IMG/VR virus record: IMGVR_UViG_3300027816_000067 | Location: 8,322-72,321 of that record | DNA: 64,000 nt | Reading direction: 5' to 3' (one strand) | From: a virus | Lineage: Duplodnaviria > Heunggongvirae > Uroviricota > Caudoviricetes > Crassvirales | In this document: piece by piece, positions 1 to 64,000 of the stretch | Position numbering within the stretch: the first letter of the stretch is position 1 | Layout: each line of letters begins with the position of its first letter | The notes under the pieces: generated by a model | The model's database searches: none | Told to the model about the DNA's origin: nothing | Seen by the model: the letters and a program-made list of their open reading frames with translations, nothing else | Made by a program: the position numbers and the translations under genes

Positions 1-1353
1 AAGATTTACATCCCATACGTTATATGTTCCTGAACCAACAATAGTATCTACGTCTATAACTAATTGACCAGTAACAGGATCGTAGCTTCTAACATAACCT
101 TCCATTCTGTTATCTTCATCATTATCTCTAGCAGCAACTACACGTTGTCCAGTTGAATATGATAAATTTAACCCTATAACAAAGTTCTTAATACCTGTTC
201 CAATAGTTACAGAAGTTACAGAAGTTGTCGCCCATCTATCTCCATCACCACCATATTTCTTCCAAAGACCATTAAAATCTGCTTGAACTTGTGTTAATCC
301 TGCAACATCTACTAATATTGCAATATAGTCTTTATTCTGATTAAAAGTCTGTGTAAAACCATTACCATTTAAATCATCTGCCCAAGCTATATAAGGAGTA
401 TAAGATACTCCATCTAATCCATTGATTCCATCAGAGCCATCTGTTCCAGTAGGACCAATTATTGAAACACCAGCTGGCCATAAACCATTAGCTTTAGGAG
501 CATAAATAATCCAATTTGTGGTGTCTATATATGCATCACCATCATTACCTAGTAAGTTACTAGGACCGCCTGCTCCATAATGAAGTGTTCTTCCATCAGT
601 ACCATCAGCACCATCAGCACCATCATCACCAATATATTTAGTCCAAGTTGTAAAATTACCAACACCTGGAGTTGGTCCAAGATCAGTAGTACTAAATAAA
701 AATGATATATATTTTCTTGTAGGAGTAGGAGTAGCTGAAAAATCAGTTCCTATATTATCTGTAGCATATCTTACATACGGATATACAGATTGACCAGCAG
801 CACCATTAGTACCATTGGTACCATTTAATCCAAAATAATTAACCCATCTACCTGTAAATGTTGCAGGAATAATGGGTATGAGAGAAGTTGATGTAACAAA
901 AGCTACAAAAGGTAAACTAGGACTAGGAGTTAAAGATAAACCAGTACCACTAGTATCTGATGCAAAAGCTACGACAGTGTAAGCACTAATACCATTAATA
1001 CCTGGAGGTCCAGGAGAACCAGCACCTACTGTTATTTGAGATATATTTCTACTTGGAAGAAAAGGAGCAACAGGATAGTCATAAATTTGACTTATCTCTT
1101 TTAAACAAGATAATAACTTGTTCATTTCTAATACAGAAATGTTAATAATCCGGTAGACCTGATTATTAACTACTTCTGTATGGTTGGCAATTTCATCTAA
1201 GTAAAGATAAATTGCTATTGCTTTATTGTAAAGACTTTTTTGCTTTGCAGTATCGTCTAAACCTAGTTTAGCGTTAGTAGCTATTTCATAAGCTAAATCG
1301 CCTAATTTTAAATAGCTTTGATATATAATACTGTTTATATTTCTATCTAACAT
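1..1353 (-). CDS. Tail fibre-like protein, partial (C-terminal part in window; ORF continues beyond window start)
   Basis: Open minus-strand frame from ATG at 1353-1351 to the window edge, absent from the ORF track because no stop lies in the window. The translation contains collagen-like Gly-X-Y runs (GAGSPGPPGINGISAY, GDDGADGADGTDGR, GPTGTDGSDGINGLDGVSY) and a YIAWADDLNGNGF motif typical of phage fibre proteins. Confidence 0.6.
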   Translation of the reverse strand, partial: MLDRNINSIIYQSYLKLGDLAYEIATNAKLGLDDTAKQKSLYNKAIAIYLYLDEIANHTEVVNNQVYRIINISVLEMNKLLSCLKEISQIYDYPVAPFLPSRNISQITVGAGSPGPPGINGISAYTVVAFASDTSGTGLSLTPSPSLPFVAFVTSTSLIPIIPATFTGRWVNYFGLNGTNGTNGAAGQSVYPYVRYATDNIGTDFSATPTPTRKYISFLFSTTDLGPTPGVGNFTTWTKYIGDDGADGADGTDGRTLHYGAGGPSNLLGNDGDAYIDTTNWIIYAPKANGLWPAGVSIIGPTGTDGSDGINGLDGVSYTPYIAWADDLNGNGFTQTFNQNKDYIAILVDVAGLTQVQADFNGLWKKYGGDGDRWATTSVTSVTIGTGIKNFVIGLNLSYSTGQRVVAARDNDEDNRMEGYVRSYDPVTGQLVIDVDTIVGSGTYNVWDVNL

Positions 1354-2048
1354 GAACAGAGATCAGACAATGTTCTAATTATAGTTTCTGCTTTTTCAGG
1401 TTGAGCATCATCATTCTTTGCTCTAGCACCTGCTAACAAAACTGCTCGTTTCAGGTAAGGTAGATAATTCTTTAATTCGTTGCAATTAGGGTCTACACAA
1501 GCTACTTTATATAATTCATTCTTAGTACAAACTGTACTTCTACAATCATGAATAGTATCAAATGCACCTACTTCTAAATTAGTATTTGCTCGAAGTTCTA
1601 TATCTGTAAAGTTTGTAATTTCTACCCAATCTGTTTGCCATCCTACAGTAACACCAGGTTGAATATTTAAAGAAGGATCAATAGCTTTATAAAATTTACC
1701 AGTAGTAGGGTTATAAACTACACTGGCGTAAGTTGTAATAATATTATTACCGTCACGTACTTCTTTCACATAACTAGTAGTACCACTCCATAATTGAAAA
1801 CGTAAAAATTCAATACGATAGTGTCCATCTACTGAATTAGTTACAGAATATTCTGTTTTTGTTAAATAAGGTGTACTATCTAATGTTAAAAACTCTTCAA
1901 CACCTTTTTCTGTTACATGAGCAACAATAAGTACTTCTGCTGCTTGATTTCTATCTTGATTAGGGGCACCGTAAACTGTCGTATTTCTAATAGTAAAAAC
2001 ATTACAATCGTTAGTTTTTACTAATTCATGCTTCCATACTAAAGGCAT
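1347..2048 (-). CDS. Hypothetical structural (tail-associated?) protein
   Basis: 233-aa ORF tiled directly downstream of the fibre gene, with a 4-nt overlap; Cys-containing C-terminus. Confidence 0.5.
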   Translation of the reverse strand: MPLVWKHELVKTNDCNVFTIRNTTVYGAPNQDRNQAAEVLIVAHVTEKGVEEFLTLDSTPYLTKTEYSVTNSVDGHYRIEFLRFQLWSGTTSYVKEVRDGNNIITTYASVVYNPTTGKFYKAIDPSLNIQPGVTVGWQTDWVEITNFTDIELRANTNLEVGAFDTIHDCRSTVCTKNELYKVACVDPNCNELKNYLPYLKRAVLLAGARAKNDDAQPEKAETIIRTLSDLCSC

Positions 2049-2121
2049 ATAGTTATTGTTTAATTAAGTCAAAAATAAGGGGGGTACACGACCCCCCTAT
2101 TAACCACTAAAACTCCCACTA

Positions 2122-3429
2122 CTATGCAGAAATAGAAGGGAATAACGAACCAAATAAAGCAGAGGTCTGCATTATGTCTTCAAAATCAGATTGATTTTTG
2201 TTTGCAGTATCTGCAATACCTTCCGGGAAAGCAACGATTAATACACTCTTTAAATCAAATACTGATCCTTGATCTCCACCTGCTTGATTTGCATTTTTTA
2301 CTTCAAGGAAGTATAAATCATAACCCACAGGAGCACCTACCTGAGAATATACAGTATCCAAAGGCATATAGCGAGTAATTTGATCTTCACTACCTTTTTT
2401 ACCAAGAGCTTCTTTTTCAAGATCAACTACTTGTGCTTTACTTCCACCAGAACCTACAGTTGCAGGAATTTGATACGTAATAGTAGTATTACGTCCAAGA
2501 GTATCTTGAACTGCTAGTTTTACGTTTAATAAATCACGACCGTCCAGAAAAGCAAGACCCCACTGAGTAGGAGCACCAGTAATATCTAATGTGTTAGCAT
2601 TAGCAATAGTTCCAGTTGGTCCTTGAAAAGGACGATCTAAAACTAAAGTAGTACCAGTAGTACCAGCTACAGATACATATAAATCACCGTCTAAACTTAC
2701 TAAATCACCAGCAGTTACACCGTGAGCAGCAGAAGTTGTAAGCGAAGTTGCACCATGAACAGCAGAAACAGTAGCAGACATTGCAAATGCTGCACCTGTA
2801 CCATTATGGCGAATTTTAATACTATTCTTAGCAATAAAAATATCATCGGTACGTAAGTTAACAGCTGCAACCCAACGACTTAGCAAAGAATAGGCACTTT
2901 CATTAACAGTTCTAGCCTGAATAGAAAGCTGTGTTTTTTGATAAGGTTGACGTTGACCTGTAACACGGTCTGCCTGATTAATTAAGTTAATGGTAAAGTT
3001 ATCACCGCGAGCAATACTTGCAGGTAAATTTAAAGAACTACCAGCAGTACCGTTAAAACCTACTCGATATTCACCACGTACAGGGGCAATATATTTAGCA
3101 CCAGCAGCTCTTTTAATACCACCTACACCAACTGCACCAATTTGAACTGGAGCAGATACTTCAGAAGGTCCACTAAGTTTACCGATAGCAATAAATACTT
3201 CCCGTCCTACAAATGATGCAGCAGGTACAGCACCAGCAACTTCAGAGCCACCATCTGTAATAAGCACAAGCTTATTTAAGTTAGTAGAGCCAGCTTCGTG
3301 AATACCATATATACCAATAGAAGCAGCGGCTAAATCTGCGGGATTAAGTGCTGTATTCTGTGTTGCACTCGACTTTGAGGCAGCATAGTTTACGTCTAAA
3401 TTCGATACTAAAACTTTTCTTGCGTGCAT
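2122..3429 (-). CDS. Hypothetical virion protein (Gly/Ala/Thr/Ser-rich)
   Basis: 435-aa ORF in the structural block; composition resembles beta-rich structural proteins. Confidence 0.5.
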   Translation of the reverse strand: MHARKVLVSNLDVNYAASKSSATQNTALNPADLAAASIGIYGIHEAGSTNLNKLVLITDGGSEVAGAVPAASFVGREVFIAIGKLSGPSEVSAPVQIGAVGVGGIKRAAGAKYIAPVRGEYRVGFNGTAGSSLNLPASIARGDNFTINLINQADRVTGQRQPYQKTQLSIQARTVNESAYSLLSRWVAAVNLRTDDIFIAKNSIKIRHNGTGAAFAMSATVSAVHGATSLTTSAAHGVTAGDLVSLDGDLYVSVAGTTGTTLVLDRPFQGPTGTIANANTLDITGAPTQWGLAFLDGRDLLNVKLAVQDTLGRNTTITYQIPATVGSGGSKAQVVDLEKEALGKKGSEDQITRYMPLDTVYSQVGAPVGYDLYFLEVKNANQAGGDQGSVFDLKSVLIVAFPEGIADTANKNQSDFEDIMQTSALFGSLFPSISA

Positions 3430-3440
3430 TGTTTATTTAT

Positions 3441-4172
3441 TTAATTTTCCAAATTTACTATTTTTTGTTGTGGAGTTTCTATAATCTTTGCTATCTTAAT
3501 TGCAGTCATTTTAACTATAGTGTAATGTACTGAATCAGGTAAATCACAGTTAAAAGAACCAGTAGGAGTAAATGCTCCATTTATATCTTTATTATATAAA
3601 ACTTTTACAGGTCTTTTTATATAATCTAGACTTGCTCCAGTAACTGTAAATCCGTTTTCATATATATAAACACTATCACCTACTATTTCTCCTAACGGAG
3701 ACTCTTTCATAGATTTATAAAAAGAACTTCTTTTCATTGTATCTATATCTTGAGTATTGCCAATTCTTAAAGCTGGTTTTGGTGTAACAGTTTTTGTTAC
3801 ATTTTGTCCATTTTCAATACATTGATAAGTTACAGTAAGTTTTGTTTTTATATGATGTAAATAAGTTGCAGGAAGATCAAATTTTTGACCTTCTCCACTA
3901 ACAACGGTTAAAGGTCTATTTTCTTCTCTTACATGAATAGTTCTTAAACTGTCAAGACTAACTTGATCTGCTTGAAAACCTTCAGCAACACCAACTTTTG
4001 GTTTTTGTCCTTTATAAACAGCAACAACGGCTTCAATAAATTCGTAAATTTGGTTATTAATCTGCAAATCTATTTCCTCTGATTCAAGATCATCATAGGC
4101 AAAGAAGCCCATTTTCTGGACTTCTTGCTCTATAAGCCTATGCATATCTTGAATTGTCAGTAAATTAGCCAT
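3441..4172 (-). CDS. Hypothetical structural protein
   Basis: 243-aa ORF tightly packed in the structural operon. Confidence 0.5.
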   Translation of the reverse strand: MANLLTIQDMHRLIEQEVQKMGFFAYDDLESEEIDLQINNQIYEFIEAVVAVYKGQKPKVGVAEGFQADQVSLDSLRTIHVREENRPLTVVSGEGQKFDLPATYLHHIKTKLTVTYQCIENGQNVTKTVTPKPALRIGNTQDIDTMKRSSFYKSMKESPLGEIVGDSVYIYENGFTVTGASLDYIKRPVKVLYNKDINGAFTPTGSFNCDLPDSVHYTIVKMTAIKIAKIIETPQQKIVNLEN

Positions 4173-5217
4173 TACCTCTTATTGCTTTTAATCGTTCAAT
4201 AACTAAAAACTTATCTTTTTGATTAGCTGGATTAGTTAAATAGCCTATTGCTTGTTGTAAAGTACTACCTATAACTTTATTATCCAAGAAATAACTATTA
4301 CCATCTTGAATTAGTTGTCCATAAGACACTGCCTTACGAATAAGTGCTTTAGTTTCTAAATGAACATCTTCTACAATTTCAATAAATCGAGAAGGACTTA
4401 AATCTTTTGTAGCTTCTAACTCCATTTGTTTTTGAGTAGAAGTTAAACCTTCAATATTAATTCCTTTTCCTTCTTTACCACCAACTGTTTCAAGAATCCA
4501 ATCTATTTTATTTTGATCTTTACTATCTTTTGAATCAATAAGTCTATTAAACAACTTATTTGCTCTAGAACGAATAGTAAATGCTTGTTCTTTTTTCTCA
4601 GCTTCAATACCTTCATCTATCATTTGAAATGTATAGATAAACATATTATCTAGCTGTTCTGGTGAACTTGCAACATCTTTATGTTGTAAAGCATGATTAT
4701 ATTTTAAATAATCATCAATATTAATTGGTTTTGTATTAGTTAGCTTGCCTTTAAATTCAAAAGGTTCAACTTCTTTAAAACCAATTTCTAAAATAATTCC
4801 TGTCTCATCGTTAGGTATTTCAATATTAAAGTTAGCCCAAAATTCTCTAGACTTACCATTCCATTGTTCGCTATCTACTCGAATACCCATTAGATCAGGT
4901 AGATAATAAGATTCTTCTACACCTTCAATAGCACGAAGAATATCGCGAGTTCCTCTTTTCCATGTTGAACCAATTTTCTTGGTAACTTCATCACGGATAA
5001 ATTTAGCAGCAGGTTCAGAAGGTAAAATAGAAAACTTAGGAACAAGTTTAATATTTACTTTTCTACTTCCTACTTTAACTGGTTTACCAAAATGAAAATA
5101 TTCTTTTTCTTTTTCATTTGGTTCATCCATAATAATATCAGCAGCTGTAGGAGCAGCAAGAATTGCTCCTTGCTGTCCTCCGGCTACCTTTTCTACTTTC
5201 TGCAATTCATTAGACAT
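4165..5217 (-). CDS. Hypothetical structural protein
   Basis: 350-aa ORF whose end overlaps the start of the downstream gene (translational coupling). Confidence 0.5.
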   Translation of the reverse strand: MSNELQKVEKVAGGQQGAILAAPTAADIIMDEPNEKEKEYFHFGKPVKVGSRKVNIKLVPKFSILPSEPAAKFIRDEVTKKIGSTWKRGTRDILRAIEGVEESYYLPDLMGIRVDSEQWNGKSREFWANFNIEIPNDETGIILEIGFKEVEPFEFKGKLTNTKPINIDDYLKYNHALQHKDVASSPEQLDNMFIYTFQMIDEGIEAEKKEQAFTIRSRANKLFNRLIDSKDSKDQNKIDWILETVGGKEGKGINIEGLTSTQKQMELEATKDLSPSRFIEIVEDVHLETKALIRKAVSYGQLIQDGNSYFLDNKVIGSTLQQAIGYLTNPANQKDKFLVIERLKAIRGNG

Positions 5218-5246
5218 ATATATAGTGGTTTTATTAGTTTAAAAAA

Positions 5247-6704
5247 TTAACTAATTCCGTTAAATAATTTAAAGCAGTTAGTCGGCTTCATAACTTGAAC
5301 ACCTTGTGTTTTCATCCATTCAACGCTAGTAGCATCAATATCAGATGAAGCAAACAAAGTTTCATTATAACCATCTGGCGGTGCTGCCATACCAGGTACA
5401 ACACGATTTACTTCTTCACGTCCAGCTTCAGATACATACTGAATATTACGCTGACCTTCATAAGTTGAATTATCAATGCAATACATATTATATGATTCCA
5501 AAGGAAGACCTGTAATCGGATGCGGGTCAGAAACATCTGCCATTACACCACGATCCATTAAAGGGAGCTTTTTAAATGTTACCTTATGTCCATCAATATG
5601 ACGATATTGATTAAAATAAGCGCCAAACATCATTGAATTACCTTCGCCTGTCACTTGCTTAGTATCTACTAAAGTAAATGCAGCAGAAGCAAGTTTCATA
5701 GCACTATCTGCTTCTTCCATACCACCTGTTCCAGAGTAAATATCTACATCTACTACATCTGAATCAGAAGCATTAAAGAAAATATCACGAATAAGATTTT
5801 GAATCTTACCAGTAGTTAAGAAAGAGTAGCTGTCTTGATTAGGAATTTGCTGAAGCATACCTGCACCTGAAGGAACTACTTCTCCTGAATCTTCGTCAAT
5901 AACGTGAGTAACACCATTAGTGTCTTTGTTATATTCAGAATACCACAGATCAGATTCACATTTTTCTTTAAACTCTAATTGACGTAAGTACATTTCCCAT
6001 TGAGTCCAGAACTTAAATCGCTTACCATCTGCCTTAATCTCTAACACCATTACTTTATTTTTTACATTACCAGCTAACTTGTAAGTATCACGAGTAAGAG
6101 CAATTTGGTTAGTAGTTACAAACGGAGTATGGCTACGAGATTCTACACCACGAGAACGCTCTTTACCAACTTTAGCTACAGTACGTGCCCACACTTTACC
6201 CGGCTGTAAATCAGCGACAGGAATAAAAGCATCAGCAGAAGGGTTCATTAAAACCAATTCATATTCCCATCCACCACTGACTTGACGAGGATCGCTTTGA
6301 ATACGACACTCTAAACGTGAAGGAGAGAATACAGACAATGATTTGTGGAACCAACGATCTGCAAAAATTATTTTAAATTTAGTATGTCCACGACCAGGAC
6401 GATCAGTAGCAGAATAAGTTGCTATAGCTACAGTTGAAGTTTTCTTAGGACGACCAATTACACCGATCTTATAAGATAAGTCAGTTGAGGAAATTTTATT
6501 AACATTACCCATACCTTCAGTTACGAAAGATAAAGGAAAGTTACGACTTCCATAGTTTGCGCTTGTACCATAAGCATGAGTAACAAAAGGAGCCAACCAC
6601 TCACTTTGAGTAAGCAATGCTTTGCTCAAGTGATTTGTTGAACTAAATTCCTTATCGTTAAACTGTGCAGGATAAAGCTCTAAAATAGGATTATAAGCTG
6701 CCAT
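5247..6704 (-). CDS. Putative major capsid protein
   Basis: 485-aa ORF immediately downstream of a scaffold-like gene, with putative portal and large terminase upstream: the canonical portal-scaffold-capsid order. Called from size and position only. Confidence 0.4.
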   Translation of the reverse strand: MAAYNPILELYPAQFNDKEFSSTNHLSKALLTQSEWLAPFVTHAYGTSANYGSRNFPLSFVTEGMGNVNKISSTDLSYKIGVIGRPKKTSTVAIATYSATDRPGRGHTKFKIIFADRWFHKSLSVFSPSRLECRIQSDPRQVSGGWEYELVLMNPSADAFIPVADLQPGKVWARTVAKVGKERSRGVESRSHTPFVTTNQIALTRDTYKLAGNVKNKVMVLEIKADGKRFKFWTQWEMYLRQLEFKEKCESDLWYSEYNKDTNGVTHVIDEDSGEVVPSGAGMLQQIPNQDSYSFLTTGKIQNLIRDIFFNASDSDVVDVDIYSGTGGMEEADSAMKLASAAFTLVDTKQVTGEGNSMMFGAYFNQYRHIDGHKVTFKKLPLMDRGVMADVSDPHPITGLPLESYNMYCIDNSTYEGQRNIQYVSEAGREEVNRVVPGMAAPPDGYNETLFASSDIDATSVEWMKTQGVQVMKPTNCFKLFNGIS

Positions 6705-6713
6705 TGTTTATTT

Positions 6714-7922
6714 TTATTTAGTTACTAATTTACTGAAATCAAATTTACTAACATCAAAGTCTGGTTGTGAGTTTCTTGACCCTCCACTTGTTCCTGAAAC
6801 TTTAGAACCACCTCTGTTATTATTTTCTTTATTAGCCCAACTCCAGGTTTTTATAGGAGCCTTTGTTGCGCTACTAATATTTTTAAAGTCTTTAAAAACG
6901 ATATAATCTAAAAATAAACGTTGTGCTAAAGATAATTTATTACGTTTATACTCTACTAAACTATATCCTTTTTGATCTGTTTCAAATAAAGCTTTTTCAA
7001 AAGCTGGAATATCTGTTGCAGGAATACTTAATCCACCAAAGTCATTCTTTTTAACGATAGACTTAGCTTCATTAACAATTTTAGCAACTTCTTCTTGTTC
7101 TGCTGTAATTCTTGCTTCTTCTGCTTTTAATTGAGCATCAATAGCTTCCTTATGTTTTGCAGTTAGTTCTGTTTTTGCTTCTTTAGCTTTATTATATAAT
7201 TCTCCTTTAGCTTTATATAAATCTACAAATATTGCGGTATCTGCTTCTGAAATTCCTTTATTCTTGAAATTAAGTTCAATCAAAGATTTATACGCTGCAT
7301 TTTTCTTATCTTTTATTTCATCAGTATCAGTTTCAACAACTTCTTCTAATGCAATAGTTTCAAATACAGGTTTTGTGTTCTTAGCTAAAAATGATTCAAT
7401 ACTCTTTTGAGAAGCGATGTGCTTATAGAAATCTTCCATATAAGGAACCGTTTTTAGTGATTCCATAAACATCATTTCTGCAAGCTTAGGTACTAAATCA
7501 TTTGTTAACTTCTTTAAACCTTCAGGACTATTATCATACTTCTCTTCTAGTTTAATACCATAATTTTGTTCATATTCGGCTTTTAAACTAGTAATTTCAT
7601 CTAATTCAGGTGAAGTATATTTTTGAAGAAACTCCTTTTCTTCATCTGTAATATCTTTTTCTTCTTTTTTACTAAGTTCATCTAACTTAGCTTGTACTTC
7701 TTCTTCTGTAGGTTCTGCAGGTTCATTTTGACCTTCACTACCTTTTGAAGGAGCAGCCGCAGCCGTTGCTTCTTTAGCCTTACGGTCTGCAATTTCTTTT
7801 TCTGCAAGAGCCAGTTTTTCTGCTTCTGATAGATTACCATCATTAGACTTAACTGGTTCTGCATTTCCAGCACCAGGCATTTTTGCTACTAGTGCTGCTA
7901 AATCTCCTATTCCTTCTGCCAT
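6714..7922 (-). CDS. Scaffold-like acidic coiled-coil protein
   Basis: 402 aa, very rich in E/K/A with coiled-coil-type low complexity; sits between the putative portal and capsid genes. Confidence 0.4.
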   Translation of the reverse strand: MAEGIGDLAALVAKMPGAGNAEPVKSNDGNLSEAEKLALAEKEIADRKAKEATAAAAPSKGSEGQNEPAEPTEEEVQAKLDELSKKEEKDITDEEKEFLQKYTSPELDEITSLKAEYEQNYGIKLEEKYDNSPEGLKKLTNDLVPKLAEMMFMESLKTVPYMEDFYKHIASQKSIESFLAKNTKPVFETIALEEVVETDTDEIKDKKNAAYKSLIELNFKNKGISEADTAIFVDLYKAKGELYNKAKEAKTELTAKHKEAIDAQLKAEEARITAEQEEVAKIVNEAKSIVKKNDFGGLSIPATDIPAFEKALFETDQKGYSLVEYKRNKLSLAQRLFLDYIVFKDFKNISSATKAPIKTWSWANKENNNRGGSKVSGTSGGSRNSQPDFDVSKFDFSKLVTK

Positions 7923-8021
7923 TTGTGTTAAAATTAGTGGTTATATTTTATTATTTAAAATCCGAAAAGTCTATATATAATAGACTTTTCAATCATGGAG
8001 AAAATGCTATATCACTATATC

Positions 8022-10352
8022 TTATTCCCCTGATGTTTTATTCTTTAGTTTTGTTTCATTATCTAGTTTATTCATACGTTCTTTTGAAGCAATTTCTCTT
8101 AACTTAGTTGCGTTCTTCATCATTTCAATCGCATTTTTTTCTAACTCTATTTTTGTCATATCAATTTTTTCTTTATCAGCATTTGGATCAGCTTCTAAAG
8201 AAGAAAGATTCTCCGCGATTTTCATTCCTTGTTGAATAAGAGCAACTTGAGTATCTGTAAGTGCCTTTAAATCTGCATCATAATATTGAAAATCTAATTG
8301 ATCTTGTTTTGTCTTAGCTTCCATATCAGTCATATACTTCTGTAACTGATCTTGTCTTGCTTGACGTTGTTCTAACTTTACATCCATCTCATCCATTATT
8401 TCATGAATAGCTGCAAAATTATTACTGTCAATTAATTTAGCAATAGATTTAGCATCACCACCATTCTGTACTAGTGGATGTATTTGTTCTTTCATTAAAT
8501 TAAGTTTCTCTAATTCTTCTCCTCCGTTACGTACAAATACTCCAAAATCTGTATTTACGTAAGTAGAAGGATTAAGTAAATCTAAAATTGCTTTAGCGCC
8601 ATCTGGACGCATATACTGTGCATAAATACCATCACTAAAAGCAAATTTAGATAGTTCAATTAATCCGGTATATGCTCTCTGTTCCAGTTCTTCAAATTGT
8701 AAGAACAGTTCTTCACTAACTACATAACCTGTTTGTAGAGCAAATTGACTTGTGGCTTTTCCGTCACTAGCCATAAAGTTTCCCTTACGTTGACGATTAA
8801 TACCACATAACTCATCGTACTCTGCTTTAATTGCTGCAACTAGCTCAAAAGAACGAGTAATATGCTCACTCATACTAAGGTCGAGTTCCTTTAAAGCTTG
8901 AACCATTGCAGAAGCGTTTGATCTTGTATCATCAAAAAACAAGAAACTAAATGCTCTTACATAATACATTAACTTATCTTCATCCCATCCTTCTTTTTTA
9001 GGAATTAAACCAAGAGGAAAAAGAATAATCTTATCAAGAGACTTTAACAAACTTTCTTCTGCACGATATTTTACAATATTAACAGATTTTTGAAACGCAT
9101 CTCCTTTAGTTACTATTGATCTAGGACGTGTGTGACGTGAAAAGAAATTACGTCCATTGTATAATAACTTAGCTTTACCAGGATTATTATATTCTCCGCG
9201 TTGAATTGGAATAGGACGTCCTCCTATATAATAATTATCTCCAATACAATATACTTCACAAATTTCATCTACCCAACGCCACTCGATTTCAAACTCTCCT
9301 CTATCTTTAAATGTTTCATCTACGTAAATATAATCAACATTACCAAAAATATCAGTAGTTGTAATTTTACCTACTTTAATAGAACTACGCCATAAGATAT
9401 GATCTACTTCTATACCATCACTATATTGTTCTTCCGGAAGAGTACCAAATACATTTCTGTATAATTGAGACTGTTGTGCAAAGACATCACTAGAAGCATA
9501 ATAATAACTATCACTTCTTCCAACGTTTTGTCCTCCAGATTGACGTTCTAGAAAATCTTGTAGTTCTTGTTTATTAAAACCTTCTACTCCTTGAAAGCGA
9601 TCATAAATTTCGCTTACACTTAATTTATGAGTACATTTAACTGATTCACCGTCTTCAATAAAGTCATGATGAGGACTGCATAAATAATTAATATTAACTG
9701 GACTTACAATTTCAAAATGTGTCCTATTATTAATAACGTCATTATAATAATAGGTCATTGCATTTACAATAAAATCATAAAATCCTTTTCTAAAATGTCT
9801 AAACAAATCATTATAGTCCATTATAAACTCTAACGCTGCTTGACCTTGTTTAGTTACTTCATCAGGAAGGTTCTTTACTTTTCTAGCAATTTCATCAAAT
9901 TTATATACAATTTCTTCTTCTTCCAATGGAACACCCATTGCAACAGAATTATTTACAAACATCTGTTGAAGATGTTCAGTCATTAGTTGTTTATAATATC
10001 TTGCTTGATCGCTAGTGTAATTATGATTTCTAGCATAAACAATAGGTGTAAATCTACGTTTAGATTTTTCACCCATTAATGTGTTGACATTAGGACTTAT
10101 AATATCATAATTACGCATTTTAGCTGGATAGCCTTGTAATTCCCAGCGTTTAGAGTTAATAGGATTAGTTACATATAAATAATCCTTTTCGTCTAATTCT
10201 CCATTAGCTAATCTGTAATTCTTTAATGCTTCTGCTTCATCTATTGCAGGTTGACAAGCATCACGATAATACTTACCATTTTCTTCATACCAATCAGCTG
10301 TTTTTTCTGATTTAGGTACACGTTGTTTTGGTCTACTATGAACTCTAATCAT
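8022..10352 (-). CDS. Putative portal protein
   Basis: 776-aa ORF directly downstream of the large terminase, with a charged coiled-coil C-terminal tail. Called from position and size. Confidence 0.45.
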   Translation of the reverse strand: MIRVHSRPKQRVPKSEKTADWYEENGKYYRDACQPAIDEAEALKNYRLANGELDEKDYLYVTNPINSKRWELQGYPAKMRNYDIISPNVNTLMGEKSKRRFTPIVYARNHNYTSDQARYYKQLMTEHLQQMFVNNSVAMGVPLEEEEIVYKFDEIARKVKNLPDEVTKQGQAALEFIMDYNDLFRHFRKGFYDFIVNAMTYYYNDVINNRTHFEIVSPVNINYLCSPHHDFIEDGESVKCTHKLSVSEIYDRFQGVEGFNKQELQDFLERQSGGQNVGRSDSYYYASSDVFAQQSQLYRNVFGTLPEEQYSDGIEVDHILWRSSIKVGKITTTDIFGNVDYIYVDETFKDRGEFEIEWRWVDEICEVYCIGDNYYIGGRPIPIQRGEYNNPGKAKLLYNGRNFFSRHTRPRSIVTKGDAFQKSVNIVKYRAEESLLKSLDKIILFPLGLIPKKEGWDEDKLMYYVRAFSFLFFDDTRSNASAMVQALKELDLSMSEHITRSFELVAAIKAEYDELCGINRQRKGNFMASDGKATSQFALQTGYVVSEELFLQFEELEQRAYTGLIELSKFAFSDGIYAQYMRPDGAKAILDLLNPSTYVNTDFGVFVRNGGEELEKLNLMKEQIHPLVQNGGDAKSIAKLIDSNNFAAIHEIMDEMDVKLEQRQARQDQLQKYMTDMEAKTKQDQLDFQYYDADLKALTDTQVALIQQGMKIAENLSSLEADPNADKEKIDMTKIELEKNAIEMMKNATKLREIASKERMNKLDNETKLKNKTSGE

Positions 10353-10354
10353 AA

Positions 10355-12391
10355 TTATCTAAAATGCCGTCTATTAAAGAAGTTAGAAGGTTCTTGTGAA
10401 TTATGAGAACTAGGACTTATATCTTTATAAGCCAGTTCTTTCTGATAATAGGCCAAAATACGGAGTGCAGAAATTCGGTCAAAGTTACCACCCTCTACAC
10501 GATATTGATGTATTTCTTGTAAAGTAGATGGACATCTTATGGTATGAATGTTTAAAATTGAATTACCGTTTTCATCAGCACCTCTTGGAGTAATTAACCA
10601 GTCATTGAGATATTTATTACCTTTATGCATACGTAGGTTTTCTTTACCACTACCAATATGCATACCAAACTGACGTCTCACTTTGCTTCTTGGAATGTCA
10701 GCATCGAAAGCTAACTCAAATTCATCAGATAGCCAATCCAATAGTTTAAACCTCTTTGCGTATCCAATAACATCACCACGATCATTTTCAAATCCTATTT
10801 TAGCATTATAATATCTAGCTAAGTCAAATAATACTTTATTGTAATCATCTGTTGTTTTTGGTCTACCAAAATAAGTAGCAACAATTCTATCTCCAGGTGG
10901 TATTAATTTATTAGGTTGCATATAAACATAAGCAGCACCAATAGACTCACTATCTGTACTACTATCAAAGGCGTATGGATCATGTGCAATAATATAAAGA
11001 TCATCAGGAACTCTACCATTTACTTTAAAAGGAGCAGTATATTGAACAACACAACCATCAAGATTTTCTTTAATATTATGAGGATACTTATCTATAGGTT
11101 TTACTTTATCACTATAACTAAACTCGTATTTCCCATTAACATTTGTAATAATTCCTGGTACTCCTAGTTTATGTAAACCAAGATTAATTACACGATGGTA
11201 CCATTCTAATGCTTCGTTTGCAGGTAAAACAGTATGAGTATTTTTTAGAATAGCTTCTTGTGGTACGTATGGATGTTCTGATTTAATTTGAATTAATGCA
11301 TTACCGTCAGGTGATTTAGAAGCAGATTCTCTTTCTTTATCAAAGTGTTGTTTAGCTTCTTTTTCTAAACTGTTACCGTTAAGATCTTTAAACTCTACAT
11401 TTCTATAAGCAGGAGTAAAATAAGCACAGGTAGTTCCTTTTAAACCTTCATCATAATCATTATTATAAGCTCTAACATTATACGCTTCAGGAGCATAAAA
11501 CATTTTCTCCATAGCACCAAATTTAGCAGAATTAGAACCACCAGTACCAAATGCCCAGATAAGACCATAAGTAACACCACCCTGTTCCATAGAAGAGCGC
11601 ATTACATTAAATACTGTATCTGCTTGAGGAGCAGCACCATATTCTTCAAAAAGAACTAATCTACCTCGTTTACCACGAACCTTATCAATATCATCTTTAT
11701 AACTTACTCCCATTACTTCACTCATATACCCTCTTTCCTCACTATCTACATTAGTGGAGGCTCTAAAGTGCATATCATTAATATCTTTTTTATAGTCAGA
11801 AGGCTTACCAAACGCAGTTAAATATCTACGCTCATCTGGGTGCTGACTATTAATAAAGCTTCTATAAGACAGAAACTTAGTAAATAAACCATCACCTAGT
11901 AAAAATTCAGTAGTATAAGCTACCATATAAGATTTACTACTAGGATATAAAAAGAAATTTTTTGCAGCTTTACTTGCTCCTTTAAATGAAGCACCAACAC
12001 CGCGAGGTTTCAACCATATAAAATGTTGACCATTAATTTCTGCTAACTCTATTTCATTCCAAACATTATAATCTTCATCCCAAAAATCAGGAAATCCTGC
12101 GAGACGTTCACCACGAACTCTATTACTTTTAACTTTATCTTTAAAGATAGTTCCATAAGTAGCTTCTAAATCTACTTTCTGGACTTTCATAATAGGACTA
12201 TAATTTAAATACCAGTAATGATCTCCAGTAATTCGCATACCAGAAACCTCATAACCATTTAGTACTCTTTCTCTTTCTCTATCCCAGTATTCATGATATT
12301 CATAACTATCATAAACACCATCAGAGTATCTTTTATACTTTTCGTAATAAAGAGCAGCTTCTCTAAAATATTGTGTATTTACACTAATCAT
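10355..12391 (-). CDS. terL: Terminase large subunit (ATPase + nuclease)
   Basis: 678 aa. N-terminal P-loop-like LKPRGVGASFKGAS with a downstream hydrophobic-DE (VLFEEYG) Walker-B-like segment. C-terminal YIIAHDPY acidic motif consistent with an RNaseH-fold terminase nuclease. Sits at the head of the packaging/structural operon. Confidence 0.6.
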   Translation of the reverse strand: MISVNTQYFREAALYYEKYKRYSDGVYDSYEYHEYWDRERERVLNGYEVSGMRITGDHYWYLNYSPIMKVQKVDLEATYGTIFKDKVKSNRVRGERLAGFPDFWDEDYNVWNEIELAEINGQHFIWLKPRGVGASFKGASKAAKNFFLYPSSKSYMVAYTTEFLLGDGLFTKFLSYRSFINSQHPDERRYLTAFGKPSDYKKDINDMHFRASTNVDSEERGYMSEVMGVSYKDDIDKVRGKRGRLVLFEEYGAAPQADTVFNVMRSSMEQGGVTYGLIWAFGTGGSNSAKFGAMEKMFYAPEAYNVRAYNNDYDEGLKGTTCAYFTPAYRNVEFKDLNGNSLEKEAKQHFDKERESASKSPDGNALIQIKSEHPYVPQEAILKNTHTVLPANEALEWYHRVINLGLHKLGVPGIITNVNGKYEFSYSDKVKPIDKYPHNIKENLDGCVVQYTAPFKVNGRVPDDLYIIAHDPYAFDSSTDSESIGAAYVYMQPNKLIPPGDRIVATYFGRPKTTDDYNKVLFDLARYYNAKIGFENDRGDVIGYAKRFKLLDWLSDEFELAFDADIPRSKVRRQFGMHIGSGKENLRMHKGNKYLNDWLITPRGADENGNSILNIHTIRCPSTLQEIHQYRVEGGNFDRISALRILAYYQKELAYKDISPSSHNSQEPSNFFNRRHFR

Positions 12392-12945
12392 TAATTAGGC
12401 ATTTCAAATTTATTGAGACCTCTTCCTTTACGTCCTTTAGCTAAAGCTTCTTGTTCTCTTTCTAAAGTAGCCTCAGCTTTCTTTAAATTATCAATAGTTT
12501 TAGGTATTCTATCTAAAACATCAAGAAATTCATTAATATCTCTTGCTTGACCTAAAACAGCACTACGCATTTGTGTATTAGCTTGTTTTATATATTCATT
12601 AAGTCCTGCAATACTTTCTTTAATAAGTTTAACTGTCTCAACAGCAGGAGTCCACTGTGTTTGATAATAAGCTTCTACACAATCTAATACAACTTGATCT
12701 GGTTGCCAATCTTCTGGTAAACCAATAAGCTTTTTATACTTATCTTCATCTTCTTTTGTTGTAATAAACTTTGCTTTATAATAAACATAAGCAAGTTCTC
12801 TTAAATTAAAAACTTTTTCTCTACCATCAGAATCTCCTTCAATCTTTCTTAATCTCCTCATCAATTCTCTATAAGGATTAAGCGCAAGAAGTTCCGGATT
12901 AGCTTTAACTAATCTAGTTTTTTCATCCTGAATAAATAATTCCAT
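12391..12945 (-). CDS. Hypothetical protein (possible small terminase subunit by position)
   Basis: 184-aa ORF whose stop overlaps the terL start; no motif support. Confidence 0.35.
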   Translation of the reverse strand: MELFIQDEKTRLVKANPELLALNPYRELMRRLRKIEGDSDGREKVFNLRELAYVYYKAKFITTKEDEDKYKKLIGLPEDWQPDQVVLDCVEAYYQTQWTPAVETVKLIKESIAGLNEYIKQANTQMRSAVLGQARDINEFLDVLDRIPKTIDNLKKAEATLEREQEALAKGRKGRGLNKFEMPN

Positions 12946-13163
12946 TATTCTAAATTAAGAGCTTCCCTTCGTTCTTTTAATGCATTATTATAACTTAATT
13001 TACCAAAAAGATCCATCTTAATAGATGCAGGAGATTTCTCTTCAATAATAATATTAACAGCTTTATAATAAGCTGTCATTATATCAATTACTGTGTTCTT
13101 GTTTACTCCTGTTTCTTTTTCTGTATTAAGTATTACTTCTGCTATAGTGTTATCTATTATCAT
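12945..13163 (-). CDS. Hypothetical small protein
   Basis: 72-aa ORF coupled by ATGA overlap to the downstream gene. Confidence 0.35.
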   Translation of the reverse strand: MIIDNTIAEVILNTEKETGVNKNTVIDIMTAYYKAVNIIIEEKSPASIKMDLFGKLSYNNALKERREALNLE

Positions 13164-13342
13164 AGATTTGAATTACTATTCTGTAAGAGTCTAGTGATTG
13201 ATTAAAACAAATAATGGTATTAAAATCTACATTATTCTCCCGTAGTTCTTTCTCTGCATGATCTAGGAACCAAAGGACTTCAGTATATGTTCTGCGATAC
13301 TTATTAATAGTAGTCATACCATTTAGTTTCGCGCAATGAAAT

Positions 13343-13369
13343 AAAAAAAGGTAGCCTTTTCAAGCTACC
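13343..13369 (-). terminator. Intrinsic terminator (minus strand)
   Basis: On the minus strand, hairpin GGTAGC..GCTACC followed by a T7 run, immediately after the stop of gene 13398..13865. Confidence 0.5.
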
Positions 13370-13397
13370 TTAATTATTAACAGTAAATAAAATAAAA

Positions 13398-13865
13398 CTA
13401 CTGATTATCTCTAATTCTACCTAATTCAAAACCTAACCAAATCTTAGCTTCTGTAGCATATTGAAAAGCACTAGTAGTATAGATATTACCATACTTACTC
13501 CATGAATAGCTTTCCTTTATATGAACAATATGTTGAATAAGTCTTTGTAGAGTAATATCTATTGATTCAATATTATTGATACTTTTACGTATTCCATCAT
13601 TTTGATTAGGAGTAGGTTCACCTAGTTCTCCAATGACTGCCCACATTGTTTTTTCTAAATAAGCTTTACACAAACCTAACGCATTTACTGCATTAAGTAC
13701 TTCCAAACTACTAAATTCTTGGTAATCTTTAACTTTTTTATGATCTGCGTCAATATTAATAGTTTTTAATGCTTGTTTTAACTGATATGTTAATTCAGAT
13801 AGATTCTTTAAAAAATTTAAAGCTTCTTCTTTTGTGTACTTTACTTGTTCTGCATTTGTTGTCAT
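13398..13865 (-). CDS. Hypothetical protein
   Basis: 155-aa ORF. Confidence 0.5.
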   Translation of the reverse strand: MTTNAEQVKYTKEEALNFLKNLSELTYQLKQALKTINIDADHKKVKDYQEFSSLEVLNAVNALGLCKAYLEKTMWAVIGELGEPTPNQNDGIRKSINNIESIDITLQRLIQHIVHIKESYSWSKYGNIYTTSAFQYATEAKIWLGFELGRIRDNQ

Positions 13866-13867
13866 AA

Positions 13868-14176
13868 CTATTTTAATTTAATTAATTTATCTTTCTTACA
13901 ATTTAAACACCTTAATTTGGTTTCTTTACTATTCATTACGTGAGTATAAACATCATCACAATGCTCACACCATTGTGAAACCTGTCTATATCCAGCAGTA
14001 CCTTCTTTATAACCTGGTTCAATTTTATGTAATTCATCTTTTAAAGCTTTTGCTTCACTAACAGTTAATTTCTTAGGAATTACATCTAATTGAATTTTTT
14101 TATTAATAGAGATAGAAACCTGTTTTTTAACAGGTTCCTTTTCTTCACTAATTACCAAACTACTAAAGTTTATCAT
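13868..14176 (-). CDS. Zinc-ribbon small protein
   Basis: 102 aa with CxxC...CxxC (CEHC...CLNC). Confidence 0.5.
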   Translation of the reverse strand: MINFSSLVISEEKEPVKKQVSISINKKIQLDVIPKKLTVSEAKALKDELHKIEPGYKEGTAGYRQVSQWCEHCDDVYTHVMNSKETKLRCLNCKKDKLIKLK

Positions 14177-14763
14177 TTTGATCTTTGTATATATTCTTCT
14201 CGATCAATATAAACTCCAAGAATACTTTCCATAGTAATTTCATGAAACTTAATACCATTAAATACTCTTTCTACGTGAGGAGGAAGAGCATTATGATCTA
14301 TTCCACCATATTGACCTCTGGATGTAGGTCTTAGTTGAACAACATCACCTTTTTTTAAATCCGTTACATACGAGCCAGGAACAATTACAATAGCTTTTCT
14401 TCCAAGTGCTGTATTATCTGGTACAAGAATATTACCAATTTTTTGTTCCTCGTAAATAATTTTTACTAGCAACAGTGTTCCAAAAGGGGTATAACCTACT
14501 TTAAAATTTTTAATGCTTTCTGCATCATTAATATCAAAACCAAGTTCTCGTTCTTTATCAGCTAGTTCTATTAATGTTTTACTAGCTCCTTCAAATGCAG
14601 TTTCTGCTGTTTTAATCATATCTTCTTCATCTTTAAATGGTTTTATTGCACCTTGTTTACTATGTAATGCTTTGCGATCAGCTAAATGATTAGCACTTTG
14701 CTTCTTTAAATTAAACTGTAAGTCATTAATCCTTTCTCCTTTTGAATCTAATAAATCACTCAT
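14173..14763 (-). CDS. Hypothetical protein
   Basis: 196-aa ORF overlapping its neighbours by 4 nt. Confidence 0.5.
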   Translation of the reverse strand: MSDLLDSKGERINDLQFNLKKQSANHLADRKALHSKQGAIKPFKDEEDMIKTAETAFEGASKTLIELADKERELGFDINDAESIKNFKVGYTPFGTLLLVKIIYEEQKIGNILVPDNTALGRKAIVIVPGSYVTDLKKGDVVQLRPTSRGQYGGIDHNALPPHVERVFNGIKFHEITMESILGVYIDREEYIQRSK

Positions 14764-14764
14764 A

Positions 14765-15184
14765 TTATTTTGGTATTTTAGTTAAATAATTTTCTTTAAT
14801 TGCTTCTTTATAATAACAAACACCAGTTTTAGGATTTATCCAGCGTTTCTTATTACAATCACACTCACTACATTTTCCTTTTGTTTCTTCTAAACTCTTA
14901 TCTTTAACAATCAAATAACTATTTTGATTACCTAATTCTTTATCTGACTGTTTATCTAAATTATAAAGAACAAAACTCCTATAATTCTGTGCATAATTAT
15001 CTAATGCCCCTTCTATTTCAATACTCTTTAATGCCCAATAATCTGAAAGTATCTTTCTAAATCTACTAGGCGGTACAAGACAATAGAAATAACCTTCTTT
15101 ATTCTCCTTATTGTGGATCAATATACTCTTTAAATCCGCCAGATTGACTTCTAATCTGTTCGACACTCCTAGCTCGTCCATCAT
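14765..15184 (-). CDS. Cys-rich hypothetical protein
   Basis: 139 aa; CSECDC...C near the C-terminus. Confidence 0.45.
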   Translation of the reverse strand: MMDELGVSNRLEVNLADLKSILIHNKENKEGYFYCLVPPSRFRKILSDYWALKSIEIEGALDNYAQNYRSFVLYNLDKQSDKELGNQNSYLIVKDKSLEETKGKCSECDCNKKRWINPKTGVCYYKEAIKENYLTKIPK

Positions 15185-15452
15185 TGTTTATAAATTTATG
15201 AGATACTTTAAAATCACTTTTTAAAAAACTTTTTGTTACAAAATCAACAAACCAATTAAAATCTCTTTTAGTAACTATTTTTAATGTAGTTCGTTGATGT
15301 ATTTTATCATACACATGAAATACATTTATATTAGCTGATTTACTTTTATTTCTGATATCAAAAGGATCGTAACCAATTATAAAGTTTTGTTTAACAATAG
15401 AACCAACCTCTATTGGACTATCTATTATCGTTAATTCATTGAAGTTTATCAT
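15108..15452 (-). CDS. Hypothetical protein
   Basis: 114-aa ORF; partly overlaps the previous ORF, so its real start may be internal. Confidence 0.4.
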   Translation of the reverse strand: MINFNELTIIDSPIEVGSIVKQNFIIGYDPFDIRNKSKSANINVFHVYDKIHQRTTLKIVTKRDFNWFVDFVTKSFLKSDFKVSHKFINNDGRARSVEQIRSQSGGFKEYIDPQ

Positions 15453-15952
15453 ATGTTATCACCTGCGTGTTTAATATATTCATCCAAATCAGTATCATGT
15501 AAAAAATCCTCAATATCGTAGTAAGTACCAATATATACTTCTTTCGCAAAATCAGAATCTACTTTACTACAACCAATCATAATACTTCTGCGTAGAGAAA
15601 GGTATAATTCCATAGCAATATAATAAGCCATACCAGGATAAGGCTTTCTATTATAACTCTCTAATTGAGTACAGTAAGCAAAATTAACACTACATCCTAA
15701 ATACTGTTCCATTTCCTGTTCAATATTCTTCATACGAGCAGAAAGAATAGTTTCTAATACATTACCTGTACTAACACCAGCTTGATTACTTACAACACAA
15801 GGAATATATCCCGCATCAACTAATACCTTTAATTTAGGTAAAAAACCTCCTATAAACTCCCAATCGTTTGCATCTTTAAAATACTGTTCACCACTTTTGG
15901 TTTTAACAACAGTATTATCTAGATTCATAAAAACTGCTTTATTTAACTGCAT
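15449..15952 (-). CDS. HAD-superfamily phosphatase (HAD-IIIA / GmhB- or polynucleotide 3'-phosphatase-like)
   Basis: 167 aa. N-terminal FMNLDNTVV matches HAD motif I (hhhDxDxT); VVSNQAG matches motif II. Confidence 0.55.
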   Translation of the reverse strand: MQLNKAVFMNLDNTVVKTKSGEQYFKDANDWEFIGGFLPKLKVLVDAGYIPCVVSNQAGVSTGNVLETILSARMKNIEQEMEQYLGCSVNFAYCTQLESYNRKPYPGMAYYIAMELYLSLRRSIMIGCSKVDSDFAKEVYIGTYYDIEDFLHDTDLDEYIKHAGDNI

Positions 15953-15953
15953 A

Positions 15954-16298
15954 TTAACTAAATTTTAGTTCGGTTATTAATCCACATTTCTTACACTTTT
16001 TCTTTGTTACAATTTTGTTGACTATATGATCTATACCTTTTCCACATTTCTCACAATCATCTATAATATCTCCGTCATTAGGCCATAGAACAACTTTATT
16101 TCTCAGTCTCCATCCCTCAGCCATATCATCCCAATCGAATATAACAGCTTTATCTTCATCACCCTCTAATAATACAATATGTGTATCACTTTTAGTTTCT
16201 GCATTTACCTTTTCTTTACTAGGTAGATATAAGTACGCTCTTTGTAAATCTTCTATCTCAATCACTGGACAAAGATTCTTCATATAATTCTCTATCAT
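15954..16298 (-). CDS. Zinc-ribbon small protein
   Basis: 114 aa; CEKCGK...CKKCG. Confidence 0.5.
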   Translation of the reverse strand: MIENYMKNLCPVIEIEDLQRAYLYLPSKEKVNAETKSDTHIVLLEGDEDKAVIFDWDDMAEGWRLRNKVVLWPNDGDIIDDCEKCGKGIDHIVNKIVTKKKCKKCGLITELKFS

Positions 16299-16401
16299 AA
16301 TCTTTGCTTATCTAAGAGATTAATTTGATGTGTTCTATTTTTTAAATTATTTAAATTATCTTCTCTTTCTACAAATTTATCTATTAGTCTTATTTTACAT
16401 C

Positions 16402-16683
16402 TCATATACGTACTTTATTAACTAACTTAAAATCAAAAGGACTTCGTATATTCATATCTCTTAAAAATAATTTAAACATATAATCTTGATGTATTTTTAA
16501 AACAATAATACTATCTTCTTTAAATAAATGACTATAATTTGGAATTGCACTACCATAAAAACTAAGACCTTGAAACTTATTATAAATTAAATCTAGTAGT
16601 TTATCATCATATTCAAAAAATCTTTTTGAAAAATATGCTTTTACAACATTATATTGTTCAAAATTAATTGTTTTAACTTCCAT
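16402..16683 (-). CDS. Hypothetical protein
   Basis: 93-aa ORF. Confidence 0.4.
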   Translation of the reverse strand: MEVKTINFEQYNVVKAYFSKRFFEYDDKLLDLIYNKFQGLSFYGSAIPNYSHLFKEDSIIVLKIHQDYMFKLFLRDMNIRSPFDFKLVNKVRI

Positions 16684-16685
16684 AA

Positions 16686-17042
16686 TTAATTATCCATTAA
16701 ATCAATACTCATTTGAGTACCAAATTTACCCATACAATGAATACAAACCTTCTTGTTTCCTACATTAGTAATTTCATGCATACAATTATTAATATTTTGT
16801 GCATGACGATTATTAATTCTTTCTTCTATATTAAAAGCATACTTACGAATAGTTTCACCATATAAAACAGCACCAATATAATCATCAATACTTAATTCAA
16901 GATTAGCATACAATTCCAAATCATCAGTATCTCTCTTACTAATATAAACCATAATTCCACCCTTCTTAGTAAGGCTTTCACCAATGTAAAATCCTCTTTG
17001 ATAGGCTTCTGCTTTTAATGTTAATATTGAAACTTTGTTCAT
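16686..17042 (-). CDS. Hypothetical protein (Cys/His cluster)
   Basis: 118 aa; CMHE...CIHCMGK. Confidence 0.45.
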   Translation of the reverse strand: MNKVSILTLKAEAYQRGFYIGESLTKKGGIMVYISKRDTDDLELYANLELSIDDYIGAVLYGETIRKYAFNIEERINNRHAQNINNCMHEITNVGNKKVCIHCMGKFGTQMSIDLMDN

Positions 17043-17554
17043 AATCGAGTATCTCTAAATTTTCTATAAATCTCATCTCTATTACCAATACATATATAAC
17101 ATAGATTAATCCAGTACATATGATTAACATCACTCTTAAATAACCATTCCTTTTCCAACAATTCCTTTTTACCCAAACTAATACTTGTATCACTTAATCC
17201 TGTATCTTTAAGCAAACTATGATTATACACATATACAAAATCTTCATTATATTTCATTGTCTTAATAATACTACACAACACTTTTTGCGCACTACTACTA
17301 AGATCAATAAATTCATTTAAAGCATCACTATCTAAAAATACCTTAATAAATTTACTATCATCTTGATATACATACTCTCTATCATCAGTAGCTATTTTAG
17401 TCAACTTACCTTCAATCTTACCAATACGAACCTTATTAGTTCTTATAGTCCTTTTAGTTTCTTTAAGTAAATGACCAACTAGTTCTACACTAGGATTATA
17501 TTTGTACTCCCTATCCTTTATACTACTGACCTTTGTTTCTCTAATCATCTCCAT
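17039..17554 (-). CDS. Hypothetical protein (first gene of the minus-strand small-gene operon)
   Basis: 171 aa; adjoins the divergent non-coding hub. Confidence 0.5.
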   Translation of the reverse strand: MEMIRETKVSSIKDREYKYNPSVELVGHLLKETKRTIRTNKVRIGKIEGKLTKIATDDREYVYQDDSKFIKVFLDSDALNEFIDLSSSAQKVLCSIIKTMKYNEDFVYVYNHSLLKDTGLSDTSISLGKKELLEKEWLFKSDVNHMYWINLCYICIGNRDEIYRKFRDTRL

Positions 17555-17978
17555 ATTAAAACCTTATATTCAGCAAATTTAAAAAATCCATTCAGCTTTT
17601 ACAAACAAAATCGCTGAAATCTCCAAAAATCCCTATGGGGTTATATCTACTTCTCTGCTCGATCATTTTTCTTTTTTACTACATACTGTTTTATACACTA
17701 CTACTGTATAAGCTTATAAAAGAAAGATAGTGTTATTGGATTGGAACTACCCACCTGCTCTTTCACAAACTAGTAATACTCCCCCCCCCTACAACAAAAC
17801 ATAGTGTAATAGGAGCAATATGTATGGTAAACTATGTGCGTGGGTACTAGTAGAGCAAATTTTACTATAGATAAAATTATAAAACCACTATGTGCGCGGG
17901 TACCTGCTACCTCAACCACCCGTCAAATACTTGGGGGAAACAGTATCCCCCTATTGTTCAACTTAAACACATAATAAC

Positions 17979-18242
17979 GTGAAAGCATCTGTAATTAAAA
18001 GCACACAAAGCAGCAATGGTGGTTTTGTAACTACTCTTGCAGTAAGCAAATCTGTTCCTGGTCTTGGTACAGTACAGACAAGACGCTACATTAAGACATC
18101 AGAAGCAGCCTTAATTGGTGCTGAATTTGATCTTGATCCTTCAATGTTCCAAGAGATCACGCGCACTGTTGAGCTTGCTGATGAAAATGGTGAAGTTCGT
18201 CAACAGGACATGACTTGGTTGAGTTTGAGAGTAGGTGCGTAA
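17979..18242 (+). CDS. Small hypothetical protein, compositionally atypical (GC-richer than surroundings)
   Basis: 87-aa ORF. Its nucleotide composition is visibly less AT-rich than flanking phage DNA. C-terminus is ...LSLRVGA. Confidence 0.45.
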   Translation: MKASVIKSTQSSNGGFVTTLAVSKSVPGLGTVQTRRYIKTSEAALIGAEFDLDPSMFQEITRTVELADENGEVRQQDMTWLSLRVGA

Positions 18243-19224
18243 GCACCTCTCTTCTCTGTTTCTCATCATGACATAGCATACTATTCATATATAGCATATG
18301 ACACAGCTAACACAAAACCAGATCAAAGAGCAAGTACAACTCAACATTAATAAGATAGAAGCAATGCTACGCGCACCATATTATAATGTAAATGAGCTGT
18401 TGAAACTGCGGAATATGACGAAGATACTTCAAAAACAACTACTGTAATGAAGCATCTTCGCATACTCTTATCCATTAGTGTTATCAGAATTGCTAATTTT
18501 GATATACTAATCATGGATTTACTCATGTTGGTACCTGATACCACAGTTACTTTCACATTTCTTTTCTAACTTACCATTGTTTCACTTTCTAATAATATAA
18601 CCTTATGACTAAATCTTCCGAATATCATTTACCTTCTGATGCATACTGGGTATGCTCTGATAAGTACAACGGATTATCTTCCAAAAGTAAGTATGTAGGC
18701 GCAACGAACCGCGTTTTATCTCGCAACACACAAGTTAGTGTTTTACGAGATAAGTCATCATGTAGTAAAGAATACATACAACGTACTGGTCGTCACAATC
18801 GCGGAAAATGAAAAAACCAGCACGTATTACTAAACAACTAGCTGTATGATACTAGCTATTGCACTTATTGCTACTGTATCAGTACTTATTAATTATCTTT
18901 TTCTTGTAAATACACCTACTGGTAAAGATACAGAAGCGGGTAGTGCTATGTTTCATACATTATTTTTGATTGTTGTATCTACAATAGCTTGGTGGTATAT
19001 TAGTATTGCTATGGGTATTGTATGGTTGTGTTGTTCTTTTCTTATTCTTTTTGCTTATATTATTTACTATACAAGGAAATAATATTAGTTAGTGTTTTTC
19101 ATTAACTAAGACAGATTCTGAATCCTGTCTTGATTGCTGCTCATAGTGAACCATCTATGGCTTTTCTGAAGAGTTACATTGGAGGAATTATCAAAGTGGT
19201 GACAGCTTGGAAAGACAAGCAAAT

Positions 19225-19373
19225 AGTCAGGTGGCGGAATTGGTACGCCATTGTAATATAAATGAGAACAGATTAGGGCCTACTCAAACCAGACCACGCT
19301 ACAGAAATGTAGGTTAGAAATAACAGTCGTGAGACCCTTTATTACAAAACAGGTTCGAATCCTGTCCTGACTA
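19225..19373 (+). ncRNA. tRNA-like element A: Leu-type acceptor/D/T arms with an ~85-nt insertion in the anticodon-arm region
   Basis: 5' AGTCAGG-TG-GCGGAATTGGTACGCC (acceptor + D-arm). 3' ACAGG-TTCGAAT-CCTGT-CCTGACT-A (T-arm plus a perfectly complementary acceptor strand and discriminator A). The intervening segment is closed by a 7-bp helix TTGTAAT/ATTACAA and contains two GAAA-tetraloop hairpins. Total length 149 nt. Confidence 0.55.
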
Positions 19374-19434
19374 CAATGAAGACTGTTACTAATTCATAGG
19401 ACAAGACAAGTAGTAAGCGTAGAATTAGATTTTT

Positions 19435-19583
19435 AGTCAGGTGGCGGAATTGGTAGACGCACTTATAGAAGAATCAGGGATTGACTCCTGATACCTTAAC
19501 CATAAGGTAAAGCATTGTTGAATGATGCAACTATAAGATTTAAGTATATACATTAAATACAGGTTCAAATCCTGTTCTGACTA
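19435..19583 (+). ncRNA. tRNA-like element B: type-II architecture with a ~65-nt insertion in the anticodon-arm region
   Basis: 5' AGTCAGG-TG-GCGGAATTGGTAGACGC, identical to a bacterial tRNA-Leu D-arm. A 7-bp helix CTTATAG/CTATAAG encloses three hairpins. A variable-arm hairpin ATTTAA..TTAAAT follows. T-arm ACAGG-TTCAAAT-CCTGT, then acceptor TCTGACT-A. Also 149 nt. Confidence 0.55.
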
Positions 19584-19602
19584 CAAATAAAAAACAAATA
19601 AG

Positions 19603-20733
19603 ATGAAAAACATACACGTATTACTAACGGACAAACCAAGTACGTTGTGGGTTAATAATTTAAGAAGAAGAATAGAATTAGATAAGGATGTTTTAATTGG
19701 TAGCAATACTGCCCAACACATCTACATCACTTCTGATGATAAAATCACATCAAGCCAAGATTGGTTTATAGACATTAAGGATAATCGCAATCATTTACAC
19801 CAAGTAGGCTATGATTTAGAAAGTGTTGAATGGAATGACCAATACAATCCATTGTATTTTAAAAAAATCATCCTAACAACAGACCAAGGATTAATCAAAT
19901 ATGGTGTACAAGCTATTGATGATGAGTTTTTAGAATGGTTTGTTAAGAATCCAAGTTGTGAGGAGGTTGAGGTTTATAGAGAAGGTTATAAAAAGAATGG
20001 GATGATTGATGAAGCAACTTCTTATCAGTACAAAATAATCATTCCAAAAGAAGAACCTAAAGATATAAATGCTCACACAGGATTTGATGAAGAAGGTCAT
20101 TCTTTAAATTATCAAGGAAATATTTTACCTTTAAATAATATTGATCCTGTAAGATTTGAAAGACAACAAAAATCATTTAATTTGTGGAGATCAAACAAAG
20201 CACGAGGAGGAATAGAAGCTGTAACAGGATTTGGTAAAACTTTTATAGCTATAAAAGAGTCTAAACAAGAAACTACGATTCCAAAAGAAGAACCTAAAAA
20301 AGAATATATTAAATGTGGTGACTGTAATAAATATTATTTATGTACTACTTGTGGTGCTCAATGTGGTAGTGAAGGACATTTTATTGAGATTACTAAACAA
20401 GAGTCACTTGAAGAAGCTGCTAAAAGAATAATTTCTGATATGGGATGGGTTTGGGGAAATATAGAATCAGCAGCAAGAAGGGTAGCAGAATATTGTGCTA
20501 AATGGCAACAAGAACATTATGGTTTAATGGAAATAGAATTAAGACACACTAAAACACTTTTGGCAAGTTGTGAAAAAGCATTGGAAGAAAGAGATAAGCA
20601 ACAAGAAAGAATGTATAGTGAGAAAGAAGTTCTCAATCTTTTATATGAAAGAGAATCTGAATTAAACACACATAATTCTATTTTTAATTATCAAGATGCT
20701 AAAGAATGGTTTGAACAATTTAAAAAGAAATAA
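19603..20733 (+). CDS. Mosaic hypothetical protein (helicase motif-I fragment + PKEEPK repeats + zinc ribbon)
   Basis: 376 aa. The segment NLWRSNKARGGIEAVTGFGKTFIAI is near-identical to the Walker-A region of the SF2 helicase at 37835 (NWFKHNGIGVLEAVTGFGKTMVAI) but has no DEAH motif or motif VI. It also has an internal repeat IIIPKEEPKD / TTIPKEEPKKE and CGDCNKYYLCTTCGAQCG. Confidence 0.5.
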   Translation: MKNIHVLLTDKPSTLWVNNLRRRIELDKDVLIGSNTAQHIYITSDDKITSSQDWFIDIKDNRNHLHQVGYDLESVEWNDQYNPLYFKKIILTTDQGLIKYGVQAIDDEFLEWFVKNPSCEEVEVYREGYKKNGMIDEATSYQYKIIIPKEEPKDINAHTGFDEEGHSLNYQGNILPLNNIDPVRFERQQKSFNLWRSNKARGGIEAVTGFGKTFIAIKESKQETTIPKEEPKKEYIKCGDCNKYYLCTTCGAQCGSEGHFIEITKQESLEEAAKRIISDMGWVWGNIESAARRVAEYCAKWQQEHYGLMEIELRHTKTLLASCEKALEERDKQQERMYSEKEVLNLLYERESELNTHNSIFNYQDAKEWFEQFKKK

Positions 20734-20762
20734 CACAGTCAGGTGGCTGAATTGGAATAAGG

Positions 20763-21269
20763 TTGCCTCCCGCTAATGACGGAACAGAGTATGTAGAAGC
20801 ACATTACCAATTCTTTTTACTAAACATTAAATTAAAACAAATGAACAGATTTCAAGATTTTATGACTAATCCAGCAAATATGGATATAGTCAAAGGTGTA
20901 ATTGCTATTTTTCATCCTGATATTAATCTTGATAAGCGTAAAATAACAATTTACATCAAGCATGATTGGGTGATTATACACACAGAAGGGATAGATATTG
21001 GTGTTGAAGTACTTCCTAATGAGTTTTGTGCTTATAATGGCTTTATGGAACCAGGTTATACAGCACAATCATTTCAAAAGTCTTTGGATAATGGTACTTG
21101 TATTTATAAAGCTTGGAGATTTGTTGATGATTCTAAGTATGCTGAAACAGAAACAGAAGAGTATATAAAACCTGAAAAGCTTGTGCATGAATACCTGAAA
21201 GATAAAAATGTTCCAATACCTACTGCACAGGAAATGTATAAGTACTATTATAGAAGTAATAGTGATTAA
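20763..21269 (+). CDS. Hypothetical protein (annotated start is a TTG overlapping a tRNA-like fragment; the real start is likely the internal ATG near 20841)
   Basis: 168-aa ORF. Confidence 0.45.
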   Translation: MPPANDGTEYVEAHYQFFLLNIKLKQMNRFQDFMTNPANMDIVKGVIAIFHPDINLDKRKITIYIKHDWVIIHTEGIDIGVEVLPNEFCAYNGFMEPGYTAQSFQKSLDNGTCIYKAWRFVDDSKYAETETEEYIKPEKLVHEYLKDKNVPIPTAQEMYKYYYRSNSD

Positions 21270-21394
21270 ACTTACAATAACTTGTAAAATCACTTATAGC
21301 TGTTTGATGCGTTGCTTAATTGTGCATAACGAACAAGAATATAACCAGTGCCGATTATTAAGAGATGAACTATATTTGAAATACAAACTGAAAA

Positions 21395-21608
21395 TATTAA
21401 AAAAGATGGCGGGAAAACCAGTGGCCGAGCAGTGTAGTTCTGGTACAGACACCAATCAAATGAGATTGGCAGAACAATGGCCGACAAGTGGAAGTGTTGG
21501 TGATGAGAGGCAACACAGGGCAAGTAGTAATACGTTTGTAGCCTACCATGTAACACGCTGCCCCCTCCCGTGTGGTGCTGGCTGTAATCGGGGTTAGCCA
21601 TCTTTTTT
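21395..21608 (+). ncRNA. Candidate structured ncRNA (GC-rich) ending in an intrinsic terminator
   Basis: A GC-rich island inside AT-rich DNA. Internal hairpins (CCAATC aaatga GATTGG) and direct repeat TGGCCGA. Ends with TGGCT..AGCCA hairpin + T6 at 21579-21608. The two overlapping ORFs here (21208..21597 + and 21290..21601 -) look like non-coding sequence. Confidence 0.35.
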
Positions 21609-23454
21609 AATATTTTTTATTCACTAAACTATCCTATGAAACGCTCATACAAACATTCTTGCCCAGAAGGATGCTCTAAGGTTGTAAAGAGTGCGTAGCT
21701 CATAACGGTGAAAGACCTAAAATATGAAATACATAACTAAGCTTAAACTTGCAGCAGTACACCAATTATGTGATCATGAAGATAAGTCTACTGAATATAT
21801 GTATCAACTAATGCAAGATACTTGTAAAGTTGATATAGATACAGTAAATAATTACATGATTAATGAAAATCATAGTAAGTTATTTAAAGAACTGAATGAA
21901 TTAATTGATGTATTTGAAAAAATATAAAAACGGACTTTAACAGATAGTGGCCGGAAATAGCACGAACTTGATTAGAATGATGAAATAAGGTTTTAAAATT
22001 TAAAAACGACTAACAGATAAACCGTCCTACGAAGAGTAGAAATAAATTGGTTTGATAAAATGAGTTCTGTTTGCGTTGCGATAATGGGTGAAGATGACTT
22101 CATAACAAAAGTTAGGATTTCAAAAGACACTATTAAATACTTCTGGTTTAGAGAGGAAGAAGCATTTGAAGCAGACCACATTTGGTGTCAAGGATAAATT
22201 ATATTGTATGAAAAGTATGTCGTGTTATCATAGAGCTTTTTGTAGTAAGTGTTATTTTGAGAACAAGGTTGGTAGAGAAAGAGTAGCTGGTGATATAGCG
22301 AGACGTTAAACGACTCTAACACACTACCAACTTTAAAAACTGATTGAGATAATTATGAAATAAAACTATGAAAAAGACATAATGATCTACAGGTAGATTT
22401 AGAACTAAAGATAGAAGTCATTCTTCTAATGGAGAGCTAGGTAAATTAGAGTATCTAATCCTACGACAAATGTCTGCTGAATTGTAGTAACCAACTTATA
22501 AACTGTTCTTTATCTTCCTTAAATCTGGTAAAATAAAAATAATCTAGATAATAGGCTAAACATTGATCCTTTGTGAATAGGTTTGTGTAGCAATGCAACG
22601 TCAATAAGTCAAAAAGCTTAATTCACATAAAGATACTAATCCTGAATTAATAGGATGTTAATAGAGCATCGTAAAACCGATATCTATTAATGCTGTAAAG
22701 CTAGATGTGTTGTTCCCTTGAGAAAGGATAGTAAAGGAAACTTCCCAAAAGGAAGAACATACCCAACACAAATGAGTTCTCAGCAAGTAGTTAAATAGCA
22801 GATTGTCTCGTCCATACAATCAACTACATGACCCTACTTAATATATTAGCTACGTTAAATTGTGCCTAGTAATTAAAGGGTGCTAACATACTTAAAATAT
22901 GTTGACGATAAAGATAGATACCAATAACAACAATGGAAGTATGTATCAAACTTTTAGTAATGGTATTACTTGGAGATTGATATAAAGATTTAACTCTTCT
23001 GCTTGAAGACAAACAACTATATATCTCCAAAACAAAAACTATCGGAGATTTGGCGTAAGTACCGAGTTATAGTTCTGTTCCAGCAGTTAATGTTTGTTGT
23101 AGAGATAGTAAGTTCTGAACGTTCTACTTGAATTGACAAGTAATGTAGGTATTAAATTACCATGCTATGTAAGAATAAACTATTCCAACTAGAAAATTGG
23201 ACAGAAGAGTTATTAACATTAAAACTACTAACAAGAATAGAATAACAAGATATATGTCGCATACGAATGTATATTGTATATTGTTGCTCTATAAGGTCTG
23301 TATTAGTTAGTAGTTTTATTTTAAACATTAAAGATTTAAGAGTAGTAGAGTGAATGTATATAGAGGAAATTGTAGTGTTTAGCTACGTACTAAAACTCAA
23401 AGCTAGTAGTCAACTTATTAGTACTATTCTTATTAATTTTAAACATTAAAGATT

Positions 23455-23808
23455 ATGGGAGATATGGCAGATTATTATAGAGTACAACAAATGGGGGATG
23501 AGTTTCTTGAAAACTTTCCACCTAAAGTTCTAAAACCATTATTACATAAATGTAAAGATGGTAAAATTATAGATATTAGAGGTGTATCAAAAGATTATCC
23601 TAAAATGGATGATAATCATCTTATTAATACTATTAAATATATTCAGAAAAGAGCTAAAGAAGGAATTAGAATTAGAAAAGGTGGGGGTTCTGATGCTGAT
23701 AGTTTTTGGTATGAAGAAGATTTTTTAATAGGTAAAAAAGCATTAAAGCATTTACACTATAAAAAATATGTTAAAGAAGCAATAAGAAGAAATTTAAGAA
23801 TACCTTAA
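23455..23808 (+). CDS. Hypothetical protein
   Basis: 117 aa; first ORF after the ~1.5 kb ORF-free region. Confidence 0.5.
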   Translation: MGDMADYYRVQQMGDEFLENFPPKVLKPLLHKCKDGKIIDIRGVSKDYPKMDDNHLINTIKYIQKRAKEGIRIRKGGGSDADSFWYEEDFLIGKKALKHLHYKKYVKEAIRRNLRIP

Positions 23809-24033
23809 TTACTGTTTTAAAGCAGAGAAATCTCTTTTCAAAAAAAAGTTAAAATTAAATTAAAATCTTAGACTATAAAAAGTTGAAACCTCTTGTAATA
23901 GTCATAGATAACCTTTCAAGTCTGAGATTAGAACAGATAGATTGTTGAATTAGGCTGGGCTATTATTACAAGTTTTACATTGAGAAAATCTAGTGTGTAA
24001 AACTGTCATTATTTAACTTAAACATCTATAACC

Positions 24034-24858
24034 ATGTCAAAAAGTAATGTTGAGAAATTGATGGCTAAGTCGGTAGTGTGCTCCTTCTCAAAAGAAAGTA
24101 TTAGCAATAAAGCTACTCAAGCTGCATTGCAAAAGCTTGAAGAAAAGATAGCTGCTGAATTAGAAAAACAAATCATTATATTACCTAAAAAGATGACTAT
24201 GAAAACATTTCAGAATTTACTTAAAGACTTTCGTGCTTGTCAAGAAGCACAAAAATGGGCATCTACTTTTACTATTGAAGAAACAATAGCTAAAGTAGAA
24301 CGTGGTGACTGGTTATTATGGTTAGCTAAAAAATTAGACTTACCTATTAAACCTCTAACGTTAGCTAAAGCTAGATGTGCTAAAACAGTAATTCATTTAA
24401 TGAAAGATCAAAGAAGTATTGATGCGGTTAATGCAGCAGAGAGATTTGGTCTGGTAGAGGAAATGACATTAGAAGACTTAGTACCTTTTGCAAGATCTAC
24501 TTATGATGCTGCTTCTGCTGCTGCTTATGGTGCTTATGCTGCTTATGCTGCTTATGTTGCTGCTAATGTTGATGATCCTCCTGCTTATGTTGCTAGTGAT
24601 CCTGCTGCTTATGCTGCTTATGCTGTTGCTACTGCTGCTGCTTATACTGCTGATGCTGCTGCTAATGTTGATGATACTGCTGCTGCTACTTATGCTGCTG
24701 ATACTGCTTATGCTGCTGCTTATGCTAATGTTAATGATCCTCCTGCTGCTTATGCTGCTGCTTATAAAAATAATCAAAAACAAACAGCAGATATTTGCAG
24801 AGAAATACTTGGTCAACTGATAATTGATAAAGTAAATTTAATGTTAAAATATACCTAA
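24034..24858 (+). CDS. Hypothetical protein with C-terminal Ala/Tyr tandem-repeat region
   Basis: 274 aa. Residues after ~150 are AAYAAY / ANVDDPPAY repeats encoded by tandem gct-gct-tat codon repeats (24490-24770). Confidence 0.55.
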   Translation: MSKSNVEKLMAKSVVCSFSKESISNKATQAALQKLEEKIAAELEKQIIILPKKMTMKTFQNLLKDFRACQEAQKWASTFTIEETIAKVERGDWLLWLAKKLDLPIKPLTLAKARCAKTVIHLMKDQRSIDAVNAAERFGLVEEMTLEDLVPFARSTYDAASAAAYGAYAAYAAYVAANVDDPPAYVASDPAAYAAYAVATAAAYTADAAANVDDTAAATYAADTAYAAAYANVNDPPAAYAAAYKNNQKQTADICREILGQLIIDKVNLMLKYT

Positions 24859-25006
24859 TTGGTGCTAAACAAAAATATTAATTCTTTAAACAAACATTTT
24901 ATGAAAAAATCATTTGCAAGTAGTGTAAATCAATTTGTAGTTATCTTTTTAATTGTTATGTTATTGTTTTTTGGTGCTATGATACATCATTTTTACTTTT
25001 AATTAT

Positions 25007-25207
25007 ATGTGGCAAATAATATTAGTTACTTTGTCACTATATTTAATTGGTGTTCTTTTAGCAGTTTCTCTTCTTTGTTATCTTAGATATATGCATACAC
25101 ATAAATTAACAGAACAAGAATTTTATCAATCTGTTAAATATAGTGTATTCTCTTGGGCAATGTTAGTAGCACTATTATTTGTTATTATAAATCAAAATGA
25201 TGAATAA
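25007..25207 (+). CDS. Small hydrophobic (membrane) protein
   Basis: 66 aa, two hydrophobic helices. Confidence 0.4.
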   Translation: MWQIILVTLSLYLIGVLLAVSLLCYLRYMHTHKLTEQEFYQSVKYSVFSWAMLVALLFVIINQNDE

Positions 25208-25415
25208 AAATCCTACCTTATATGATCTCGTTGAATTTAGACGAGATCATATAAGAGGTACATTTGTAAAAGTTGCTACACATAAGACAAATGTTTCTAA
25301 AGCTATTGCATATAGTGAAAAGAAAAAAATTGAATTTCTTAGACCTACTACATTATATACTAGGTTTAAGATTGTTAAAAATGGAAGTTATCAATATAAA
25401 AACAATTTTAAATGA
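25197..25415 (+). CDS. Hypothetical small protein
   Basis: 72-aa ORF overlapping the upstream gene's end by 11 nt. Confidence 0.4.
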   Translation: MMNKNPTLYDLVEFRRDHIRGTFVKVATHKTNVSKAIAYSEKKKIEFLRPTTLYTRFKIVKNGSYQYKNNFK

Positions 25416-25648
25416 ATAATGAAAAAGTTGTAAAGCTTGTTTTTGGAGTAATGCTTACCACATTTTTTTTAGCATTAACTGATATATTAATAAAAGATAA
25501 TAGTACATATTATGATATGACTATTGTTGGAAAGATAGGATTTATTATATTCGTAATATGTCTTGCTTATCTTTTTATTATTGGTTTTGTTATACCAATG
25601 GGATATAGATTGTATTTAGAAATTAAAAAACTAACGAGTGGTGATTAA
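25412..25648 (+). CDS. Small membrane protein
   Basis: 78 aa, hydrophobic. Confidence 0.4.
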   Translation: MNNEKVVKLVFGVMLTTFFLALTDILIKDNSTYYDMTIVGKIGFIIFVICLAYLFIIGFVIPMGYRLYLEIKKLTSGD

Positions 25649-25702
25649 CCACCTTTATTATAGATTACTAAAATAATTGTTAATTAAGCAAATCAAAAAA
25701 CA

Positions 25703-25933
25703 ATGGCTAAAAAAGCTGCAAAAAAAGCTGCTCCTAAAAAGAAAACAGCAAAAAAAGTATCTAAAAAGACAGCAAAAAAGAAAGTTGCTGCTAAGAAAAT
25801 AGTAAAAAAGAAAGCTACTGCAAAGAAAATTGCTCCTGTTGTTGTAGCTGCTCCGGTTGTTCCAGTTGCTAAAAATGTAAGTAATAATATTCTTGGAAGT
25901 TTTGCTCCTGAACCACCAATTAATAAAATTTAA
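25703..25933 (+). CDS. Histone H1-like lysine/alanine-rich DNA-binding protein
   Basis: 76 aa made of AKK/KKA repeats (MAKKAAKKAAPKKKTAKKVSKK...), like bacterial histone-H1/Hc1-like proteins. Confidence 0.5.
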   Translation: MAKKAAKKAAPKKKTAKKVSKKTAKKKVAAKKIVKKKATAKKIAPVVVAAPVVPVAKNVSNNILGSFAPEPPINKI

Positions 25934-25976
25934 TTATTAACTAATGGTGTGAGAAATAAAACTCACACCATTTTTT

Positions 25977-26789
25977 ATGTCTAAATTAACATATGTTCAA
26001 GAACAGGTAATTAATACTATTTTACATGAGCCTAGTAAAATTAGGCGATTACTTGCTAATAGTAATAATCCTGGATATATTATTTCATTTCTTAAAACTG
26101 TTTGGCCTACTCGTGTTGGTGTAGAAATTGATACTGCGTTTACATCGGGTAAAGTTGCTTCTTTAAACTTATTTCAAGCTAACATAAATACTAAATACGA
26201 AAAGATACTACGATTTAAACCAATTGTATTAGATAAGTGTACAAAAAACGATGTAAGTTATGCACAACAAGCGGAAATAAGAGTAAGTGTGCGTGGATTT
26301 TATCATATTCATATTCTTAAAGAATTTACTGGTATACTTAATAAAGAAGAAAATATTTGGCCTGATTTAACTTATGGTGGTCTACATATTCATATTGATA
26401 TGACAGATACTAAAAAGTGTAGAGGTATTAATGAAGATACAGACACTCGTGATCTTAGAGTTAGGAATTTAGTATGTTTTAATCATTGTAAAAAAATTTA
26501 TAAGTATAATAAATATATTTATAAACAAATTGAGAAAAACAATACAAAATATAAATTTTGTAGAGATAAAAGGAGTCAGGCTCTTTTTATTGGTGTTTCT
26601 TCTAATACTGAAATTATAGTAGCTAGACATTTACCCACTACTGAATGGAGATTATTTGAACCTACATTTCATTATCCTACGTTAATTAAGCATATTATTA
26701 TGTGTCATATGTTTACTGACACTATAAAAAAATTAAATAAATCCTTTAATCGTTCTTTATTTGAAAGAATAGAGAAAGTAATTGGTTAA
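25977..26789 (+). CDS. Hypothetical protein
   Basis: 270-aa ORF. Confidence 0.5.
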   Translation: MSKLTYVQEQVINTILHEPSKIRRLLANSNNPGYIISFLKTVWPTRVGVEIDTAFTSGKVASLNLFQANINTKYEKILRFKPIVLDKCTKNDVSYAQQAEIRVSVRGFYHIHILKEFTGILNKEENIWPDLTYGGLHIHIDMTDTKKCRGINEDTDTRDLRVRNLVCFNHCKKIYKYNKYIYKQIEKNNTKYKFCRDKRSQALFIGVSSNTEIIVARHLPTTEWRLFEPTFHYPTLIKHIIMCHMFTDTIKKLNKSFNRSLFERIEKVIG

Positions 26790-27168
26790 TTTAATCAGGA
26801 GTAAGCTGTTATATTTTATACAATGGTAAGTGTAAGATAAAATAAAGTTAGATTATTAGTTCTTGTATTGAGACTATGGACAATCTCTGGCCCGAGATTA
26901 TGTGATACTCTGCATATTCATACTTTTAACAAACCTTTATTTGAGATAGCAACATCTATTGTAAAAAATAGTCTTAGTCAAACTATGATAAGAAAAATCT
27001 ATATAGATTTTTCTCTTATAGTTTGTTGGACTTAAAATTATTCTTAATTCAATAGCTATTTACCTAAAAATAAACTAAGTTTATAGCTATTTATTTATCA
27101 ATAATTTGTACTACAACGAGTCGTATATTTGTTGTAAAATCTTAGTGATCTTACTCACATTAAGAGTT

Positions 27169-27204
27169 AACTACTAGAGGTGTAATAACCTCTAGTAGTT
27201 TTAT
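27169..27204 (+). terminator. Intrinsic terminator
   Basis: Perfect 11-bp stem AACTACTAGAGG..CCTCTAGTAGTT + T run, ~380 nt downstream of the last ORF. Implies an untranslated transcript spanning roughly 26800-27204. Confidence 0.5.
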
Positions 27205-27217
27205 TAAATTAATTTTT

Positions 27218-27409
27218 ATGAATGGATATTCATTGGAATCAAATAGCATTATTTATTATAATTTTCATTCAGACAGTACTACATATAGAAATAATTTGAT
27301 TTATCGTTCATGTAATATACTCGATGGGGTATATATTAAATATCTTTGTGGTACTATGCGCTTTATTAGAAATTCTTGGTATGAAGATATTAATACAGAT
27401 GAATTATGA
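27218..27409 (+). CDS. Hypothetical small protein
   Basis: 63-aa ORF. Confidence 0.35.
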   Translation: MNGYSLESNSIIYYNFHSDSTTYRNNLIYRSCNILDGVYIKYLCGTMRFIRNSWYEDINTDEL

Positions 27410-27666
27410 TTGTTGTATGTATTAATGATAATTGGAGAGTTCTTGACGGTAAAAAAACAGATTTTAGTCTTATACCTAAAAAAGATTGTTATTATACTGT
27501 GTTAGAGAAAAAAACTTTTAGTAATGAAAATACTTCAAGAGATTTTTATAACTTAGAAGAAGGTAGACCCATTGATTACTATGCTACTGATCATTTTGCA
27601 CCAGTAGTAGAACAAGATATTACAGAATTAACAGAAATATTAGAACATGAACATATTTGTGTCTGA
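27406..27666 (+). CDS. Hypothetical protein
   Basis: 86-aa ORF with 4-nt overlap coupling. Confidence 0.45.
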   Translation: MIVVCINDNWRVLDGKKTDFSLIPKKDCYYTVLEKKTFSNENTSRDFYNLEEGRPIDYYATDHFAPVVEQDITELTEILEHEHICV

Positions 27667-28231
27667 TTCTGATCCTGTAATTAGTGCTAGGAATCTTGAT
27701 GATAAAAGAGTTAAACATATGCCGAAAGAGTGTTTTGAAATGCTTTCTATGGCGTATTTTAAAAGAACAAATTTATGTATTGCTCCTTTTATAATATGGG
27801 ATGTAGAGCGTAGAGGTCAAAATAGAGAAAAGTTTAATGAGTTACTCTATCATAAGTGTACTAATTGGGTAGCTTCTAAAAGAGAGAACTTTGTTTGGCT
27901 TTGGAATCATGCTATTGCATTACTTAATGAACATGAATATAGAACAGGCCACACTCACTACCTTTATTCTCTTTTTACAAGCTTAATACAATATATTCCT
28001 GATTGTAATATATTACCTAAATCTTTTGTAAAAGCTACATCTTTTGGTGATGATAATAATGTATTTAATGCATATAAAGAAGCACTTAATTATAAATGGT
28101 TTGTTACCGATGAAATAAAGCCTGTAGTTTGGACAAAAAGAGGTAAACCTTCTTGGGCGAGACAACCTATTTATATAACTCAAGGAGATTTATTTATAAA
28201 TAATGATATTGAAGAAAATTTACCTTTTTAA
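27647..28231 (+). CDS. Hypothetical protein
   Basis: 194-aa ORF. Confidence 0.5.
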   Translation: MNIFVSDSDPVISARNLDDKRVKHMPKECFEMLSMAYFKRTNLCIAPFIIWDVERRGQNREKFNELLYHKCTNWVASKRENFVWLWNHAIALLNEHEYRTGHTHYLYSLFTSLIQYIPDCNILPKSFVKATSFGDDNNVFNAYKEALNYKWFVTDEIKPVVWTKRGKPSWARQPIYITQGDLFINNDIEENLPF

Positions 28232-28234
28232 TAT

Positions 28235-28486
28235 ATGAGTGATAATGTTAAAAGATGTTTAGCAGATCTTGCTATTCGTCAAAATAAATTAAGTAAACAG
28301 AATTATAGATTAGGTTATGTAACTGCATTAAATGATATAGTAGATTATTTAACCCAACAGTTAGATACAAAAGAAAAAGAAGAAATTAGTATTACAGAAG
28401 CTGCTGTTAGAATAAAAAATATGGACGATTCCTTGCAGCTGACTAGATATTTAACGAAATTAGCAGAAGAAATTAATAAACAATGA
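28235..28486 (+). CDS. Hypothetical protein
   Basis: 83-aa ORF. Confidence 0.45.
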   Translation: MSDNVKRCLADLAIRQNKLSKQNYRLGYVTALNDIVDYLTQQLDTKEKEEISITEAAVRIKNMDDSLQLTRYLTKLAEEINKQ

Positions 28487-29007
28487 GTAAACGACTAAAT
28501 ATAGAGTTCGTAATTAAGGTTTTAAGTCAAAAAAGAGTAAAATTTGACCGTAGTAATAACGTACTTGATATATCAAAAGCAGAAGATTTAGGTTCTAAGT
28601 CTTGGGGTTATATAGATTTTCTATCAAAGCAAGAATTTGTATTAGTTGGTAAATTTGATTATTTAAAACAGTTTAATAAGAAAGAAAAGTCTTCTAAAAT
28701 ATCTGTTGTAAAAGAATCTATTCCTGTAAAGAAAGAAGCTAAATGGCACTCTTATTCAGATATAAAACAATTTTACGATTATAAAGGTAATACATTTGCT
28801 TCTTCTGAATTTAGACATTTAGAAACTATTAATCATTTACAAGATAAGTTTAATAGAGATGTATTTAAGAAAACAGAAGAAGAAAAACTAAAATTGTTTG
28901 AGATTAAAGATAAAATCAAGAATAATATTAATGCTAGACCATTTTATAATGAAAAAATATGGTCTAGTGAGTATGAAACTGTAGAACAAATTCCTACTAA
29001 TAAATAA
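28483..29007 (+). CDS. Hypothetical protein
   Basis: 174-aa ORF. Confidence 0.5.
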   Translation: MSKRLNIEFVIKVLSQKRVKFDRSNNVLDISKAEDLGSKSWGYIDFLSKQEFVLVGKFDYLKQFNKKEKSSKISVVKESIPVKKEAKWHSYSDIKQFYDYKGNTFASSEFRHLETINHLQDKFNRDVFKKTEEEKLKLFEIKDKIKNNINARPFYNEKIWSSEYETVEQIPTNK

Positions 29008-29642
29008 TGGAAAATCAATCAAATGTACTTGCTAATGAAGCAGGTATCATGGCAAATATATATTTAGGTAAGGCTTTTTCTAAAGATAAAAAGCTTAATA
29101 AAACTGCAAAACAACTTGCTAAAAAGTATTTTATAGAATTAGTTAGACAAGATGTTGCTCGTAAAAAAGAAGAAAATAAGTTTATTCAAGATAACTTAAA
29201 TGAGCTTCAAAGTAGGAGTGTTTATATTCCTCGTGTTGTAAATATTAAATATAAAACATCTGATGGAAAAGAACGTATTAAAATAGAAAATCCTATTCCT
29301 TATAGTAAATTAGAGCATAATATTATGAAAGATATGCAACGATTGTCATATCAGATTAATAAAGGGTTACCTAATTCTGAAAATTTATCTGCACGTAAAC
29401 ATCCTAGATTAACAAATAATTCTAAGAAATATACGCGTAGACATAGGAATAATATCTTTAGTTATGTATTAGCTAAACCTCTTCATGTTAAAAGACTAAA
29501 TAAACAAGCAATACAATTAATTAAAAACGGAGCAACTGTTGCTTCTTTAAGAAATACGTTTGGTAGAATTGATAAACGTTATACTAAAACTGTATTAATT
29601 TATCCTAAGCAAATTAGTGATAAAAAATATGGATTAAAGTAA
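29007..29642 (+). CDS. Hypothetical basic protein
   Basis: 211 aa, K/R-rich. Confidence 0.5.
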   Translation: MENQSNVLANEAGIMANIYLGKAFSKDKKLNKTAKQLAKKYFIELVRQDVARKKEENKFIQDNLNELQSRSVYIPRVVNIKYKTSDGKERIKIENPIPYSKLEHNIMKDMQRLSYQINKGLPNSENLSARKHPRLTNNSKKYTRRHRNNIFSYVLAKPLHVKRLNKQAIQLIKNGATVASLRNTFGRIDKRYTKTVLIYPKQISDKKYGLK

Positions 29643-29820
29643 AATTTTAAAAGAGAGATAGTGTATGGAAGATGCACGTAATATTATTAATAATAGTATA
29701 CATAGAAATATGTCATATATTACAGTAAAATGCAATTTACTAAATATAGATTGGAGTACTATTAAATATTAAAGATTCGGTTAAAGACCTGAACTCTCTT
29801 TTACTTAAATTAATAACAAA

Positions 29821-30024
29821 ATGATAGCATTTTATATTTTTATTGGATTTATTCTTTGTTCTATTTTATACGCAGTTTGTTTTTTATATCTTCATAAAAA
29901 AAATTATCGTATTATTCAAAAGTCTGATGCTATAAAGCTGTGGGAACTAGGCGATGCTTATGGTGATCCTGTTTCTTTTAATAATGCAGCAGAAGCATTT
30001 GAAAAAGAGTGGAGTAAATTATAA
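29821..30024 (+). CDS. Small membrane protein
   Basis: 67 aa with an N-terminal hydrophobic helix. Confidence 0.4.
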   Translation: MIAFYIFIGFILCSILYAVCFLYLHKKNYRIIQKSDAIKLWELGDAYGDPVSFNNAAEAFEKEWSKL

Positions 30025-30034
30025 TGTAGTATTT

Positions 30035-30370
30035 GGGGCAGATTGGTTTTGACATGAATAGTTATATTATATAATCAAGCGTAGGGAAGTATGTTGTACC
30101 TACTGAAAATGCGCATACAACAACGATTGCTAAAGAAGCAAAAGTAGTGCCTATGTTTCCTCAAGGAGTAAATGTAGGACAAAGTGAAGGTGTTCAGCTA
30201 CGTGTAGCTGCTTAAAGAACACTTAGTTTAAGTTGAACAGGTTTAATTCTATATAATGTACCTTAAACAAATATAGATGGTGGAAGGTGTTCCTATCGGG
30301 AAGCCCCAAAGCTTGTATAAATTGTATAATGTAGTATTTATGGACAGGGGTTCGATTCCCCTCTGCTCCA
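30035..30370 (+). ncRNA. ssrA: tmRNA (ssrA), standard one-piece form
   Basis: 5' GGGGCAGATTGGTTTTGACATG resembles the tmRNA 5' consensus GGGGCUGAUUCUGGAUUCGACGGG. 3' GGACAGGGGTTCGATTCCCCTCTGCTCCA resembles GGACGGGGGUUCAAAUCCCCCCGGCUCCA. The acceptor stem GGGGCAG/CTGCTCC carries the G3-U70 wobble needed for alanylation, with discriminator A and no encoded CCA. An internal reading frame ends ...GVQLRVAA-TAA at 30213-30215, a typical tag ending. Confidence 0.75.
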
Positions 30371-30389
30371 CTAATAAGTTGAACACTGG

Positions 30390-30474
30390 GCCATTGTGTT
30401 GGAACTGGTAGACAAGACAGACTTAAAATCTGTTGTTCGTTAAGAACGTGGAGGTTCGATTCCTCTCAATGGTA
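30390..30474 (+). tRNA. tRNA-Leu (anticodon UAA), type II
   Basis: Acceptor GCCATTG/CAATGGT with G1-U72 wobble. Anticodon stem ACAGA/TCTGT with loop CTTAAAA. Long variable-arm hairpin GTTCGTTAAGAAC. T-arm GGAGG-TTCGATT-CCTCT. Discriminator A. Confidence 0.7.
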
Positions 30475-30572
30475 CGACTAGTTAGAGATTTTGCTATTTC
30501 TCTTTAATCAGATAGCGGGTGTACGGAACTACCAAGTGATCCTTTTTATTTAATTTTCTAAAGTACATTTTT

Positions 30573-31184
30573 ATGTCAAAAATCGTAAGTATCCGTAAAG
30601 TAGCTAATGGTTCATTTCAAGCAGAAATGACAGGTTTAGTTGAGCGTCCTGGTGCAGTTAACGTTCTCGCTCATCTTAATAAAGGTGATGCTCGTTTTCG
30701 TTCTGGTTCTGAGCGTAGAGTATGGTTTCCTGTAACTCTTGCAACACTTCAAGAAGATTTTAATTTGCCTGAATCAACAATCAGTAATATTATGAATCTT
30801 GAACAAGGAGAACGTTTTGAATTGGCTATTGAAAATCCCACTCTTCAAGGTGAGAAACTAGCTATTCAGGTTAGAGAAACTACTATTCCTGATGCATGGC
30901 AAAAACAAAATATTGCCAAGTCTGCAAAGCAATTAATGATAACTGATAAGGTTGCTTCTAGTAAAATCAAAACTGAGTATGATCTTACTAAATATGTAGG
31001 TCAAAATGGTTATTTCTTGGATGAGGAAGGACATTTTATCTTCTCTCGTACAAGTGTAAACATTGCTTCTCAAATTAACCATGTATTTGTTGAAGGTACT
31101 TTTGTACCAGAAAGCGAATTACCTAGTTATGGAGAGACTTTAGCAAGTGCTAAAGTAGGTGATGCAGCAATGCAAGAAGCTTAA
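30573..31184 (+). CDS. Hypothetical protein
   Basis: 203-aa ORF followed by a strong terminator. Confidence 0.55.
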   Translation: MSKIVSIRKVANGSFQAEMTGLVERPGAVNVLAHLNKGDARFRSGSERRVWFPVTLATLQEDFNLPESTISNIMNLEQGERFELAIENPTLQGEKLAIQVRETTIPDAWQKQNIAKSAKQLMITDKVASSKIKTEYDLTKYVGQNGYFLDEEGHFIFSRTSVNIASQINHVFVEGTFVPESELPSYGETLASAKVGDAAMQEA

Positions 31185-31196
31185 TTTGTAATTTAT

Positions 31197-31230
31197 GAGC
31201 AAGAGGAGAAATCCTCTTGCTCTTTTTTGT
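31197..31230 (+). terminator. Intrinsic terminator
   Basis: Perfect 11-bp stem GAGCAAGAGGA gaaa TCCTCTTGCTC + T6. Confidence 0.7.
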
Positions 31231-31248
31231 TTAACTAAATAAATAAAT

Positions 31249-31767
31249 ATGAAAACTATTCTTACAGCATTTTTGTTATGTGTTTGTTTTAACTCAAAAG
31301 AGCAAATAACAGAAATCAACTATAAGGATGAAACATTAGATGTTACTCCGTTATCAAAAGAAGATAGTATTAAGTTGGTATTATTTAGATATGATTTAGA
31401 TACTAATATTGTAAAATTATTAGTAGCACAAGCTAAACATGAATCAGGCAATTTTAAAAATAAACTTACTAAATATAATAATGTATTTGCCAGACATTAT
31501 AGTAAGTTTGATACTTTAGCATTAGGTCCAGGAGCGGAAGCAGAAGGTCACAATAATTTTGCTAAGTATAAGAGTATTGAAGATGCAACTATAAGTCAGT
31601 ATCTTTATTTAAAAAGAAAAAAGTATAGCTTTAAATGGGAAACACCATATCAATATGCTGTTGAATTAAAGTCTAAAAAATACTATACTGCATCTATAAA
31701 AGAGTATTCAACTAGTTTAACTAAATATTATAATATAACTAATGGATTTTTTAGTACAACTCCTTGA
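31249..31767 (+). CDS. Putative lipoprotein (signal peptide with lipobox-like Cys)
   Basis: 172 aa; N-terminus MKTILTAFLLCVCFNSKEQ. Confidence 0.5.
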   Translation: MKTILTAFLLCVCFNSKEQITEINYKDETLDVTPLSKEDSIKLVLFRYDLDTNIVKLLVAQAKHESGNFKNKLTKYNNVFARHYSKFDTLALGPGAEAEGHNNFAKYKSIEDATISQYLYLKRKKYSFKWETPYQYAVELKSKKYYTASIKEYSTSLTKYYNITNGFFSTTP

Positions 31768-32266
31768 AGTAATTAAAGATTTTTGGGAATCTATATGGCC
31801 TTTTTGTGTTATTGATGAATATGAAAGAGGTTTAATACTTCGATGGGGAAAGTATCATAAGGTAGTTGGACCCGGTTTAAAGATAAAAAGACCTATATCC
31901 GATAAGTTATATACAGTACCAATAGCAACTGAAACTATATCTACTAAACCTCAATCATTAACTACGAAAGATGGTAAAACAATTACTACAGCTTTAGTAA
32001 TTAAATATAAAGTAGATGATACAGAAGAGAGTATAAAAAAGTACTTACTTGATGTAAGAGATGTTACTGATGCTATTGATGATATAGCTATGGCTAAAAC
32101 AAAAGAGTTAATTATGTCTAGAACTTGGGAAGAGTGTAAATTAAATACACTTGATAATGAGATTAGTAAAGATACTAGACGTGAAGCAAAGAAATGGGGA
32201 ATTTATATTGATTACGTTGTAATTGTTCAACTAGCCGAATTTAGAAATATACGGTTAGTACAATAG
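31742..32266 (+). CDS. SPFH / band-7 domain protein
   Basis: 174 aa. GLILRWGKYHKVVGPGLKIKRPISDKLYTVPIATETISTKPQSLTTKDGKTITTALVIKYKV matches the SPFH (stomatin/prohibitin/HflK) fold signature. Confidence 0.55.
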   Translation: MDFLVQLLEVIKDFWESIWPFCVIDEYERGLILRWGKYHKVVGPGLKIKRPISDKLYTVPIATETISTKPQSLTTKDGKTITTALVIKYKVDDTEESIKKYLLDVRDVTDAIDDIAMAKTKELIMSRTWEECKLNTLDNEISKDTRREAKKWGIYIDYVVIVQLAEFRNIRLVQ

Positions 32267-32486
32267 TATTTAGTGTAGGATTTCATAACGTTTACTATCC
32301 TACACTAATACTACTCCTGCTTTATGAAGGGCCAGAGCGCGTTTAATTTGCTCTAAAGCGGTTTTCTTTGAAACAGTCCTACGACCACGCTTAGACCCGA
32401 TATTTATTACTGTAAGGCTCATATTTTCTTTGTTTAATAACGACACAAAATTAAGAAAGGTTTCGATAAAAACAAATTTTTAATCT

Positions 32487-34772
32487 ATGTATTACTTCAT
32501 TACTGCTAAAGCTCAAAGTTGGAACCACCCTGAAATAGAAATTGTGGGAAATTTAGCTAAAATGAAGGAAGCAATTACAAATAGTACTTTATTAGGATGT
32601 GATACAGAAAATAATAGCATTAATCCTATAAATGCTACACCATTATTGTTTCAAATTTCTGACGGTAAAGACAGTTTTGTTGTAGATATTACAACAATAG
32701 GTACTGAATTTTTAAAAGATATTAATTTTACAGGTAAAAAACTAATTTTTCATAACGCACAATATGATTGGAAGATTTTAAATCAGCAATATGGAGTATC
32801 TTTAGATATTGATAATATTATAGATACTATGATACATGAACAAATTCTAGGAAGAGGTAGTGGACGATCTGCATCTTTAGAAGAAACTCATTTTAGACGT
32901 CTTAATGCGTTTATGCCAATGAGTAAATCTACTAGAGATGATTTTATTAAAATGAAATATAATCCTAAATTTCAATGGGAGCATATTTATTATTCTGCAT
33001 ACGATCCTATTTGTTTATTTCCTATTTTAGAAAAACAAAAACCACTGATTAGTCAGTATAAATTAGAGAGAAGAGTATATGAAATAGGTGATCCTTTAGT
33101 TCCAATACTAGGGGAAATGTGCGTTAATGGATTTACTTTAGATAGTAATAAGTGGTTGGAGGTTTTAAATGAAAATAAAAGTAAAAAGTTTCAAATTGAA
33201 TTAAAATTAGATGAAGAAATTGTAAAATTTTCTAAAGATCATCCTAAATTAAAAGGTGGTTTATGGACTAATAAAAGAAAAAAAGTAGAATTAGAACAGT
33301 TATCTTTTTTTGGTCAGTCTGTAAGTATATCTAATGAAAATAAAAGAAATGTTTCTTATTCTTCAACTAAACAATTAGTTAAATTATTTACTATTTTAGG
33401 AGAACCAATTCCTCAAAAACAAGATAGAGAAGGTAAAGAAGAAGATTTTAAAGCAAAAAAGAATTCATTTGCAGAAGAAGCACTTGAACAATATAAGATA
33501 GAATATCCTAGTTCTAAGGTTTTACCATTTATTAATAAATTATTAGAGTATAGAAAATATGAAAAAGCTATTAATTCTTTTGGAGAAATATTTCTTAAAG
33601 AGTTAATACGTAAGCCAGGTTCAAAAAAATCTAAAATTGGTTATTATAATAGTAAAACTGGAAAAGTTCATACTATATATAAACAAGAATTTACTAAAAA
33701 TGGTCGTTTATCTTCTGGTGATGTTAAAAATGGTTTTTATAATAGCCAACAAATTATAAAAGATAATAAATATAGAAACTGTTTTACTTTAACACAAGAA
33801 GAAATAGCTAATGGTTGGTATGTTTCTACTTATGATTTGAGTAGTGCAGAATTAGTTATTCTTGCTAGTAATAGTAGAGATAAAACTTTGATTAAGCTTT
33901 TAAAAGAGAAAGCGGATCTTCATTGTTATCTTGCTAGTGCTATCTATACTAAAATTATTTCTTATATTAAAAATACAATGTCTTCTAATAGAGCATATGA
34001 TGAAATTGCTCAATTATTAGTTGTAAATAGATTACAGCAAGACTATGAGCATGAATATGAGGAAAATGGTGTTAAAAAGAAGAGAAAATTTACTTATTTA
34101 GAGTTATCTCAAATTCATAATGAACGTATAGAATTAGCATTAAGTCAAAAGGAGTTTAAAATAGATAAGAAAAAATATCCTGATATTAGAAATCCTGTTA
34201 AAAATATCGTATATGGTATTAATTATGGTGCAGGAGAAGAGAAAGTTGCTGAAACACTAAATATTGCACCTTATTATGCCAAGCTTGCTTTAGAAGCTAT
34301 GAGAGAATCCTTACCTGAAGCTTTTGCGTATCTAGATAGAATATCAAATTTTGGTGTTAAGAATGGTTATTTAATATTTAATGAAAGAACTAATTCTAGA
34401 CATTGGTTTGAAACTTGGTTAGACGCACAAAGAAAAGGTATTGAGTTATCTCAAAAAGATAAGTCTGCTATTAAGCGTGCTTGTAAAAATTATGGTATTA
34501 GTGGCACTCAAGCCGATATGATTAAAGAGTCTATGGTTAATATTCATAGATTTGTGAATAATCAATTTGGATCAAATAGACGGGATAATTTTAGGTGGTT
34601 ATTACAAGTACATGATGAAATTGTATTTGCACATAAAGCTAATAATTTACAAGAAGCAGAAAAATTTGCAAAACAAATTGGTCAGGTAGTTACTAATACT
34701 TGTAACTTATATTTAAATGAAATAGAAATGGAAGTTTCAGGACATACTGGACATTGTTGGCATAAAGATTAA
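32487..34772 (+). CDS. polA: DNA polymerase, family A, with 3'-5' proofreading exonuclease
   Basis: 761 aa. Exo I GCDTEN, Exo II FHNAQYDW, Exo III YSAYD. Polymerase motif A YDLSSAELVILA, motif B RNPVKNIVYGINYG, motif C QVHDEIVF. Confidence 0.85.
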   Translation: MYYFITAKAQSWNHPEIEIVGNLAKMKEAITNSTLLGCDTENNSINPINATPLLFQISDGKDSFVVDITTIGTEFLKDINFTGKKLIFHNAQYDWKILNQQYGVSLDIDNIIDTMIHEQILGRGSGRSASLEETHFRRLNAFMPMSKSTRDDFIKMKYNPKFQWEHIYYSAYDPICLFPILEKQKPLISQYKLERRVYEIGDPLVPILGEMCVNGFTLDSNKWLEVLNENKSKKFQIELKLDEEIVKFSKDHPKLKGGLWTNKRKKVELEQLSFFGQSVSISNENKRNVSYSSTKQLVKLFTILGEPIPQKQDREGKEEDFKAKKNSFAEEALEQYKIEYPSSKVLPFINKLLEYRKYEKAINSFGEIFLKELIRKPGSKKSKIGYYNSKTGKVHTIYKQEFTKNGRLSSGDVKNGFYNSQQIIKDNKYRNCFTLTQEEIANGWYVSTYDLSSAELVILASNSRDKTLIKLLKEKADLHCYLASAIYTKIISYIKNTMSSNRAYDEIAQLLVVNRLQQDYEHEYEENGVKKKRKFTYLELSQIHNERIELALSQKEFKIDKKKYPDIRNPVKNIVYGINYGAGEEKVAETLNIAPYYAKLALEAMRESLPEAFAYLDRISNFGVKNGYLIFNERTNSRHWFETWLDAQRKGIELSQKDKSAIKRACKNYGISGTQADMIKESMVNIHRFVNNQFGSNRRDNFRWLLQVHDEIVFAHKANNLQEAEKFAKQIGQVVTNTCNLYLNEIEMEVSGHTGHCWHKD

Positions 34773-34951
34773 TTAATGATTAACGTATATCATAATGGAG
34801 AGTTGGTAGCGCAAGCTAAAACTATAACTGTTGTTAATAACTATTTTAGATTTAAACACTCTCATAATTTAAGAAAAGAAAATAAAATTAATCGTAGTTT
34901 ATTTTCTAAAAAATTTAATATAACCGTTGTACTTATAGAAGAAGATATTAT

Positions 34952-35272
34952 ATGGCAAAAAAACCAGAGCATAGTTTTTTTAAAAAAGTTAGAGCCGAAA
35001 GAATAGCAAATTGTGGAGATTGTGGTGGTAATCCACCTACTGATAAATTTAATCTACAAGGAATGTTTGGTCTTTATTGTACTAAATGTATGGAAGTTGT
35101 TAATTGGCGACCTACACAAGACACTACACCTAAAATTCCTGTCGTAGTCTCTATTGATGAAACAGGTAAAGATCATTATGATCCTATGAACTCTAGAGTA
35201 GTAACTCTAGAATTAAGAGAAAATGTTCCTGTAGATAAAAAAATTAAATTTGAAGAATTAAAAATTGAATAA
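34952..35272 (+). CDS. Zinc-ribbon hypothetical protein
   Basis: 106 aa; CGDCGG...CTKC. Confidence 0.45.
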   Translation: MAKKPEHSFFKKVRAERIANCGDCGGNPPTDKFNLQGMFGLYCTKCMEVVNWRPTQDTTPKIPVVVSIDETGKDHYDPMNSRVVTLELRENVPVDKKIKFEELKIE

Positions 35273-36551
35273 TATGGCTGATGTAGTAGCAAATGTATTA
35301 CCTACTTTATACACATTAGATTCTTTTAATAAAGTTAGAATATTTAAAGCTAGTGTTGTAGCTAGTTCAACAGAAGATGGATATGCTATTAAAACTGAAA
35401 CAGGTTTAATAGATGGTAAACTTACTCCTAAGATGGAATTAGTTAAAAAAGGTAAACAAAAAAGAAATGTTTATGAGCAGGCTATATTTCAGTTAAACGC
35501 TTTGTGGAGACAAAAATTAGATGAAGGATATAAATCTCTAGATGACCTTGTTAAAAGATTATTGGAGTTTAATATAATTCAAGTAAATTACAATATCACA
35601 GAACAAGAAATATTAGCAAAAGCTATTAACTATATACCTAATTTTGCTTATACAAATAGTAACTGGGATGAATTACCAATGCTTGCACATAAGATAAAAG
35701 ATGTAAAGGTATTAAATTTTCCTTACATTATTCAACCTAAGTTAGATGGTGTTAGATGTTTAGTAAAAAAAAAAAACCTAGATGCTGTTTTAATTAGTAG
35801 AGGTGGTCAATATTATCAAATACCTCATTTAATAAACGATCTTACTATATTTTTAAAACGTTTAGGAAATGCTGGTTATAGTTCTTTATTATTAGATGGT
35901 GAAATTTACAAACATGGGATTCCTCTTCAAGAAATTTCTGGAGCAGCTAGAAAAGAAGAAAATGGAATGTTTGCTTCTAATAGTTGGTTAGAATATCATA
36001 TTTATGATGTTATTTCATTGATTGATAGTAAAGCATCACAAAGAGAACGTGATTTATTATTAACCATTAATCAAAAATATTCTTTTGATTTACTTTCTAT
36101 TAAATTTGTAGAAAGTAAAAAAATCTACAGTAAAGAAGAAGCTGAAATGGTGCATAATTATTATGTATCACAAGGATATGAAGGTGCCATTCTAAGAAAT
36201 CCTATGGGTATTTATGAATTTAATACTAGATCATATTCATTGATTAAAATAAAAGAATATCAAGACGAAGAATTTGAAATTATTGCTTGTGGTAATGATG
36301 AAAATAAATCTATTGGTGAGTCTTTTTATTTTGTATTAAAGAACAATATTAATGATTTAATATTTAAATCTAGACCTACTGGAACAGAAAAGCAAAAAGA
36401 GTATTGGTTCTATAATATAGATAAGTTTAAAGGTAAGAAAGCTACTGTTAGATTTTTTACAAGAAGTAATGATGGATTGCCTACTCAGGGTGTTGTAAGA
36501 CATAAAGATACTGAAATATTAGTTAAACATATTAGATCAGATGGAGAATAA
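35265..36551 (+). CDS. ATP-dependent DNA ligase
   Basis: 428 aa. Motif I KLDGVR (IIQPKLDGVRCLV), motif IV-like YEGAILR, motif V-like LIKIK. Contains an A12 homopolymer at 35765-35776. Confidence 0.7.
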   Translation: MNNMADVVANVLPTLYTLDSFNKVRIFKASVVASSTEDGYAIKTETGLIDGKLTPKMELVKKGKQKRNVYEQAIFQLNALWRQKLDEGYKSLDDLVKRLLEFNIIQVNYNITEQEILAKAINYIPNFAYTNSNWDELPMLAHKIKDVKVLNFPYIIQPKLDGVRCLVKKKNLDAVLISRGGQYYQIPHLINDLTIFLKRLGNAGYSSLLLDGEIYKHGIPLQEISGAARKEENGMFASNSWLEYHIYDVISLIDSKASQRERDLLLTINQKYSFDLLSIKFVESKKIYSKEEAEMVHNYYVSQGYEGAILRNPMGIYEFNTRSYSLIKIKEYQDEEFEIIACGNDENKSIGESFYFVLKNNINDLIFKSRPTGTEKQKEYWFYNIDKFKGKKATVRFFTRSNDGLPTQGVVRHKDTEILVKHIRSDGE

Positions 36552-36663
36552 TGAACAACAAAAAGAACAATTTGAAAAAGAGTATCAGTTAGAACAAGAT
36601 AGAATTTTAAGGATATATTAAGATAATGATTCTAAATCTCCTGATAATTGGGAAGATACTGAT

Positions 36664-37245
36664 ATGTTTCTTGTATATGACCACAGACAATTCACTGTAA
36701 AAAGAAAAGGATTTGCACCAGAGGATATTGCTGAATGGTATGGAACTTCTTTTAGAACATTAGATTATGAAGGATATTATGTTTTTCCTGTTGCTGCTTA
36801 TATTCATAGTGATATTGTATTAAATCTTACTGATTCTTTACAAAGACAAGGTTGGGATACTAGTGTTACTGGTTTTATTTTAGTTCATAAAGACAGCGTA
36901 TTTATTACAGAAAAGGATAAAAGTAAGACTAAAGAACAAATTGCTAAAGAATATGCAGAAGGTTTAATTGAAACTTGGAATCAGTATTTATCTGGTGATG
37001 TTTGGGGTTTTAAAGTATTTAAGAAAGTTAAATATTATAATATTTCAGAGGATAAAGTAAATAAAATAATTGATAATTCTTGTAAGAACCAAGAATGTAT
37101 ATGGTTAGAAGATTTTAGAGAGAAATCCGAAGAAACTGTTAAACTAAAAGAAGAAGATTCTTGTTGGGGATTTTATGGTTCTGATATTAAAACTAATGGA
37201 ATATTAGATTATATTGGTTATAAATTAGTTGAAAATGAAAAATGA
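36664..37245 (+). CDS. Hypothetical protein
   Basis: 193-aa ORF. Confidence 0.5.
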   Translation: MFLVYDHRQFTVKRKGFAPEDIAEWYGTSFRTLDYEGYYVFPVAAYIHSDIVLNLTDSLQRQGWDTSVTGFILVHKDSVFITEKDKSKTKEQIAKEYAEGLIETWNQYLSGDVWGFKVFKKVKYYNISEDKVNKIIDNSCKNQECIWLEDFREKSEETVKLKEEDSCWGFYGSDIKTNGILDYIGYKLVENEK

Positions 37246-37621
37246 AGGAATTAATATTACTTATGAAGAAGCATTAGATATATTATTACAGATACCAGAA
37301 GATAAATTTATAACTGGTGCATATGAGCAAGAAAAAGATAATTGTTGTAGTATAGGTCATTTATCTAAGATACTTTTTAATAATTCTAGTCCTAGAGCTA
37401 ATATTAGTAACATAAATAATGTATTTTTACATGAACAAGAAATTTATATTAGACAAAGTGCACCTGGTGAATCTTTAATATCTCAAATAAATGATGGGAG
37501 AGCAGTGGATTATTTTCATTGGAAATATAATCAAAATACAGCTAAGCAAAGAGTATTAGCTTATTTATTAGATGTTGTAAGAGTTGGTAAAGGAAATGTA
37601 ATATTATTTACATATGATTAA
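37229..37621 (+). CDS. Hypothetical protein
   Basis: 130-aa ORF. Confidence 0.45.
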   Translation: MKMKNEGINITYEEALDILLQIPEDKFITGAYEQEKDNCCSIGHLSKILFNNSSPRANISNINNVFLHEQEIYIRQSAPGESLISQINDGRAVDYFHWKYNQNTAKQRVLAYLLDVVRVGKGNVILFTYD

Positions 37622-37832
37622 CTACTATAAAAAAGAAGATACTCTAACTAAATATTACGCTAAAGTAGATACAGAAACTAAAAAATCTGTATCTATTTAC
37701 CGTAATAAAGACGGCTCTCGTTTTGGTATTAATATTTTTAATTGTTATCCATCTATTTATAATGATTGGGTTATGTCTACACCAGAAGAGTTTATTGCTA
37801 AATTAGATTTTATTAAAAATGCAATAGTATAG
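37614..37832 (+). CDS. Hypothetical small protein
   Basis: 72-aa ORF. Confidence 0.4.
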   Translation: MINYYKKEDTLTKYYAKVDTETKKSVSIYRNKDGSRFGINIFNCYPSIYNDWVMSTPEEFIAKLDFIKNAIV

Positions 37833-37834
37833 AT

Positions 37835-39331
37835 ATGGATCAGTATTTAGAATTAGTTCTTAATTGGTTTAAACAATTAGGTATTATTAAAGTACATGAA
37901 GATAAATTAAAACGTCAACTATCTATAATAACTAATTGGTTTAAGCATAATGGAATAGGAGTTCTAGAAGCTGTAACTGGTTTTGGAAAAACGATGGTTG
38001 CAATTATTACAATTTATCGTTTAAATTTAAAATATCCTGATGCTAAAATCAATATTGTTGTTCCATCTATTAAATTATTAAAAGATTGGGAAGATAATGT
38101 TGAAACTTTTAAATTAAAAAATGTATCTGTTTATGTTGTAAATACTTATGTATTACAATATCAATCTCGTCAAACAAATTGGGAATGTGATTTATTAGTA
38201 TGTGATGAAGTTCATAATTATCTTTCTGATGATGCTTTAATGTTTAACCAAACAATTAAGTGTACTAAATTTAAAATGTTTTTAGGTTTATCAGCTACTT
38301 TAGATGATAAAGAGAAAAATGTTCTAGAAAGATTACAAATACCAATTATTGATAAAGTAACATTAAGTGAAGCGAAAAGATTTAATTATATTTCTGATTA
38401 TATTGTATATAATATAGGTATAGAATTAAATCCAGAAGAGTCTGAAAAATATGCTAGGCTTAATGATATTCATAACTCTAATTACTCTAAATTTAATTTT
38501 CATAATAACGGAGAACATAATTGGGAATTAGCTCAAGCTTGTTCTGTTGGTGCAAGTAATTATGCAAAAGTTAATGGAGTTTGGAAAACAGGTGCAGAAT
38601 GGAGAAGCTGGTATGCTCAAGAACAAGGTTGGAATAAAGAAGCAGATCATCCGTGGAGTCCACAAAATATTGCTAAATATGCAAATCAGTGGTCTTGGGC
38701 AATGAGAAATAGAAAAGATTTCTTATATAAACATAATAGTAAAATTGATAAAGCTATTGAAATTATTAATTTACTTAATGTATCAACTATTACATTTGCA
38801 GAAACAACGGAATTTGCAGATGAATTAGCCACTAGGTTAGGAGATAAGGCCAGAGCATATCATACTAATTTAAAACCAGGATTTGAAAAAGAAGAAGTAA
38901 TTGTTTATCGTAAACAATTAACAGCAGCTAAAAAACTTGCTCTTCAATATAATGGTAAGATAGGTAATTTTGAAGAAATAAAAGGTTATCCTATTAAATA
39001 TTATAAAGAAAAGAAGATCAGTGCTATTAAATTACGTAAAATAGCTTTATCTCTTTTTGAGAATAAGGAAATTACTACTTTATGTACCGCAAAAGCTTTA
39101 GATGAAGGACTTAATATTGAAGGTATTGAATGTGCGATTATATGCAGCGCTTCTAGCAAAAAGAGACAATATGTTCAACGAATGGGGCGCGGTCTTCGTT
39201 TTATAGAAGGTAAAGTTGCTAAAATTGTAAATCTTTATATTAAAAATACTCAAGATGAAGCTTGGTTAAAGAAGCGTCAAAAAGGAGATATTAATGTTCG
39301 TTGGATTGAGAATTTAACCGATATATTATGA
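37835..39331 (+). CDS. SF2 (DEAH-type) helicase
   Basis: 498 aa. Motif I AVTGFGKT, motif II LLVCDEVHNY, motif VI QRMGRGLR. Confidence 0.75.
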   Translation: MDQYLELVLNWFKQLGIIKVHEDKLKRQLSIITNWFKHNGIGVLEAVTGFGKTMVAIITIYRLNLKYPDAKINIVVPSIKLLKDWEDNVETFKLKNVSVYVVNTYVLQYQSRQTNWECDLLVCDEVHNYLSDDALMFNQTIKCTKFKMFLGLSATLDDKEKNVLERLQIPIIDKVTLSEAKRFNYISDYIVYNIGIELNPEESEKYARLNDIHNSNYSKFNFHNNGEHNWELAQACSVGASNYAKVNGVWKTGAEWRSWYAQEQGWNKEADHPWSPQNIAKYANQWSWAMRNRKDFLYKHNSKIDKAIEIINLLNVSTITFAETTEFADELATRLGDKARAYHTNLKPGFEKEEVIVYRKQLTAAKKLALQYNGKIGNFEEIKGYPIKYYKEKKISAIKLRKIALSLFENKEITTLCTAKALDEGLNIEGIECAIICSASSKKRQYVQRMGRGLRFIEGKVAKIVNLYIKNTQDEAWLKKRQKGDINVRWIENLTDIL

Positions 39332-39561
39332 ATATAAATAAAGAATTACTTACTACAAGATTATCTATTTTAATGGGTAGAGAATCTTTAAATTTTCTAA
39401 CTCCAACTTCTATTTATAAGCAAAAACTTCAAGAATATTTTAATACATCTTATACTAATAAAGATATTATAGATGGATTACATGAAATAGAAGAAGCTTA
39501 TATTGTAGAAGAGCATAAAAAAGAAATATTTAGTGCAGAAATAGAAGAAGATTTTGTATGA
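39328..39561 (+). CDS. Hypothetical small protein
   Basis: 77-aa ORF. Confidence 0.4.
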   Translation: MNINKELLTTRLSILMGRESLNFLTPTSIYKQKLQEYFNTSYTNKDIIDGLHEIEEAYIVEEHKKEIFSAEIEEDFV

Positions 39562-40121
39562 TAGCAGACATTAATAAATATGTTAATTTTCTTACAGAAA
39601 ATCATTTGAGTGAGAATCATTTTCTTATTCTTTGGTTAGTTTATACAAAAGATGTTGAAAATATTAAAAAGTATAAACAAACTTTTGGTGATTTTGACGT
39701 TAATGCAATTCAGTATTTAATAGATTATGGATGGCTTGATGATTTTGGGATAGCTTCTCAAAATAGAGATTATATGATAACTGATTTTCTTGTATCAGAT
39801 AGATTTATTAAGCGAATAGTTATTGATGAAGAAGATAGTTATGAAGAATTGTGTCAAGTCTATCCAAAATGGTTACTTATAAATGGTTCTAAGGTTCCTG
39901 CAATAACTGGTGATCCAGTTAAAATAGCTAAAGATTATTTAAAATGTCATAAAAAGAATAGAATTGCCCATGAGAGAGTAATTAATATTACTAAAAATTG
40001 GTTTAAGTCTAAGCCTTATGCACAAGAAAAAATAGAGAACTATATTTTAAATAGAAGATGGAATCTTTATGAAGAAGAATTAACTAAAGGTTCTAAAGAA
40101 AATATATTCCAAACATTATGA
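39558..40121 (+). CDS. Hypothetical protein
   Basis: 187-aa ORF. Confidence 0.5.
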   Translation: MIADINKYVNFLTENHLSENHFLILWLVYTKDVENIKKYKQTFGDFDVNAIQYLIDYGWLDDFGIASQNRDYMITDFLVSDRFIKRIVIDEEDSYEELCQVYPKWLLINGSKVPAITGDPVKIAKDYLKCHKKNRIAHERVINITKNWFKSKPYAQEKIENYILNRRWNLYEEELTKGSKENIFQTL

Positions 40122-41230
40122 ATTATTTCGATGGTTTTCTTCAAGATGTTGAAGATGGTTTAGCTGGTAGAAACTATGGTTTAAGTACAGGTAGTGCTAA
40201 ATTAGATGGTTTAATAGGAGGTGTTCAAAGAGGTACTTATTATCTTATTGGTGGAAATACTGGAACAGGTAAAACTGCTTTTGCGGATTTTGCTTTCGTT
40301 TTATCACCATATAAAAATTATTTACATAATGTAATATCTTCTAATTATAGAGAAGGTCCACTTATTAAATATCGAGTATTTTATTATTCACAAGAAATTG
40401 CTGCTAAAAGAAAAATAGCTAAATGGGTATGTTTATTAATGTTTGAGAGACATCAAATAATCATAGATATTAATGAAGTTTATTCTCGTAGAAGTCAATT
40501 AAGTGAAGAAAAATACGAGATGATAAAAATGTGTAGAGATTACATAGAAAAAATGATGGACTGGGTTCATATTTTTGATAGACCTATAAATCCTTATGGT
40601 ATTTATAAAGAAGTATCAGAATATATGGAACGTAATGGTACTACTAAAGAAATCATCAAAAATGTAAGAGGTCAAGATTTAAAATTTAAAACTTATATTC
40701 CAAATGATTCTTACGAAATTGTTGTTGTAATAGTAGATCATATTGGCCTATTACGTCCTGAAACTATTAGAAATGATAAAGGTGAAATAACTGCTAGTTA
40801 TCGAAACAAAAAAGAAATTATAGATCATGATTCAGAAAATGCAATTACACTTCGTAATTTATATGGTGTTAGTCGTGTATCAATATCTCAATTTAATAGA
40901 GATTTAGCAGATATGGATAGGCGTAGATTTACAGAACTTACGCCTCAACTTGAAGATTTTAAAAATACAGGTAACGCATCTGAAGACGCAGAAGTTGTAA
41001 TGACTTTATTTAATCCTTTACGCTATGGTGAAACAACTTATGCAGGATTAAATGTAGTTAGTTTACAAGGAAGATATAGACCTCTTTCTATCTTAAAAAG
41101 TCGAGATACTAGTGATATGAAAACACTAAATCTTAATTTTTTAGGTGAATGTGGTCATTTTAGAGATTTTCCTAATACTATGTCAGAACATAATTATAGA
41201 GAAGCAAGAGAGTATACTAGATTTACTTAA
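40118..41230 (+). CDS. DnaB-like replicative helicase (RecA-fold C-terminal domain type)
   Basis: 370 aa. Walker A GGNTGTGKTAF, Walker B VVVIVDHIGLL, and SQFNRD matching the DnaB H4 motif SQLNR. Confidence 0.65.
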   Translation: MNYFDGFLQDVEDGLAGRNYGLSTGSAKLDGLIGGVQRGTYYLIGGNTGTGKTAFADFAFVLSPYKNYLHNVISSNYREGPLIKYRVFYYSQEIAAKRKIAKWVCLLMFERHQIIIDINEVYSRRSQLSEEKYEMIKMCRDYIEKMMDWVHIFDRPINPYGIYKEVSEYMERNGTTKEIIKNVRGQDLKFKTYIPNDSYEIVVVIVDHIGLLRPETIRNDKGEITASYRNKKEIIDHDSENAITLRNLYGVSRVSISQFNRDLADMDRRRFTELTPQLEDFKNTGNASEDAEVVMTLFNPLRYGETTYAGLNVVSLQGRYRPLSILKSRDTSDMKTLNLNFLGECGHFRDFPNTMSEHNYREAREYTRFT

Positions 41231-41240
41231 AATAATACAA

Positions 41241-41942
41241 ATGAGTTATAGTTCAGAACTAATAGCAGTAGTTGGACCGACAGGCGGTGGTAAAAGTACT
41301 TCAACAGAAAATTTAAATCCATCTGAGACTTTTTATATTAATTTATCTAATAAACCTTTACCCTTTAGAGGTTGGATGAATAAATATAAACCTTATAGTA
41401 GTAAAACAGAAGAAGGAAAGAAAGGTAACTATTATAACAGTAATATATCTGATGTTATAGTAGCTCTTCTTCAAAATATTAGTGATAATATGCCTCATAT
41501 AAAGTATATTATTATTGATGACTACCAATATCTAATGGCAGATGAATTTATGCGTAGAGCATATGAAAAAGGTTGGGATAAGTATACTGAACTTGCTCGT
41601 CATGCTTACGATATATTAGATAAAAGTAGGAATTTAAGAGCAGATATAAAAGTTTTTGTATTAACACATGATGAAGTTGTAAAGGAAGGTGTTAATCAAA
41701 GACGTAAAATTAAAACTATTGGTAATCTGCTGGACGATAAAATAAGTCTGGAAGGTATGTTTACTTATGTTTTATTTACACACACAGAGAAAGTAGCGGG
41801 TAAAGACGAGCCGGAGTATTATTTTATTACAAATACTGACGGCTATACGACTGCAAAATCTCCCAAAGGTTGCCTTCCTTATAAAATGCCCAACGATTTA
41901 GCAAAAGTGGCGAAAGCTATTGATGCCTATAAGGTAGGGTAA
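41241..41942 (+). CDS. P-loop ATPase, AAA_24/Sak4-like (possible ssDNA-annealing ATPase)
   Basis: Internal ATG at 41241 directly after the previous stop; the track ORF 41145..41942 overlaps upstream in frame. Walker A LIAVVGPTGGGKST. About 230 aa, lying between a DnaB-like gene and an SSB-like gene. Confidence 0.45.
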   Translation: MSYSSELIAVVGPTGGGKSTSTENLNPSETFYINLSNKPLPFRGWMNKYKPYSSKTEEGKKGNYYNSNISDVIVALLQNISDNMPHIKYIIIDDYQYLMADEFMRRAYEKGWDKYTELARHAYDILDKSRNLRADIKVFVLTHDEVVKEGVNQRRKIKTIGNLLDDKISLEGMFTYVLFTHTEKVAGKDEPEYYFITNTDGYTTAKSPKGCLPYKMPNDLAKVAKAIDAYKVG

Positions 41943-42059
41943 AAATAAATTTCATCTTTTACTTGACATAGACAGGTGAAAGAGTGTACCTTTGGTCAAT
42001 AATTTGGACTAAATAAGTCAAAATAAATTTAAACGTTTAATTACTAAAACAAACACAGT

Positions 42060-42635
42060 ATGATTAAGTTTGGAGATTTAGAAGTAGTAGAAAAAACCTT
42101 TACACGTGAAGGTGGTGCAGTAAGAACTCAAGCTTACACAGGTATTAAGTTTCGTAGGTATGAATCAGAGAAAGGTAAGAAAGCAGCCCAAGAAGAAGGA
42201 AAAGAGTTTGTTCCTTTTATGGAAGAGCAATTTGTTATTTCTAACAAAGCTTGGGAACAACTTGGTTTAGAAGAAAATGCGCTTTTACAAACTAAAAAAG
42301 GTAATCAGGTGATTCTGTTATCATTAGCAGATAGTGATAATGTAAAGCCTGCTCCTAAATTCTTGCGTAGGTCTTTTGCTAAAGTAGATGGCGCTCCTCA
42401 AAAGAAAGGTAAAATGTTTTCTAATGAGTTTTTAACTGCTGATTTAGTATCTGCTGGTGTTATTGATGCCACTAAACTTGGTAATCAATACATCGCATTG
42501 CAAGACGTAACTTCTCAAGTTGCTGATCTTCCTTCACACGTAAAAGGTGCTTATATGTTAGTAGTAGATGAGTCTATTGACGCTGCTGCTGCTGAAGAAG
42601 AAGCATCTGCTGATGCAAACAGCAATGAGTTCTAA
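42060..42635 (+). CDS. Putative single-stranded DNA-binding protein (acidic C-terminal tail)
   Basis: 191 aa with C-terminus ...AAAAEEEASADANSNEF, an acidic tail ending in Phe as in T7 gp2.5 and E. coli SSB. Located in the replication module and followed by a terminator. Confidence 0.4.
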   Translation: MIKFGDLEVVEKTFTREGGAVRTQAYTGIKFRRYESEKGKKAAQEEGKEFVPFMEEQFVISNKAWEQLGLEENALLQTKKGNQVILLSLADSDNVKPAPKFLRRSFAKVDGAPQKKGKMFSNEFLTADLVSAGVIDATKLGNQYIALQDVTSQVADLPSHVKGAYMLVVDESIDAAAAEEEASADANSNEF

Positions 42636-42663
42636 GAATTTCTAATTAACCACTAAAACAAAA

Positions 42664-42700
42664 GGGAGAGAGTGATAAATTTCACTCCTCTCTTTTTTAT
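42664..42700 (+). terminator. Intrinsic terminator
   Basis: GGGAGAGAGTGA..TCACTCCTCTC hairpin + T6. Confidence 0.6.
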
Positions 42701-42724
42701 TCTAATTAATTTAAACATAATAAA

Positions 42725-43492
42725 ATGCCGGTAGGTGGTAATAGTTCCGAAAAACAAGTAGTTGGTGGTGTATATACAGGTGTTACTAGCGTAAAAGTAT
42801 CTGTAATTAATCCAACTAAAGAGACACTTATTAGTATGGGTATTAATGCTCAAAAAGAGCCACAGTATTTGACAGAAGAAAATGGTATTAAAAAATTGCG
42901 ATTAGATTTTTATCTATCTCATACAACCACGAATTTAAGTCGAGTTACAAAAGCTTCTTTTTGGTTAGAAAATAAACCTCGTACTAATAAAGATGCAACT
43001 AAAGTTCAATGGGTAAACAAATTTGGTACGTTTGCATGGTCTACTAATGAAACAGATGCACCAAATTATGAATGGTTTAGTAAAGAAGGTGCTCGTCCTG
43101 CATTTGTAGGTGAAGAAGCATTAGTAGGCTTTATTAAAGCATGGGCTAACGTAGAACAAAGTAGTCAAGCAATTCTTGATAATATGGCTGCGTTATTTGA
43201 AGGTAATATTAAAGAATTAACTGATACACATAATGCTCTTAAAAATAATACAGTTCGTGCATTATTAGGAGCACAAGATGGTAAGTATCAAGCTGTTTAT
43301 ACTAAATTCTTTCAACGTTCTTATCAATTAAGCCTTGATCCTTGGAAAAAAGCATTAGAAGCTGATTATGGAGATTTTAAAGCAGATTATCAAAATGATC
43401 TCGCATTTAAACCATATGTAGGTTCTACTGCTGTAGCAGGTGATAAACCCGCAGATTTGAGTGTTCCAGCAGGAGCAAATATAGAGTTTTAA
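42725..43492 (+). CDS. Hypothetical protein, transcriptionally insulated (terminators on both sides)
   Basis: 255-aa ORF; also ends in ...ANIEF. Confidence 0.55.
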   Translation: MPVGGNSSEKQVVGGVYTGVTSVKVSVINPTKETLISMGINAQKEPQYLTEENGIKKLRLDFYLSHTTTNLSRVTKASFWLENKPRTNKDATKVQWVNKFGTFAWSTNETDAPNYEWFSKEGARPAFVGEEALVGFIKAWANVEQSSQAILDNMAALFEGNIKELTDTHNALKNNTVRALLGAQDGKYQAVYTKFFQRSYQLSLDPWKKALEADYGDFKADYQNDLAFKPYVGSTAVAGDKPADLSVPAGANIEF

Positions 43493-43509
43493 TTACTTCT
43501 AAATCTAAA

Positions 43510-43540
43510 GGGAGAGCAGCAATGTTCTCCCTTTTTTATT
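43510..43540 (+). terminator. Intrinsic terminator
   Basis: GGGAGAGCAGCAATGTTCTCCC hairpin + T6. Confidence 0.6.
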
Positions 43541-43640
43541 TTTATGATACTAAGGAATAAGCTAGAAAAAATATTACAAAAACATAATACAAGATCGTCT
43601 GATCCTGAAAATCTTCGTAAAGATATAATTAAACTTATAT

Positions 43641-44684
43641 ATGCCCATCGAACCAGGAATACCTCTAAGAAGAGACGAGATTTTAAAACGGATAACAGAA
43701 GAACAGATATTTGAAAAATATCTTGGTATGCCAGTAGACGATAGTGTTACTTACATAAATCCTCTGCGATTAGATAAACGTGCAGGTTGTAGATTTTATA
43801 GAGCAAGTAATAATAGAATCTATTTTAAAGATTTTAGTAAAAAATATCACTGGGATTGTTTTAATGTTGTTCAGTTTATTAATAATAATTGCTCTTTTAC
43901 AGATGCAATGCGTATTATTATTAAGGATTTTAAACTTAATACAATAAATGCTCAATACGATATTACTCCACAAGAGTTTAAAAAGTTTAGATCGAGAATA
44001 CAAATTGCAACTAGAAGTTGGGATTTACAAGATGTTCAATATTGGAATCAATATAGTTTAGATATTTCTAGGCTTACAGATTATAGAGTTTATCCATGTA
44101 AAGCTATTTGGCTTAATGGAGATTATTACAGATGTAAACCAAATGATCCTTGTTATGCTTATTATTTTGGTAAAATTGATGGTATTGATATAATTAAACT
44201 TTATTTTCCTTTTAGAAAAGAAAATAGATTTTTTCAAAATTCTATTAAAGATGATAATCTTTTACAAGGTGAAAGCTACTTAAAGTATCAATCTAATACT
44301 TTAGTTCTTACTAAAAGCTATAAAGATGTTATGTGTTTTGATTTATTTAATCTAGATAGTGTTGCTCCTACTAGTGAATATCAAATACTTACACAAAGTC
44401 AAGTAGATTATTTTAAAACTAAATACCGGAATATTGTTTGTGTTGCAGATCATGATGATACTGGAAGACAATTTGCTTTAGAACATTGGAGAAAATATAA
44501 TATTCCTTATTATGTGTTTCCTTGGACTATGGGTAAAGATTTATCTGATAATATAAAGCTATATAAAATTGATAAAGTTAAACAAATTATAAATGAAACC
44601 AATGGAATCAAATTTTTATTAAACTTTTTGCGCGATGGAAAAACTAACAGTAGAAGACTTACAAGGGATTGCAACATTCCTTGA
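43641..44684 (+). CDS. DNA primase (zinc-finger + TOPRIM)
   Basis: 347 aa. N-terminal Cys/His cluster (RAGCRFY...HWDC). TOPRIM-like acidic motif CVADHDDTGRQFA (DxDxxG). Confidence 0.55.
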   Translation: MPIEPGIPLRRDEILKRITEEQIFEKYLGMPVDDSVTYINPLRLDKRAGCRFYRASNNRIYFKDFSKKYHWDCFNVVQFINNNCSFTDAMRIIIKDFKLNTINAQYDITPQEFKKFRSRIQIATRSWDLQDVQYWNQYSLDISRLTDYRVYPCKAIWLNGDYYRCKPNDPCYAYYFGKIDGIDIIKLYFPFRKENRFFQNSIKDDNLLQGESYLKYQSNTLVLTKSYKDVMCFDLFNLDSVAPTSEYQILTQSQVDYFKTKYRNIVCVADHDDTGRQFALEHWRKYNIPYYVFPWTMGKDLSDNIKLYKIDKVKQIINETNGIKFLLNFLRDGKTNSRRLTRDCNIP

Positions 44685-44940
44685 AGTAAAGGCAGGAATT
44701 AAAATAATGGTAATGCCTAATGAATTTATGAAAGAAGGTGTTGCTTTCTTATTGATGAACTCAAAAGATGTTGAAAATATGAAGGAGATTTTTGAAGCCG
44801 TGAAACCACTCAAGTTAGTTGAGTGCGTTGGCAAGTATTACCGTGGCAGGTGGGCGGGTTTTTGGTGTATAGATAGATCAGACCCACAATGCTCAAAACA
44901 ATGTGGGTACTGCCAAGATAATGACCCCAACTGTGCGTAG
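44635..44940 (+). CDS. Cys-rich hypothetical protein
   Basis: 101 aa; C-terminus CIDRSDPQCSKQCGYCQDNDPNCA. Confidence 0.4.
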   Translation: MEKLTVEDLQGIATFLEVKAGIKIMVMPNEFMKEGVAFLLMNSKDVENMKEIFEAVKPLKLVECVGKYYRGRWAGFWCIDRSDPQCSKQCGYCQDNDPNCA

Positions 44941-45009
44941 GCTTCCATGCCAGACCAGAAAATATGGTATTAGACAATAATTAATGTATATACTACTAAC
45001 TAATCATGT

Positions 45010-45735
45010 ATGGAGAGTGCAGGCAATAATGTAATTAAACCTTTTGTTCCTAATGTAAGATTAATTTATAGTGTTACTATTCCTAATTATATTAGAAAAG
45101 TAAAACTTTCGGATGCTAGACGTGCAAAGTATTATACTTTTCCAAAAGATGAAAGTGTTAAAACTACAAAGAAAAAGTTTAATAGTAATAGGTATCAATG
45201 GAGAGAATATACTTCTTCTACAAAAAAGAAAGAAATAAGATTATTTGATACTGCAACTAATGAGTTTGTAGTTAAGAATACAAGAACAGCAGGTACAGAA
45301 AAATGGGAAGTAATTAATGCAGAAAAAGTTTATAATAGAGCATATCACCCTAGTGTTCAAGCTAAAATAGTAAGAGAGATAGGTCAATTCCTTCTCTCTT
45401 TTCTAAAAGCTATGCCAGTAATTAGTCAATTTCCTTTATATGTTCAATGCGAGATACACGATTATAATAACGATAAAATATCTGGTAATATATGGGATGT
45501 AATTAATAGAGGTTATTTATATTGTAAAGTATTTGAAGATATTTTAAAACCTAAAACTGATAAAAATCCTTTAGGTCTAGGGGTTATTCCAGATGATTCA
45601 TATAAATATATAATGTGTCCTGCTCATCCTATATTTTATTCTTTAGGAGAAAAAAGAAAAGTGTTTACAGAAGAAATGGATTCTTTTCTTGATCCTGAAC
45701 CTAAATTAGTATTTAATATTTATGTATGCCAATAG
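45010..45735 (+). CDS. Hypothetical protein
   Basis: 241-aa ORF. Confidence 0.5.
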   Translation: MESAGNNVIKPFVPNVRLIYSVTIPNYIRKVKLSDARRAKYYTFPKDESVKTTKKKFNSNRYQWREYTSSTKKKEIRLFDTATNEFVVKNTRTAGTEKWEVINAEKVYNRAYHPSVQAKIVREIGQFLLSFLKAMPVISQFPLYVQCEIHDYNNDKISGNIWDVINRGYLYCKVFEDILKPKTDKNPLGLGVIPDDSYKYIMCPAHPIFYSLGEKRKVFTEEMDSFLDPEPKLVFNIYVCQ

Positions 45736-45971
45736 CAGGTAGACCCACAGACTTAACATATGAAGCTAAAATTGAACGTGTTTTAAATGTAATAAATAAG
45801 CTTCATAGTGAATCAGATAGACATTTTATAAGAACCTTTATTTTTGATTTAGGTTATCAATATATAGTAAAGTCCAAAGAGTTAGATAAGTTTGTTAGGC
45901 CAGAAATAGAAGCATTAGATAGAAGAGCGATAACAAATATATTAAGAGATTTAGGTTATGATGGATTTTAG
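45726..45971 (+). CDS. Hypothetical small protein
   Basis: 81-aa ORF. Confidence 0.4.
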   Translation: MPIAGRPTDLTYEAKIERVLNVINKLHSESDRHFIRTFIFDLGYQYIVKSKELDKFVRPEIEALDRRAITNILRDLGYDGF

Positions 45972-46225
45972 ATATTTGATAATAGATAAAAACACAGGTA
46001 ATGTAGTTAGATATAATATAGTTCCAGGTTATCTTAATTATAATATCTATAAAGGTATACTTATTCTAATTGATTTAGAAAATTATACTGAATTTGATCC
46101 TAGTACAGAAACATGGAACCAAATTGATCGAGAAGAAAAATAATTTTAAAAATTTTTTATTTTTTAAAATTATTTTTCCAATCAATTTTCATAAATTTAC
46201 ATATTAAAAATTATAAGAAAATATT

Positions 46226-47323
46226 ATGCCTATTGGATATTTAGTTAATAATGGTGATCTTAGTAATCCTATTGTTAGTCAATCTGCTCTTAATCAATTA
46301 GACCCTAATATGGGTGGACACCCTAAAAAGTTTGCTAATTATATAATGCAGTTTGAACCAATAAAGAAAACACCATCTTTAGAAAGAGGGGATTTACTTC
46401 ATAGTTGGATTGAGCATCCTGATGATTTTGTTTTTTCAGAAGTTAATAAACCTGCTGAGAAATTAGCCGATTTTAGTGAATCTTTCTATAAATTATATTG
46501 TAATAAATTATATGAAATTACAGAAGAATTTGCTGAATTTTGTCAAGGCGATATGCAACTTGAAGCAGAGGATTATTTTATTGTAAATGATCTATTTAAA
46601 GATTTAAATCAACGATCTCCTGAAAAAGATGAAGTAAAATTATTAGTTTATAGTATATTTTATGCTCGTAAGCAAGCAGAATATGATAAAAGATTAGTAC
46701 CCTCAACAGTAATTAAAAAATTTAAAGAATGTTTACCATATATTAAGTTTTTAGTATCTGCTACAGGAAAGATTGCTGTTACAGGAGAGACAAAAAAGAT
46801 TCTTATAAATTGTTATGAGTCTTTACGACAACATCCAACTGCAAAGATGATGTTATTTGATAATCTTCTTAATACTACAAGAAGAAAAGAGTTAGAATTA
46901 TTCTGGGATGAAAGAACAGAAGTAGAAGAAAATCTATATATTGATATTAAAAGAAAAGCAAAATTAGACAATATTCTAAAAACTGAAAATACTATTATAA
47001 TTAGTGATTTAAAAACTACGTCACATAATGTTGGAGACTTCAAAGAAGGAGCTTTTAAAGAATGGAATCTGGGTCGGCAGTTGATAAGTTATGGTGTTGG
47101 TTACAATGCAGTTACTCAAAATCAAAAACAAATAATTTATCGTAACATAGTAGTTGAAACAAAAGAACCTTATACAACTGCTATTTATCAAATGAGTTTT
47201 GATAGTATATTAAGCGCTAAGAGAAGTTATAATGAAATTATGAAAAGATTAGCACATCATATTTACTTTCAAAATTGGAATCTTACTAAAGAAGAGTATA
47301 ATGTTGGTTATATTGAATTATGA
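46226..47323 (+). CDS. Hypothetical protein (possible PD-(D/E)xK-type nuclease, weak)
   Basis: 365 aa. IIISDLKTT resembles the hhhDxK core motif, with an acidic residue in LYIDIKRK upstream. Motif-level only. Confidence 0.45.
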   Translation: MPIGYLVNNGDLSNPIVSQSALNQLDPNMGGHPKKFANYIMQFEPIKKTPSLERGDLLHSWIEHPDDFVFSEVNKPAEKLADFSESFYKLYCNKLYEITEEFAEFCQGDMQLEAEDYFIVNDLFKDLNQRSPEKDEVKLLVYSIFYARKQAEYDKRLVPSTVIKKFKECLPYIKFLVSATGKIAVTGETKKILINCYESLRQHPTAKMMLFDNLLNTTRRKELELFWDERTEVEENLYIDIKRKAKLDNILKTENTIIISDLKTTSHNVGDFKEGAFKEWNLGRQLISYGVGYNAVTQNQKQIIYRNIVVETKEPYTTAIYQMSFDSILSAKRSYNEIMKRLAHHIYFQNWNLTKEEYNVGYIEL

Positions 47324-47706
47324 AGTTAAAATCTGAAGAAATTAAAAAAGTTAAGTATTCTAAAGATGAATTAGTTAAACTTTTTTGTAAAGAATTTAGT
47401 TATTTTAATGTTAACTCTAATATTATAAGAGGTGTTAAATTTAATTCTGCTAATGGATTTTACGATTTTGTTAAGAAAAAAACTTTTACTTTAGAAGAGT
47501 TAAATTATTATAGATCACTTTTAGATTTTCATTATCGTTTGAATATTCCTATTACTGCTGTAGCAAAGGTTCATAATCATATTGAAAAAATTAGTTGGCG
47601 ACTAGTACAGCTTACTGAAAAAAAAATATTTGATAGTATGAGAAGTTGTGATTATACAGAAGAACAAATTAATAAAATAAAAAAATATGTCACAAATAAA
47701 GATTGA
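47320..47706 (+). CDS. Hypothetical protein
   Basis: 128-aa ORF. Confidence 0.45.
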   Translation: MKLKSEEIKKVKYSKDELVKLFCKEFSYFNVNSNIIRGVKFNSANGFYDFVKKKTFTLEELNYYRSLLDFHYRLNIPITAVAKVHNHIEKISWRLVQLTEKKIFDSMRSCDYTEEQINKIKKYVTNKD

Positions 47707-48046
47707 AGCAAATAATATTCAAATTGTATCTCCTGATAATAAAGTATTTTTTAGTACTTTATATGATTTAGGATTGTTTCTTCCGTATATACGCTCTAAA
47801 ACAGTTGATGTAACTAAATCATTTATAGAAACGCAAACTGGAAAAGTTTTAATAGATCGTAGAGAGCAAAAATTTAATAAAAAGGATCATAGTGAATACG
47901 TAAATGCAAAAGTAACTATTAAAGAAATTGCATTAGGAAATTCAGATGGTTTAGATAAGATTGCTGAAAATCTTGAAAATGGTAAAACTGTTACTATTAA
48001 TGATTGGAAATTAAAAGTAGTACAATATGATAGGATTAAAAGATAA
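47687..48046 (+). CDS. Hypothetical protein
   Basis: 119-aa ORF. Confidence 0.45.
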   Translation: MSQIKIEANNIQIVSPDNKVFFSTLYDLGLFLPYIRSKTVDVTKSFIETQTGKVLIDRREQKFNKKDHSEYVNAKVTIKEIALGNSDGLDKIAENLENGKTVTINDWKLKVVQYDRIKR

Positions 48047-48290
48047 AGTTACATTATTTGTAACTGCTTTTGTTCAAGTAACTTTTGTAGCTATGAGTTC
48101 TGTCAGTATTATTAACAACAGTCTTATTATGATTGGTGTTACTGGATTTATGATTTCATTTATTTGGACACTCAATGTTAAAAAAGTTGCTTTTGGTAAT
48201 ACAAGAGATAGGTTTATTTACGCAATAGGTGCTATGTTAGGCACCTATTGCGGTTATTTTTTAAGTAAATATTTAATCACAATTATATGA
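48027..48290 (+). CDS. Small membrane protein
   Basis: 87 aa, two hydrophobic helices. Confidence 0.4.
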   Translation: MIGLKDKVTLFVTAFVQVTFVAMSSVSIINNSLIMIGVTGFMISFIWTLNVKKVAFGNTRDRFIYAIGAMLGTYCGYFLSKYLITII

Positions 48291-49378
48291 TATTAGCAAA
48301 AGTAGTAGCAGACAGTAAAAACGAATTTGGTGATCGTATTACTACAATGATAGTTACATTTCCACGTATTATTTTAGCAGAATTTAATACTCATAGAATG
48401 TTTAGTAGAAACTCTGCAAGTAGTAGAGCTATACCATTTGAGAAGATGGTTAAATCTATTAAAGAAAATCCCTTTGTGCCTATAGCATGGATGAAAGATC
48501 ATAGAGGTATGCAAGGAACTGAATTTTTTACTAATGAAGATGAGATTAGAGAATTAAAAAGTCAGTATTTATTTGCTAGAGATTATGCAGTACAACAAGC
48601 AGAAACATTAAACGGTAAAGGACTTACTAAACAAATTGTTAATAGAGGTTTAGAAGCTTATATGTGGCATACAGTAATTGTAACTGCTACAGAATGGGAG
48701 AATTTCTTTGCATTGAGGTGTCCACAATATAGTATTAATGAACCTAATAAAGAAGTTAGTGGTAAATTATTTAGAAGTTGGAAAGATGTAATCAAAGCTA
48801 TTACTTCTTATGATCTTCGTAATCATGATTATGATTTCTATTCTAAGTTTGATAATACTAAAAAACTTAAACATAATAAAGGTCAAGCTGAAATTCACAT
48901 GATGGCTTTAGCAGAAGCAATGTGGGATGCTTATAATGAATCCACTCCTAAAGAATTAAAGGCTGGTGAGTGGCATATACCATTTGGGGATAATCTCGAT
49001 GAGTTTCAAGTTTATAAACAATTTAGCTTAGGCACTATTAACGAATGGGGCATTAAGAGTTTTAGAACTGAATTAGATATTTTGAAGATCAAAATAGCAA
49101 CTGCTCGTTGTGCAAGAGTATCTTATACAGTAGTTGGTGAAGAAGGTAAAGAACCTAATTATGAAAATGATGTAAAACTTCATGATAGATTAGCTGAAAG
49201 TGGTCATTGGAGTCCATTTGAGCATTGTGCTAAAGCTATGAATTTTGGTGAATTTGATAATTCATTTCATAAAGGAAATAGTGGAGATGGACCTGAATTT
49301 TATAGTAATGGATGGAGCGGTAATTTTAGAGGCTTTGTTCAATATCGTAAGATGTTTAATAATGAAAACATAAGTTAA
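48287..49378 (+). CDS. thyX: Flavin-dependent thymidylate synthase (ThyX), long form
   Basis: 363 aa. ILAEFNTHRMFSRNSASSRAI matches the ThyX signature (R)HRxxSxNxxSxR. Confidence 0.65.
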   Translation: MILAKVVADSKNEFGDRITTMIVTFPRIILAEFNTHRMFSRNSASSRAIPFEKMVKSIKENPFVPIAWMKDHRGMQGTEFFTNEDEIRELKSQYLFARDYAVQQAETLNGKGLTKQIVNRGLEAYMWHTVIVTATEWENFFALRCPQYSINEPNKEVSGKLFRSWKDVIKAITSYDLRNHDYDFYSKFDNTKKLKHNKGQAEIHMMALAEAMWDAYNESTPKELKAGEWHIPFGDNLDEFQVYKQFSLGTINEWGIKSFRTELDILKIKIATARCARVSYTVVGEEGKEPNYENDVKLHDRLAESGHWSPFEHCAKAMNFGEFDNSFHKGNSGDGPEFYSNGWSGNFRGFVQYRKMFNNENIS

Positions 49379-49432
49379 CAATCTAATTAGTAGTAAGATT
49401 TATCTTACTACTAATTTTAAACTAAAAATATT

Positions 49433-50329
49433 ATGATTATAGGAATAAGTGGTAAAATTGGTAGTGGTAAAGATACTGTGGGTAAAATTATACAGTATTT
49501 AACTATTAAATCTGATAATAAAATTGTAGAAGCATTACATGAAACTAAAGAAATTGATATTATTAAATTTTTAGATAAATGGAATGGTAATCAATCAGAT
49601 TGGCAAATTAAAAAGTTTGCAGGTAAACTTAAACAAATTGTATCTATACTGACTGGAATATCTGTTGAAGATTTAGAGAAACAAGAAGTTAAAGATAGAT
49701 TATTAGGAGAAGATTGGACTAGATACGGTTATGCTGATGGTTTTAGTGATGTCTATAAAGACGGTGTCAAAGTTGTTACTATGATGAACAAAGAATGTTC
49801 TAAAGAAAGATATGAAGATGAACTAAGAGTTAATTGGCAAACAGCTTATAAAGTAAAATACAATCCTAGACTATTAATGCAGTATATTGGTACTGATTTA
49901 TTTAGAGATAAACTACTTAACAACATTTGGGTTAATGCTTTGTTTGCTGATTACAAAAGTAAATTTGCTGGTGAAGATGGATTTACTACTCATACTTATG
50001 ATAAAATAAAAGATTCTCAAGGAAATTATACAAAAATAACTATAAAAATAAAAGACCATCCATTATTTGAGCCTTCACATTTTCCTAATTGGATTATTAC
50101 TGATATGCGGTTTCCTAATGAGCTACAAGCTATTAAAGATAGAGGAGGTATTTGTGTTAGAGTTAATAGATTGCTAAGTGAAGGAAATAGAGCTTACACA
50201 GAAATTCATCCTTCTGAAACAGCTTTAGATAATGCTACTTTTGATTATACAATTAATAACAATGAAACAATCGAACAACTGGTGGGTAAGGTTAAAGAGA
50301 TTCTTATTTGTGAGAGAATTATTTCTTAG
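49433..50329 (+). CDS. P-loop nucleotide kinase (dNMP kinase-like)
   Basis: 298 aa. N-terminal Walker A IIGISGKIGSGKDTVG (the GxxxSGKDT pattern of phage dNMP kinases). Confidence 0.5.
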   Translation: MIIGISGKIGSGKDTVGKIIQYLTIKSDNKIVEALHETKEIDIIKFLDKWNGNQSDWQIKKFAGKLKQIVSILTGISVEDLEKQEVKDRLLGEDWTRYGYADGFSDVYKDGVKVVTMMNKECSKERYEDELRVNWQTAYKVKYNPRLLMQYIGTDLFRDKLLNNIWVNALFADYKSKFAGEDGFTTHTYDKIKDSQGNYTKITIKIKDHPLFEPSHFPNWIITDMRFPNELQAIKDRGGICVRVNRLLSEGNRAYTEIHPSETALDNATFDYTINNNETIEQLVGKVKEILICERIIS

Positions 50330-50520
50330 TAATAGAATTTTTTATACAAGTAGTATCATTCAAAAAGGTGATGGATATTATTATAGAAATTATAAATTTT
50401 TATTTTATAGTCTAGAAGCAAGTATTTTTGCAGGATATAAGAAACACGCTCTTAATTCTGATAAAACTACTTTTGAGCATTTTCAAAATTTGCATAATAT
50501 TACATTAGAAATTAATATAA

Positions 50521-50763
50521 ATGACAACACAAAAACACAAAACCTTAGTAACCAAGAATGGTGAATGGGCAGCTTATTTATCAGATGGACAAATTGGAAT
50601 TAGTGAAATTCCTCGCATTTTAGCAAAAGAAGCTACTATAGAAGGTTTAAGAGATTATATGATAAATGTTGAGGGTATTCCACAAGAACTAGCAAATGAA
50701 ACTTTAAATAAGTTAGAAATAATTGAAGTTGAAATAAGTTACGCTAAAACATGGCTAAATTAA
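50521..50763 (+). CDS. Hypothetical small protein
   Basis: 80-aa ORF. Confidence 0.4.
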   Translation: MTTQKHKTLVTKNGEWAAYLSDGQIGISEIPRILAKEATIEGLRDYMINVEGIPQELANETLNKLEIIEVEISYAKTWLN

Positions 50764-50969
50764 TTCTTGAATTTGATCTAGATAATCACGAAGATGAGAT
50801 TAGTTCTAGAAAAGCAGTACACGGCTATAAATTGTTTAACGCTTTATTTCAAATATCAGAGGAGTTACGTACAGATATTAAATATAAAGAATTACCGTTA
50901 GAAGATTTTCACCGTAAATTTAATGAAATTTTAGAAGATAATCATATATATTTAAATGAATATCAGTAA
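50751..50969 (+). CDS. Hypothetical small protein
   Basis: 72-aa ORF. Confidence 0.4.
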   Translation: MAKLILEFDLDNHEDEISSRKAVHGYKLFNALFQISEELRTDIKYKELPLEDFHRKFNEILEDNHIYLNEYQ

Positions 50970-51289
50970 TGGACAGTTTATTACAAACGTTATACTATGC
51001 TTATGTTTTTATAGGTGGCTTTTGTAGTGTAGAAAATGTTCAGTATCAAAATACTAAACATTTTGTATACATTAATACTGAAGAGTACCAAGTAAGATTA
51101 ATAAAATCTCACAAAATCAATGATACGACATATGCTTGTTTAGATGAAGAAGGATATGCCTGGTTATTTACTTATGAAAGAAGTAAGAAAGGATATAAAA
51201 TAATATTTCTTACTGATGAAGATGCAGAAGAACTTGAATTTTTTACAATAACTATTTCTAATTTAGATATTTGTGAGCAGCGAGAATAA
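50969..51289 (+). CDS. Hypothetical protein
   Basis: 106-aa ORF. Confidence 0.4.
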   Translation: MDSLLQTLYYAYVFIGGFCSVENVQYQNTKHFVYINTEEYQVRLIKSHKINDTTYACLDEEGYAWLFTYERSKKGYKIIFLTDEDAEELEFFTITISNLDICEQRE

Positions 51290-51539
51290 ATATACGTTTT
51301 GGTTATACTTTCTTAGAAATAACTATGAAGATGTAAATAAAAGAGAGTGGGTTGTTGTTATAAAACAAAACAATCGTTTAAAAGGATTAAAATTTATTGT
51401 TAATAAAATAAATATTGACGTACCTACTTGGGTAGTTAATAGAGGTTTAAGAAAACATCCTTGTGGTGTCATTAGTGGAGAGTTTAGTCAATTTATTGTT
51501 TGGGAAGATAAAGGAATAAAATATATTTTAATAGAATGA
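51273..51539 (+). CDS. Hypothetical protein
   Basis: 88-aa ORF. Confidence 0.4.
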   Translation: MSSENKYTFWLYFLRNNYEDVNKREWVVVIKQNNRLKGLKFIVNKINIDVPTWVVNRGLRKHPCGVISGEFSQFIVWEDKGIKYILIE

Positions 51540-52327
51540 ATTTAGCAGATAAAATAGGTGAAAGATGGGTTCCTATTCTTGGACAAGAATTTGAAAAAGA
51601 ATATCTTCAAAAACTTGGTGCTTGGATTACATATACAAGACAAAGTAAAACAATTTATCCTGAAAGTCAAGATATATTTAAAGCTTTAAAGCTATGTCCA
51701 TATGGTCAGGTTAAAGTTGTTATTATTGGTCAAGATCCTTATTATGATGGCACTGCGGATGGTTTAGCTTTTTCCTATAAAGATGGATTAAAGTTTCCAA
51801 AAGGTAAAAAATCTCTTGATATTATACTAGAAGAAATAGAAAGAGATTGTTACGATGGATTCAATTTAAATAAAGACTATCAATTAGATTATCTTGCTAA
51901 ACAAGGTGTTCTTTTGCTTAATAGTATATTAACTGTGTTTAAGGGAAAACCTGCAAGTCATAAAGATTTAGGTTGGGAAAACTTTACAGATGCTGTTATT
52001 ATTAGTCAAATAATGGAACCCTCTCGCAAAGTATTTATGTTATGGGGTAATGAAGCTAAGGCAGCATTTAATAGAGTTAAATCCAAAATTGATTATTTTT
52101 TCTATGATGTTCATTTAGTTTTAGAAGCAAAACATCCTGCATCTGACTTATATAATTCAGATAGTTTTGGAAATATTACACCAAATTACCCTAATACATT
52201 TAGCGGTTGTAAACATTTTAGTCAAGCTAATCAATTTTTATTAGATACACATACTACTTGTATTGATTGGTTACCTGTAACAGAACCACATTTTAATCTT
52301 AAATTGAGCGATACTGCTCCTTTTTAA
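51536..52327 (+). CDS. ung: Uracil-DNA glycosylase, family 1 (UNG)
   Basis: 263 aa. VVIIGQDPYYDGTADGLAFS matches the UNG water-activating loop GQDPYH...GLAFS. GVLLLNSILTV matches the UNG motif VLLLNAVLTV. Confidence 0.75.
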   Translation: MNLADKIGERWVPILGQEFEKEYLQKLGAWITYTRQSKTIYPESQDIFKALKLCPYGQVKVVIIGQDPYYDGTADGLAFSYKDGLKFPKGKKSLDIILEEIERDCYDGFNLNKDYQLDYLAKQGVLLLNSILTVFKGKPASHKDLGWENFTDAVIISQIMEPSRKVFMLWGNEAKAAFNRVKSKIDYFFYDVHLVLEAKHPASDLYNSDSFGNITPNYPNTFSGCKHFSQANQFLLDTHTTCIDWLPVTEPHFNLKLSDTAPF

Positions 52328-52432
52328 TTATGAAAGAAATATTAGATGAAATAGAAAGTAAATTTATAGAAAGATGTAAAGCTCAAGATATTAAATTTAA
52401 AAGTAAAAAATTTTATATAGTTAAATATTAAT

Positions 52433-52681
52433 ATGAAAACAATAGAAATTTATGAAGTAGGTGACGAAGTTTATTTTTTAAGTAATACAGAAGGATTTGT
52501 AAAAGGTTGGATTAAGTCTATTGAAACCAACAAAAACAATATTTTTTATCGAGTTAATTGTGACGGCTATAATAGGGAGTATCTAGGTGATTTAAAATCT
52601 TTTGAATTATTATTTAGAGATGTTAAAACAATGTTAAATTATTATTCTAAAAACATAAAATTTACGAATAACAGCATTTAA
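52433..52681 (+). CDS. Hypothetical small protein
   Basis: 82-aa ORF. Confidence 0.4.
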   Translation: MKTIEIYEVGDEVYFLSNTEGFVKGWIKSIETNKNNIFYRVNCDGYNREYLGDLKSFELLFRDVKTMLNYYSKNIKFTNNSI

Positions 52682-52686
52682 AATAT

Positions 52687-52959
52687 ATGGAAAATTTATT
52701 TGAATTTAAAATTGAAGATGTTGAAGTAAAAGGTCGTGGTGCTCGTAAAGAAAAAGAAAAAGAAAGTATTTTACGAGTTTTACCAAACCTTAAAGCAGGT
52801 CAGTCTATTTTTATAGAAGCTACTATGTTAAGTACAGTAACAGTACGGGAAATAATTAAAAATCTAAATGAAACTAGTAGTGATCGAAGATATGTATTAA
52901 GTATTAAAGATAAACCAGTTAAGGGTACTAGGATTGGAGTTAAATTTTATCGTAATTAA
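52687..52959 (+). CDS. Hypothetical small protein
   Basis: 90-aa ORF. Confidence 0.4.
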   Translation: MENLFEFKIEDVEVKGRGARKEKEKESILRVLPNLKAGQSIFIEATMLSTVTVREIIKNLNETSSDRRYVLSIKDKPVKGTRIGVKFYRN

Positions 52960-52961
52960 TT

Positions 52962-53705
52962 ATGGATGTAAGTTTAGATCAAGTATTAAATAGTAAGGTT
53001 TATGTAAAGGAAGACTCTCTTATTAGTTTTGGAAGTCCTCGTCAATATATTGAACCTTTTGTTGAAAAGTTACAAGGAATTACTAATAATTTTAGAGTTT
53101 CTGTATCTGATCGCGTTGCTAATAAAGAAGAATCAGGTAGTATTAATGAAGCGTATGGGCGTGTTTTAATTGAAGCAAAACTTCCTAATGAGTTTTGTGC
53201 TTATGACCATGATTCTGTAATTGGTATGGTCTATGCGCTAGACACTCAAAAACCTACGATGCGAGTATATTCAGGTGAAAATGCTTGGGCGTGTACTAAT
53301 CTTTCTATTTTTGGTGCTCGCTATATTCATCAGGTAGAATTACTACAAGGCAACTCTTCTATATATGAAAAAGCATATGAGTATGTAGATAGTGTTACAG
53401 AACAACTTCATAGGTTCCGAGAAATTTATGAAAGAATGAATGAAAAAGTATATGAAGGAGATGATATTAATCGAGTAGTGGGTTACCTTTTAAGAGAAGG
53501 TAGCAGAAATAAGCAGATTGGTACTAGTGCTATTCTTTCTGCAGTTAAAGATCTTGACGATAATAAATCAAGATATGCTATTCGAGAAAATAAAGTGTCT
53601 CAATGGAATGTTTATTCAGCTGTTACTCAATATATTACCGATAAAGTTGATATTGTAGATAAAGCTAGTAAAACAGTAGTGGTGTCAAATCTTTTTATAA
53701 ATTAA
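52962..53705 (+). CDS. Hypothetical protein
   Basis: 247-aa ORF. Confidence 0.5.
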   Translation: MDVSLDQVLNSKVYVKEDSLISFGSPRQYIEPFVEKLQGITNNFRVSVSDRVANKEESGSINEAYGRVLIEAKLPNEFCAYDHDSVIGMVYALDTQKPTMRVYSGENAWACTNLSIFGARYIHQVELLQGNSSIYEKAYEYVDSVTEQLHRFREIYERMNEKVYEGDDINRVVGYLLREGSRNKQIGTSAILSAVKDLDDNKSRYAIRENKVSQWNVYSAVTQYITDKVDIVDKASKTVVVSNLFIN

Positions 53706-53706
53706 C

Positions 53707-54300
53707 ATGAACAATCTTATTTATTGTAAAAATACTAAAAGAACTCTTCCTGATTTAGGTCTTGATAAAGAGCAAATTAATCGTCTTATTCCTGTGGAAA
53801 TAGGACATAAATTAAACTTGGCTCACATGGCTTTAGGACTTAGTACAGAGTTAGGTGAATTAGTAAATTGTATTGGTACCGAGTTAAAAGTTAGAGTAGA
53901 TCGAGTTAATTTAGGAGAAGAAATTGGTGATTTGTATTGGTATATTGCTAATTATTGTAACTTACAAGACATTGCTCCTCCTGATGAATTAACTATTAAT
54001 AGCTTACCTGATTATAAAGCTATGGAATTACTTATTTCTAGTATTGCAGATTTAAATGATCTAGTTAAGAAATTTGTAGCTTACAATAGACCTATTGAAA
54101 AATCAGTAGAATTAGAAGCTATTTACGATATTTATTCTTCTTTAAATTTACTTGAAGAAGTTTATAAATTAAATGGAGCAGAATTAAGAGCAGCTAATAT
54201 TGAAAAACTGCGTGTTCGTTATCCTCATAAGTTTACAGAAGAAGCAGCTATCAATAGAGATATTGACAAAGAACGACAAACACTAGAAAATAAGTTATAA
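53707..54300 (+). CDS. MazG-like nucleoside triphosphate pyrophosphohydrolase
   Basis: 197 aa. LSTELGELVNCIGTELKVRVDR...GEEIGDLYWYI matches the E-x2-E...E-x2-D pattern of MazG/dimeric dUTPase-type all-alpha NTP pyrophosphatases. Confidence 0.45.
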   Translation: MNNLIYCKNTKRTLPDLGLDKEQINRLIPVEIGHKLNLAHMALGLSTELGELVNCIGTELKVRVDRVNLGEEIGDLYWYIANYCNLQDIAPPDELTINSLPDYKAMELLISSIADLNDLVKKFVAYNRPIEKSVELEAIYDIYSSLNLLEEVYKLNGAELRAANIEKLRVRYPHKFTEEAAINRDIDKERQTLENKL

Positions 54301-54302
54301 AT

Positions 54303-54512
54303 ATGTATTATCAAAATGAACAGGAAATTCGTTTTCCTAAATACCAACTTGATGTAAGCTTTAGTTTCTTTAATTGGTCTTTTTATATTACTAAAGGTAG
54401 TTATACACGAGCTTTAGATAATAAACCACTTGAAGAGGTTACACGTTATTGGAGTTTTTTATTTTTGAGTTTTGAACTACGTCATATTCAAGATAAAACC
54501 AGTAAATCCTAA
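54303..54512 (+). CDS. Hypothetical small protein
   Basis: 69 aa; last plus-strand ORF before the convergent terminator. Confidence 0.35.
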   Translation: MYYQNEQEIRFPKYQLDVSFSFFNWSFYITKGSYTRALDNKPLEEVTRYWSFLFLSFELRHIQDKTSKS

Positions 54513-54532
54513 TAAATAAAATGGTCTTGCAA

Positions 54533-54600
54533 CACAAATTGCAAGACCATTTTCTTTTAATCGTCTGTATCTTTATACAGATCGGTTGTTTTTATTGCAT
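54533..54600. terminator. Bidirectional intrinsic terminator pair between convergent gene blocks
   Basis: Perfect 10-bp stem GGTCTTGCAA cacaaa TTGCAAGACC flanked by T/A runs on both sides, plus a second hairpin GTCTGTAT ctt ATACAGAT. Lies between the plus block (ending 54512) and the minus block (ending 54604). Confidence 0.7.
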
Positions 54601-54603
54601 CTA

Positions 54604-55941
54604 TTAGCGACTCAGCGCAAAATCAAAATGATGCACATTATTTCTACTAGAATTAGCCACAAATATAGAAAATCCTGGTGAACAACTGTAACCATTTTCC
54701 TCTGCCCATCTGTTTCCTGTAACGATAGGAGCCACAGTTACAGCCCTATATTTGTTTGTGTCACTAAGTATTGTATTCTTTTCCTGAAAAATTTTTGTAC
54801 TTTTACGTATATGTAAATGCGCGGTCAAGAATACATTGTACTTACTTTGATCTCCATATTCAAAAACTACTTTACCTAAATCTTGTTTTGCTATTTTATG
54901 ATCTCCATGATTTAGAATATAGCAGATATTATCAATTTCAGTATTAATGATAAAAGGATGCCAAGTTGTAGGTACTGTTTTGCTTAACATATAAGCTACA
55001 ATTTGTGCTGCTCCACCATCTTTATCCATAGGTTTTTCTGGAGTTAGTCTATCATGATTACCACTAACCATATAGACGTGTTTTAAATTATTTATAGAAG
55101 ACAACATCTTATGCAGTAATTCATATGCTGCAATAATAAGATTTCCGCCTGTCATTCCAAACTCCATTTCTTTAAGAGTCTCTATTTTATTATAGCCAGT
55201 TACAGACTCTACCAAATCTCCCAATATTACAACGTGTACTTCTTTAAATCCGAGTTGATTTGTTTTAGTAACTATTTCTGTAAGATATTCTGTTAATTTA
55301 CGAACATTGTATTCTTGTGTATGTTTAGTAAATTTCTCTATTTTTAGTCCAGCATGAATATCAGCTAAAGCAACAACTCCCGCATTAAAATTTTCTGTCT
55401 TAACAATATTTATCTTATCATTTTTAACAAATTGATTCACAATTTTATATATCTTTTGATAATCAATCTCGTTTTCTTTCTTTACAAGCTGAACATTTAC
55501 TAAATAGTTAGTCTTTTTTACGGGAGTGTGTACTATTTTACCATCTTTTATTTTTTCTATTTTCATTGAAGTATCCCAAGACTTACAATTCCAGGATACT
55601 ACTTTCCAAATTTTAGTATCTACTTCAAAGTAATCTAAAGCTTCTTTTAAAGAAGTAATAGGTTTTTCTGTCTTAGCTTTAAGTTCTCTAGTATTCTCAT
55701 TTTCAAAAATTTCTCTTCCATTTTCACCCAAAGTAATTTGAGGTGCTGTATTACGTGTTTTTATTACACTTTTGGTTTTTAAATACTTTTTATATAAAGA
55801 AATAGTAAATGTTTGATTACCTTCTTCTTTTTCTTTAATTATAAAAGCTTTAATACAATCATTATCTGTTTCAAATTCTCCTCTAACTTCATCGTAAAAA
55901 TCATAAAATTTAGTTCGTAATTTAACATTAATTTGAGACAT
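54604..55941 (-). CDS. Calcineurin-like metallophosphoesterase
   Basis: 445 aa. Motif ADIHAG (D-x-H), GDLVE (GDxxD/E), GNHD. Immediately downstream of the giant protein gene, with the stop/start separated by 1 nt. Confidence 0.75.
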   Translation of the reverse strand: MSQINVKLRTKFYDFYDEVRGEFETDNDCIKAFIIKEKEEGNQTFTISLYKKYLKTKSVIKTRNTAPQITLGENGREIFENENTRELKAKTEKPITSLKEALDYFEVDTKIWKVVSWNCKSWDTSMKIEKIKDGKIVHTPVKKTNYLVNVQLVKKENEIDYQKIYKIVNQFVKNDKINIVKTENFNAGVVALADIHAGLKIEKFTKHTQEYNVRKLTEYLTEIVTKTNQLGFKEVHVVILGDLVESVTGYNKIETLKEMEFGMTGGNLIIAAYELLHKMLSSINNLKHVYMVSGNHDRLTPEKPMDKDGGAAQIVAYMLSKTVPTTWHPFIINTEIDNICYILNHGDHKIAKQDLGKVVFEYGDQSKYNVFLTAHLHIRKSTKIFQEKNTILSDTNKYRAVTVAPIVTGNRWAEENGYSCSPGFSIFVANSSRNNVHHFDFALSR

Positions 55942-55942
55942 A

Positions 55943-58900
55943 TTATTCTATTATAGTGTTAGTTAACGACACAAGTACTGGAGGATTATTACTAAAAAAC
56001 TTTAATTGCTCTTCAGGAGTTCTAGCATTGTAGTAAGTACCAGCAAAAGGTACTAATTCAATACCTATAATCTCATAATTCTTTAATCCCTTGTACTTTC
56101 CTTTCTCCATTTCATCGTTCCAATTCCAAACTTCTATTAATCTTTGTAACTTTTCAATTTGACGAATTGCAGGAAGAGGACTACGTGCAAGACGTATAGC
56201 TTCTTGAGGGTTACTATAAAACTGCAATTCAGAATGTATTCTCAATGCTTCGTAAGCAATAAATGCTGCTACCCAATTATCTTCATCATCTGCATATGCA
56301 GTAGCTAAAGAAGCTATTGCTGCTGTAGCAAGCATAAAACTAAATTCTGTGGCAACACGGATTAAATTAGCTTTTTCTACTGCTTTTATAGTTTCGTCAG
56401 TAGTTCCTAAAGTATCTTTAAGTTCTGTCAATTCTAGAATAGAACGTTTTAACACTCTCCACAGTGTTGTGTAATATCCTTCTGTATAAATTTCCCCTTC
56501 CTCATTATAAGTAAGTTTTTCAAATCGTCTGTTCCACCCTGGTTTCATCCATTTTCTAAATAATAAACCCATTCGTCCTATAGCATATCTATGAACTGCT
56601 GCTTTATCTATATCATTATAGATACCATGTAATCTCTTATTTAAGAAGTTTTGTCTGTTAATAAATCTATTAACATCTTTTTGAGTCAATGGCTTACCGT
56701 TTTCTTCTTTCTTAAATAAATCAGTTGCTTTTTCTCCTCCTACCTTTGTCAATCCTTCTTTTAATTTAAGTCTATAAGATGGATTTTCCTCTGTTCCCAC
56801 ATTTACAACATCATAAGCTTCCCAAAGAGTCATTATATTTCCTTCAGTATCTTTTACTTTTATTCTTTGAGCAAGTGCTAAAGAAGATTTAAGCTGCATA
56901 TAATGTTCACCACTTCTATTCATAAAGTATAAACTAGATTGAGTAAACATTCTAGAGAACCAATTTGTTCTACCAGTATTTGCGTCTCTTAATTCTCTAT
57001 TGTAGTCTTGCAGTGTATTATGATATTCACTCCATAAGCTTAATTTATTAGATACATTTCTAGCACCAATATCTTTTAAAGTACTAGGTAATTCACTTAA
57101 ATAAATTTTATCTGCTTCTAATAAATCTTTATTAGTAATAAGTTCTCCAGCAAATGCTTCCATTCTAGTCATTATATTACCATAAGCTAAGTTAGCAACA
57201 CCTGCATAAACGTTCAAAGCAAGAGAAGATAAAGATGTATATTTATTTAAAGTATCTGCAAGCTTTGCAAATTTTTCATCTTTCTTTTCATTACCATAAA
57301 TTACCATTTCCATATAATCTTGATAACGTGCAAATGCTTTACTATTTTCACCTTTAATAGTAATTTGTTTACCTTTTTCTCCTTCTTTTTTAAAGTAAGT
57401 AATAGGATCAAAAGTACCTGTTAATATTTCTCTTTCAATAAGAATATCTTTAGATAGTTCCACCATATCTACTACTTTACTAATAGCCTGATAGTTATAA
57501 GCTGAGTTAACTAAAGCAATTAATGAAGAACTTGCATCAGTAGATAATTGTGTAGGATCAATAGGTCTAGTATAGAACATAGGTACAAAATTTACAGGAT
57601 TACCTTTTTCATCTGTAAGTTTTGTTAATCCAAACTCTATATCATCACCAGCTTGCTTTTTAAAAGCTTCCAGTATAGTTTCCTTACCTTCGTTTAAATA
57701 ATCTTTAGGAGATTTAAGAGTTCTTTCTCCATTTTTATCTACAAAAGCTAATCTTTCAAAGAAATCTTTTCTTACTTGTGGCATATAACCAAATAGTTTA
57801 TATGCTTCAGGTAATTGAGATTCTACTTCTTTTAATAAATTAGTATATTTATCATAATAAGCTTTAAGTGCTGGATTATTTTCAATCTCTGCAAATTGAC
57901 GGCTTAAATACTTATCAGAAGGAACAGCAAGTTCTTTAATATATCTAAGTTCACGCTCTCCACTTTCAGGATTATATATTTCTGTACTATTTTTAGCAAC
58001 CCAGGCATTATACTCCCTTATACCAATACGTTGACCATATCGTGTAATAAATTCCTTTTTCTTATTTTCTAAAACTTCTTTATAATTAGGATTTACTTGA
58101 GTATTAATACTAAACCACTCTGCTACTTTTCTATTCCACTCTCTTTGTTTAAATGCATCTTCTGGTTTTGGTCCAATAGACTTAAAAAAGGCAGATTTTG
58201 CTTTATTATATTCAGCAACATTCCACTTACTAATCATTCTACCTGAAAGATTGCCTGCAAAATCTCTTTCATACATCCAATTAGTAGATTTAATACCAGC
58301 TTTTTCTAATTCCTGCTGCATATCTACTATAGATTTTGCTTTTTCTAGTAATGGTACTCTATAATTATTTAATGAGTCTTTAACAATAATATCAATAATT
58401 TTTAAAATAGGATCACCGGATTCAGCTAAAGCATCTAAACCTCGTTGAGTAAAAGAAATATCTTTTTCTAATACTTCTAGTGCTTTTTCCATATCCTGTT
58501 TTAATTTAGGATTAGATGAAAAAGACTTAAATATATCAGCAAGAAGTGTTTTACCTAATTTTAAATAATTATTTTTTAAAGCTTGAGTAGTCACATAGGT
58601 ATCACTAGCTTTAACATTAATACTATTATTCGTAAAAGGTTTATCTGTTGCTAATTTTTCTAATGTACTTTCAAAACCTAAAACATAATTTTGTGCAGAA
58701 CGAAGAGTATTAATTAATTCTCTTTTTTCTTCTAAAGTTTCAGGTATTCCATTTTTAATAATTTCACCGATTTGATTATATCGTTTTGCAACTGTATCCA
58801 ATTCAATTCGTGCATTAGCTAAATATCTTAATAAACCTAACTCATATTTCTCTTTATTAAGATCTTTTATTAATTTGTCAAAAATGTCTTTTTCTCTTTG

Positions 58901-61900
58901 TAAGTAGGTACTACCAGCTTTTCTTTCATATAAAGATAATTTCTTAAAAATAGAATCAATACCAAGTTTAAGAGTTTCTATATTATCGTTAATGTCTTTT
59001 TCAGAACTTAACTTATAAAATACCTCTCCAATTTTAATATTTCTGTTAGTAAATATATTGGTATTACCAGCTAATATTTGTTCTGCAATATATTCTGTAA
59101 TACTATTTACTTCTTTATTAAAATCAGCTATATCTACTTTTCTAAAAATACCAATAAATCTGTTCCATAAAGCTTCTAAGAATTGAAGTACTACGTTATT
59201 AGTGTTTTTTCTAGTTTCATTATACCGCTTAACAATAGCTTTTCCTATAAGTTTACCAATCGTTTCTCTTTTTAAAGTAGTTATATCTCCAGCATAAATC
59301 TCTCCATATTCATTTACTACTTCTTTATACTCGGCAGTATTTTGAACTAAACCCATTAAACTATCGTGAAAAGATGTTCCTCTAGTAAATGCTTCTGCAA
59401 AGTGTCCAATTTCTTCAGGAAGAGTATTTACATTTTCTTTATTTTGTGAAATAAGAATAAGTTTATTGTAAATATCCGCAGCACCAGCAGCATCTATACC
59501 TAATCTAGATTTAAGATTTTCGTGTGCTTCTACTTTAATTCCTAAAGAACTAGCAAATGTTTTTAATATATTATTAAGATTTTCATCTGCTTTCTTAACG
59601 TTTTGTTGAGAATTTTCTAAAGAATATAAAGTTGTATAATCATAATCTACATCGAAGTAGCTGTCAGCATTAATAGATTTGATTTTGTTAGAAGGTATAT
59701 TTGTTTCAGCAGGATTTAATTTATCAAACTCTACAATATGGTTTTCATATCCTAGATTTTCCTGAATATTAAATACAGTTTCATTATTTTTAGTAGTTCC
59801 ACTATATTTAAAAGTATAGGTGATACCGTTACTATTTTCGTATAAAAACCGATTACGTATTACTTTCCCTTCTTCATCATAAATACCTAAACTTCTACTT
59901 TTAGCTTCGTCAAATTTCATACTAGTAACAAAACCACCTTTATTCTTTTTTGTTACAGTTACATCTTCTTTTTTCAAAGTTTGAAGTAAAGTATTATAAG
60001 TACTTTTATGTCTATATATTTGATCTAAATAATTTGCAATTAAATGCGTACTATCTTTTTCATTTTGTAATCTATATACAAAATCTCGATAAGAAACATC
60101 CTCTTTATTTCTTAGGTTTTCTAAGAAATTAATAGGAGTTAGATGAGAAAATCCAGTATATTTAAATCCTAAATATGTAGTAAAAAAAGCATAGTTTAAT
60201 AAATCATTGGCCATTCCTTTAATCTCTACATTATCAGAACCTAACATAGATTCCCAAGCATCTTGTAATCGCTCTATCTGCTCATTACTAATAGTAGCAG
60301 CAGAAGTAAACTCAATTCTTTGTAGGTTATTAAACGAACTCTTACTTTTAACAGCAAGATATTTAATCAATTCTAATTCAGGATATTTTTTCTTTAATGC
60401 TACAAATTTAGCAGGGTATTCATTTATATAATATAATTTTTTAGTCTCATCAAAGAAACTAAAATCACTTATATAAAAATGAATAAAGTTATTAAATACA
60501 TAATTTATTTCATCTGCTGTTAATTCTTGACCTTTATTATTTTCTAAAACATTAACTAATGTCTTAAATAGTTTTCCATTATAAGGAAAATATCTAGATA
60601 GTATCTCCTCTTGTGGTTTTTTAACACCGTATTCAATAGATATATCAATTAAAGGAATATTTAAAACTGAATCAATTCCAGTTAAAGATTTTAGTTTACT
60701 TACATTACCAACACTTTCTAAAAAATGAGTATTTTCTGCAAGAGTTTTACCTACACCATTAGTATCTGCTTTTGAAGCTTTAATTAAAGCAGATAATTGT
60801 TTGCCTGTTTTTCTTAATTCTAAGAAAGTTTCTAAAACTTTAGCTTGTAATAGTGCTGCTTTACGTTTTGCAGTAGGATCAGGAATATTAGCAAGACTCA
60901 CAAAAGATTTTCCTAATTCTTTTGTACTTAAATCATACATTTTAGATTTAGGATAATCTCCAATAATTTTTGTAAGTTGTTGCCGTAAATCTGTTACAAT
61001 CTTATCAACTTTTGCTTCTGACTTATTTTGATTATTATATTGATTAACTAGATTTTTTAAGATAGATTGATTAATAAAATACATCGCTGTTTTTAAACTA
61101 AATCCAGCACGTATAATTAAAGCAACACTATCAAAAGTAAATAAGTTAAGATTTAAACCAGTTGCTACGGGGTCTTTTGCTGTATCTACAAACGCACCTA
61201 AAAATTCTGCTAAGTTTTGACCTACTGATCTTCCTTGCTCTGTTGTTTCCGTAGTATGTAAAGAAGATCTTCTTTCTCCGTCAAAACTAATTGATTGTGT
61301 TAAACCAAGTTTAGAATATTGAGTAAGAGCATGACTACTATTGTGATTAGCAGCAAGACCAATTAAATTCCCACCATTACTATTGATATCAAAATATTTA
61401 CTTTCTGTTCTTGGTAATATAATATTATCTTGACGTATCAACGCTCCATAAGAATCTCTTATTTCATTATGTAGAGTTTTTAAAGTATCAAATCCACCTG
61501 GAGTTAATACTTTACTCGACATATCAGGATGAGAATATATACTGTTTATAATATCTAATAATGCATTATCTCTCTGAACTTTAGATAAAGTTTCAGGTTT
61601 ATCTAAATTATATTTTACTTTTCTTAACTTCCAATTTACTTCTTCTAGAGTAGGAAGAATAGTGTAAATTTTATCAATATCGAAGTCTTCACCAGCAATA
61701 GTAGTAATATCATAAGGTAGTAAAGCAACACTACCCATAATATCGGGAGTAAATCCTACAATTTTCATTTTTTTAATAGAGTACCATCCTTCTGTGGGAA
61801 TACGATAGCCTATTAATTCTAATACTTCTGGAGATTCTTTTTGAAGCTGTTCAATATCTACTTCACCTTTCTTATCTTTTAATTCAAAAAACTTACGAGT

Positions 61901-64000
61901 ATAAGCAGGAAGCATTACTTCCATATACTCTACTCCACCTTCTTTATTTTTTACTATTTTTAATTTCTTATCTAATCCCCAACTAGAAACCAAAGTAAGA
62001 GAAGCACCAGCAATTTTTTGTTTTGTAACATTATTACGAATAACAGCATTTAAAATATTTTGTGTTCTTCTACCATGAATAGGATCAAATAGAGGAATAT
62101 TAAATATTTTATTACCTTCTTGATCAATTACAATTTTTAAAGCTTCGGCATAAGACTCACTTAGACCACGATCTCTAACTTGTTCTAATAGCAATTTTTG
62201 AACACTTTCAATGGTCTGAAATTCACCAGATAGAGTATTATAAGATTCTATAATATTATCTGTTAATAGTTTTTGATAGGTTTTGAATAATTCTTGTTTA
62301 TTCATACCCATAATTTCAATATTATCAGGAATTTCAGATAAAGCTAATTTCTTAAACTGAGTTCCAAGTAATACTTCAATATCTAAATGTTTAGCTGGTA
62401 CTCTTTGCTGAATACCATAATCCTTATTATTTAAGATGTGAATAACTGGTTTTGCACCTTTTAAAAATTCTTCTACTGTTACTGCACCGTATTCTCCTAC
62501 TTTAACAGCAGAGTCTGCAAATTGAATTTCATCAATATTATTAGCATCCATGTAATCCAGTAATTTTTTTAATACTGGATTTTCTTTAGCCATAGCTGGC
62601 GTAAGTAATGCTTGGCTGTTTTTATGCTGTACTGGTATAATTATATCAGTACCATCTATATTTTCGTGTGTAAATGCAAAAGGCTTTATAGAAGATGGTA
62701 GAAAATTAGAAAATCCTGTACTCCATGCTCCTTTCTGTGCTTTTTGATAAGTAGATTCGTGTTGATCTGTCCATTTACCAATACCAATCATTATGTTTTT
62801 ATATCTATTTAAACGAATAAATGATTGAGCATCTGTAACATTTACATTTTTAAATAGTTCTGTATCTTCTTTAACATCTTTTAAATAAATACTTTTATAA
62901 TATTGTCCAACACCAGTACCATCTTTCCAAACAGCAGTAGTATCTAGTCTATCTGTTAATTTATAAATTTGACCATTACGTTTTTGAAATGTAATAGAAT
63001 CTTTATAGAAAGATAGATCAATAGATGTTAATTGAATAATATTAACATTAGCGTGAACTTTATTATAAAAATAATCTTTTAAATTATCTACTAAATTACC
63101 ATTACTAGTTACAAAAAACGAAGTTTGATCTCCTTTTATTACTTCTAATGTAGTTAAACGATCTAGTTCTATTTTAAATTCTTCATTTAACCAATTAGTA
63201 ATAGCTTCTTTAGCAGCTTTTATATTATTAATATCTATATTAGGATCGTTAAAGATAGTTAAAAACTGATATTCTTTACCTCTAGTTTCCCAATGTTTAA
63301 TACCTAATTCTTTATAAGTATCTACTTTTTCAATTCTTTCTTTTTCTGCTAAAGCTACTTGATATAAGTTATCTACTATTTCTTGCTTAGTATATTTTTT
63401 AAATCTAATAGTAGGTGAAGTAGGACTATCAGAAAGAATTGGTACTCTGTAATATGCAAATTTTCCAGAATTAAACAAAGCAATATCTGATATTGCTAAA
63501 TCTTTTTCTGTCATTTTACTAAATGCCGTACCTTTATTAGTGTCAAATAAATTAATTCCATTAAGAATAGCTAGACTAAAATTCTCTCTTAATTCATAAT
63601 TTTCTTCTTTATCTAAATCATTTAAAAAAGCATTAGATTTAAACCACCAGTTTTCTAGTAATTGTTTTCTATTATTATTTTTCTTTAAATCAGTAATTAA
63701 ATTAGATAAGAAAGTAGGAAGTGCGTAACTATATACTTGTTCACCTTCAATGTTAATTACAGAATCTAAATGTAATTGAAGACTATTTGAAGCAACAGTT
63801 GTAGATACGCTTATAAGAGAAGATGATTCGGCTGTGTCTCCTTCATAAGGATTAATACTTGCTGTAATAGAAGTTAAAATAGTAGTTAAAGAACGAGGTC
63901 CGCCTATAAAATTATATAAATTTTCAACAGCTGTAAGTCCTTCAGTACTATAATAAGTGGGTCTTTCTATAAACTCATTTATAAATACTTTAGGAGAGAT
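55943..64000 (-). CDS. Giant protein (at least 2685 aa; N-terminus beyond the window), candidate virion-associated/ejected protein with an RNA-polymerase-like DFDID motif
   Basis: The ORF track starts it at 63514 (2523 aa), but the same frame stays open with no stop through 63515-64000. That is a further 162 codons, which I translated by eye (...NWWFKSNAFLNDLDKEENYELRENFSLAILNGINLFDTNKGTAFSK-MTEKDL), so the gene continues past the window. Residues ~606-614 (track numbering) read IAGEDFDIDKIY, a hydrophobic strand followed by an Asp triad. Confidence 0.85.
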   Translation of the reverse strand: MSPKVFINEFIERPTYYSTEGLTAVENLYNFIGGPRSLTTILTSITASINPYEGDTAESSSLISVSTTVASNSLQLHLDSVINIEGEQVYSYALPTFLSNLITDLKKNNNRKQLLENWWFKSNAFLNDLDKEENYELRENFSLAILNGINLFDTNKGTAFSKMTEKDLAISDIALFNSGKFAYYRVPILSDSPTSPTIRFKKYTKQEIVDNLYQVALAEKERIEKVDTYKELGIKHWETRGKEYQFLTIFNDPNIDINNIKAAKEAITNWLNEEFKIELDRLTTLEVIKGDQTSFFVTSNGNLVDNLKDYFYNKVHANVNIIQLTSIDLSFYKDSITFQKRNGQIYKLTDRLDTTAVWKDGTGVGQYYKSIYLKDVKEDTELFKNVNVTDAQSFIRLNRYKNIMIGIGKWTDQHESTYQKAQKGAWSTGFSNFLPSSIKPFAFTHENIDGTDIIIPVQHKNSQALLTPAMAKENPVLKKLLDYMDANNIDEIQFADSAVKVGEYGAVTVEEFLKGAKPVIHILNNKDYGIQQRVPAKHLDIEVLLGTQFKKLALSEIPDNIEIMGMNKQELFKTYQKLLTDNIIESYNTLSGEFQTIESVQKLLLEQVRDRGLSESYAEALKIVIDQEGNKIFNIPLFDPIHGRRTQNILNAVIRNNVTKQKIAGASLTLVSSWGLDKKLKIVKNKEGGVEYMEVMLPAYTRKFFELKDKKGEVDIEQLQKESPEVLELIGYRIPTEGWYSIKKMKIVGFTPDIMGSVALLPYDITTIAGEDFDIDKIYTILPTLEEVNWKLRKVKYNLDKPETLSKVQRDNALLDIINSIYSHPDMSSKVLTPGGFDTLKTLHNEIRDSYGALIRQDNIILPRTESKYFDINSNGGNLIGLAANHNSSHALTQYSKLGLTQSISFDGERRSSLHTTETTEQGRSVGQNLAEFLGAFVDTAKDPVATGLNLNLFTFDSVALIIRAGFSLKTAMYFINQSILKNLVNQYNNQNKSEAKVDKIVTDLRQQLTKIIGDYPKSKMYDLSTKELGKSFVSLANIPDPTAKRKAALLQAKVLETFLELRKTGKQLSALIKASKADTNGVGKTLAENTHFLESVGNVSKLKSLTGIDSVLNIPLIDISIEYGVKKPQEEILSRYFPYNGKLFKTLVNVLENNKGQELTADEINYVFNNFIHFYISDFSFFDETKKLYYINEYPAKFVALKKKYPELELIKYLAVKSKSSFNNLQRIEFTSAATISNEQIERLQDAWESMLGSDNVEIKGMANDLLNYAFFTTYLGFKYTGFSHLTPINFLENLRNKEDVSYRDFVYRLQNEKDSTHLIANYLDQIYRHKSTYNTLLQTLKKEDVTVTKKNKGGFVTSMKFDEAKSRSLGIYDEEGKVIRNRFLYENSNGITYTFKYSGTTKNNETVFNIQENLGYENHIVEFDKLNPAETNIPSNKIKSINADSYFDVDYDYTTLYSLENSQQNVKKADENLNNILKTFASSLGIKVEAHENLKSRLGIDAAGAADIYNKLILISQNKENVNTLPEEIGHFAEAFTRGTSFHDSLMGLVQNTAEYKEVVNEYGEIYAGDITTLKRETIGKLIGKAIVKRYNETRKNTNNVVLQFLEALWNRFIGIFRKVDIADFNKEVNSITEYIAEQILAGNTNIFTNRNIKIGEVFYKLSSEKDINDNIETLKLGIDSIFKKLSLYERKAGSTYLQREKDIFDKLIKDLNKEKYELGLLRYLANARIELDTVAKRYNQIGEIIKNGIPETLEEKRELINTLRSAQNYVLGFESTLEKLATDKPFTNNSINVKASDTYVTTQALKNNYLKLGKTLLADIFKSFSSNPKLKQDMEKALEVLEKDISFTQRGLDALAESGDPILKIIDIIVKDSLNNYRVPLLEKAKSIVDMQQELEKAGIKSTNWMYERDFAGNLSGRMISKWNVAEYNKAKSAFFKSIGPKPEDAFKQREWNRKVAEWFSINTQVNPNYKEVLENKKKEFITRYGQRIGIREYNAWVAKNSTEIYNPESGERELRYIKELAVPSDKYLSRQFAEIENNPALKAYYDKYTNLLKEVESQLPEAYKLFGYMPQVRKDFFERLAFVDKNGERTLKSPKDYLNEGKETILEAFKKQAGDDIEFGLTKLTDEKGNPVNFVPMFYTRPIDPTQLSTDASSSLIALVNSAYNYQAISKVVDMVELSKDILIEREILTGTFDPITYFKKEGEKGKQITIKGENSKAFARYQDYMEMVIYGNEKKDEKFAKLADTLNKYTSLSSLALNVYAGVANLAYGNIMTRMEAFAGELITNKDLLEADKIYLSELPSTLKDIGARNVSNKLSLWSEYHNTLQDYNRELRDANTGRTNWFSRMFTQSSLYFMNRSGEHYMQLKSSLALAQRIKVKDTEGNIMTLWEAYDVVNVGTEENPSYRLKLKEGLTKVGGEKATDLFKKEENGKPLTQKDVNRFINRQNFLNKRLHGIYNDIDKAAVHRYAIGRMGLLFRKWMKPGWNRRFEKLTYNEEGEIYTEGYYTTLWRVLKRSILELTELKDTLGTTDETIKAVEKANLIRVATEFSFMLATAAIASLATAYADDEDNWVAAFIAYEALRIHSELQFYSNPQEAIRLARSPLPAIRQIEKLQRLIEVWNWNDEMEKGKYKGLKNYEIIGIELVPFAGTYYNARTPEEQLKFFSNNPPVLVSLTNTIIE

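Follow-up and report, generated by a model that had tools for sequence, protein, structure and literature searches.

The window, a 64,000 nt stretch of DNA from a crAss-like phage, carries two tandem genes that begin and end like a tRNA but have no recognizable anticodon arm between the ends, and this raises the question of what kind of RNA they encode. Both elements, here named A and B (Table 1), share a 5' end of AGTCAGG-TG-GCGGAATTGGTA and a 3' end of ACAGG-TTC(G/A)AAT-CCTGT followed by (C/T)CTGACT-A. As in canonical tRNAs (RF00005), the termini of each form a 7 bp acceptor stem (AGUCAGG/(C/U)CUGACU) with A73, the T arm ACAGG-UUC(G/A)AAU-CCUGU has the canonical GTTCRANYC loop, and the core nucleotides U8, A14, A15 and GG are present. 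U48 lies directly 5' of the T stem in element B, and element A has an A at this place. A canonical anticodon arm (5 bp stem and 7 nt loop with U33 and a purine at 37) is found in neither, its position, at a fixed distance from the elbow in tRNAs, being taken by a 7 bp helix that closes a multi-hairpin domain of 83 nt in A and 62 nt in B.

An earlier note on this DNA had described canonical acceptor, D and T arms in both elements, the 7 bp closing helices, two GAAA-tetraloop hairpins in A, and three hairpins in B (ATCAGG..CCTGAT, ACCTTA-ACCA-TAAGGT and GCATT..AATGC). Arms and closing helices were borne out by the sequence, and the minimum free energy (MFE) folds of both elements returned the same structures with all of these hairpins (z = -2.5 for A and -3.4 for B). 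The inserts of ~65-85 nt reported there are indeed structured, although B's 21 nt variable arm had been included in the count. The equal length of 149 nt had further been taken as an argument for a conserved architecture. This argument fails, because related elements range from 67 to 168 nt, the orthologue of A measures 144 nt, and the variable region is a single nucleotide in A versus a long variable arm in B; the shared length is therefore a coincidence.

Table 1. Positions of elements A and B, their parts and associated features in the window
Feature	Position	Strand	Support or remark
Leader motif TGACA-GCTTG-GAAAGA-CAAGC-AAAT	19200-19224	+	immediately 5' of element A
Element A, tRNA-like RNA gene, 149 nt	19225-19373	+	family covariance model 70.6 bits, E = 9e-15
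A, acceptor 5' strand	19225-19231	+	
A, D arm	19233-19249	+	
A, cargo-closing helix, 7 bp, TTGTAAT/ATTACAA	19251-19257 / 19341-19347	+	
A, cargo interior, 83 nt	19258-19340	+	
A, GAAA-tetraloop hairpin CTACA-GAAA-TGTAG	19299-19312	+	
A, GAAA-tetraloop hairpin GTTA-GAAA-TAAC	19313-19324	+	
A, T arm	19349-19365	+	
A, acceptor 3' strand	19366-19372	+	
A, A73	19373	+	
Element B, tRNA-like RNA gene, 149 nt	19435-19583	+	family covariance model 74.9 bits, E = 8e-16
B, acceptor 5' strand	19435-19441	+	
B, tRNA-Leu D arm	19444-19460	+	
B, closing helix P1, 7 bp, CTTATAG/CTATAAG	19462-19468 / 19531-19537	+	
B, three-hairpin cargo, 62 nt interior	19469-19530	+	
B, class-II-type variable arm, 21 nt	19538-19558	+	
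B, T arm	19559-19575	+	
B, acceptor 3' strand	19576-19582	+	
B, A73	19583	+	
Decayed or truncated third copy	20737-20868	+	family covariance model 23.5 bits, E = 0.002

Neither ARAGORN nor Rfam at gathering threshold called A or B. With a covariance model of the family, whose training set did not include element B, both scored far above chance, and the window's true tRNA-Leu reached 37.7 bits with the same model. A and B are real, non-decoding tRNA-like RNA genes, and they are not peculiar to the crAss-like phage of the window. Their exact 5' 21-mer was present in at least 120 IMG/VR contigs and a pattern search of related loci yielded 198 unique elements. A covariance-model search of related phages, a check of the kind that the earlier note had proposed, gave 174 matches at E <= 1e-5 in 873 kb, and the helices of B proved to be conserved and covarying in its homologues. 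Family elements are located in phage tRNA islands with up to nine copies per locus; in 51 of 163 cases a further element lies no more than 300 nt away, and many stand in tandem inside tRNA arrays. Members of 67-72 nt are without any anticodon arm, and a sub-family of 77-80 nt is without the tRNA-Leu D arm. Among 50,697 GenBank phage records no family member was found, and searches of the literature with sequence strings and keywords found no description of the family. Apparently this is a large family in uncultured Bacteroidota phages that has so far gone undescribed. The 3' 24-mer was not found in isolate genomes and occurred only in 18 MAG contigs, mostly of Bacteroidota, so the family is not a host tRNA; mimicry of a host tRNA was rejected on the same evidence.

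The conserved ends, which we call the chassis, comprise ~52 nucleotides that are almost unchanged over ~200 copies in unrelated phages, and only the middle varies. The acceptor pairs A1-U72 through G7-C66 are at least 95% constant across the family, and where they vary, which is rare, the change is mostly compensatory (AGCAAGG/CCTTGCT, AGTCAAG/CTTGACT). Close to invariant, too, is the T loop TTCGAAT; G18G19 belongs to the almost invariant positions, and the counts in 171 elements were 164 for U8, 152 for A14, 150 for A15, 157 for G18, 145 for U48 and 155 for A73. Over chassis nucleotides 5-29, 24 of 25 positions agree with tRNA-Leu genes annotated in E. coli and, judged by this sequence identity, the chassis is derived from tRNA-Leu. 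Bacterial LeuRS requires A73 and a core of U8-A14, A15-U48, G18-U55 and G19-C56, and the anticodon arm is dispensable for aminoacylation by this enzyme (PMC2377443). The family possesses the corresponding features of a predicted LeuRS substrate, namely A73, the tRNA-Leu D arm and the same core. As the nucleotides that were kept are the LeuRS identity set and the anticodon arm can be dispensed with, the RNAs are probably leucylated, and from this we propose that they may bind EF-Tu. Since the tRNA-Leu D arm is missing from the 77-80 nt members, leucylation cannot be universal in the family. In the acceptor stem the sequence is kept more strictly than a chassis for processing and stability alone would need, and this hints at either a sequence-specific partner or homogenisation at the DNA level.

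In their flanks the elements agree with the true tRNAs of these phages. U(-1) was found in 144 of 183 family elements, with A(-2) and A(-4) enriched, and C at position 74 in 176 of 183, followed by A-rich sequence; 180 bona fide tRNAs from the same loci showed the same pattern. The leader motif in front of A forms a 5 bp hairpin with a GAAAGA loop, and its final base is U(-1) of the element. A search of 1.27 Mb of related loci gave 22 copies of this motif; leaving aside the one in the window, at least 13 of the other 21 sit 3-8 nt upstream of a family element. The stem of the motif covaries (GCTTG/CAAGC, CCTCG/CGAGG, GCCTG/CAGGC, GGTCA/TGACC, GCACG/CGTGC, TGATG/CATCA). A sigma-70 promoter was considered for this hairpin and rejected, since the -10 element would overlap the first bases of the RNA and promoter-like sites in the region were not more common than in shuffled sequences. 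Up to a distance of 3 kb from the elements, no protein family recurred in more than 8 of ~120 loci, and the neighbouring genes in the window received no function by Pfam or PHROG. The third copy retains a 5' half, AGTCAGGTGGCTGAATTGGAA with two mismatches, and has no T arm; a possible 3' end, TGACTA, lies at 20863-20868, and the copy overlaps the start of an ORF at 20841-21269. Orphan 5' halves that likewise abut ORFs were also seen in four related loci (L031, L070, L111 and L119).

The variable middle, or cargo, measures 20-110 nt and falls into about 145-155 unrelated types, with copies inside one genome bearing different cargos and not repeats of one. No shared cargo motif was found, as no 7-mer occurred in more than 7 of 145 cargo types. 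As a class the inserts exceeded random segments of phage DNA only mildly in structure (mean z -0.64 vs. -0.10, p = 8e-5), and there may be cargos with little structure or constraint. Across unrelated genomes A and B each persist as a discrete, conserved unit: the orthologue of A was 93.6% identical in four IMG/VR contigs with unrelated flanks, and between the window and loci with A- or B-type elements the similarity was limited to 19221-19376 and 19434-19584, again with unrelated flanks. Element B had homologues in L142, L145 and L146/L147. Its 76 nt cargo was identical at 76 of 76 positions in L142, where the adjacent variable arm differed at several positions by pair-preserving changes. In the alignment of four B sequences 120 of 120 pair cells were paired (100%), compared to 28-42% in slid controls, and five pairs in P3, the variable arm and the T stem had changed on both sides with every helix kept. 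The cargo helices of another group of elements (cargo cluster 1) also covaried. For element A only a single variant orthologue was available, and its internal fold therefore rests on thermodynamic prediction.

No cargo matched an Rfam family at permissive thresholds in the region itself, in the 6.5 kb around it, in 60 elements from 18 related loci or in a preQ1-like cluster, and no Rfam covariance model of a known riboswitch aptamer or small ribozyme matched a cargo. A PreQ1 aptamer was dismissed, the sub-threshold PreQ1 matches falling on the T arm and the A-rich trailer. An antisense or guide role was also rejected: the cargos of A and B had no above-chance complementarity within the window, and in 1.27 Mb of related phage DNA there was neither a cargo match outside other elements nor above-chance complementarity.

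The explanation that we favour, with a confidence slightly better than even, is that A and B belong to a large family of phage genes for non-decoding tRNA-like RNAs, built on one tRNA-Leu-derived chassis that carries a cargo. The chassis would retain the acceptor stem, A73, the tRNA-Leu D arm, U8, A14, A15, G18G19, U48 and the T arm, and the anticodon arm would have been swapped for a different cargo domain in each gene, often with replacement of the variable arm as well. The genes might be transcribed with, or like, the phage tRNAs. The L-shaped top half would then make the RNA a substrate for RNase P, 3' trimming and CCA addition and would provide tRNA-like stability, and the RNAs would probably be leucylated and hence bound by EF-Tu. 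The cargo would perform a gene-specific job, most likely the binding of a particular host or phage macromolecule or ligand, as suggested by its structure and its conservation at the sequence level. A tRNA-scaffolded non-coding RNA was among the possibilities raised in the earlier note, and it is favoured here by the invariant chassis, the sequence-specific covarying cargo and the tRNA-type flanks.

Decoys mimicking tRNA had been suggested there as well. According to this alternative, which we regard as improbable, only the chassis matters: the tRNA top half would titrate a host factor that recognizes the acceptor, elbow or CCA end (candidates are LeuRS, EF-Tu and a tRNA-targeting defence nuclease or transferase), and the middle would be non-decoding filler keeping the RNA off the ribosome. 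A chassis much more conserved than its cargo, including helix sequence beyond structural demand, would be expected from such a sponge, as would many copies in each genome and inserts that are weakly structured on average without a common motif. The tRNA arrays of phages are in general associated with the countering of host defences aimed at tRNAs, and this is in line with a decoy function too. The decoy explanation does not, however, account for the conservation of the cargo sequence in discrete units, for the covarying cargo helices in the B homologues and in cargo cluster 1, or for the fact that one genome's copies differ in cargo instead of repeating one.

Slightly less probable again is a role in cis as tRNA punctuation, in which RNase P and RNase Z would cut polycistronic transcripts at the elements and leave short A-rich 5' leaders on the downstream messages, the excised RNA being a by-product. 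Consistent with this, an ORF started 8-24 nt after A73 in 36 of 163 elements (22%) versus 12 of 146 true tRNAs, element B ends 19 nt upstream of an ATG at 19603, and the flanks carry tRNA-type processing signals. A precedent exists in the t-elements of plant mitochondria and the mitochondrial tRNA punctuation model (PMC1920247), where tRNA-like structures by ORFs are cut by RNase P and RNase Z and define mRNA ends. The t-elements share with the family the position of a tRNA-like structure near an ORF, but they are degenerate and without conserved cargo, whereas most family members sit in tRNA arrays. The majority of elements do not adjoin an ORF, the frequent tandem arrangement does not fit, the ORFs immediately 3' of the elements split into 46 unrelated clusters, and a conserved and covarying cargo is not needed by such a signal.

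It is very unlikely that the elements act at the DNA level, with the conserved halves as homing-endonuclease targets or recombination sites that shuffle cassettes and a tRNA shape of only historical meaning. HNH homing-endonuclease cassettes were found exactly at the 3' acceptor strand in six loci (L142, L010, L015, L029, L034 and L114), the orphan 5' halves abut ORFs, the elements travel as units among unrelated genomes, and SegB in the T4 tRNA cluster offers a precedent. Homing would explain spread and homogenisation but not structure. Selection on RNA pairing is shown by compensatory substitutions in the acceptor and T stems, in the variable arm and in the helices of the cargo, and the tertiary-interaction nucleotides U8, A14, A15, G18G19 and U48 are conserved as well.

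We consider it extremely unlikely that A and B are intron-containing tRNA genes, from which inserts of 60-85 nt would be spliced out to give functional tRNAs, another possibility named in the earlier note. Many members do align to the Rfam tRNA model, with the anticodon arm as the site of a large insertion, U33 and A37 could in principle come from the residues on either side of A's closing helix (AU...AU), and cluster L003/L050 retains a Leu-like CAA/UAA loop. Yet at 62 and 83 nt the inserts are far below the size of the group I introns in cyanobacterial and plastid tRNA-Leu (at least ~200 nt, with a P1-P9 core, and placed in the loop of an otherwise canonical anticodon arm), and no intron family, including Intron_gpI, matched A or B at E <= 10. 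Both closing helices run through their 7 bp without a break and do not form the bulge-helix-bulge motif of archaeal and eukaryal tRNA introns. Excision would not restore a canonical loop, as B would be left with A,G at 32/33 and C,U at 37/38, thus a pyrimidine at 37, and A with a variable region of 1 nt; members of 67-72 nt contain nothing to splice. The suggested check with ARAGORN in intron mode (-i) lent no support either, giving arbitrary anticodons and intron positions that were inconsistent over the family, and bacteria, the host lineage Bacteroidota included, are not known to have a splicing endonuclease. Finally, decaying tRNA-Leu pseudogenes are just as improbable: for all the tRNA-Leu derivation, the failure of standard tRNA finders to call A and B and the truly decayed copy at 20737, decay would strike every arm alike, as the loss of the T arm in that very copy illustrates, and is already contradicted by ~52 near-invariant chassis nucleotides around a middle that alone differs.

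The earlier note knew of no named class with this shape. Rfam 15 and the searchable literature indeed gave nothing, but a clear older analogue exists in bacteriophage T4, whose species 1 RNA (rnaC, 139 nt) and species 2 RNA (rnaD) come closest to the family. They too are stable small RNAs in a phage tRNA cluster, adjoining the homing-endonuclease gene segB, and they are processed from tRNA precursor transcripts. RnaC ends with a canonical T arm, CCGGGUUCGAAUCCCGG, and a 3' strand able to pair with the 5' end, and as in the family a large structured domain stands in place of the anticodon arm. A and B thus have the T arm, terminal stem, enlarged internal domain and phage tRNA cluster of a species 1-like RNA, a likeness of kind only and without a curated definition. 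Sequence homology between the family and species 1 RNA was not found. The T4 RNAs are single copies without a conserved D arm, whereas the family combines one chassis with a complete tRNA-Leu core, ~150 cargos and up to nine copies per locus in Bacteroidota phages.

Other RNAs resemble the family in part. YrlA (RF02553) is a non-coding RNA, in some cases phage-encoded, in which a tRNA-like module with acceptor-, D- and T-like arms is joined to another domain; the two ends of this RNA lie in the Ro-binding stem and the module is internal, whereas the termini of A and B form the acceptor stem. RF02553 did not match A or B at E <= 10, and its best score in related loci, 23.8 bits where the gathering score is 69, fell on the region of a true tRNA. 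To our knowledge there is no Ro/Rsr link for these phages. In the TMERs of murine gammaherpesvirus 68 a viral tRNA-like module, which is non-decoding, serves as an expression and processing handle for functional hairpins. They belong, however, to a eukaryotic Pol III/tRNase Z system, have the cargo after the tRNA-like part and share no homology with the family. tmRNA (RF00023) likewise joins an acceptor/T-arm domain to a large insert that occupies the site of the anticodon arm, but it needs G3:U70, is without a D stem and has a tag reading frame and pseudoknots, whereas in the family the third acceptor pair is U3-A70, the D arm is complete and a tag frame is absent. The only tmRNA called by Rfam or ARAGORN in the window is a genuine phage tmRNA at 30035-30371; another tmRNA adjoins family members in L032. 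The same architecture, finally, is found in the engineered tRNA scaffold of Ponchon and Dardel, where an arbitrary structured RNA replaces the anticodon stem-loop. It serves for recombinant RNA expression, a use described in PMC3753655, and the chimera undergoes processing and stabilisation like a tRNA in vivo. The scaffold is a laboratory construct on tRNA-Lys3 or tRNA-Met, whereas the family is natural, phage-encoded, tRNA-Leu-based and diversified.

Phage tRNA islands are usually read only as supplements for codon usage or against nucleases. In environmental Bacteroidota phages, a sizeable part of the genes that look like tRNAs is non-decoding, yet strongly selected. Such genes either escape ARAGORN and Rfam, as A and B did, or are wrongly given as tRNAs with an intron or an odd anticodon. 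If a chassis with exchangeable cargo is the correct explanation, the family would represent a large set of natural structured RNAs (~150 types in a small sample), and components of host defence or of translation may be among their targets. The family would also provide a natural precedent for tRNA-scaffolded RNA expression and a new angle on the 50-year-old puzzle of the T4 species 1 and 2 RNAs. More tentatively, and as a possibility that we hold to be unlikely, Bacteroidota phages might keep a modular library of RNA effectors. On one leucylatable tRNA-Leu chassis they would express well over 100 different structured cargos, aptamer-like binders that might, for example, sponge up or act as decoys of host defence proteins, signalling nucleotides or translation factors, and new cargos would pass as cassettes between unrelated phages with the help of homing endonucleases that target the chassis. 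If it exists, such a library would parallel in nature what tRNA-scaffold and aptamer technology does in the laboratory, and it would add a layer made of RNA to the arms race between phage and host.

Reading of the window from 18900 to 19900 bore out the earlier note's description of two tandem 149-nt tRNA-like elements with structured inserts, A and B, and minimum-free-energy folding recovered their structures (z = -2.5 and -3.4). Both start with AGTCAGG-TG-GCGGAATTGGTA and end with ACAGG-TTC(G/A)AAT-CCTGT-(C/T)CTGACT-A. We refer to the acceptor/D/T part as the chassis and to the insert replacing the anticodon arm as the cargo. Neither element was called in the window by ARAGORN or by Rfam at gathering score, which yielded a tmRNA and a tRNA-Leu(UAA) only, and Rfam matches to A and B at E <= 10 were fragments of the tRNA model, with no intron, ribozyme or riboswitch among them.

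Features of the window and of related IMG/VR loci (L numbers) bearing family elements
Feature	Position	Strand	Remark
Element A	19225-19373	+	149 nt
A closing helix	19251-19257 / 19341-19347	+	TTGTAAT/ATTACAA; encloses 83-nt interior
A GAAA-tetraloop hairpins (2)	19299-19312; 19313-19324	+	inside 83-nt interior
Element B	19435-19583	+	149 nt
B closing helix (P1)	19462-19468 / 19531-19537	+	CTTATAG/CTATAAG; encloses 62-nt interior with three hairpins (P2-P4)
B variable arm	19538-19558	+	21 nt, class-II type, 3' of closing helix
Decayed/truncated third copy	20737-20868		5' half with 2 mismatches, no T arm, possible TGACTA end
Leader hairpin	19200-19224; L001, L003, L051, L062, L066, L097, L100, L110, L113, L115, L118 (two copies), L124, L125
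HNH insertion at 3' acceptor strand	L142 12195-12560; L010, L015, L029, L034, L114
D-loop insertion	L142 12210-12283; L066 17-161; L118 near 975; L059 11954-12099
Cargo with T-arm-like hairpin	L019 3721-3808; L095 ~2042; L145 12468-12600		L145: P2, B-type
tmRNA	30035-30371		102.6 bits; predicted tag VGQSEGVQLRVAA
tRNA-Leu(UAA)	30390-30475		directly 3' of tmRNA
Crass_capsid	5247-6704	-	E = 2e-62
Family A DNA polymerase			in window
ORF	55943-63514	-	2523 aa

A and B are a local sample of a widespread class of tRNA-like RNAs in phages that appears to be undescribed: Rfam 15 lacks it, and the searchable literature gave no description. The exact 21-mer AGTCAGGTGGCGGAATTGGTA was present in at least 120 viral contigs of IMG/VR, and in these loci the 3' end ...CAGGTTCGAATCCTGTCCTGACTA was conserved despite being outside the query, while both sequence and length varied between the conserved ends. 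Pairing of 5' and 3' motifs gave about 211 complete copies, 198 of them unique (67-168 nt, median 104 nt), with up to 9 per locus. A covariance model (A2, R1; trained on 45 members, B not among them) gave 174 matches at E <= 1e-5 when run on the first 100 loci (873 kb in total). It scored 74.9 bits on B (E = 8e-16), 70.6 on A, 37.7 on the window's real tRNA-Leu and 23.5 on the decayed third copy.

The window belongs to a crAss-like phage, and family elements were found in phages of widely differing background. Within 3 kb of the elements, no protein family was present in more than 8 loci. The family was absent from all 50,697 GenBank phages. Its 3' 24-mer occurred in 18 of 185,579 species-representative genomes, each time on MAG contigs, mostly of Bacteroidota (Chitinophagia, Sediminibacterium, Flavobacterium, Saprospirales); the chassis is therefore phage-specific and not copied from a host tRNA. 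The family sits in tRNA islands, and its loci together hold 180 bona fide tRNAs. One of these loci, L032, also carries a tmRNA (553-939) adjoining tRNA-like elements. Elsewhere in the window, about 2.2 kb (21270-23450) are almost devoid of ORFs, and a GC-rich island (21395-21605) is flanked by the 9-bp inverted repeat AAGATGGC...GCCATCTT; Rfam gave no match here at E <= 1, and folding z was only -0.7 to -0.9.

In each of the 5,426 complete genomes of E. coli, annotated tRNA-Leu agreed with chassis nt 5-29 at 24 of the 25 positions, and the chassis is therefore the top half and core of tRNA-Leu. In a logo of 171 members the counts were A1 165, G2 171, U3 170, C4 168, A5 171, G6 168, G7 171, U8 164, A14 152, A15 150, G18 157, G19 127, A21 131, U48 (immediately 5' of the T stem) 145 and A73 155. 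The T loop UUCGAAU was near-invariant over the family. Helix variants were mostly two-sided: T-stem pair 49:65 was mostly A-U (135 members), otherwise G-C (21) or G-U (23), pair 51:63 was A-U in 168, G-C in 7, C-G in 4 and U-A in 4, and acceptor-stem variants included AGCAAGG/CCTTGCT and AGTCAAG/CTTGACT, the acceptor-stem sequence itself being strictly kept across the family. The conserved set (A73, U8-A14, A15-U48, G18/G19, T loop) coincides with the bacterial LeuRS identity set, and LeuRS can aminoacylate a tRNA that lacks the anticodon arm, although the arm is required for editing (Yao et al., PMC2377443).

A compact, well conserved sub-family of 77-80 nt (L032, L066, L082, L100, L103, L038 and L025; e.g. 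L082 6412-6489) follows the pattern AGTCAGG-AG(C/T)GTAATGAGG-N-ATGG-NN-CC-RAGTCCT...GGTTGC... and has the family acceptor and T arm without the tRNA-Leu D arm; leucylation would not extend to every family member. A bona fide-looking 71-nt tRNA-Lys(UUU) (L026 ~13031-13101, L109 ~4266) combines the AGTCAGG...CCTGACT acceptor and family T arm with a D arm unlike the family's, so at least one decoding tRNA also uses the chassis top half. Some members carry, as a second insert, an extra 25-65 nt in the D loop between GGAAT and GGTAGACGC, and thus at least two chassis positions take cargo.

Flanking sequences resembled those of tRNAs. Of 183 elements, 144 had U(-1), 125 had A(-2) and 130 had A(-4) upstream; on the other side of the element, A73 was followed by C in 176 and then by A/U and A (CAAA, CUAA). 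The 180 true tRNAs of the same loci had the same pattern, with U(-1) in 132 and with AAA or AAU after N73-C. The preferred context of bacterial RNase P is U(-1) with an A-rich proximal leader. From these flanks we infer that elements and tRNAs would share their processing at both ends as well as the addition of CCA. Some elements are preceded at 3-8 nt by a leader hairpin, (T)TGACA-N5-GAAAGA-N5'-AA.., with an invariant loop centred about 12 nt upstream of A1 and a strongly covarying stem; it occurs once in the window. Its geometry is like that of the hairpin promoters used by the virion RNA polymerase of phage N4; crAss-like phages, too, have a polymerase of this kind.

There was large diversity amongst the cargos, with 155 clusters by BLAST and 145 types by 12-mer dereplication, and no 7-mer was common to more than 7 of the 145 types. 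Even so, the cargo is not junk. Between the window and loci with A-type elements, sequence similarity was limited to 19221-19376 (93.6% to L006, L139, L140 and L141), and between the window and loci with B-type elements to 19434-19584 (L142 94%, L145 78%, L146/L147 75%), with unrelated flanks in both cases. The 76-nt B cargo was identical in the window and L142, where the adjacent variable arm showed pair-preserving changes (ATTTAAGT...ACATTAAAT to ATTTGGGTG...CACTCAAAT) and the D loop had gained about 65 nt. In L145 and L146 the cargo had diverged with P1, P2, P3 and P4 all kept, P3 changing from ACCTTA/TAAGGT to ATCCTA/TAGGAT. Over four aligned B sequences 120 of 120 pair cells were paired (100%), with 5 pairs changed on both sides, versus 28-42% in slid controls. 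Another cargo cluster also showed a pair-preserving change (CATACAAT/GTTGTATG versus CATATAAT/GTTATATG). Over the whole class, however, the inserts exceeded random phage segments in stability by a modest margin only (mean z -0.64 vs -0.10, p = 8e-5). The internal fold of A is a prediction, with a single variant orthologue. In several cargos there is a further hairpin resembling a T arm, e.g. GTTGGTTCGATCCCAAC, GTCGGTTCGAGTCCGAT and TGGTTCGAGACTCA. T-loop modules dock onto tRNA elbows in other systems, and by analogy these hairpins might be a hint to the role of some cargos.

We are fairly confident that the family represents real non-decoding tRNA-like RNA genes, and we lean towards a package of chassis and cargo that combines processing, stability, probable charging and a gene-specific cargo. 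The chassis would mimic a tRNA for RNase P, the 3'-end machinery and the CCA-adding enzyme, and would probably also be read as one by LeuRS and EF-Tu; such recognition would provide precise RNA ends and high stability, and the cargo would do a gene-specific job, most plausibly binding of a protein, RNA or small molecule. As a class II tRNA that can accommodate a long extra arm in any case, and whose synthetase ignores the anticodon, tRNA-Leu makes sense as the parent.

A decoy for a tRNA-binding host factor, made by the chassis alone, would fit the extreme chassis conservation but leaves that of the cargo unaccounted for, and we consider it unlikely. tRNA punctuation is decidedly unlikely as the explanation, but may be an additional role: ORFs (ATG-started, >= 60 aa) began 8-24 nt after A73 in 36 of the 163 elements that had 400 nt or more of flanking sequence versus 12 of 146 true tRNAs, and B, which ends 19 nt before an ATG at 19603, is one of the 36, yet the downstream ORFs, mostly small and unrelated hypothetical proteins, fall into 46 unrelated clusters. 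These ORF starts suggest accessory-gene cassettes attached to the elements.

At least 6 loci have an HNH homing-endonuclease cassette inserted precisely at the 3' acceptor strand of an element, in the order variant end CCTCGGCT, hairpin with UAGAAAUA loop, promoter-like TAnnTTTG motif (Bacteroidota -7-like), repeated GACTACAAA and HNH ORF, which suggests that homing is directed at the conserved chassis. The third copy in the window lies directly 3' of the stop of a 376-aa ORF and overlaps the next ORF's start; similar orphan 5' halves, each joined to the beginning of an ORF, are present in L031, L070, L111 and L119 and look like recombination scars. A DNA-level role, in line with these insertions and ORF-adjoining halves, would account for spread and homogenisation but not for the RNA covariation, and is very improbable.

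Intron-containing tRNAs, considered in the earlier note, did not hold up: excision products would be non-canonical (A32, G33 and a pyrimidine at 37 in B; a 1-nt variable region in A), closing helices lacked a bulge-helix-bulge motif, inserts were too small at one third of a minimal group I intron, the suggested ARAGORN intron mode returned arbitrary anticodons, and members of 67-72 nt wholly lacked an anticodon arm. Pseudogenes were rejected, as about 52 chassis nt are near-invariant with the middle alone variable, and real decay, exemplified by the copy at 20737, is unlike A and B. Complementarity expected of antisense or CRISPR-like guides was not above chance against the sampled phages, and known aptamers or ribozymes gave zero matches as cargo.

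The family belongs among the phage tRNA-like stable RNAs. Its nearest natural analogue is T4 species 1 RNA (rnaC, 139 nt), encoded within the T4 tRNA cluster beside segB, which likewise has a canonical T arm and terminal stem at its end and a large internal domain; sequence homology is absent, and T4 has nothing comparable to a single chassis reused for many different cargos. YrlA, tmRNA, viral 3' tRNA-like structures, gammaherpesvirus TMERs and plant t-elements share one aspect each, their defining features being absent from the family, while the laboratory 'tRNA scaffold' has the same design as the proposed chassis and cargo. The finding is real and goes beyond a two-copy oddity, and the cargos might even, though this is rather improbable, prove to be an RNA effector library.

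Follow-up and report, generated by a model that had tools for sequence, protein, structure and literature searches.

What fills a gap of 1.5 kb without recognizable genes in the genome of a crAss-like phage? The window, meaning the whole stretch of 64,000 nucleotides that was analyzed, is assigned to a freshwater member of the Crassvirales on the basis of a single hallmark gene, the homolog of the giant virion RNA polymerase. This homolog is a 2523-aa open reading frame (ORF; 55943-63514, minus strand) that aligns to crAss-like RNA polymerase genes over 90-94% of the length, with E values down to 1e-129. The gap (21928-23454) extends from the position after the stop codon of a 67-aa gene (21927) up to the ATG at 23455. 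Two tRNA-like elements are located 2.3 kb upstream of it, and a tmRNA and a tRNA-Leu are located 6.6 kb downstream. The original prediction had proposed that the gap might contain a large structured RNA of the GOLLD/ROOL type, a replication origin or repeated promoter/operator modules. Our analysis indicates that the gap is very probably a conserved array of structured non-coding RNAs, expressed from the plus strand. It holds at least two folded non-coding RNA modules, and probably three.

The predicted lack of ORFs is real. The longest ORFs in the gap comprise 62 aa on the minus strand and 45-47 aa on the plus strand. Each of the six frames contains 32-60 stop codons, corresponding to a density of about 10% in all frames. 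Since TAA, TAG and TGA are all present in every frame, a recoded gene is excluded. Frameshifted or split coding sequence, which had been named as an observation that would speak against an RNA, was sought in the gap and not found. A Pfam search with the ten longest ORF fragments of the gap yielded nothing credible. The 45-aa ORF was rejected as a real gene, because it has no homologs (relatives were found only within its own 90% cluster) and is interrupted by a common TGG>TGA polymorphism, a G>A exchange at 22146 in the Trp29 codon that 7 of 16 near-identical genomes carry. Tiny ORFs in such regions, including this one and gp003-004 and gp007-009 of Cellulophaga phage phi14:2, are probably spurious. 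The G+C content of the gap is 31% compared with 29.7% for the window, so that its description as moderately GC-balanced was overstated. Promoter scans (sigma-70 and Bacteroidota types) gave no excess of sites over the chance level, and ahead of the modules none stood out clearly; a search for enriched short motifs in the gap gave nothing convincing. The gap was divided into the following features:

21928..22235, no strand: undefined non-coding stretch without a module, holding the next two ORFs
21993-22181, minus strand: 62-aa ORF
22060-22197, plus strand: dubious 45-aa ORF
22236..22350, plus strand: E2, conserved long hairpin
22267-22275 paired with 22324-22331, plus strand: E2 stem, GGTTGGTAG with CTACCAAC
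22351..22548, no strand: spacer without a module, no homolog found, fold z near 0
22549..22888, plus strand: E3, structured multi-helix RNA with a pseudoknot
22552-22569, plus strand: E3 5' block, TAGGCTAAACATTGATCC
22706-22712 paired with 22764-22770, plus strand: E3 helix Pb
22713-22729, plus strand: E3 hairpin Pc, loop UGAGAA at 22719-22724
22719-22724 paired with 22777-22782, plus strand: E3 pseudoknot, loop UGAGAA with UUCUCA
22878-22886, plus strand: E3 3' block, GGGTGCTAA
22889..22989, no strand: E3-E1 spacer, with a 28-codon ATG ORF (22899-22985) ending 4 nt before E1
22990..23217, plus strand: E1, four-way junction with a six-base loop-loop kiss
22991-23001 paired with 23202-23212, plus strand: E1 helix P1, 11 bp
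23009-23015 paired with 23091-23097, plus strand: E1 helix P2, extension CUU/GAG
23016-23074, plus strand: E1 variable insert V1
23075-23086, plus strand: E1 hairpin CUG/CAG, loop UUCCAG at 23078-23083
23105-23109 paired with 23179-23183, plus strand: E1 helix P3
23184-23187 paired with 23198-23201, plus strand: E1 helix P4, loop CUAGAA at 23189-23194
23218..23305, no strand: E1 3' flank and spacer, its first 23 nt (ATTAACATTAAAACTACTAACAA) identical in L164
23306..23336, plus strand: direct repeat copy 1, orphan gene-start leader GTTAGTAGTTTTATTTTAAACATTAAAGATT with no ATG after it
23407..23454, plus strand: direct repeat copy 2, leader directly before the ATG of the 117-aa gene (23455-23808)

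The conserved modules make up about half of the gap. The RNA array does not explain all 1.5 kb, because the other half (21928-22235, 22351-22548, 22889-22989 and 23218-23305) is without homologs or signs of structure. For 21928..22235 no homolog was detected among the fetched loci. A short part around the E3-E1 spacer, 22886-22933, matches with 85% identity a sequence located about 1 kb upstream of E1 in locus L170.

The E1 family was defined here by the blocks AACUCUUCUGCUUGAAGAYAAACA, CUGUWCYAGCAGUKAAUGUUUGUU and UGGACAGARGAGUU, by the helices P1-P4 and by a 6-bp loop-loop kiss; members have a length of 170-250 nt. All helices are present in the window copy. They meet in a perfect four-way junction with zero unpaired nucleotides, and the UUCCAG loop of the CUG/CAG hairpin kisses the CUAGAA loop of P4, where one pair in the window copy is a C-A mismatch (CCAG/CUAG). 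We collected 17 sequences, 15 canonical ones and the divergent copies of L174 and phi14:2. Sixteen further genomes (L002-L016 and L027) are near-identical relatives of the window and were useless for covariation because of their 99.4-100% identity; a C>T polymorphism at 22999 in one of them (L013) keeps the P1 pair as U-G. The core alignments of E1 and E3 used for pair counts were built by hand from sequence anchors. In the 17 E1 sequences, 97.9% of 578 cells were paired, compared with 32-45% when the partners were slid, and compensatory changes on both sides were found in 21 of 34 pairs, with at least one in each helix (reached by 0 of 500 shuffles); these counts include the two divergent members, which were placed with the structure in mind and thereby favor the E1 model. 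When these two hand-aligned members were left out, seven pairs were still compensated, and a pair of the kiss was CG in seven and UA in seven sequences. RNAalifold and single-sequence minimum free energy (MFE) folding independently recovered the same helices. The single-sequence MFE had a z of -3.78, and none of 200 shuffles was as stable. Model R1 gave the window E1 153 bits and identified it as the sole copy in the window.

E3 was treated in the same way. The family was defined here by a 5' block UAGGCUAAACAUUGAUCC, a GUGUUG/CAACAC helix around a hairpin with the loop CUUGAGAAA, the sequence AAUGAGUUCUCAGC that pairs with this loop, and a 3' block GGGUGCUAA. All of these blocks are present at 22549-22888. 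Nine copies of 280-520 nt were found; the homologs are in L157, L173, L174, L175, L176 (two in tandem), L167 and phi14:2 (L177, 2908-3362), while L039 carries a partial or divergent E3 that has only the 5' block in common. Within the core alignment 98.4% of the cells were paired, which was matched by 0 of 500 shuffles. Nine pairs change on both sides among six distinct sequences, one of them in the pseudoknot, and RNAalifold recovered Pb with four compensated pairs. Model R2 scored E3 with 31.5 bits and had no other match in the window. A GC-rich island at 21300-21610 was considered as an E3 paralog and rejected; R2 did not match it and its fold z was only -2.0.

Comparative alignment had been proposed in order to reveal covariation, and a lack of conservation in related phages had been named as a refuting observation. 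E1 and E3 covary, and the modules are conserved in such phages. An identity of 93-100% is seen in blocks of 26-46 nt even where the neighboring 67-aa protein is only 81% identical between the phages, and the phages sharing conserved blocks range from 28 to 42% in G+C content. Between the blocks the sequence is unalignable and variable in length. In many phages, strong purifying selection maintains the folds of E1 and E3. In both RNAs, G-U pairs within the helices fit a reading of the plus strand only, and since these pairs are strand-specific, the helices point to RNA. Expression from this strand is also supported by a T-run behind the 3' strand of P1 in seven loci and by L172, in which a terminator and then convergent genes come directly after E1.

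The complementarity of GTTGGTAG and CTACCAAC noticed earlier is present as described and corresponds to the E2 stem, a helix that is conserved in two other phages. In these, L038 and L164, the stem and the conserved 3' tail TTTAAAAACTGA are kept around an unrelated apical sequence; the apical part of E2 is variable. The local fold of E2 has a z of -2.4, and no compensatory changes were seen among only three sequences.

We then compared the region with known RNA families. At gathering thresholds, Rfam 15 found only a tmRNA and a tRNA in the whole window. At E<=10, no large-RNA family was detected in 21800-23600, and the only hit was RAGATH-33 over E2 at chance level (16.5 bits, E = 2.5; gathering score 120.4), so that membership of E2 in this family was rejected. 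In 14 homologous loci no family was found on E1 or E3 at E<=0.1. Because nothing but this chance-level hit was obtained, the RNAs of the gap are not GOLLD, ROOL, group I or II introns or RNase P. No covariance model of GOLLD, ROOL or another large ornate RNA matched in the window, the gap or the 14 loci; for introns there was no match in the gap, and relatives have intact versions of both flanking genes (67 aa and 117 aa); RNase P had no Rfam 15 match in the gap. As a positive control, the identical search found a true group I intron in L164 with 89.5 bits. E1 was called a tRNA neither by ARAGORN nor by the Rfam tRNA model, and no aptamer model of any Rfam riboswitch class matched. Thus the idea of a structured RNA holds, with two modules showing strong covariation, while the families named for it do not apply. 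The locus is also not one giant RNA; it consists of separate mid-sized modules whose order differs in other phages. From these searches E1 and E3 appear to be new RNA families without a counterpart in Rfam 15.

The Crassvirales that carry E1 and E3 come from freshwater, soil, wastewater and seawater. E3 precedes E1 in the window and in L174, whereas in L157 no more of E1 than its 5' block stands after E3. The reverse order, E1 then E3, is found in L167/L159, and in L039 E1 is followed by the partial E3. Elements related to tRNA take part in these arrangements: a tRNA precedes E1 in L165, a tRNA-like element precedes the two E3 copies in L176, and E3 is followed by a tRNA-like element in L167. 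In other phages modules and tRNA-like elements adjoin head to tail at distances of 0-15 nt; in the window a distance of 3 kb, occupied by protein genes, separates the tRNA-like elements from E3 and E1. The modules are strand-specific, are shuffled as units and adjoin each other as well as tRNA-like elements. The patterns of E1 blocks A and B were absent from 185,579 bacterial and archaeal species genomes. Some other probes were of no use. The 18-mer AGCAGTTAATGTTTGTTG was dropped, because matches to a family of marine tail genes without relation to the locus overwhelmed it; the 376-aa neighbor used as an anchor had no relatives in IMG/VR; and L001, which carries a 32% relative of the 117-aa gene, was an unrelated high-GC phage without the gap.

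One carrier is a cultured phage. Cellulophaga phage phi14:2 has a full E3 homolog in the intergenic region 2905-3589, and its divergent E1, at about 1284-1572 of KC821624, is located in a separate intergenic region (1279-1983) that was not singled out by Drobysheva et al. These authors reported two long intergenic regions that are transcribed rightward, early and persistently, and above most genes (bioRxiv 10.1101/2020.03.07.982082). The work later appeared in Nature in 2021, and the evidence for the non-coding transcripts is RNA-seq abundance only, the data being public as GEO GSE133609. The E3-bearing region most probably is one of these two abundant transcripts. This link of the window to the phi14:2 transcripts holds only if the gene numbers were matched correctly; in this inferred assignment GenBank gp077 (2180 aa) was taken as g066 and E3 thereby falls on the "g004-g005 junction" of the paper. 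Both phages belong to the Crassvirales, and the transcripts likewise come from a left, early, rightward-transcribed region with long intergenic stretches, but the published description contains no sequence family, structure or conservation. In the transcriptome paper on crAss001, non-coding RNAs are unmentioned.

For the 3' end of the gap, paired repeats of about 40 bp, 114 bp apart, had been described; a repeat exists, but its core measures only 22 nt (23315-23336 and 23433-23454, 21 of 22 identical) with a spacing of 118, and the flanks (23293-23314 and 23407-23432) show no more than a loose similarity. Exactly two occurrences of the 18-mer TTTTAAACATTAAAGATT were counted in the window. As predicted, the second copy directly precedes the ATG at 23455. 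The 31-mer of copy 1 is identical in L164, where it stands directly before the ATG of a 24-codon ORF. The motif WTTTAAAC-N8-10-ATG was also found at other gene starts (42710, 49416 and 24885), and in phi14:2 the related GTAGTAGTTTTAAAC lies just before gp010. The 3' repeat is a duplicated gene-start leader, of which copy 1 has lost its ATG. The suggestion of repeated promoter/operator modules is therefore broadly right for the 3' repeat, as the leader before the ATG of copy 2 and in L164.

Several other explanations for the gap were weighed. E1, and perhaps E3, could act in cis, either as a riboswitch-like element or attenuator for the downstream gene or as a 3' UTR element protecting the upstream mRNA. 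In about half of the loci, no more than about 10 nt lie between the stop codon of an upstream ORF and the start of E1, a terminator-like T-run follows the 3' strand of P1 in seven loci, and block A could fold locally into another hairpin (UCUUC/GAAGA) in competition with P1, which is how expression platforms work. Several riboswitch aptamers are built as a four-way junction plus a tertiary contact between loops. However, the alternative hairpin is invariant and hence beyond covariation testing, the junction leaves no unpaired nucleotides for a pocket, and E1 and E3 can stand in either order. Downstream of E1 there are, depending on the locus, the 117-aa gene, an HNH-like ORF (L041), no gene, or convergent genes; in L172 a GC hairpin and T7 terminator follow at once, and then convergent genes. 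The window has no T-run after P1, and 237 nt including the orphan leader separate E1 from the next ATG. As the downstream genes differ between loci, E1 and E3 appear not to be cis-regulatory, and we regard such a role as unlikely. Catalysis, in which E1 and/or E3 would be self-cleaving or processing ribozymes, or intron-derived, cutting an early polycistronic transcript at module boundaries, seems rather unlikely as well. Invariant junction and loop nucleotides in otherwise very divergent phages, together with pseudoknots and kissing loops, are typical of ribozymes, and the head-to-tail arrangement of modules and tRNA-like elements, the HNH-type ORF after E1 in L041 and the position of the group I intron of L164 in the same kind of non-coding stretch fit this reading. 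Against it, no ribozyme or intron family in Rfam 15 matched even at E<=10, no split host gene or exon context was seen, and by eye the topology is unlike hammerhead, HDV-like, twister, hairpin and group I/II cores.

Another explanation takes the gap as decayed or replaced coding sequence, a remnant of a 660-713-aa exonuclease/polymerase-like gene, or as neutral spacer. In L017-L025 the stop codon of such an ORF is overlapped by the homolog of the 117-aa gene, and the gap occupies its slot, because in L036 the ORF lies downstream of the homolog of the 67-aa gene. The base composition of the gap, equal to that of the plus strand genes, and the absence of detectable conservation in half of it would also agree with decay. 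Yet tblastn with the large ORFs against the window left no trace of a pseudogene in the gap (best E about 0.5-1, elsewhere), and neither the uniform stop density nor the Pfam search of the ORF fragments speaks for former coding. E1 and E3 are far more conserved than the neighboring proteins and covary as RNA, and 16 genomes sampled in various lakes and years agree over the gap at 99.9-100% identity, as they also do over the rest of the genome. For E1 and E3 this explanation is already refuted, and for the gap it is very improbable. Scarcely credible is a DNA-level element, such as a replication origin, a packaging site or a protein-binding array. A long non-coding region that adjoins the replication gene module and contains a short direct repeat might suggest one, but the repeat aligns to gene-start leaders and the conservation tracks one-strand G-U base-pairing, which duplex sites do not need. 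For the predicted origin we found nothing in support: no iterons, AT-rich unwinding element or GC-skew switch was detected at the gap.

The gap is very probably a locus for non-coding RNAs on the early arm of a crAss-like phage genome, an arm that is transcribed rightward; E2, E3 and E1 are separate plus-strand modules that fold independently, and the duplicated gene-start leader comes after them. A single long early transcript may contain all the modules and be cleaved to yield stable RNAs, and the tRNA-like elements, judging from their adjacency, may punctuate it for cleavage by host RNase P and by enzymes of 3' processing. That blocks stay identical in phages with G+C contents of 28-42% suggests that they contact a host component which is itself very conserved. 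The RNAs may act in trans on such a component and not on a neighboring gene in cis. The topology of E1 and its tRNA neighborhood make tRNA handling or tRNA-directed defense a concrete hypothesis, the most plausible target being the tRNA-handling or translation machinery or such a defense. Trans action on the tRNA machinery is nevertheless a tentative proposal. It is equally only a possibility that E1 and E3 belong to an undescribed class of functional RNAs specific to environmental crAss-like phages, excised from an abundant early transcript at borders marked by tRNA-like elements and jointly targeting host tRNA/translation machinery or a tRNA-targeting defense. Within such a class, E1 would be tRNA-shaped and E3 its larger pseudoknotted partner, acting as decoy, guide or catalyst.

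E1 resembles tRNA in its four-way junction and in the contact between the loops of its first and last arms, comparable to the D and T loops of a tRNA, whose junction joins the acceptor, D, anticodon and T arms. As in tRNA, viral tRNA-like structures (TLS) and YrlA RNAs, its contiguous strands allow two coaxial stacks. E1 also lies directly beside tRNAs or tRNA-like elements in some loci. Unlike tRNA, it has no T-loop or D-loop motifs, anticodon or CCA end, P1 has 11 bp in place of a 7-bp acceptor stem, and a Watson-Crick kiss of 6 bp forms the "elbow"; the Rfam model of the bacterial Y-RNA-like YrlA did not match E1. The tRNA gene cluster of phage T4 encodes small stable RNAs of about 120-140 nt (species 1 and 2, or RNA C and D) that are tRNA-derived; the tRNA-processing enzymes of the host free them from a precursor which they share. 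Like E1 and E3, they are non-coding, their function is unexplained and they are encoded among phage tRNA genes, but processing of E1 and E3 is inferred only, and we know of no homology between the two groups. GOLLD and ROOL are large ornate RNAs with structures determined by cryo-EM (PMC12286853). They are also borne by phages or prophages, elaborately structured, unexplained in function, often near tRNA genes and found via covariation; E1 and E3 differ in having no sequence or structure match to them, in being smaller and in forming separate modules in variable order. From intergenic regions of IMG/VR, 8,495 candidate structured RNAs have been reported (PMC10690425), with the same data source and the same kind of evidence as here. 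E1 or E3 could be among these candidates, none of which is in Rfam 15 under a model matching the E1/E3 region.

For annotation, the results call for a correction of the small ORFs that are called across these non-coding regions. Few known viruses are as abundant as crAss-like phages, and their early regions are almost entirely uncharacterized. In the one transcriptome of a cultured member considered here, that of phi14:2, non-coding RNAs were the most abundant of the early and persistent transcripts. If the phi14:2 mapping holds, unexplained abundant transcripts gain sequence families and models at the level of base pairs. phi14:2 on Cellulophaga baltica is a cultured system that carries E3 and a divergent E1, and if the joint, trans-acting reading of E1 and E3 is true, its non-coding RNAs would gain a defined structure and a testable role.

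Two protein genes border the gap in the window, and two tRNA-like elements lie before it.

19225-19374 and 19435-19584, + strand: two tRNA-like elements of 150 nt each, 2.3 kb upstream of the gap and about 3 kb upstream of the RNA modules E3 and E1
21724-21927, + strand: 67-aa gene, upstream border of the gap
23455-23808, + strand: 117-aa gene, downstream border of the gap

The original prediction had called the gap ORF-free, and the longest ORF in 21928-23454 indeed has only 62 aa. All three kinds of stop codon occur in six of six frames (32-60 stops per frame), which excludes a stop-codon-recoded gene. The sole gene-caller ORF within the gap (45 aa, 22060-22197) looks spurious; it has no relatives, and in 7 of 16 near-identical genomes one of its TGG codons is TGA. 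With 31% G+C (A 0.38, T 0.31, G 0.18, C 0.13), the composition of the gap nearly equals that of + strand coding DNA. Elsewhere, the 117-aa gene has homologues that overlap the stop codon of a 660-713-aa ORF, which in one locus (L036) lies downstream of a 67-aa gene homologue. Thus the gap sits in the position that this ORF takes in other phages. A remnant of the ORF was not found in the gap by tblastn, and the gap ORF fragments gave no Pfam signal. On this evidence, together with the lack of relatives of the only called ORF, we rejected the gap as a dead gene. The features assigned here cover only about half of it.

The genome carrying the window is ~90 kb long (longest contigs 89.8-90.1 kb) and was found in many lake metagenomes with 99.4-100% identity. 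A 2523-aa ORF (55943-63514, - strand) is a homologue of the crAss-like phage virion RNA polymerase, and the + strand arm 3' of the gap encodes DNA polymerase A, ligase, helicases, a primase-like protein, ThyX, dNMP kinase and UDG. Judged by these genes, the phage is a freshwater member of Crassvirales. No Shine-Dalgarno sequences were seen by eye, consistent with a Bacteroidota host. A 274-aa ORF (24034-24858, + strand) contains a 9-nt-period repeat at 24488-24771 (GCTGCTTAT and similar; Ala/Tyr/Asp-rich tripeptides), and its length is 157, 226 or 274 aa across otherwise near-identical genomes.

The 67-aa gene is a member of a widespread family of small proteins (162 clusters), and in most relatives coding genes follow its homologue immediately. 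In two loci (L029 and L030) the homologue is followed by three blocks (31-46 nt) that run collinear with window 22985-23224 at 93-97% identity, with unalignable spacers of differing length. Searching IMG/VR and the JGI metagenomes with block probes yielded 15 distinct canonical copies of this module, E1 (22990-23217), in genomes of 28-42% G+C. The E1 model R1 detected a single window copy (153 bits) and divergent copies in locus L174 (30.5 bits) and in Cellulophaga phage phi14:2 (18.3 bits, E about 0.002). Both E1 patterns had 0 occurrences in 185,579 species genomes. An 18-mer of E1, AGCAGTTAATGTTTGTTG, is also present in >100 marine viral contigs (IMG/VR loci L042-L156), where it lies within a coding gene whose annotation in Pelagibacter phages is tail protein; this was taken to be sequence coincidence, not homology.

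Inspection by eye, RNAalifold on a MAFFT alignment and single-sequence MFE folding gave one helix set for E1. The MFE had z = -3.78, and 0 of 200 shuffles were as stable. Four helices meet in a junction with zero unpaired nucleotides.

P1: 11 bp, closes the module
P2: ACAAACA/UGUUUGU with a CUU/GAG extension, encloses a variable insert and the small hairpin CUG-UUCYAG-CAG
P3: variable in sequence and length
P4: short hairpin with loop CURGAA

The small-hairpin loop is complementary to the P4 loop, forming a loop-loop pairing (kiss). Pairs were counted after aligning the cores of the 15 canonical copies on anchors; 97.7% of cells were paired versus 36-51% for slid partners, and P3 was compensated at four of five pairs. 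The variable kiss pair is CG in seven copies and UA in seven, with a mismatch solely in the window. The observed values were reached by 0 of 500 shuffles. The E1 copies of L174 and phi14:2 show compensating changes in P1, P2, the kiss, P3 and P4, and in L174 only also in the small hairpin. After addition of these two rows, which were hand-aligned with the model in mind, both-side changes were counted at 21 of 34 pairs, at least one per helix. The G-U pairs fit E1 as an RNA on the + strand only, as does the population SNP 22999 C>T, which results in a U-G pair.

The second module, E3 (22549-22888, + strand), matches locus L157. Probe TAGGCTAAACATTGATCC located it also in L173-L176 and, in partial or divergent form, in L039; L167 has one copy and L176 two, head to tail. 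Copies are 284-519 nt long, their conserved blocks spanning UAGGCUAAACAUUGAUCC to GGGUGCUAA. RNAalifold revealed a helix GUGUUG/CAACAC with four compensated pairs, and the hairpin loop UGAGAA can form a pseudoknot with a downstream UUCUCA. In the core alignment (helix, enclosed hairpin and pseudoknot) 98.4% was paired, with both-side changes at nine pairs and 0 of 500 shuffles reaching this. The E3 model R2 found a single copy in the window (31.5 bits). In L176, read on the reverse strand (reversed-locus positions of about 150-880), the two copies come 5 nt after a tRNA-like element and join at GGGGTGCTAA|TAGGCTAAAC; this suggests either a module duplicated in tandem or a processing signal that is repeated. 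A GC-rich island at 21300-21610 (+ strand; 44% versus 30% G+C) was rejected as an E3 copy, as R2 was blank there. It ends in a hairpin and T6 (21577-21609) and overlaps an ORF (21208-21597) on which gene callers disagree (96 aa, 129 aa or none). It may be another RNA gene; the fold z is only -2.0.

E3 also links the window to the cultured Crassvirales phage phi14:2 (blastn E-value 4e-6; R2 30 bits). The full module lies there at 2908-3362, in a 685-nt stretch between gp006 and gp010 for which GenBank annotates only three 34-39-aa minus-strand ORFs. Drobysheva et al. described two long intergenic regions of phi14:2 (the 'g004-g005 and g005-g006 junctions') that are transcribed rightward; these transcripts exceed most genes, are already present at the first time point and remain abundant, and their function was stated to be unknown. 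Their g066 (RNA polymerase, 2180 aa) is GenBank gp077, meaning that their numbering leaves out 11 small GenBank ORFs. If the tiny left-end ORFs are among these, g004 is gp006 and g005 is gp010, which would place E3 in the 'g004-g005 junction' transcript region. In the phi14:2 record KC821624, gp003-gp004 and gp007-gp009 (34-49 aa, some on the opposite strand) lie over the E1-like and E3 modules and are probably spurious calls. A T-loop motif occurs near 1830.

The complementary octamers of the original prediction were recovered at 22267-22275 and 22324-22331. They form the stem of a long hairpin, E2 (22236-22350, + strand), whose stem and 3' tail are common to L038 and L164; three sequences with zero compensatory changes give moderate support for a conserved hairpin. 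The predicted 3' direct repeat exists, with a 22-nt core identical at 21 of 22 positions (23315-23336 and 23433-23454), at a spacing of 118 nt rather than 114. Its proposed role as a repeated promoter/operator module was borne out insofar as the repeat reads, by sequence, as a gene-start leader: copy 2 lies directly 5' of the ATG of the 117-aa gene, and in L164 an identical 31-mer is followed by ATG. No ATG follows copy 1. The motif WTTTAAAC-N8-10-ATG recurs at other gene starts, and a related leader motif precedes phi14:2 gp010. WTTTAAAC was seen 15-20 nt upstream of ATG at window 23438, 24885, 42710 and 49416 and at phi14:2 3525-3590; GTAGTAG precedes it in phi14:2 and at window copy 1. In these phages without Shine-Dalgarno sequences, WTTTAAAC may act as a promoter or as a signal for translation initiation.

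The GOLLD/ROOL-type RNAs, introns and RNase P that had been considered for the gap did not account for the modules, which match nothing in Rfam 15. A clear group I intron (Rfam 89.5 bits) does occur in L164, on the minus strand of that locus at 368-572. It lies in a 1.45 kb non-coding stretch, about 950 nt downstream of E1, and no interrupted gene could be recognised around it. In L041 (= L170) an ORF starting MEEWRDIVGYEGNYQVSSFGNIRSLDR (about 873 onward) follows E1 after about 45 nt, and its N-terminus looks, by eye, like an HNH/NUMOD4 homing endonuclease.

The context of the modules is variable. E1 and E3 adjoin in the window and L174; in L157 E3 is followed by the 5' block of E1 alone, L167 and L159 have E1 before E3, and L039 has E1 followed by partial E3. 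At about half of the loci a stop codon lies some 10 nt or less upstream of the E1 start, the genes downstream of E1 are unrelated between loci, and in L172 a strong terminator and then convergent genes come after E1. A cis-regulatory element or a ribozyme is possible; both fit this variable context more poorly. tRNA-like elements or a tRNA directly abut E3 or E1 in L176, L167 and L165. The two window elements are of the same kind. They combine acceptor, D and T arms of the tRNA-Leu type with 57-58 nt of small hairpins at the anticodon-loop place; they are detected only by the intron mode of ARAGORN, the Rfam tRNA model being silent. Pieces of them are a 5' half copy (20736-20757) and a degenerate 3' half (19108-19140).

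In summary, at least two RNA modules under strong selection on their structure are present in the gap; they are + strand-specific, are conserved in many phages and lie outside Rfam. They are probably abundant early transcripts. The modules would be cut out of a long precursor, with tRNA-like elements serving as punctuation, and would act in trans. E1 resembles tRNA in outline, with a four-way junction and a contact between first-arm and last-arm loops. Together with the tRNA neighbourhood, this analogy suggests that the target may be the tRNA or translation machinery, or a tRNA-directed defence.

Follow-up and report, generated by a model that had tools for sequence, protein, structure and literature searches.

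The window analysed here, a stretch of phage DNA 64,000 nucleotides long, carries a genuine tmRNA (ssrA) gene followed by a tRNA-Leu gene, both conserved among related phages. We consider it likely that the former encodes a functional one-piece tmRNA, inherited in a crAss-like phage lineage and probably co-expressed with the tRNA-Leu(UAA) as a translation-support cassette. Phage tmRNAs are already known, and the gene in the window is a well-supported further example; what is new is its conservation in 10 of 13 lineages, the covariation of its fold and a conserved tag of 28 amino acids. The preliminary description of this DNA had called tmRNA genes rare in phages, in agreement with their occurrence in about 2.3% of phage genomes, though the phenomenon is well documented (PMC9004378).

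The identity of the gene, for which a one-piece tmRNA had been claimed, was borne out by the covariance-model check, in which two methods agree. ARAGORN calls the tmRNA at 30035-30371 (337 nt; plus strand, as are all features described below), and Rfam model RF00023 matches 30035-30373 with 102.6 bits (gathering score 47; E 5.6e-39), covering model positions 1-374, its full length. The span given earlier for the tmRNA and tRNA-Leu together, 30035-30474, proved exact. The RF00023 match places the gene in the standard order; in the Rfam scan of the window, the permuted two-piece model RF04321 gave no match at its gathering score and no riboswitch was detected. CCA is encoded in neither RNA gene, so that the mature 3′ end of the tmRNA is probably the discriminator A30370 with a post-transcriptional CCA.

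The fold of the tmRNA is under selection in these phages. Across its 44 pairs, 98.2% of positions are paired, versus 36-52% when the partners are slid, and compensatory changes occur at 23 of the 44; none of 500 shuffles reached the observed values. In the tRNA-like domain, which is the best-conserved part of the molecule, the 5′ strand of the acceptor stem (GGGGCAG, 30035-30041) pairs with CUGCUCC (30363-30369), the latter forming with the discriminator A the 3′ element at 30363-30370. The G3-U70 pair noted in the preliminary description is present; it is the alanine identity pair and is invariant in all ten copies, and acceptor pairs 4-7 covary (GC/CG, CG/UA/GC/GU, AU/UA/CG and GC/AU, respectively). 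The T-arm (30346-30362) consists of A-GGGG, a UUCGAUU loop and CCCC-U; three of the five T-stem (helix 7) pairs covary, and the T-loop residues and discriminator are invariant. The two strands of helix 2, taken from the covariation analysis, lie at 30053-30080 and 30311-30343, and helices 2-4 (the long helix 2) comprise 22 pairs, 12 of them with compensatory changes and 95-100% of cells paired.

Pseudoknot PK1 (30081-30118) sits upstream of the resume codon, and both of its stems are 100% paired. Stem 1 (30081-30085/30099-30103) has three covarying pairs, and stem 2, formed by GUAUG (30089-30093) and CAUAC (30114-30118), has one, changing from U:A to C:G or G:U; in lineages L017 and L019 stem 2 shows matched deletions on both sides. 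Helix 5 (30188-30224) is a two-tier hairpin found in the MFE folds of all copies. Its inner stem, AGCUA/UAGCU, holds the last tag codons, with the stop codon in an internal loop, and its outer stem, GGUGUUC/GAACACU in the window, covaries among genomes (CUGUUC/GAACAG, GGAGUUC/GAACUCU and UCUGUUC/GAACAGA). The place of PK2-PK4 is taken by a compact interior of 93 nt (30216-30308), in which the motif (A/G)UGGUGGA is conserved and candidate helices occur. Posterior probability in the Rfam alignment is low across this interior, and a crude search there for H-type pseudoknots corresponding to PK2-PK4 was not significant, 4-33 of 100 shuffles scoring as high.

The true tag is most likely the 28-residue peptide AKEAKVVPMFPQGVNVGQSEGVQLRVAA, encoded from the resume codon GCU (30129-30131) to the stop UAA (30213-30215), so that the reading frame occupies 30129-30215. 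In the Rfam alignment, the resume codon of the consensus falls at 30129. The automatic call is corrected accordingly: for the window, ARAGORN reports an in-frame but shorter tag of 13 amino acids, VGQSEGVQLRVAA, starting at 30174, and it calls homologous long tags in L011, L012, L013, L014, L016, L018 and L019. The frame ending in QLRVAA-UAA that had been read from the sequence is present, with its stop at 30213-30215. The expected combination of pseudoknot and tag frame is likewise seen for PK1, whose stems are fully paired, and for the frame, which is intact in 10 of 10 copies.

The codon pattern indicates that this frame is under purifying selection as a translated peptide. In the first 16 codons, variable sites are distributed over the three codon positions as 3/2/12 (p=0.002), seven tag codons vary synonymously only, and the N-terminal block AKEAKVVPMF(P/A)QGVNV keeps its amino acids with synonymous variation. 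In the conserved core pN is 0.02-0.08, against a pS of 0.18-0.48. Between the window and L008, pN/pS of the tag is 0.13, despite the G that both have at position −4 before the resume codon, where 8 of 10 copies have A. The A at this position matches the A86 rule of frame setting in E. coli, where the A86G mutant is only partly active (PMC2481249). The tags of the phage family are 21-37 residues long, whereas 105 bacterial tmRNAs have a mode of 9-11 and a maximum of 21. They end in [RKE][VI]AA, with a charged residue (R in the window) at −4 from the C-terminus, which occurs in none of the ARAGORN-called tags of a 115-locus bacterial panel; protease targeting is therefore not assured.

Directly downstream lies a type-II tRNA-Leu with anticodon UAA (30390-30474; RF00005, 53 bits). 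ARAGORN reports it at 30390-30475 (86 nt, anticodon taa, long variable arm), and the RF00005 alignment inserts 13 nt in the variable region. The preliminary description was thus right about the type and position of this tRNA; the spacer that separates it from the tmRNA measures 18 nt rather than 20. Across 15 large ORFs in the window, 60% of the Leu codons are UUA. A tRNA-Leu(UAA) also follows the tmRNA in L008, and L012 has an Rfam-called tRNA in the same place. Between the RNA cassette and the gene for a 203-aa protein is a conserved boundary element (30477-30540), composed of ACTAGTT, a genome-specific hairpin and CTACNAAGTGA. It is also found in L010, which has no tmRNA, and RNAalifold gave no consensus fold for it. 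ACTAGTT is not enriched in the window and was rejected as a general phage signal. A 15-nt repeat shared by the leader and helix 2 was likewise rejected as a regulatory feature, being found in the window species only. A scan for sigma-70 promoters and terminators gave matches no commoner than in shuffles, and none at the cassette.

Among 13 related phage lineages with a PolA 46-77% identical to that of the window, 10 carry the tmRNA, in the same syntenic slot everywhere except in L019. The other three, L010, L015 and L020, lack the gene, which is therefore dispensable. Divergence of the tmRNA roughly follows that of PolA, although the correlation is borderline (rho 0.70, n=8, p=0.054). Four metagenome contigs are 100% identical over a 931-bp intergenic block and, because of this identity, are uninformative for covariation. 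In IMG/VR, the downstream 203-aa protein as query found no close relatives and PolA one truncated locus only; the sole match to the exact 20-nt 5′ end was a chance site within a coding region.

With regard to origin, Bacteroidota tmRNAs may share the motif UGGUUUUGACA and chlamydial tags may end in LRVAA, but neither resemblance enters the argument. The HMM of the phage family matches bacterial tmRNAs essentially in the 3′ tRNA-like domain and the adjacent helix 2 only, a region for which the T-arm/acceptor search pattern itself selects, and the few longer alignments score no higher. Since no tmRNA of the 105-member panel is alike outside the tRNA-like domain, the capture is not recent. Assignment of a donor by the T-arm/acceptor pattern was rejected, as a scan of a genome collection matched more than 120 species of many phyla.

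The genomic setting is that of a phage. The window has PHROG matches to major head protein, portal, TerL, DNA polymerase, ligase and helicases, together with a 2523-aa ORF without a PHROG match, and phage genes flank the tmRNA on both sides. TerL is 32-34% and MCP 29-31% identical to their matches over at least 96% of their length, mostly in crAss-like phages or phages of Bacteroidota hosts. On these protein comparisons, the phage appears to be distantly related to Crassvirales, at about 30-34% identity. Neither the 31 ORFs scanned nor the precomputed Pfam table yielded an integrase family, and no bacterial flank was seen in any contig. Among the proteins encoded in the window are one with a PNK3P domain and a ligase, and components of this type are used by T4 for RNA repair. 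No SmpB was found in the 64-kb window, which covers about three quarters of the genome at most, and the RNA therefore probably uses host factors. The host cannot be taken from the labels of MAGs, a source rejected as mis-binning, given that identical PolA occurs in deposits assigned to Pseudanabaena and to Planctomycetota. With the phage contig deposited in bacterial MAGs of two unrelated phyla, its ssrA could pass for a bacterial gene.

Preservation of both the fold and the translated tag under selection supports the use of trans-translation by the phage. We further infer that the tmRNA is expressed and charged, works with host SmpB, leads to proteolysis of the tagged products and benefits the phage. 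Host enzymes would trim the precursor and add the CCA end, and host AlaRS would charge the RNA with alanine through the invariant G3:U70. Host SmpB and EF-Tu would bring it to ribosomes of the infected cell that have stalled on mRNAs that are broken or lack a stop codon, where translation would resume at the GCU at 30129, append the 28 residues of AKEAKVVPMFPQGVNVGQSEGVQLRVAA and terminate at UAA, freeing the ribosome. The hydrophobic VAA C-terminus most likely marks the tagged fragment for AAA+ proteases of the host; an adaptor may be bound by the conserved N-terminal block of the tag. The likely gain would be added capacity for ribosome rescue amid destruction of host mRNA and heavy translation of AT-rich phage mRNA, with the tRNA-Leu(UAA) serving UUA, the dominant Leu codon of the phage.

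A rather unlikely alternative is that this is a working tmRNA with a more special purpose, selected mainly either to counter host abortive-infection nucleases, which cleave mRNAs or tRNAs and so stall ribosomes, or to add a phage-specific peptide whose fate is not generic degradation; the conserved 16-residue N-terminal block would be the functional signal. The tag would then be a peptide evolved by the phage, in which AKEAKVVPMFxQGVNV, its N-terminal block, may route what stalled ribosomes produce towards a particular adaptor or protease or some other fate, and the cassette might defeat defences that cut RNA and stall ribosomes; the odds are clearly against this version too. If it were true, the tagging activity, beyond ribosome release, would be what the phage needs. 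The synonymous variation in the N-terminal block, the length of the tag (21-37 residues against a bacterial mode of 9-11 and maximum of 21 in 105 tmRNAs) and the [RKE][VI]AA ending absent from the bacterial panel are consistent with a specialised peptide, but cluster C mycobacteriophages (25 aa) and some bacteria have long tags as well. A phage AAA+ unfoldase linked to the tag was considered and rejected: the gene is found in L016 and L019 only, adjoining the tmRNA in L019; it is absent from the window, whose 270-aa ORF is unrelated to it. The presence/absence polymorphism of the tmRNA is typical of accessory or arms-race genes, and a PNK3P-domain protein and ligase in the window recall RNA repair in T4; however, nothing links the locus to any defence system, and these two proteins are equally consistent with DNA metabolism.

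Selection on both fold and peptide argues for trans-translation that includes tagging, and against a decoy or a relic. It is improbable that the RNA merely titrates host SmpB and EF-Tu to block host trans-translation, with no role as a template. Such a decoy would fit a window in which no phage SmpB was found and a molecule whose tRNA-like domain is its best-conserved part, and such a role has been proposed for molecules consisting of the tRNA-like domain only, such as that of mycobacteriophage DS6A (PMC4131195). Yet a decoy would need neither PK1, nor the upstream frame-setting sequence, nor helix 5 and a stop, all of which are conserved, and the tag frame, unbroken in every copy, is clearly marked as coding. 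A mimic of the DS6A type, reduced to the tRNA-like domain, is ruled out by the presence and conservation of PK1, tag frame and helix 5. Chance acquisition of a host ssrA that is now neutral or decaying is strongly disfavoured. It could account for a gene that is dispensable (missing in L010, L015 and L020), for the G at the A86-equivalent position of the window copy and for the reduced interior, but not for its retention in lineages with as little as 46% PolA identity, for the 23 pairs with compensatory changes, for a tag under purifying selection or for the lack of any like tmRNA outside the tRNA-like domain in the 105-member panel. Hardly credible is an attP-type copy of a host tmRNA gene serving site-specific integration: prophages commonly integrate at ssrA, and its 3′ part is frequently found in phages (PMC9004378, PMC3146451), but the gene is full length with its own divergent tag rather than a 3′ fragment, the 31 scanned ORFs and the precomputed Pfam table include no integrase, and the gene lies between phage genes, in a phage with crAss-like relatives and no bacterial flank in any contig.

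In the literature consulted, the roles of phage tmRNAs are hypotheses only. The clade described here provides a comparative series in which selection maintains the fold of a phage tmRNA together with the peptide that it encodes. Some relatives have the cassette and others lack it, with a clean boundary between the two states, and they would amount to a natural experiment if a host is found.

Among known systems, the bacterial one-piece tmRNA (RF00023) shares with the window gene the tRNA-like domain with G3:U70, the long helix 2, PK1, a putative upstream frame-setting sequence, a tag running from Ala to a terminal AA, a stop within helix 5 and a full-length match to the model. It differs in that the window copy is phage-encoded, with a tag of 28 residues rather than the modal 9-11, R at −4 from the C-terminus of the tag and a compact interior of 93 nt where PK2-PK4 normally lie. 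In addition, the 5′ part of the tRNA-like domain has UUG in place of the UCG of most bacterial copies (UUG is seen in 2 of the 105 panel members), position −4 before the resume codon has G instead of the near-universal A, and CCA is not encoded.

Cluster C (Bxz1-like) mycobacteriophages and Bacillus phage G, which are listed as carriers of phage ssrA (PMC4131195), also have one-piece tmRNAs in lytic genomes with tRNAs, as well as long tags, of 25 residues as annotated (ATDTDATVTDAEIEAFFAEEAAALV). They are, however, unrelated myoviruses of Actinobacteria and Firmicutes with an unrelated tag, and their similarity to the window is confined to the T-arm. Complete ssrA genes in lytic phages are likewise known from the marine OM43 phage Melnitz and pelagimyophages, where ssrA is common, though not universal, in its own phage group and has been suggested to keep hijacked translation running or to add tags to host proteins (PMC9004378). 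Those genes are two-piece and of the alphaproteobacterial type, some with a glutamine riboswitch, whereas none was detected in the window. Huge phages also bear translation-rescue genes, namely tmRNA and SmpB (PMC7162821); with genomes above 200 kb they can also supply SmpB, whereas the window phage has a genome of about 70-90 kb and none was found in the 64 kb examined. The Crassvirales genomes of the RefSeq crAss-like phages cr7_1 and cr124_1 (Burzaovirus, Suoliviridae) share with it a tmRNA gene with tRNA genes nearby, the 5′ motif TGGTTTTGACA and a segment comprising the helix-2 3′ strand and T-arm (nhmmer, 31-36 bits). They come from the human gut, with another genomic neighbourhood and a 13-aa tag (D/GNVNNIVDYTNVA), and their tmRNAs are annotated as permuted and match RF04321 (63-66 bits), whereas that of the window has the standard order.

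ARAGORN, run on the 64-kb window, called a tmRNA at 30035-30371 (+) and, after a spacer of 18 nt, a tRNA-Leu(taa) at 30390-30475 (+). The Rfam scan, made at gathering threshold, agrees: RF00023 matches 30035-30373 with 102.6 bits (threshold 47; E 5.6e-39), spanning model positions 1-374 without truncation, and RF00005 matches 30390-30474 with 53 bits. No RNA gene beyond these two reached that threshold in the window. The preliminary description had read a one-piece tmRNA directly followed by tRNA-Leu(UAA), and the tmRNA finder and the covariance model bear it out, down to its coordinates and its interpretation as a real phage-encoded tmRNA; the spacer, put there at 20 nt, needs revision. Likewise present are the G3-U70 pair, within the acceptor stem GGGGCAG/CUGCUCC, and the frame ending in QLRVAA-stop (CAG CUA CGU GUA GCU GCU UAA). 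The T-loop is UUCGAUU, and CCA is encoded in neither gene.

ARAGORN gives the window tag as VGQSEGVQLRVAA, starting at 30174. The Rfam alignment sets the consensus resume codon, in the same frame, at GCU 30129-30131, and in seven relatives ARAGORN itself called long tags from the homologous codon. If reading begins at the codon that follows the conserved CAACAAYRAUY motif, 28 aa are obtained for the window (AKEAKVVPMFPQGVNVGQSEGVQLRVAA) and, among the loci of related phage lineages retrieved for comparison (L008-L020), for L008 (AKEAKVVSMFPQGVNVGQSEAVQLRVAA), L014 (AKEAKVVPMFAQGVNVLEGNGVQLRVAA), L016 (AKEANVVPMFSQGVNVLEGKSVELRVAA) and L011 (AKEANVVPMYPQGVNVLEGNSVQLRVAA). The tags of L012 (AEAKVVPMYAQGVNVESVRVEMKIAA, 26 aa), L013 (ANEARIVPMFAQGVNVDEVAMKIAA, 25 aa), L018 (AEDAKVVPFNKVDGNTLAVMKIAA, 24 aa) and L019 (AKEAKQVFLGDVIIGEARIAA, 21 aa) are shorter, and that of L017, with GAC as resume codon and EIAA at its end, reaches 37 aa. 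Overall pN/pS among the five 28-codon copies is 0.13-0.70; in their conserved core (codons 1-16 and the last six) pN is 0.02-0.08 versus a pS of 0.18-0.48. Across codons 1-16 of seven sequences, variable sites number 3, 2 and 12 at codon positions 1, 2 and 3 (binomial p=0.002), and seven of these codons vary synonymously only. This codon-position bias and the low pN argue that the frame upstream of ARAGORN's start is translated. The window tag is most likely 28 aa long and, judged from the substitution pattern, the encoded peptide is under selection.

A reservation about this frame comes from the frame-setting nucleotide at -4 from the resume codon: A86 in E. coli, it is nearly universal, and an A86G change is only partly active in E. 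coli (PMC2481249). This position is A in eight copies and G in the window and L008. Between the tags of these two there are five synonymous and two non-synonymous differences (pN/pS 0.13), which indicates that the tag frame is still selected in the G(-4) sub-lineage.

The fold was assessed on an alignment of ten distinct tmRNAs, from which RNAalifold recovers the acceptor stem, helix 2, PK1 stem 1 and the T-arm, with compensatory double changes at 23 of 42 pairs. Addition of PK1 stem 2 as a pseudoknot before counting gave 44 pairs, in which 98.2% of cells are paired versus 36-52% with partners slid by 1-3 columns. Both sides have changed at 23 of these pairs (65 cells), the covariation score is 0.484 versus 0.05-0.11 for slid partners, and none of 500 shuffles attained any observed pairing measure. 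In L017 and L019, a single-nucleotide deletion in one strand of PK1 stem 2 is matched by one in the other. In the acceptor stem, G1:C, G2:C and G3:U are invariant and pairs 4-7 vary, as maintenance of alanine identity would predict. All copies fold helix 5 into a hairpin of two tiers: its outer stem covaries, its inner stem holds the last tag codons and its internal loop the stop codon. The interval from the stop codon to the helix-2 3' strand measures 93 nt in the window (family range 50-113 nt), and candidate pseudoknots within it were not significant against shuffles. As read from the covariation, the tmRNA fold is under selection.

At blastn level, no similar tmRNA was found in GenBank phages. 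The syntenic regions of twelve other lineages, retrieved through homologs of the family-A DNA polymerase PolA (46-77% identity) and exact-protein look-ups, largely keep the order of a ~202-aa protein, a glucosaminidase, a Band_7 protein and PolA. The ~202-aa gene is closely preceded by the tmRNA in L008/L009, L011, L012, L013, L014, L016 and L018. In L017, where the ~202-aa gene is missing, the tmRNA precedes the glucosaminidase gene, and in L019 it lies ~3.3 kb further upstream. The family HMM found no tmRNA or remnant in L010, L015 and L020; in L010, an upstream hairpin and T-run are followed directly by the ACTAGTT element that elsewhere trails the RNA genes. The tmRNA cassette is a clean presence/absence polymorphism among related phages. 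Its tRNA-Leu(UAA) stands beside the tmRNA in the window and L008. At the same position L012 has a tRNA (7480-7565; Rfam 55 bits, anticodon not assigned) that ARAGORN missed, perhaps owing to an insertion or an atypical D-region, and in L013 that place, right after the tmRNA, is taken by a LAGLIDADG homing-endonuclease ORF (7768-8181).

In the window the element behind the RNA genes (30477-30540) consists of ACTAGTT, a genome-specific hairpin and a CTACNAAGTGA box. It recurs downstream of RNA genes in L008, L010, L011, L012, L014 and L016, with hairpins that differ by genome (AGAGA/TCTCT, GCAGT/ACTGC, GTAGA/TCTAC). In each case it separates the RNA cassette from the ~202-aa gene, and it keeps this place in the tmRNA-less L010 too. 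RNAalifold gave no consensus fold for it, and ACTAGTT is not enriched elsewhere in the window. Candidate roles for this element are processing site, terminator and 5' UTR. The ORF that follows (30573-31184, (+), 203 aa) occurs in 11 of the 13 lineages sampled, with 49-62% identity and many invariant residues among six aligned, and matched nothing in Pfam or PHROG. Immediately 5' of the tmRNA (30020-30034) and again in the helix-2 3' strand (30325-30339) stands a 15-nt direct repeat, TATAATGTAGTATTT, which contains a TATAAT box. It is found in the window species only (0/9 relatives) and is therefore probably incidental.

The window is a tailed-phage genome, with PHROG matches to a major head protein (5247-6704, (-)), portal (8022-10352, (-)), large terminase (TerL; 10355-12391, (-)) and PolA (32487-34772, (+)), besides a ligase, two helicases and an exonuclease. 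TerL (32-34% identity) and the capsid protein (29-31%), both over at least 96% of their length, match mostly named crAss-like phages and phages of Bacteroidota hosts, which suggests a distant relative of Crassvirales. The recorded hosts of these matches are Bacteroides or Flavobacterium, and by relatedness alone the host of the window phage would be a member of Bacteroidota. Other domain matches include ThyX (48287-49378), a dNMP kinase (49433-50329), UDG (51536-52327) and MazG. A PNK3P (polynucleotide kinase 3'-phosphatase) domain in one of 31 aligned window ORFs (E 2.7e-13) could form a nucleic-acid repair pair with the ATP-dependent ligase (35265-36551), and a 2523-aa ORF without PHROG match (55943-63514, (-)) resembles crAss-like giant virion proteins in size and position alone. 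Metagenomic contigs of this phage are widespread and measure at least 68 kb; those from three JGI samples are 68.2-68.4 kb long, others 90, 122 and 125 kb. The longer ones may be concatemer assemblies; contigs of relatives cluster at 90-95 kb. Identical PolA proteins (MFN7465297.1, MFO0419321.1, MFO0448942.1) are deposited at NCBI under a Pseudanabaena sp. MAG and Planctomycetota MAGs. These labels are mutually contradictory and were dropped as indications of origin; the phage contig was evidently binned into unrelated bacterial genomes, and in such MAGs its ssrA and tRNA may be counted as bacterial genes.

The RNA is a tmRNA, and neither SmpB nor an integrase family was found in the 31 ORFs (Pfam) or in the precomputed Pfam table for window 20.5-41 kb. 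The best-supported reading is a working tmRNA reliant on host SmpB, AlaRS, EF-Tu, RNase P and CCA-adding enzyme, which in the infected cell would free stalled ribosomes and add the 28-aa tag. We infer its expression, charging, use of host SmpB, proteolysis of tagged products and selective benefit. UUA makes up 60% of Leu codons in 15 large window ORFs, in a genome of 29% GC, so the adjacent tRNA-Leu(UAA) is consistent with a translation-support cassette. Three other readings, of the RNA as a decoy, of its gene as a passenger and of ssrA as an attP copy, each conflict with a tag frame that is conserved and translated and with a structure that is full-length and covaries. That the tag has a specialised or counter-defence role seems improbable. 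L019 (4349-5161) and L016 (1563-2375) encode a 270-aa AAA+ protein whose AAA_2 domain is of the Clp type, in L019 directly upstream of the tmRNA; it is missing from the window and the other sampled loci, and with the gene in these two only, a tie to the tag is unsupported.

A scan with the T-arm/acceptor pattern, one genome per species, matched more than 120 species of many phyla, a spread with which the pattern fails as a donor marker. ARAGORN called tmRNAs in 115 of these bacterial loci; the median length of the 105 one-piece genes is 351 nt, and their tags are mostly of 9-11 aa (maximum 21). None of the called tags ends in [RK][VI]AA, and the residue at -4 from the C-terminus is A in nearly all. 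The phage-family HMM aligns to bacterial tmRNAs essentially nowhere but in the 3' tRNA-like domain and the part of helix 2 next to it, the region that the search pattern itself selects, and the few longer alignments score no higher. In the 5' domain, GGUUUUGAC occurs in 2/105 bacterial genes, and U-U-G stands there in 10/10 phage copies. The limited alignment and the rarity of GGUUUUGAC in bacteria point to a distinct, old phage tmRNA lineage with an unusually long tag.

Phage ssrA genes have been catalogued in Bxz1-like mycobacteriophages and Bacillus phage G, with a tRNA-like-domain-only form in DS6A (PMC4131195). Huge phages carry tmRNAs and SmpB (PMC7162821), and tmRNAs occur in 402 of 18,146 surveyed phage genomes (2.3%), where upkeep of hijacked translation or host-protein tagging has been proposed (PMC9004378). 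As far as the literature could be searched, tmRNAs of crAss-like phages are nowhere discussed, and mentions are confined to citations of methods. With permissive settings, a search for the 3' 52 nt of the tmRNA retrieved cr7_1 (NC_055895.1; L141 3959-4315) and cr124_1 (NC_055899.1; L142 3959-4315), RefSeq crAss-like phages (Burzaovirus, Suoliviridae) with annotated tmRNAs. In cr7_1 the annotated tmRNA is overlapped at its 3' end by a tRNA-Cys call. Whereas the window family is one-piece, ARAGORN and Rfam (RF04321, 63-66 bits) identify these as permuted two-piece tmRNAs, with the tag D/GNVNNIVDYTNVA. They share with the window family the TGGTTTTGACA motif, the helix-2 3' strand and the T-arm, a likeness that is no more than a lead and could stem from shared ancestry or from a similar host lineage. 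Records of cluster C mycobacteriophages annotate a 25-aa tag, compared with 28 aa in the window. Phage-encoded tmRNA is thus already known; what is added here is a one-piece form in a crAss-like clade, of interest for its conserved long tag and its clean presence/absence polymorphism.
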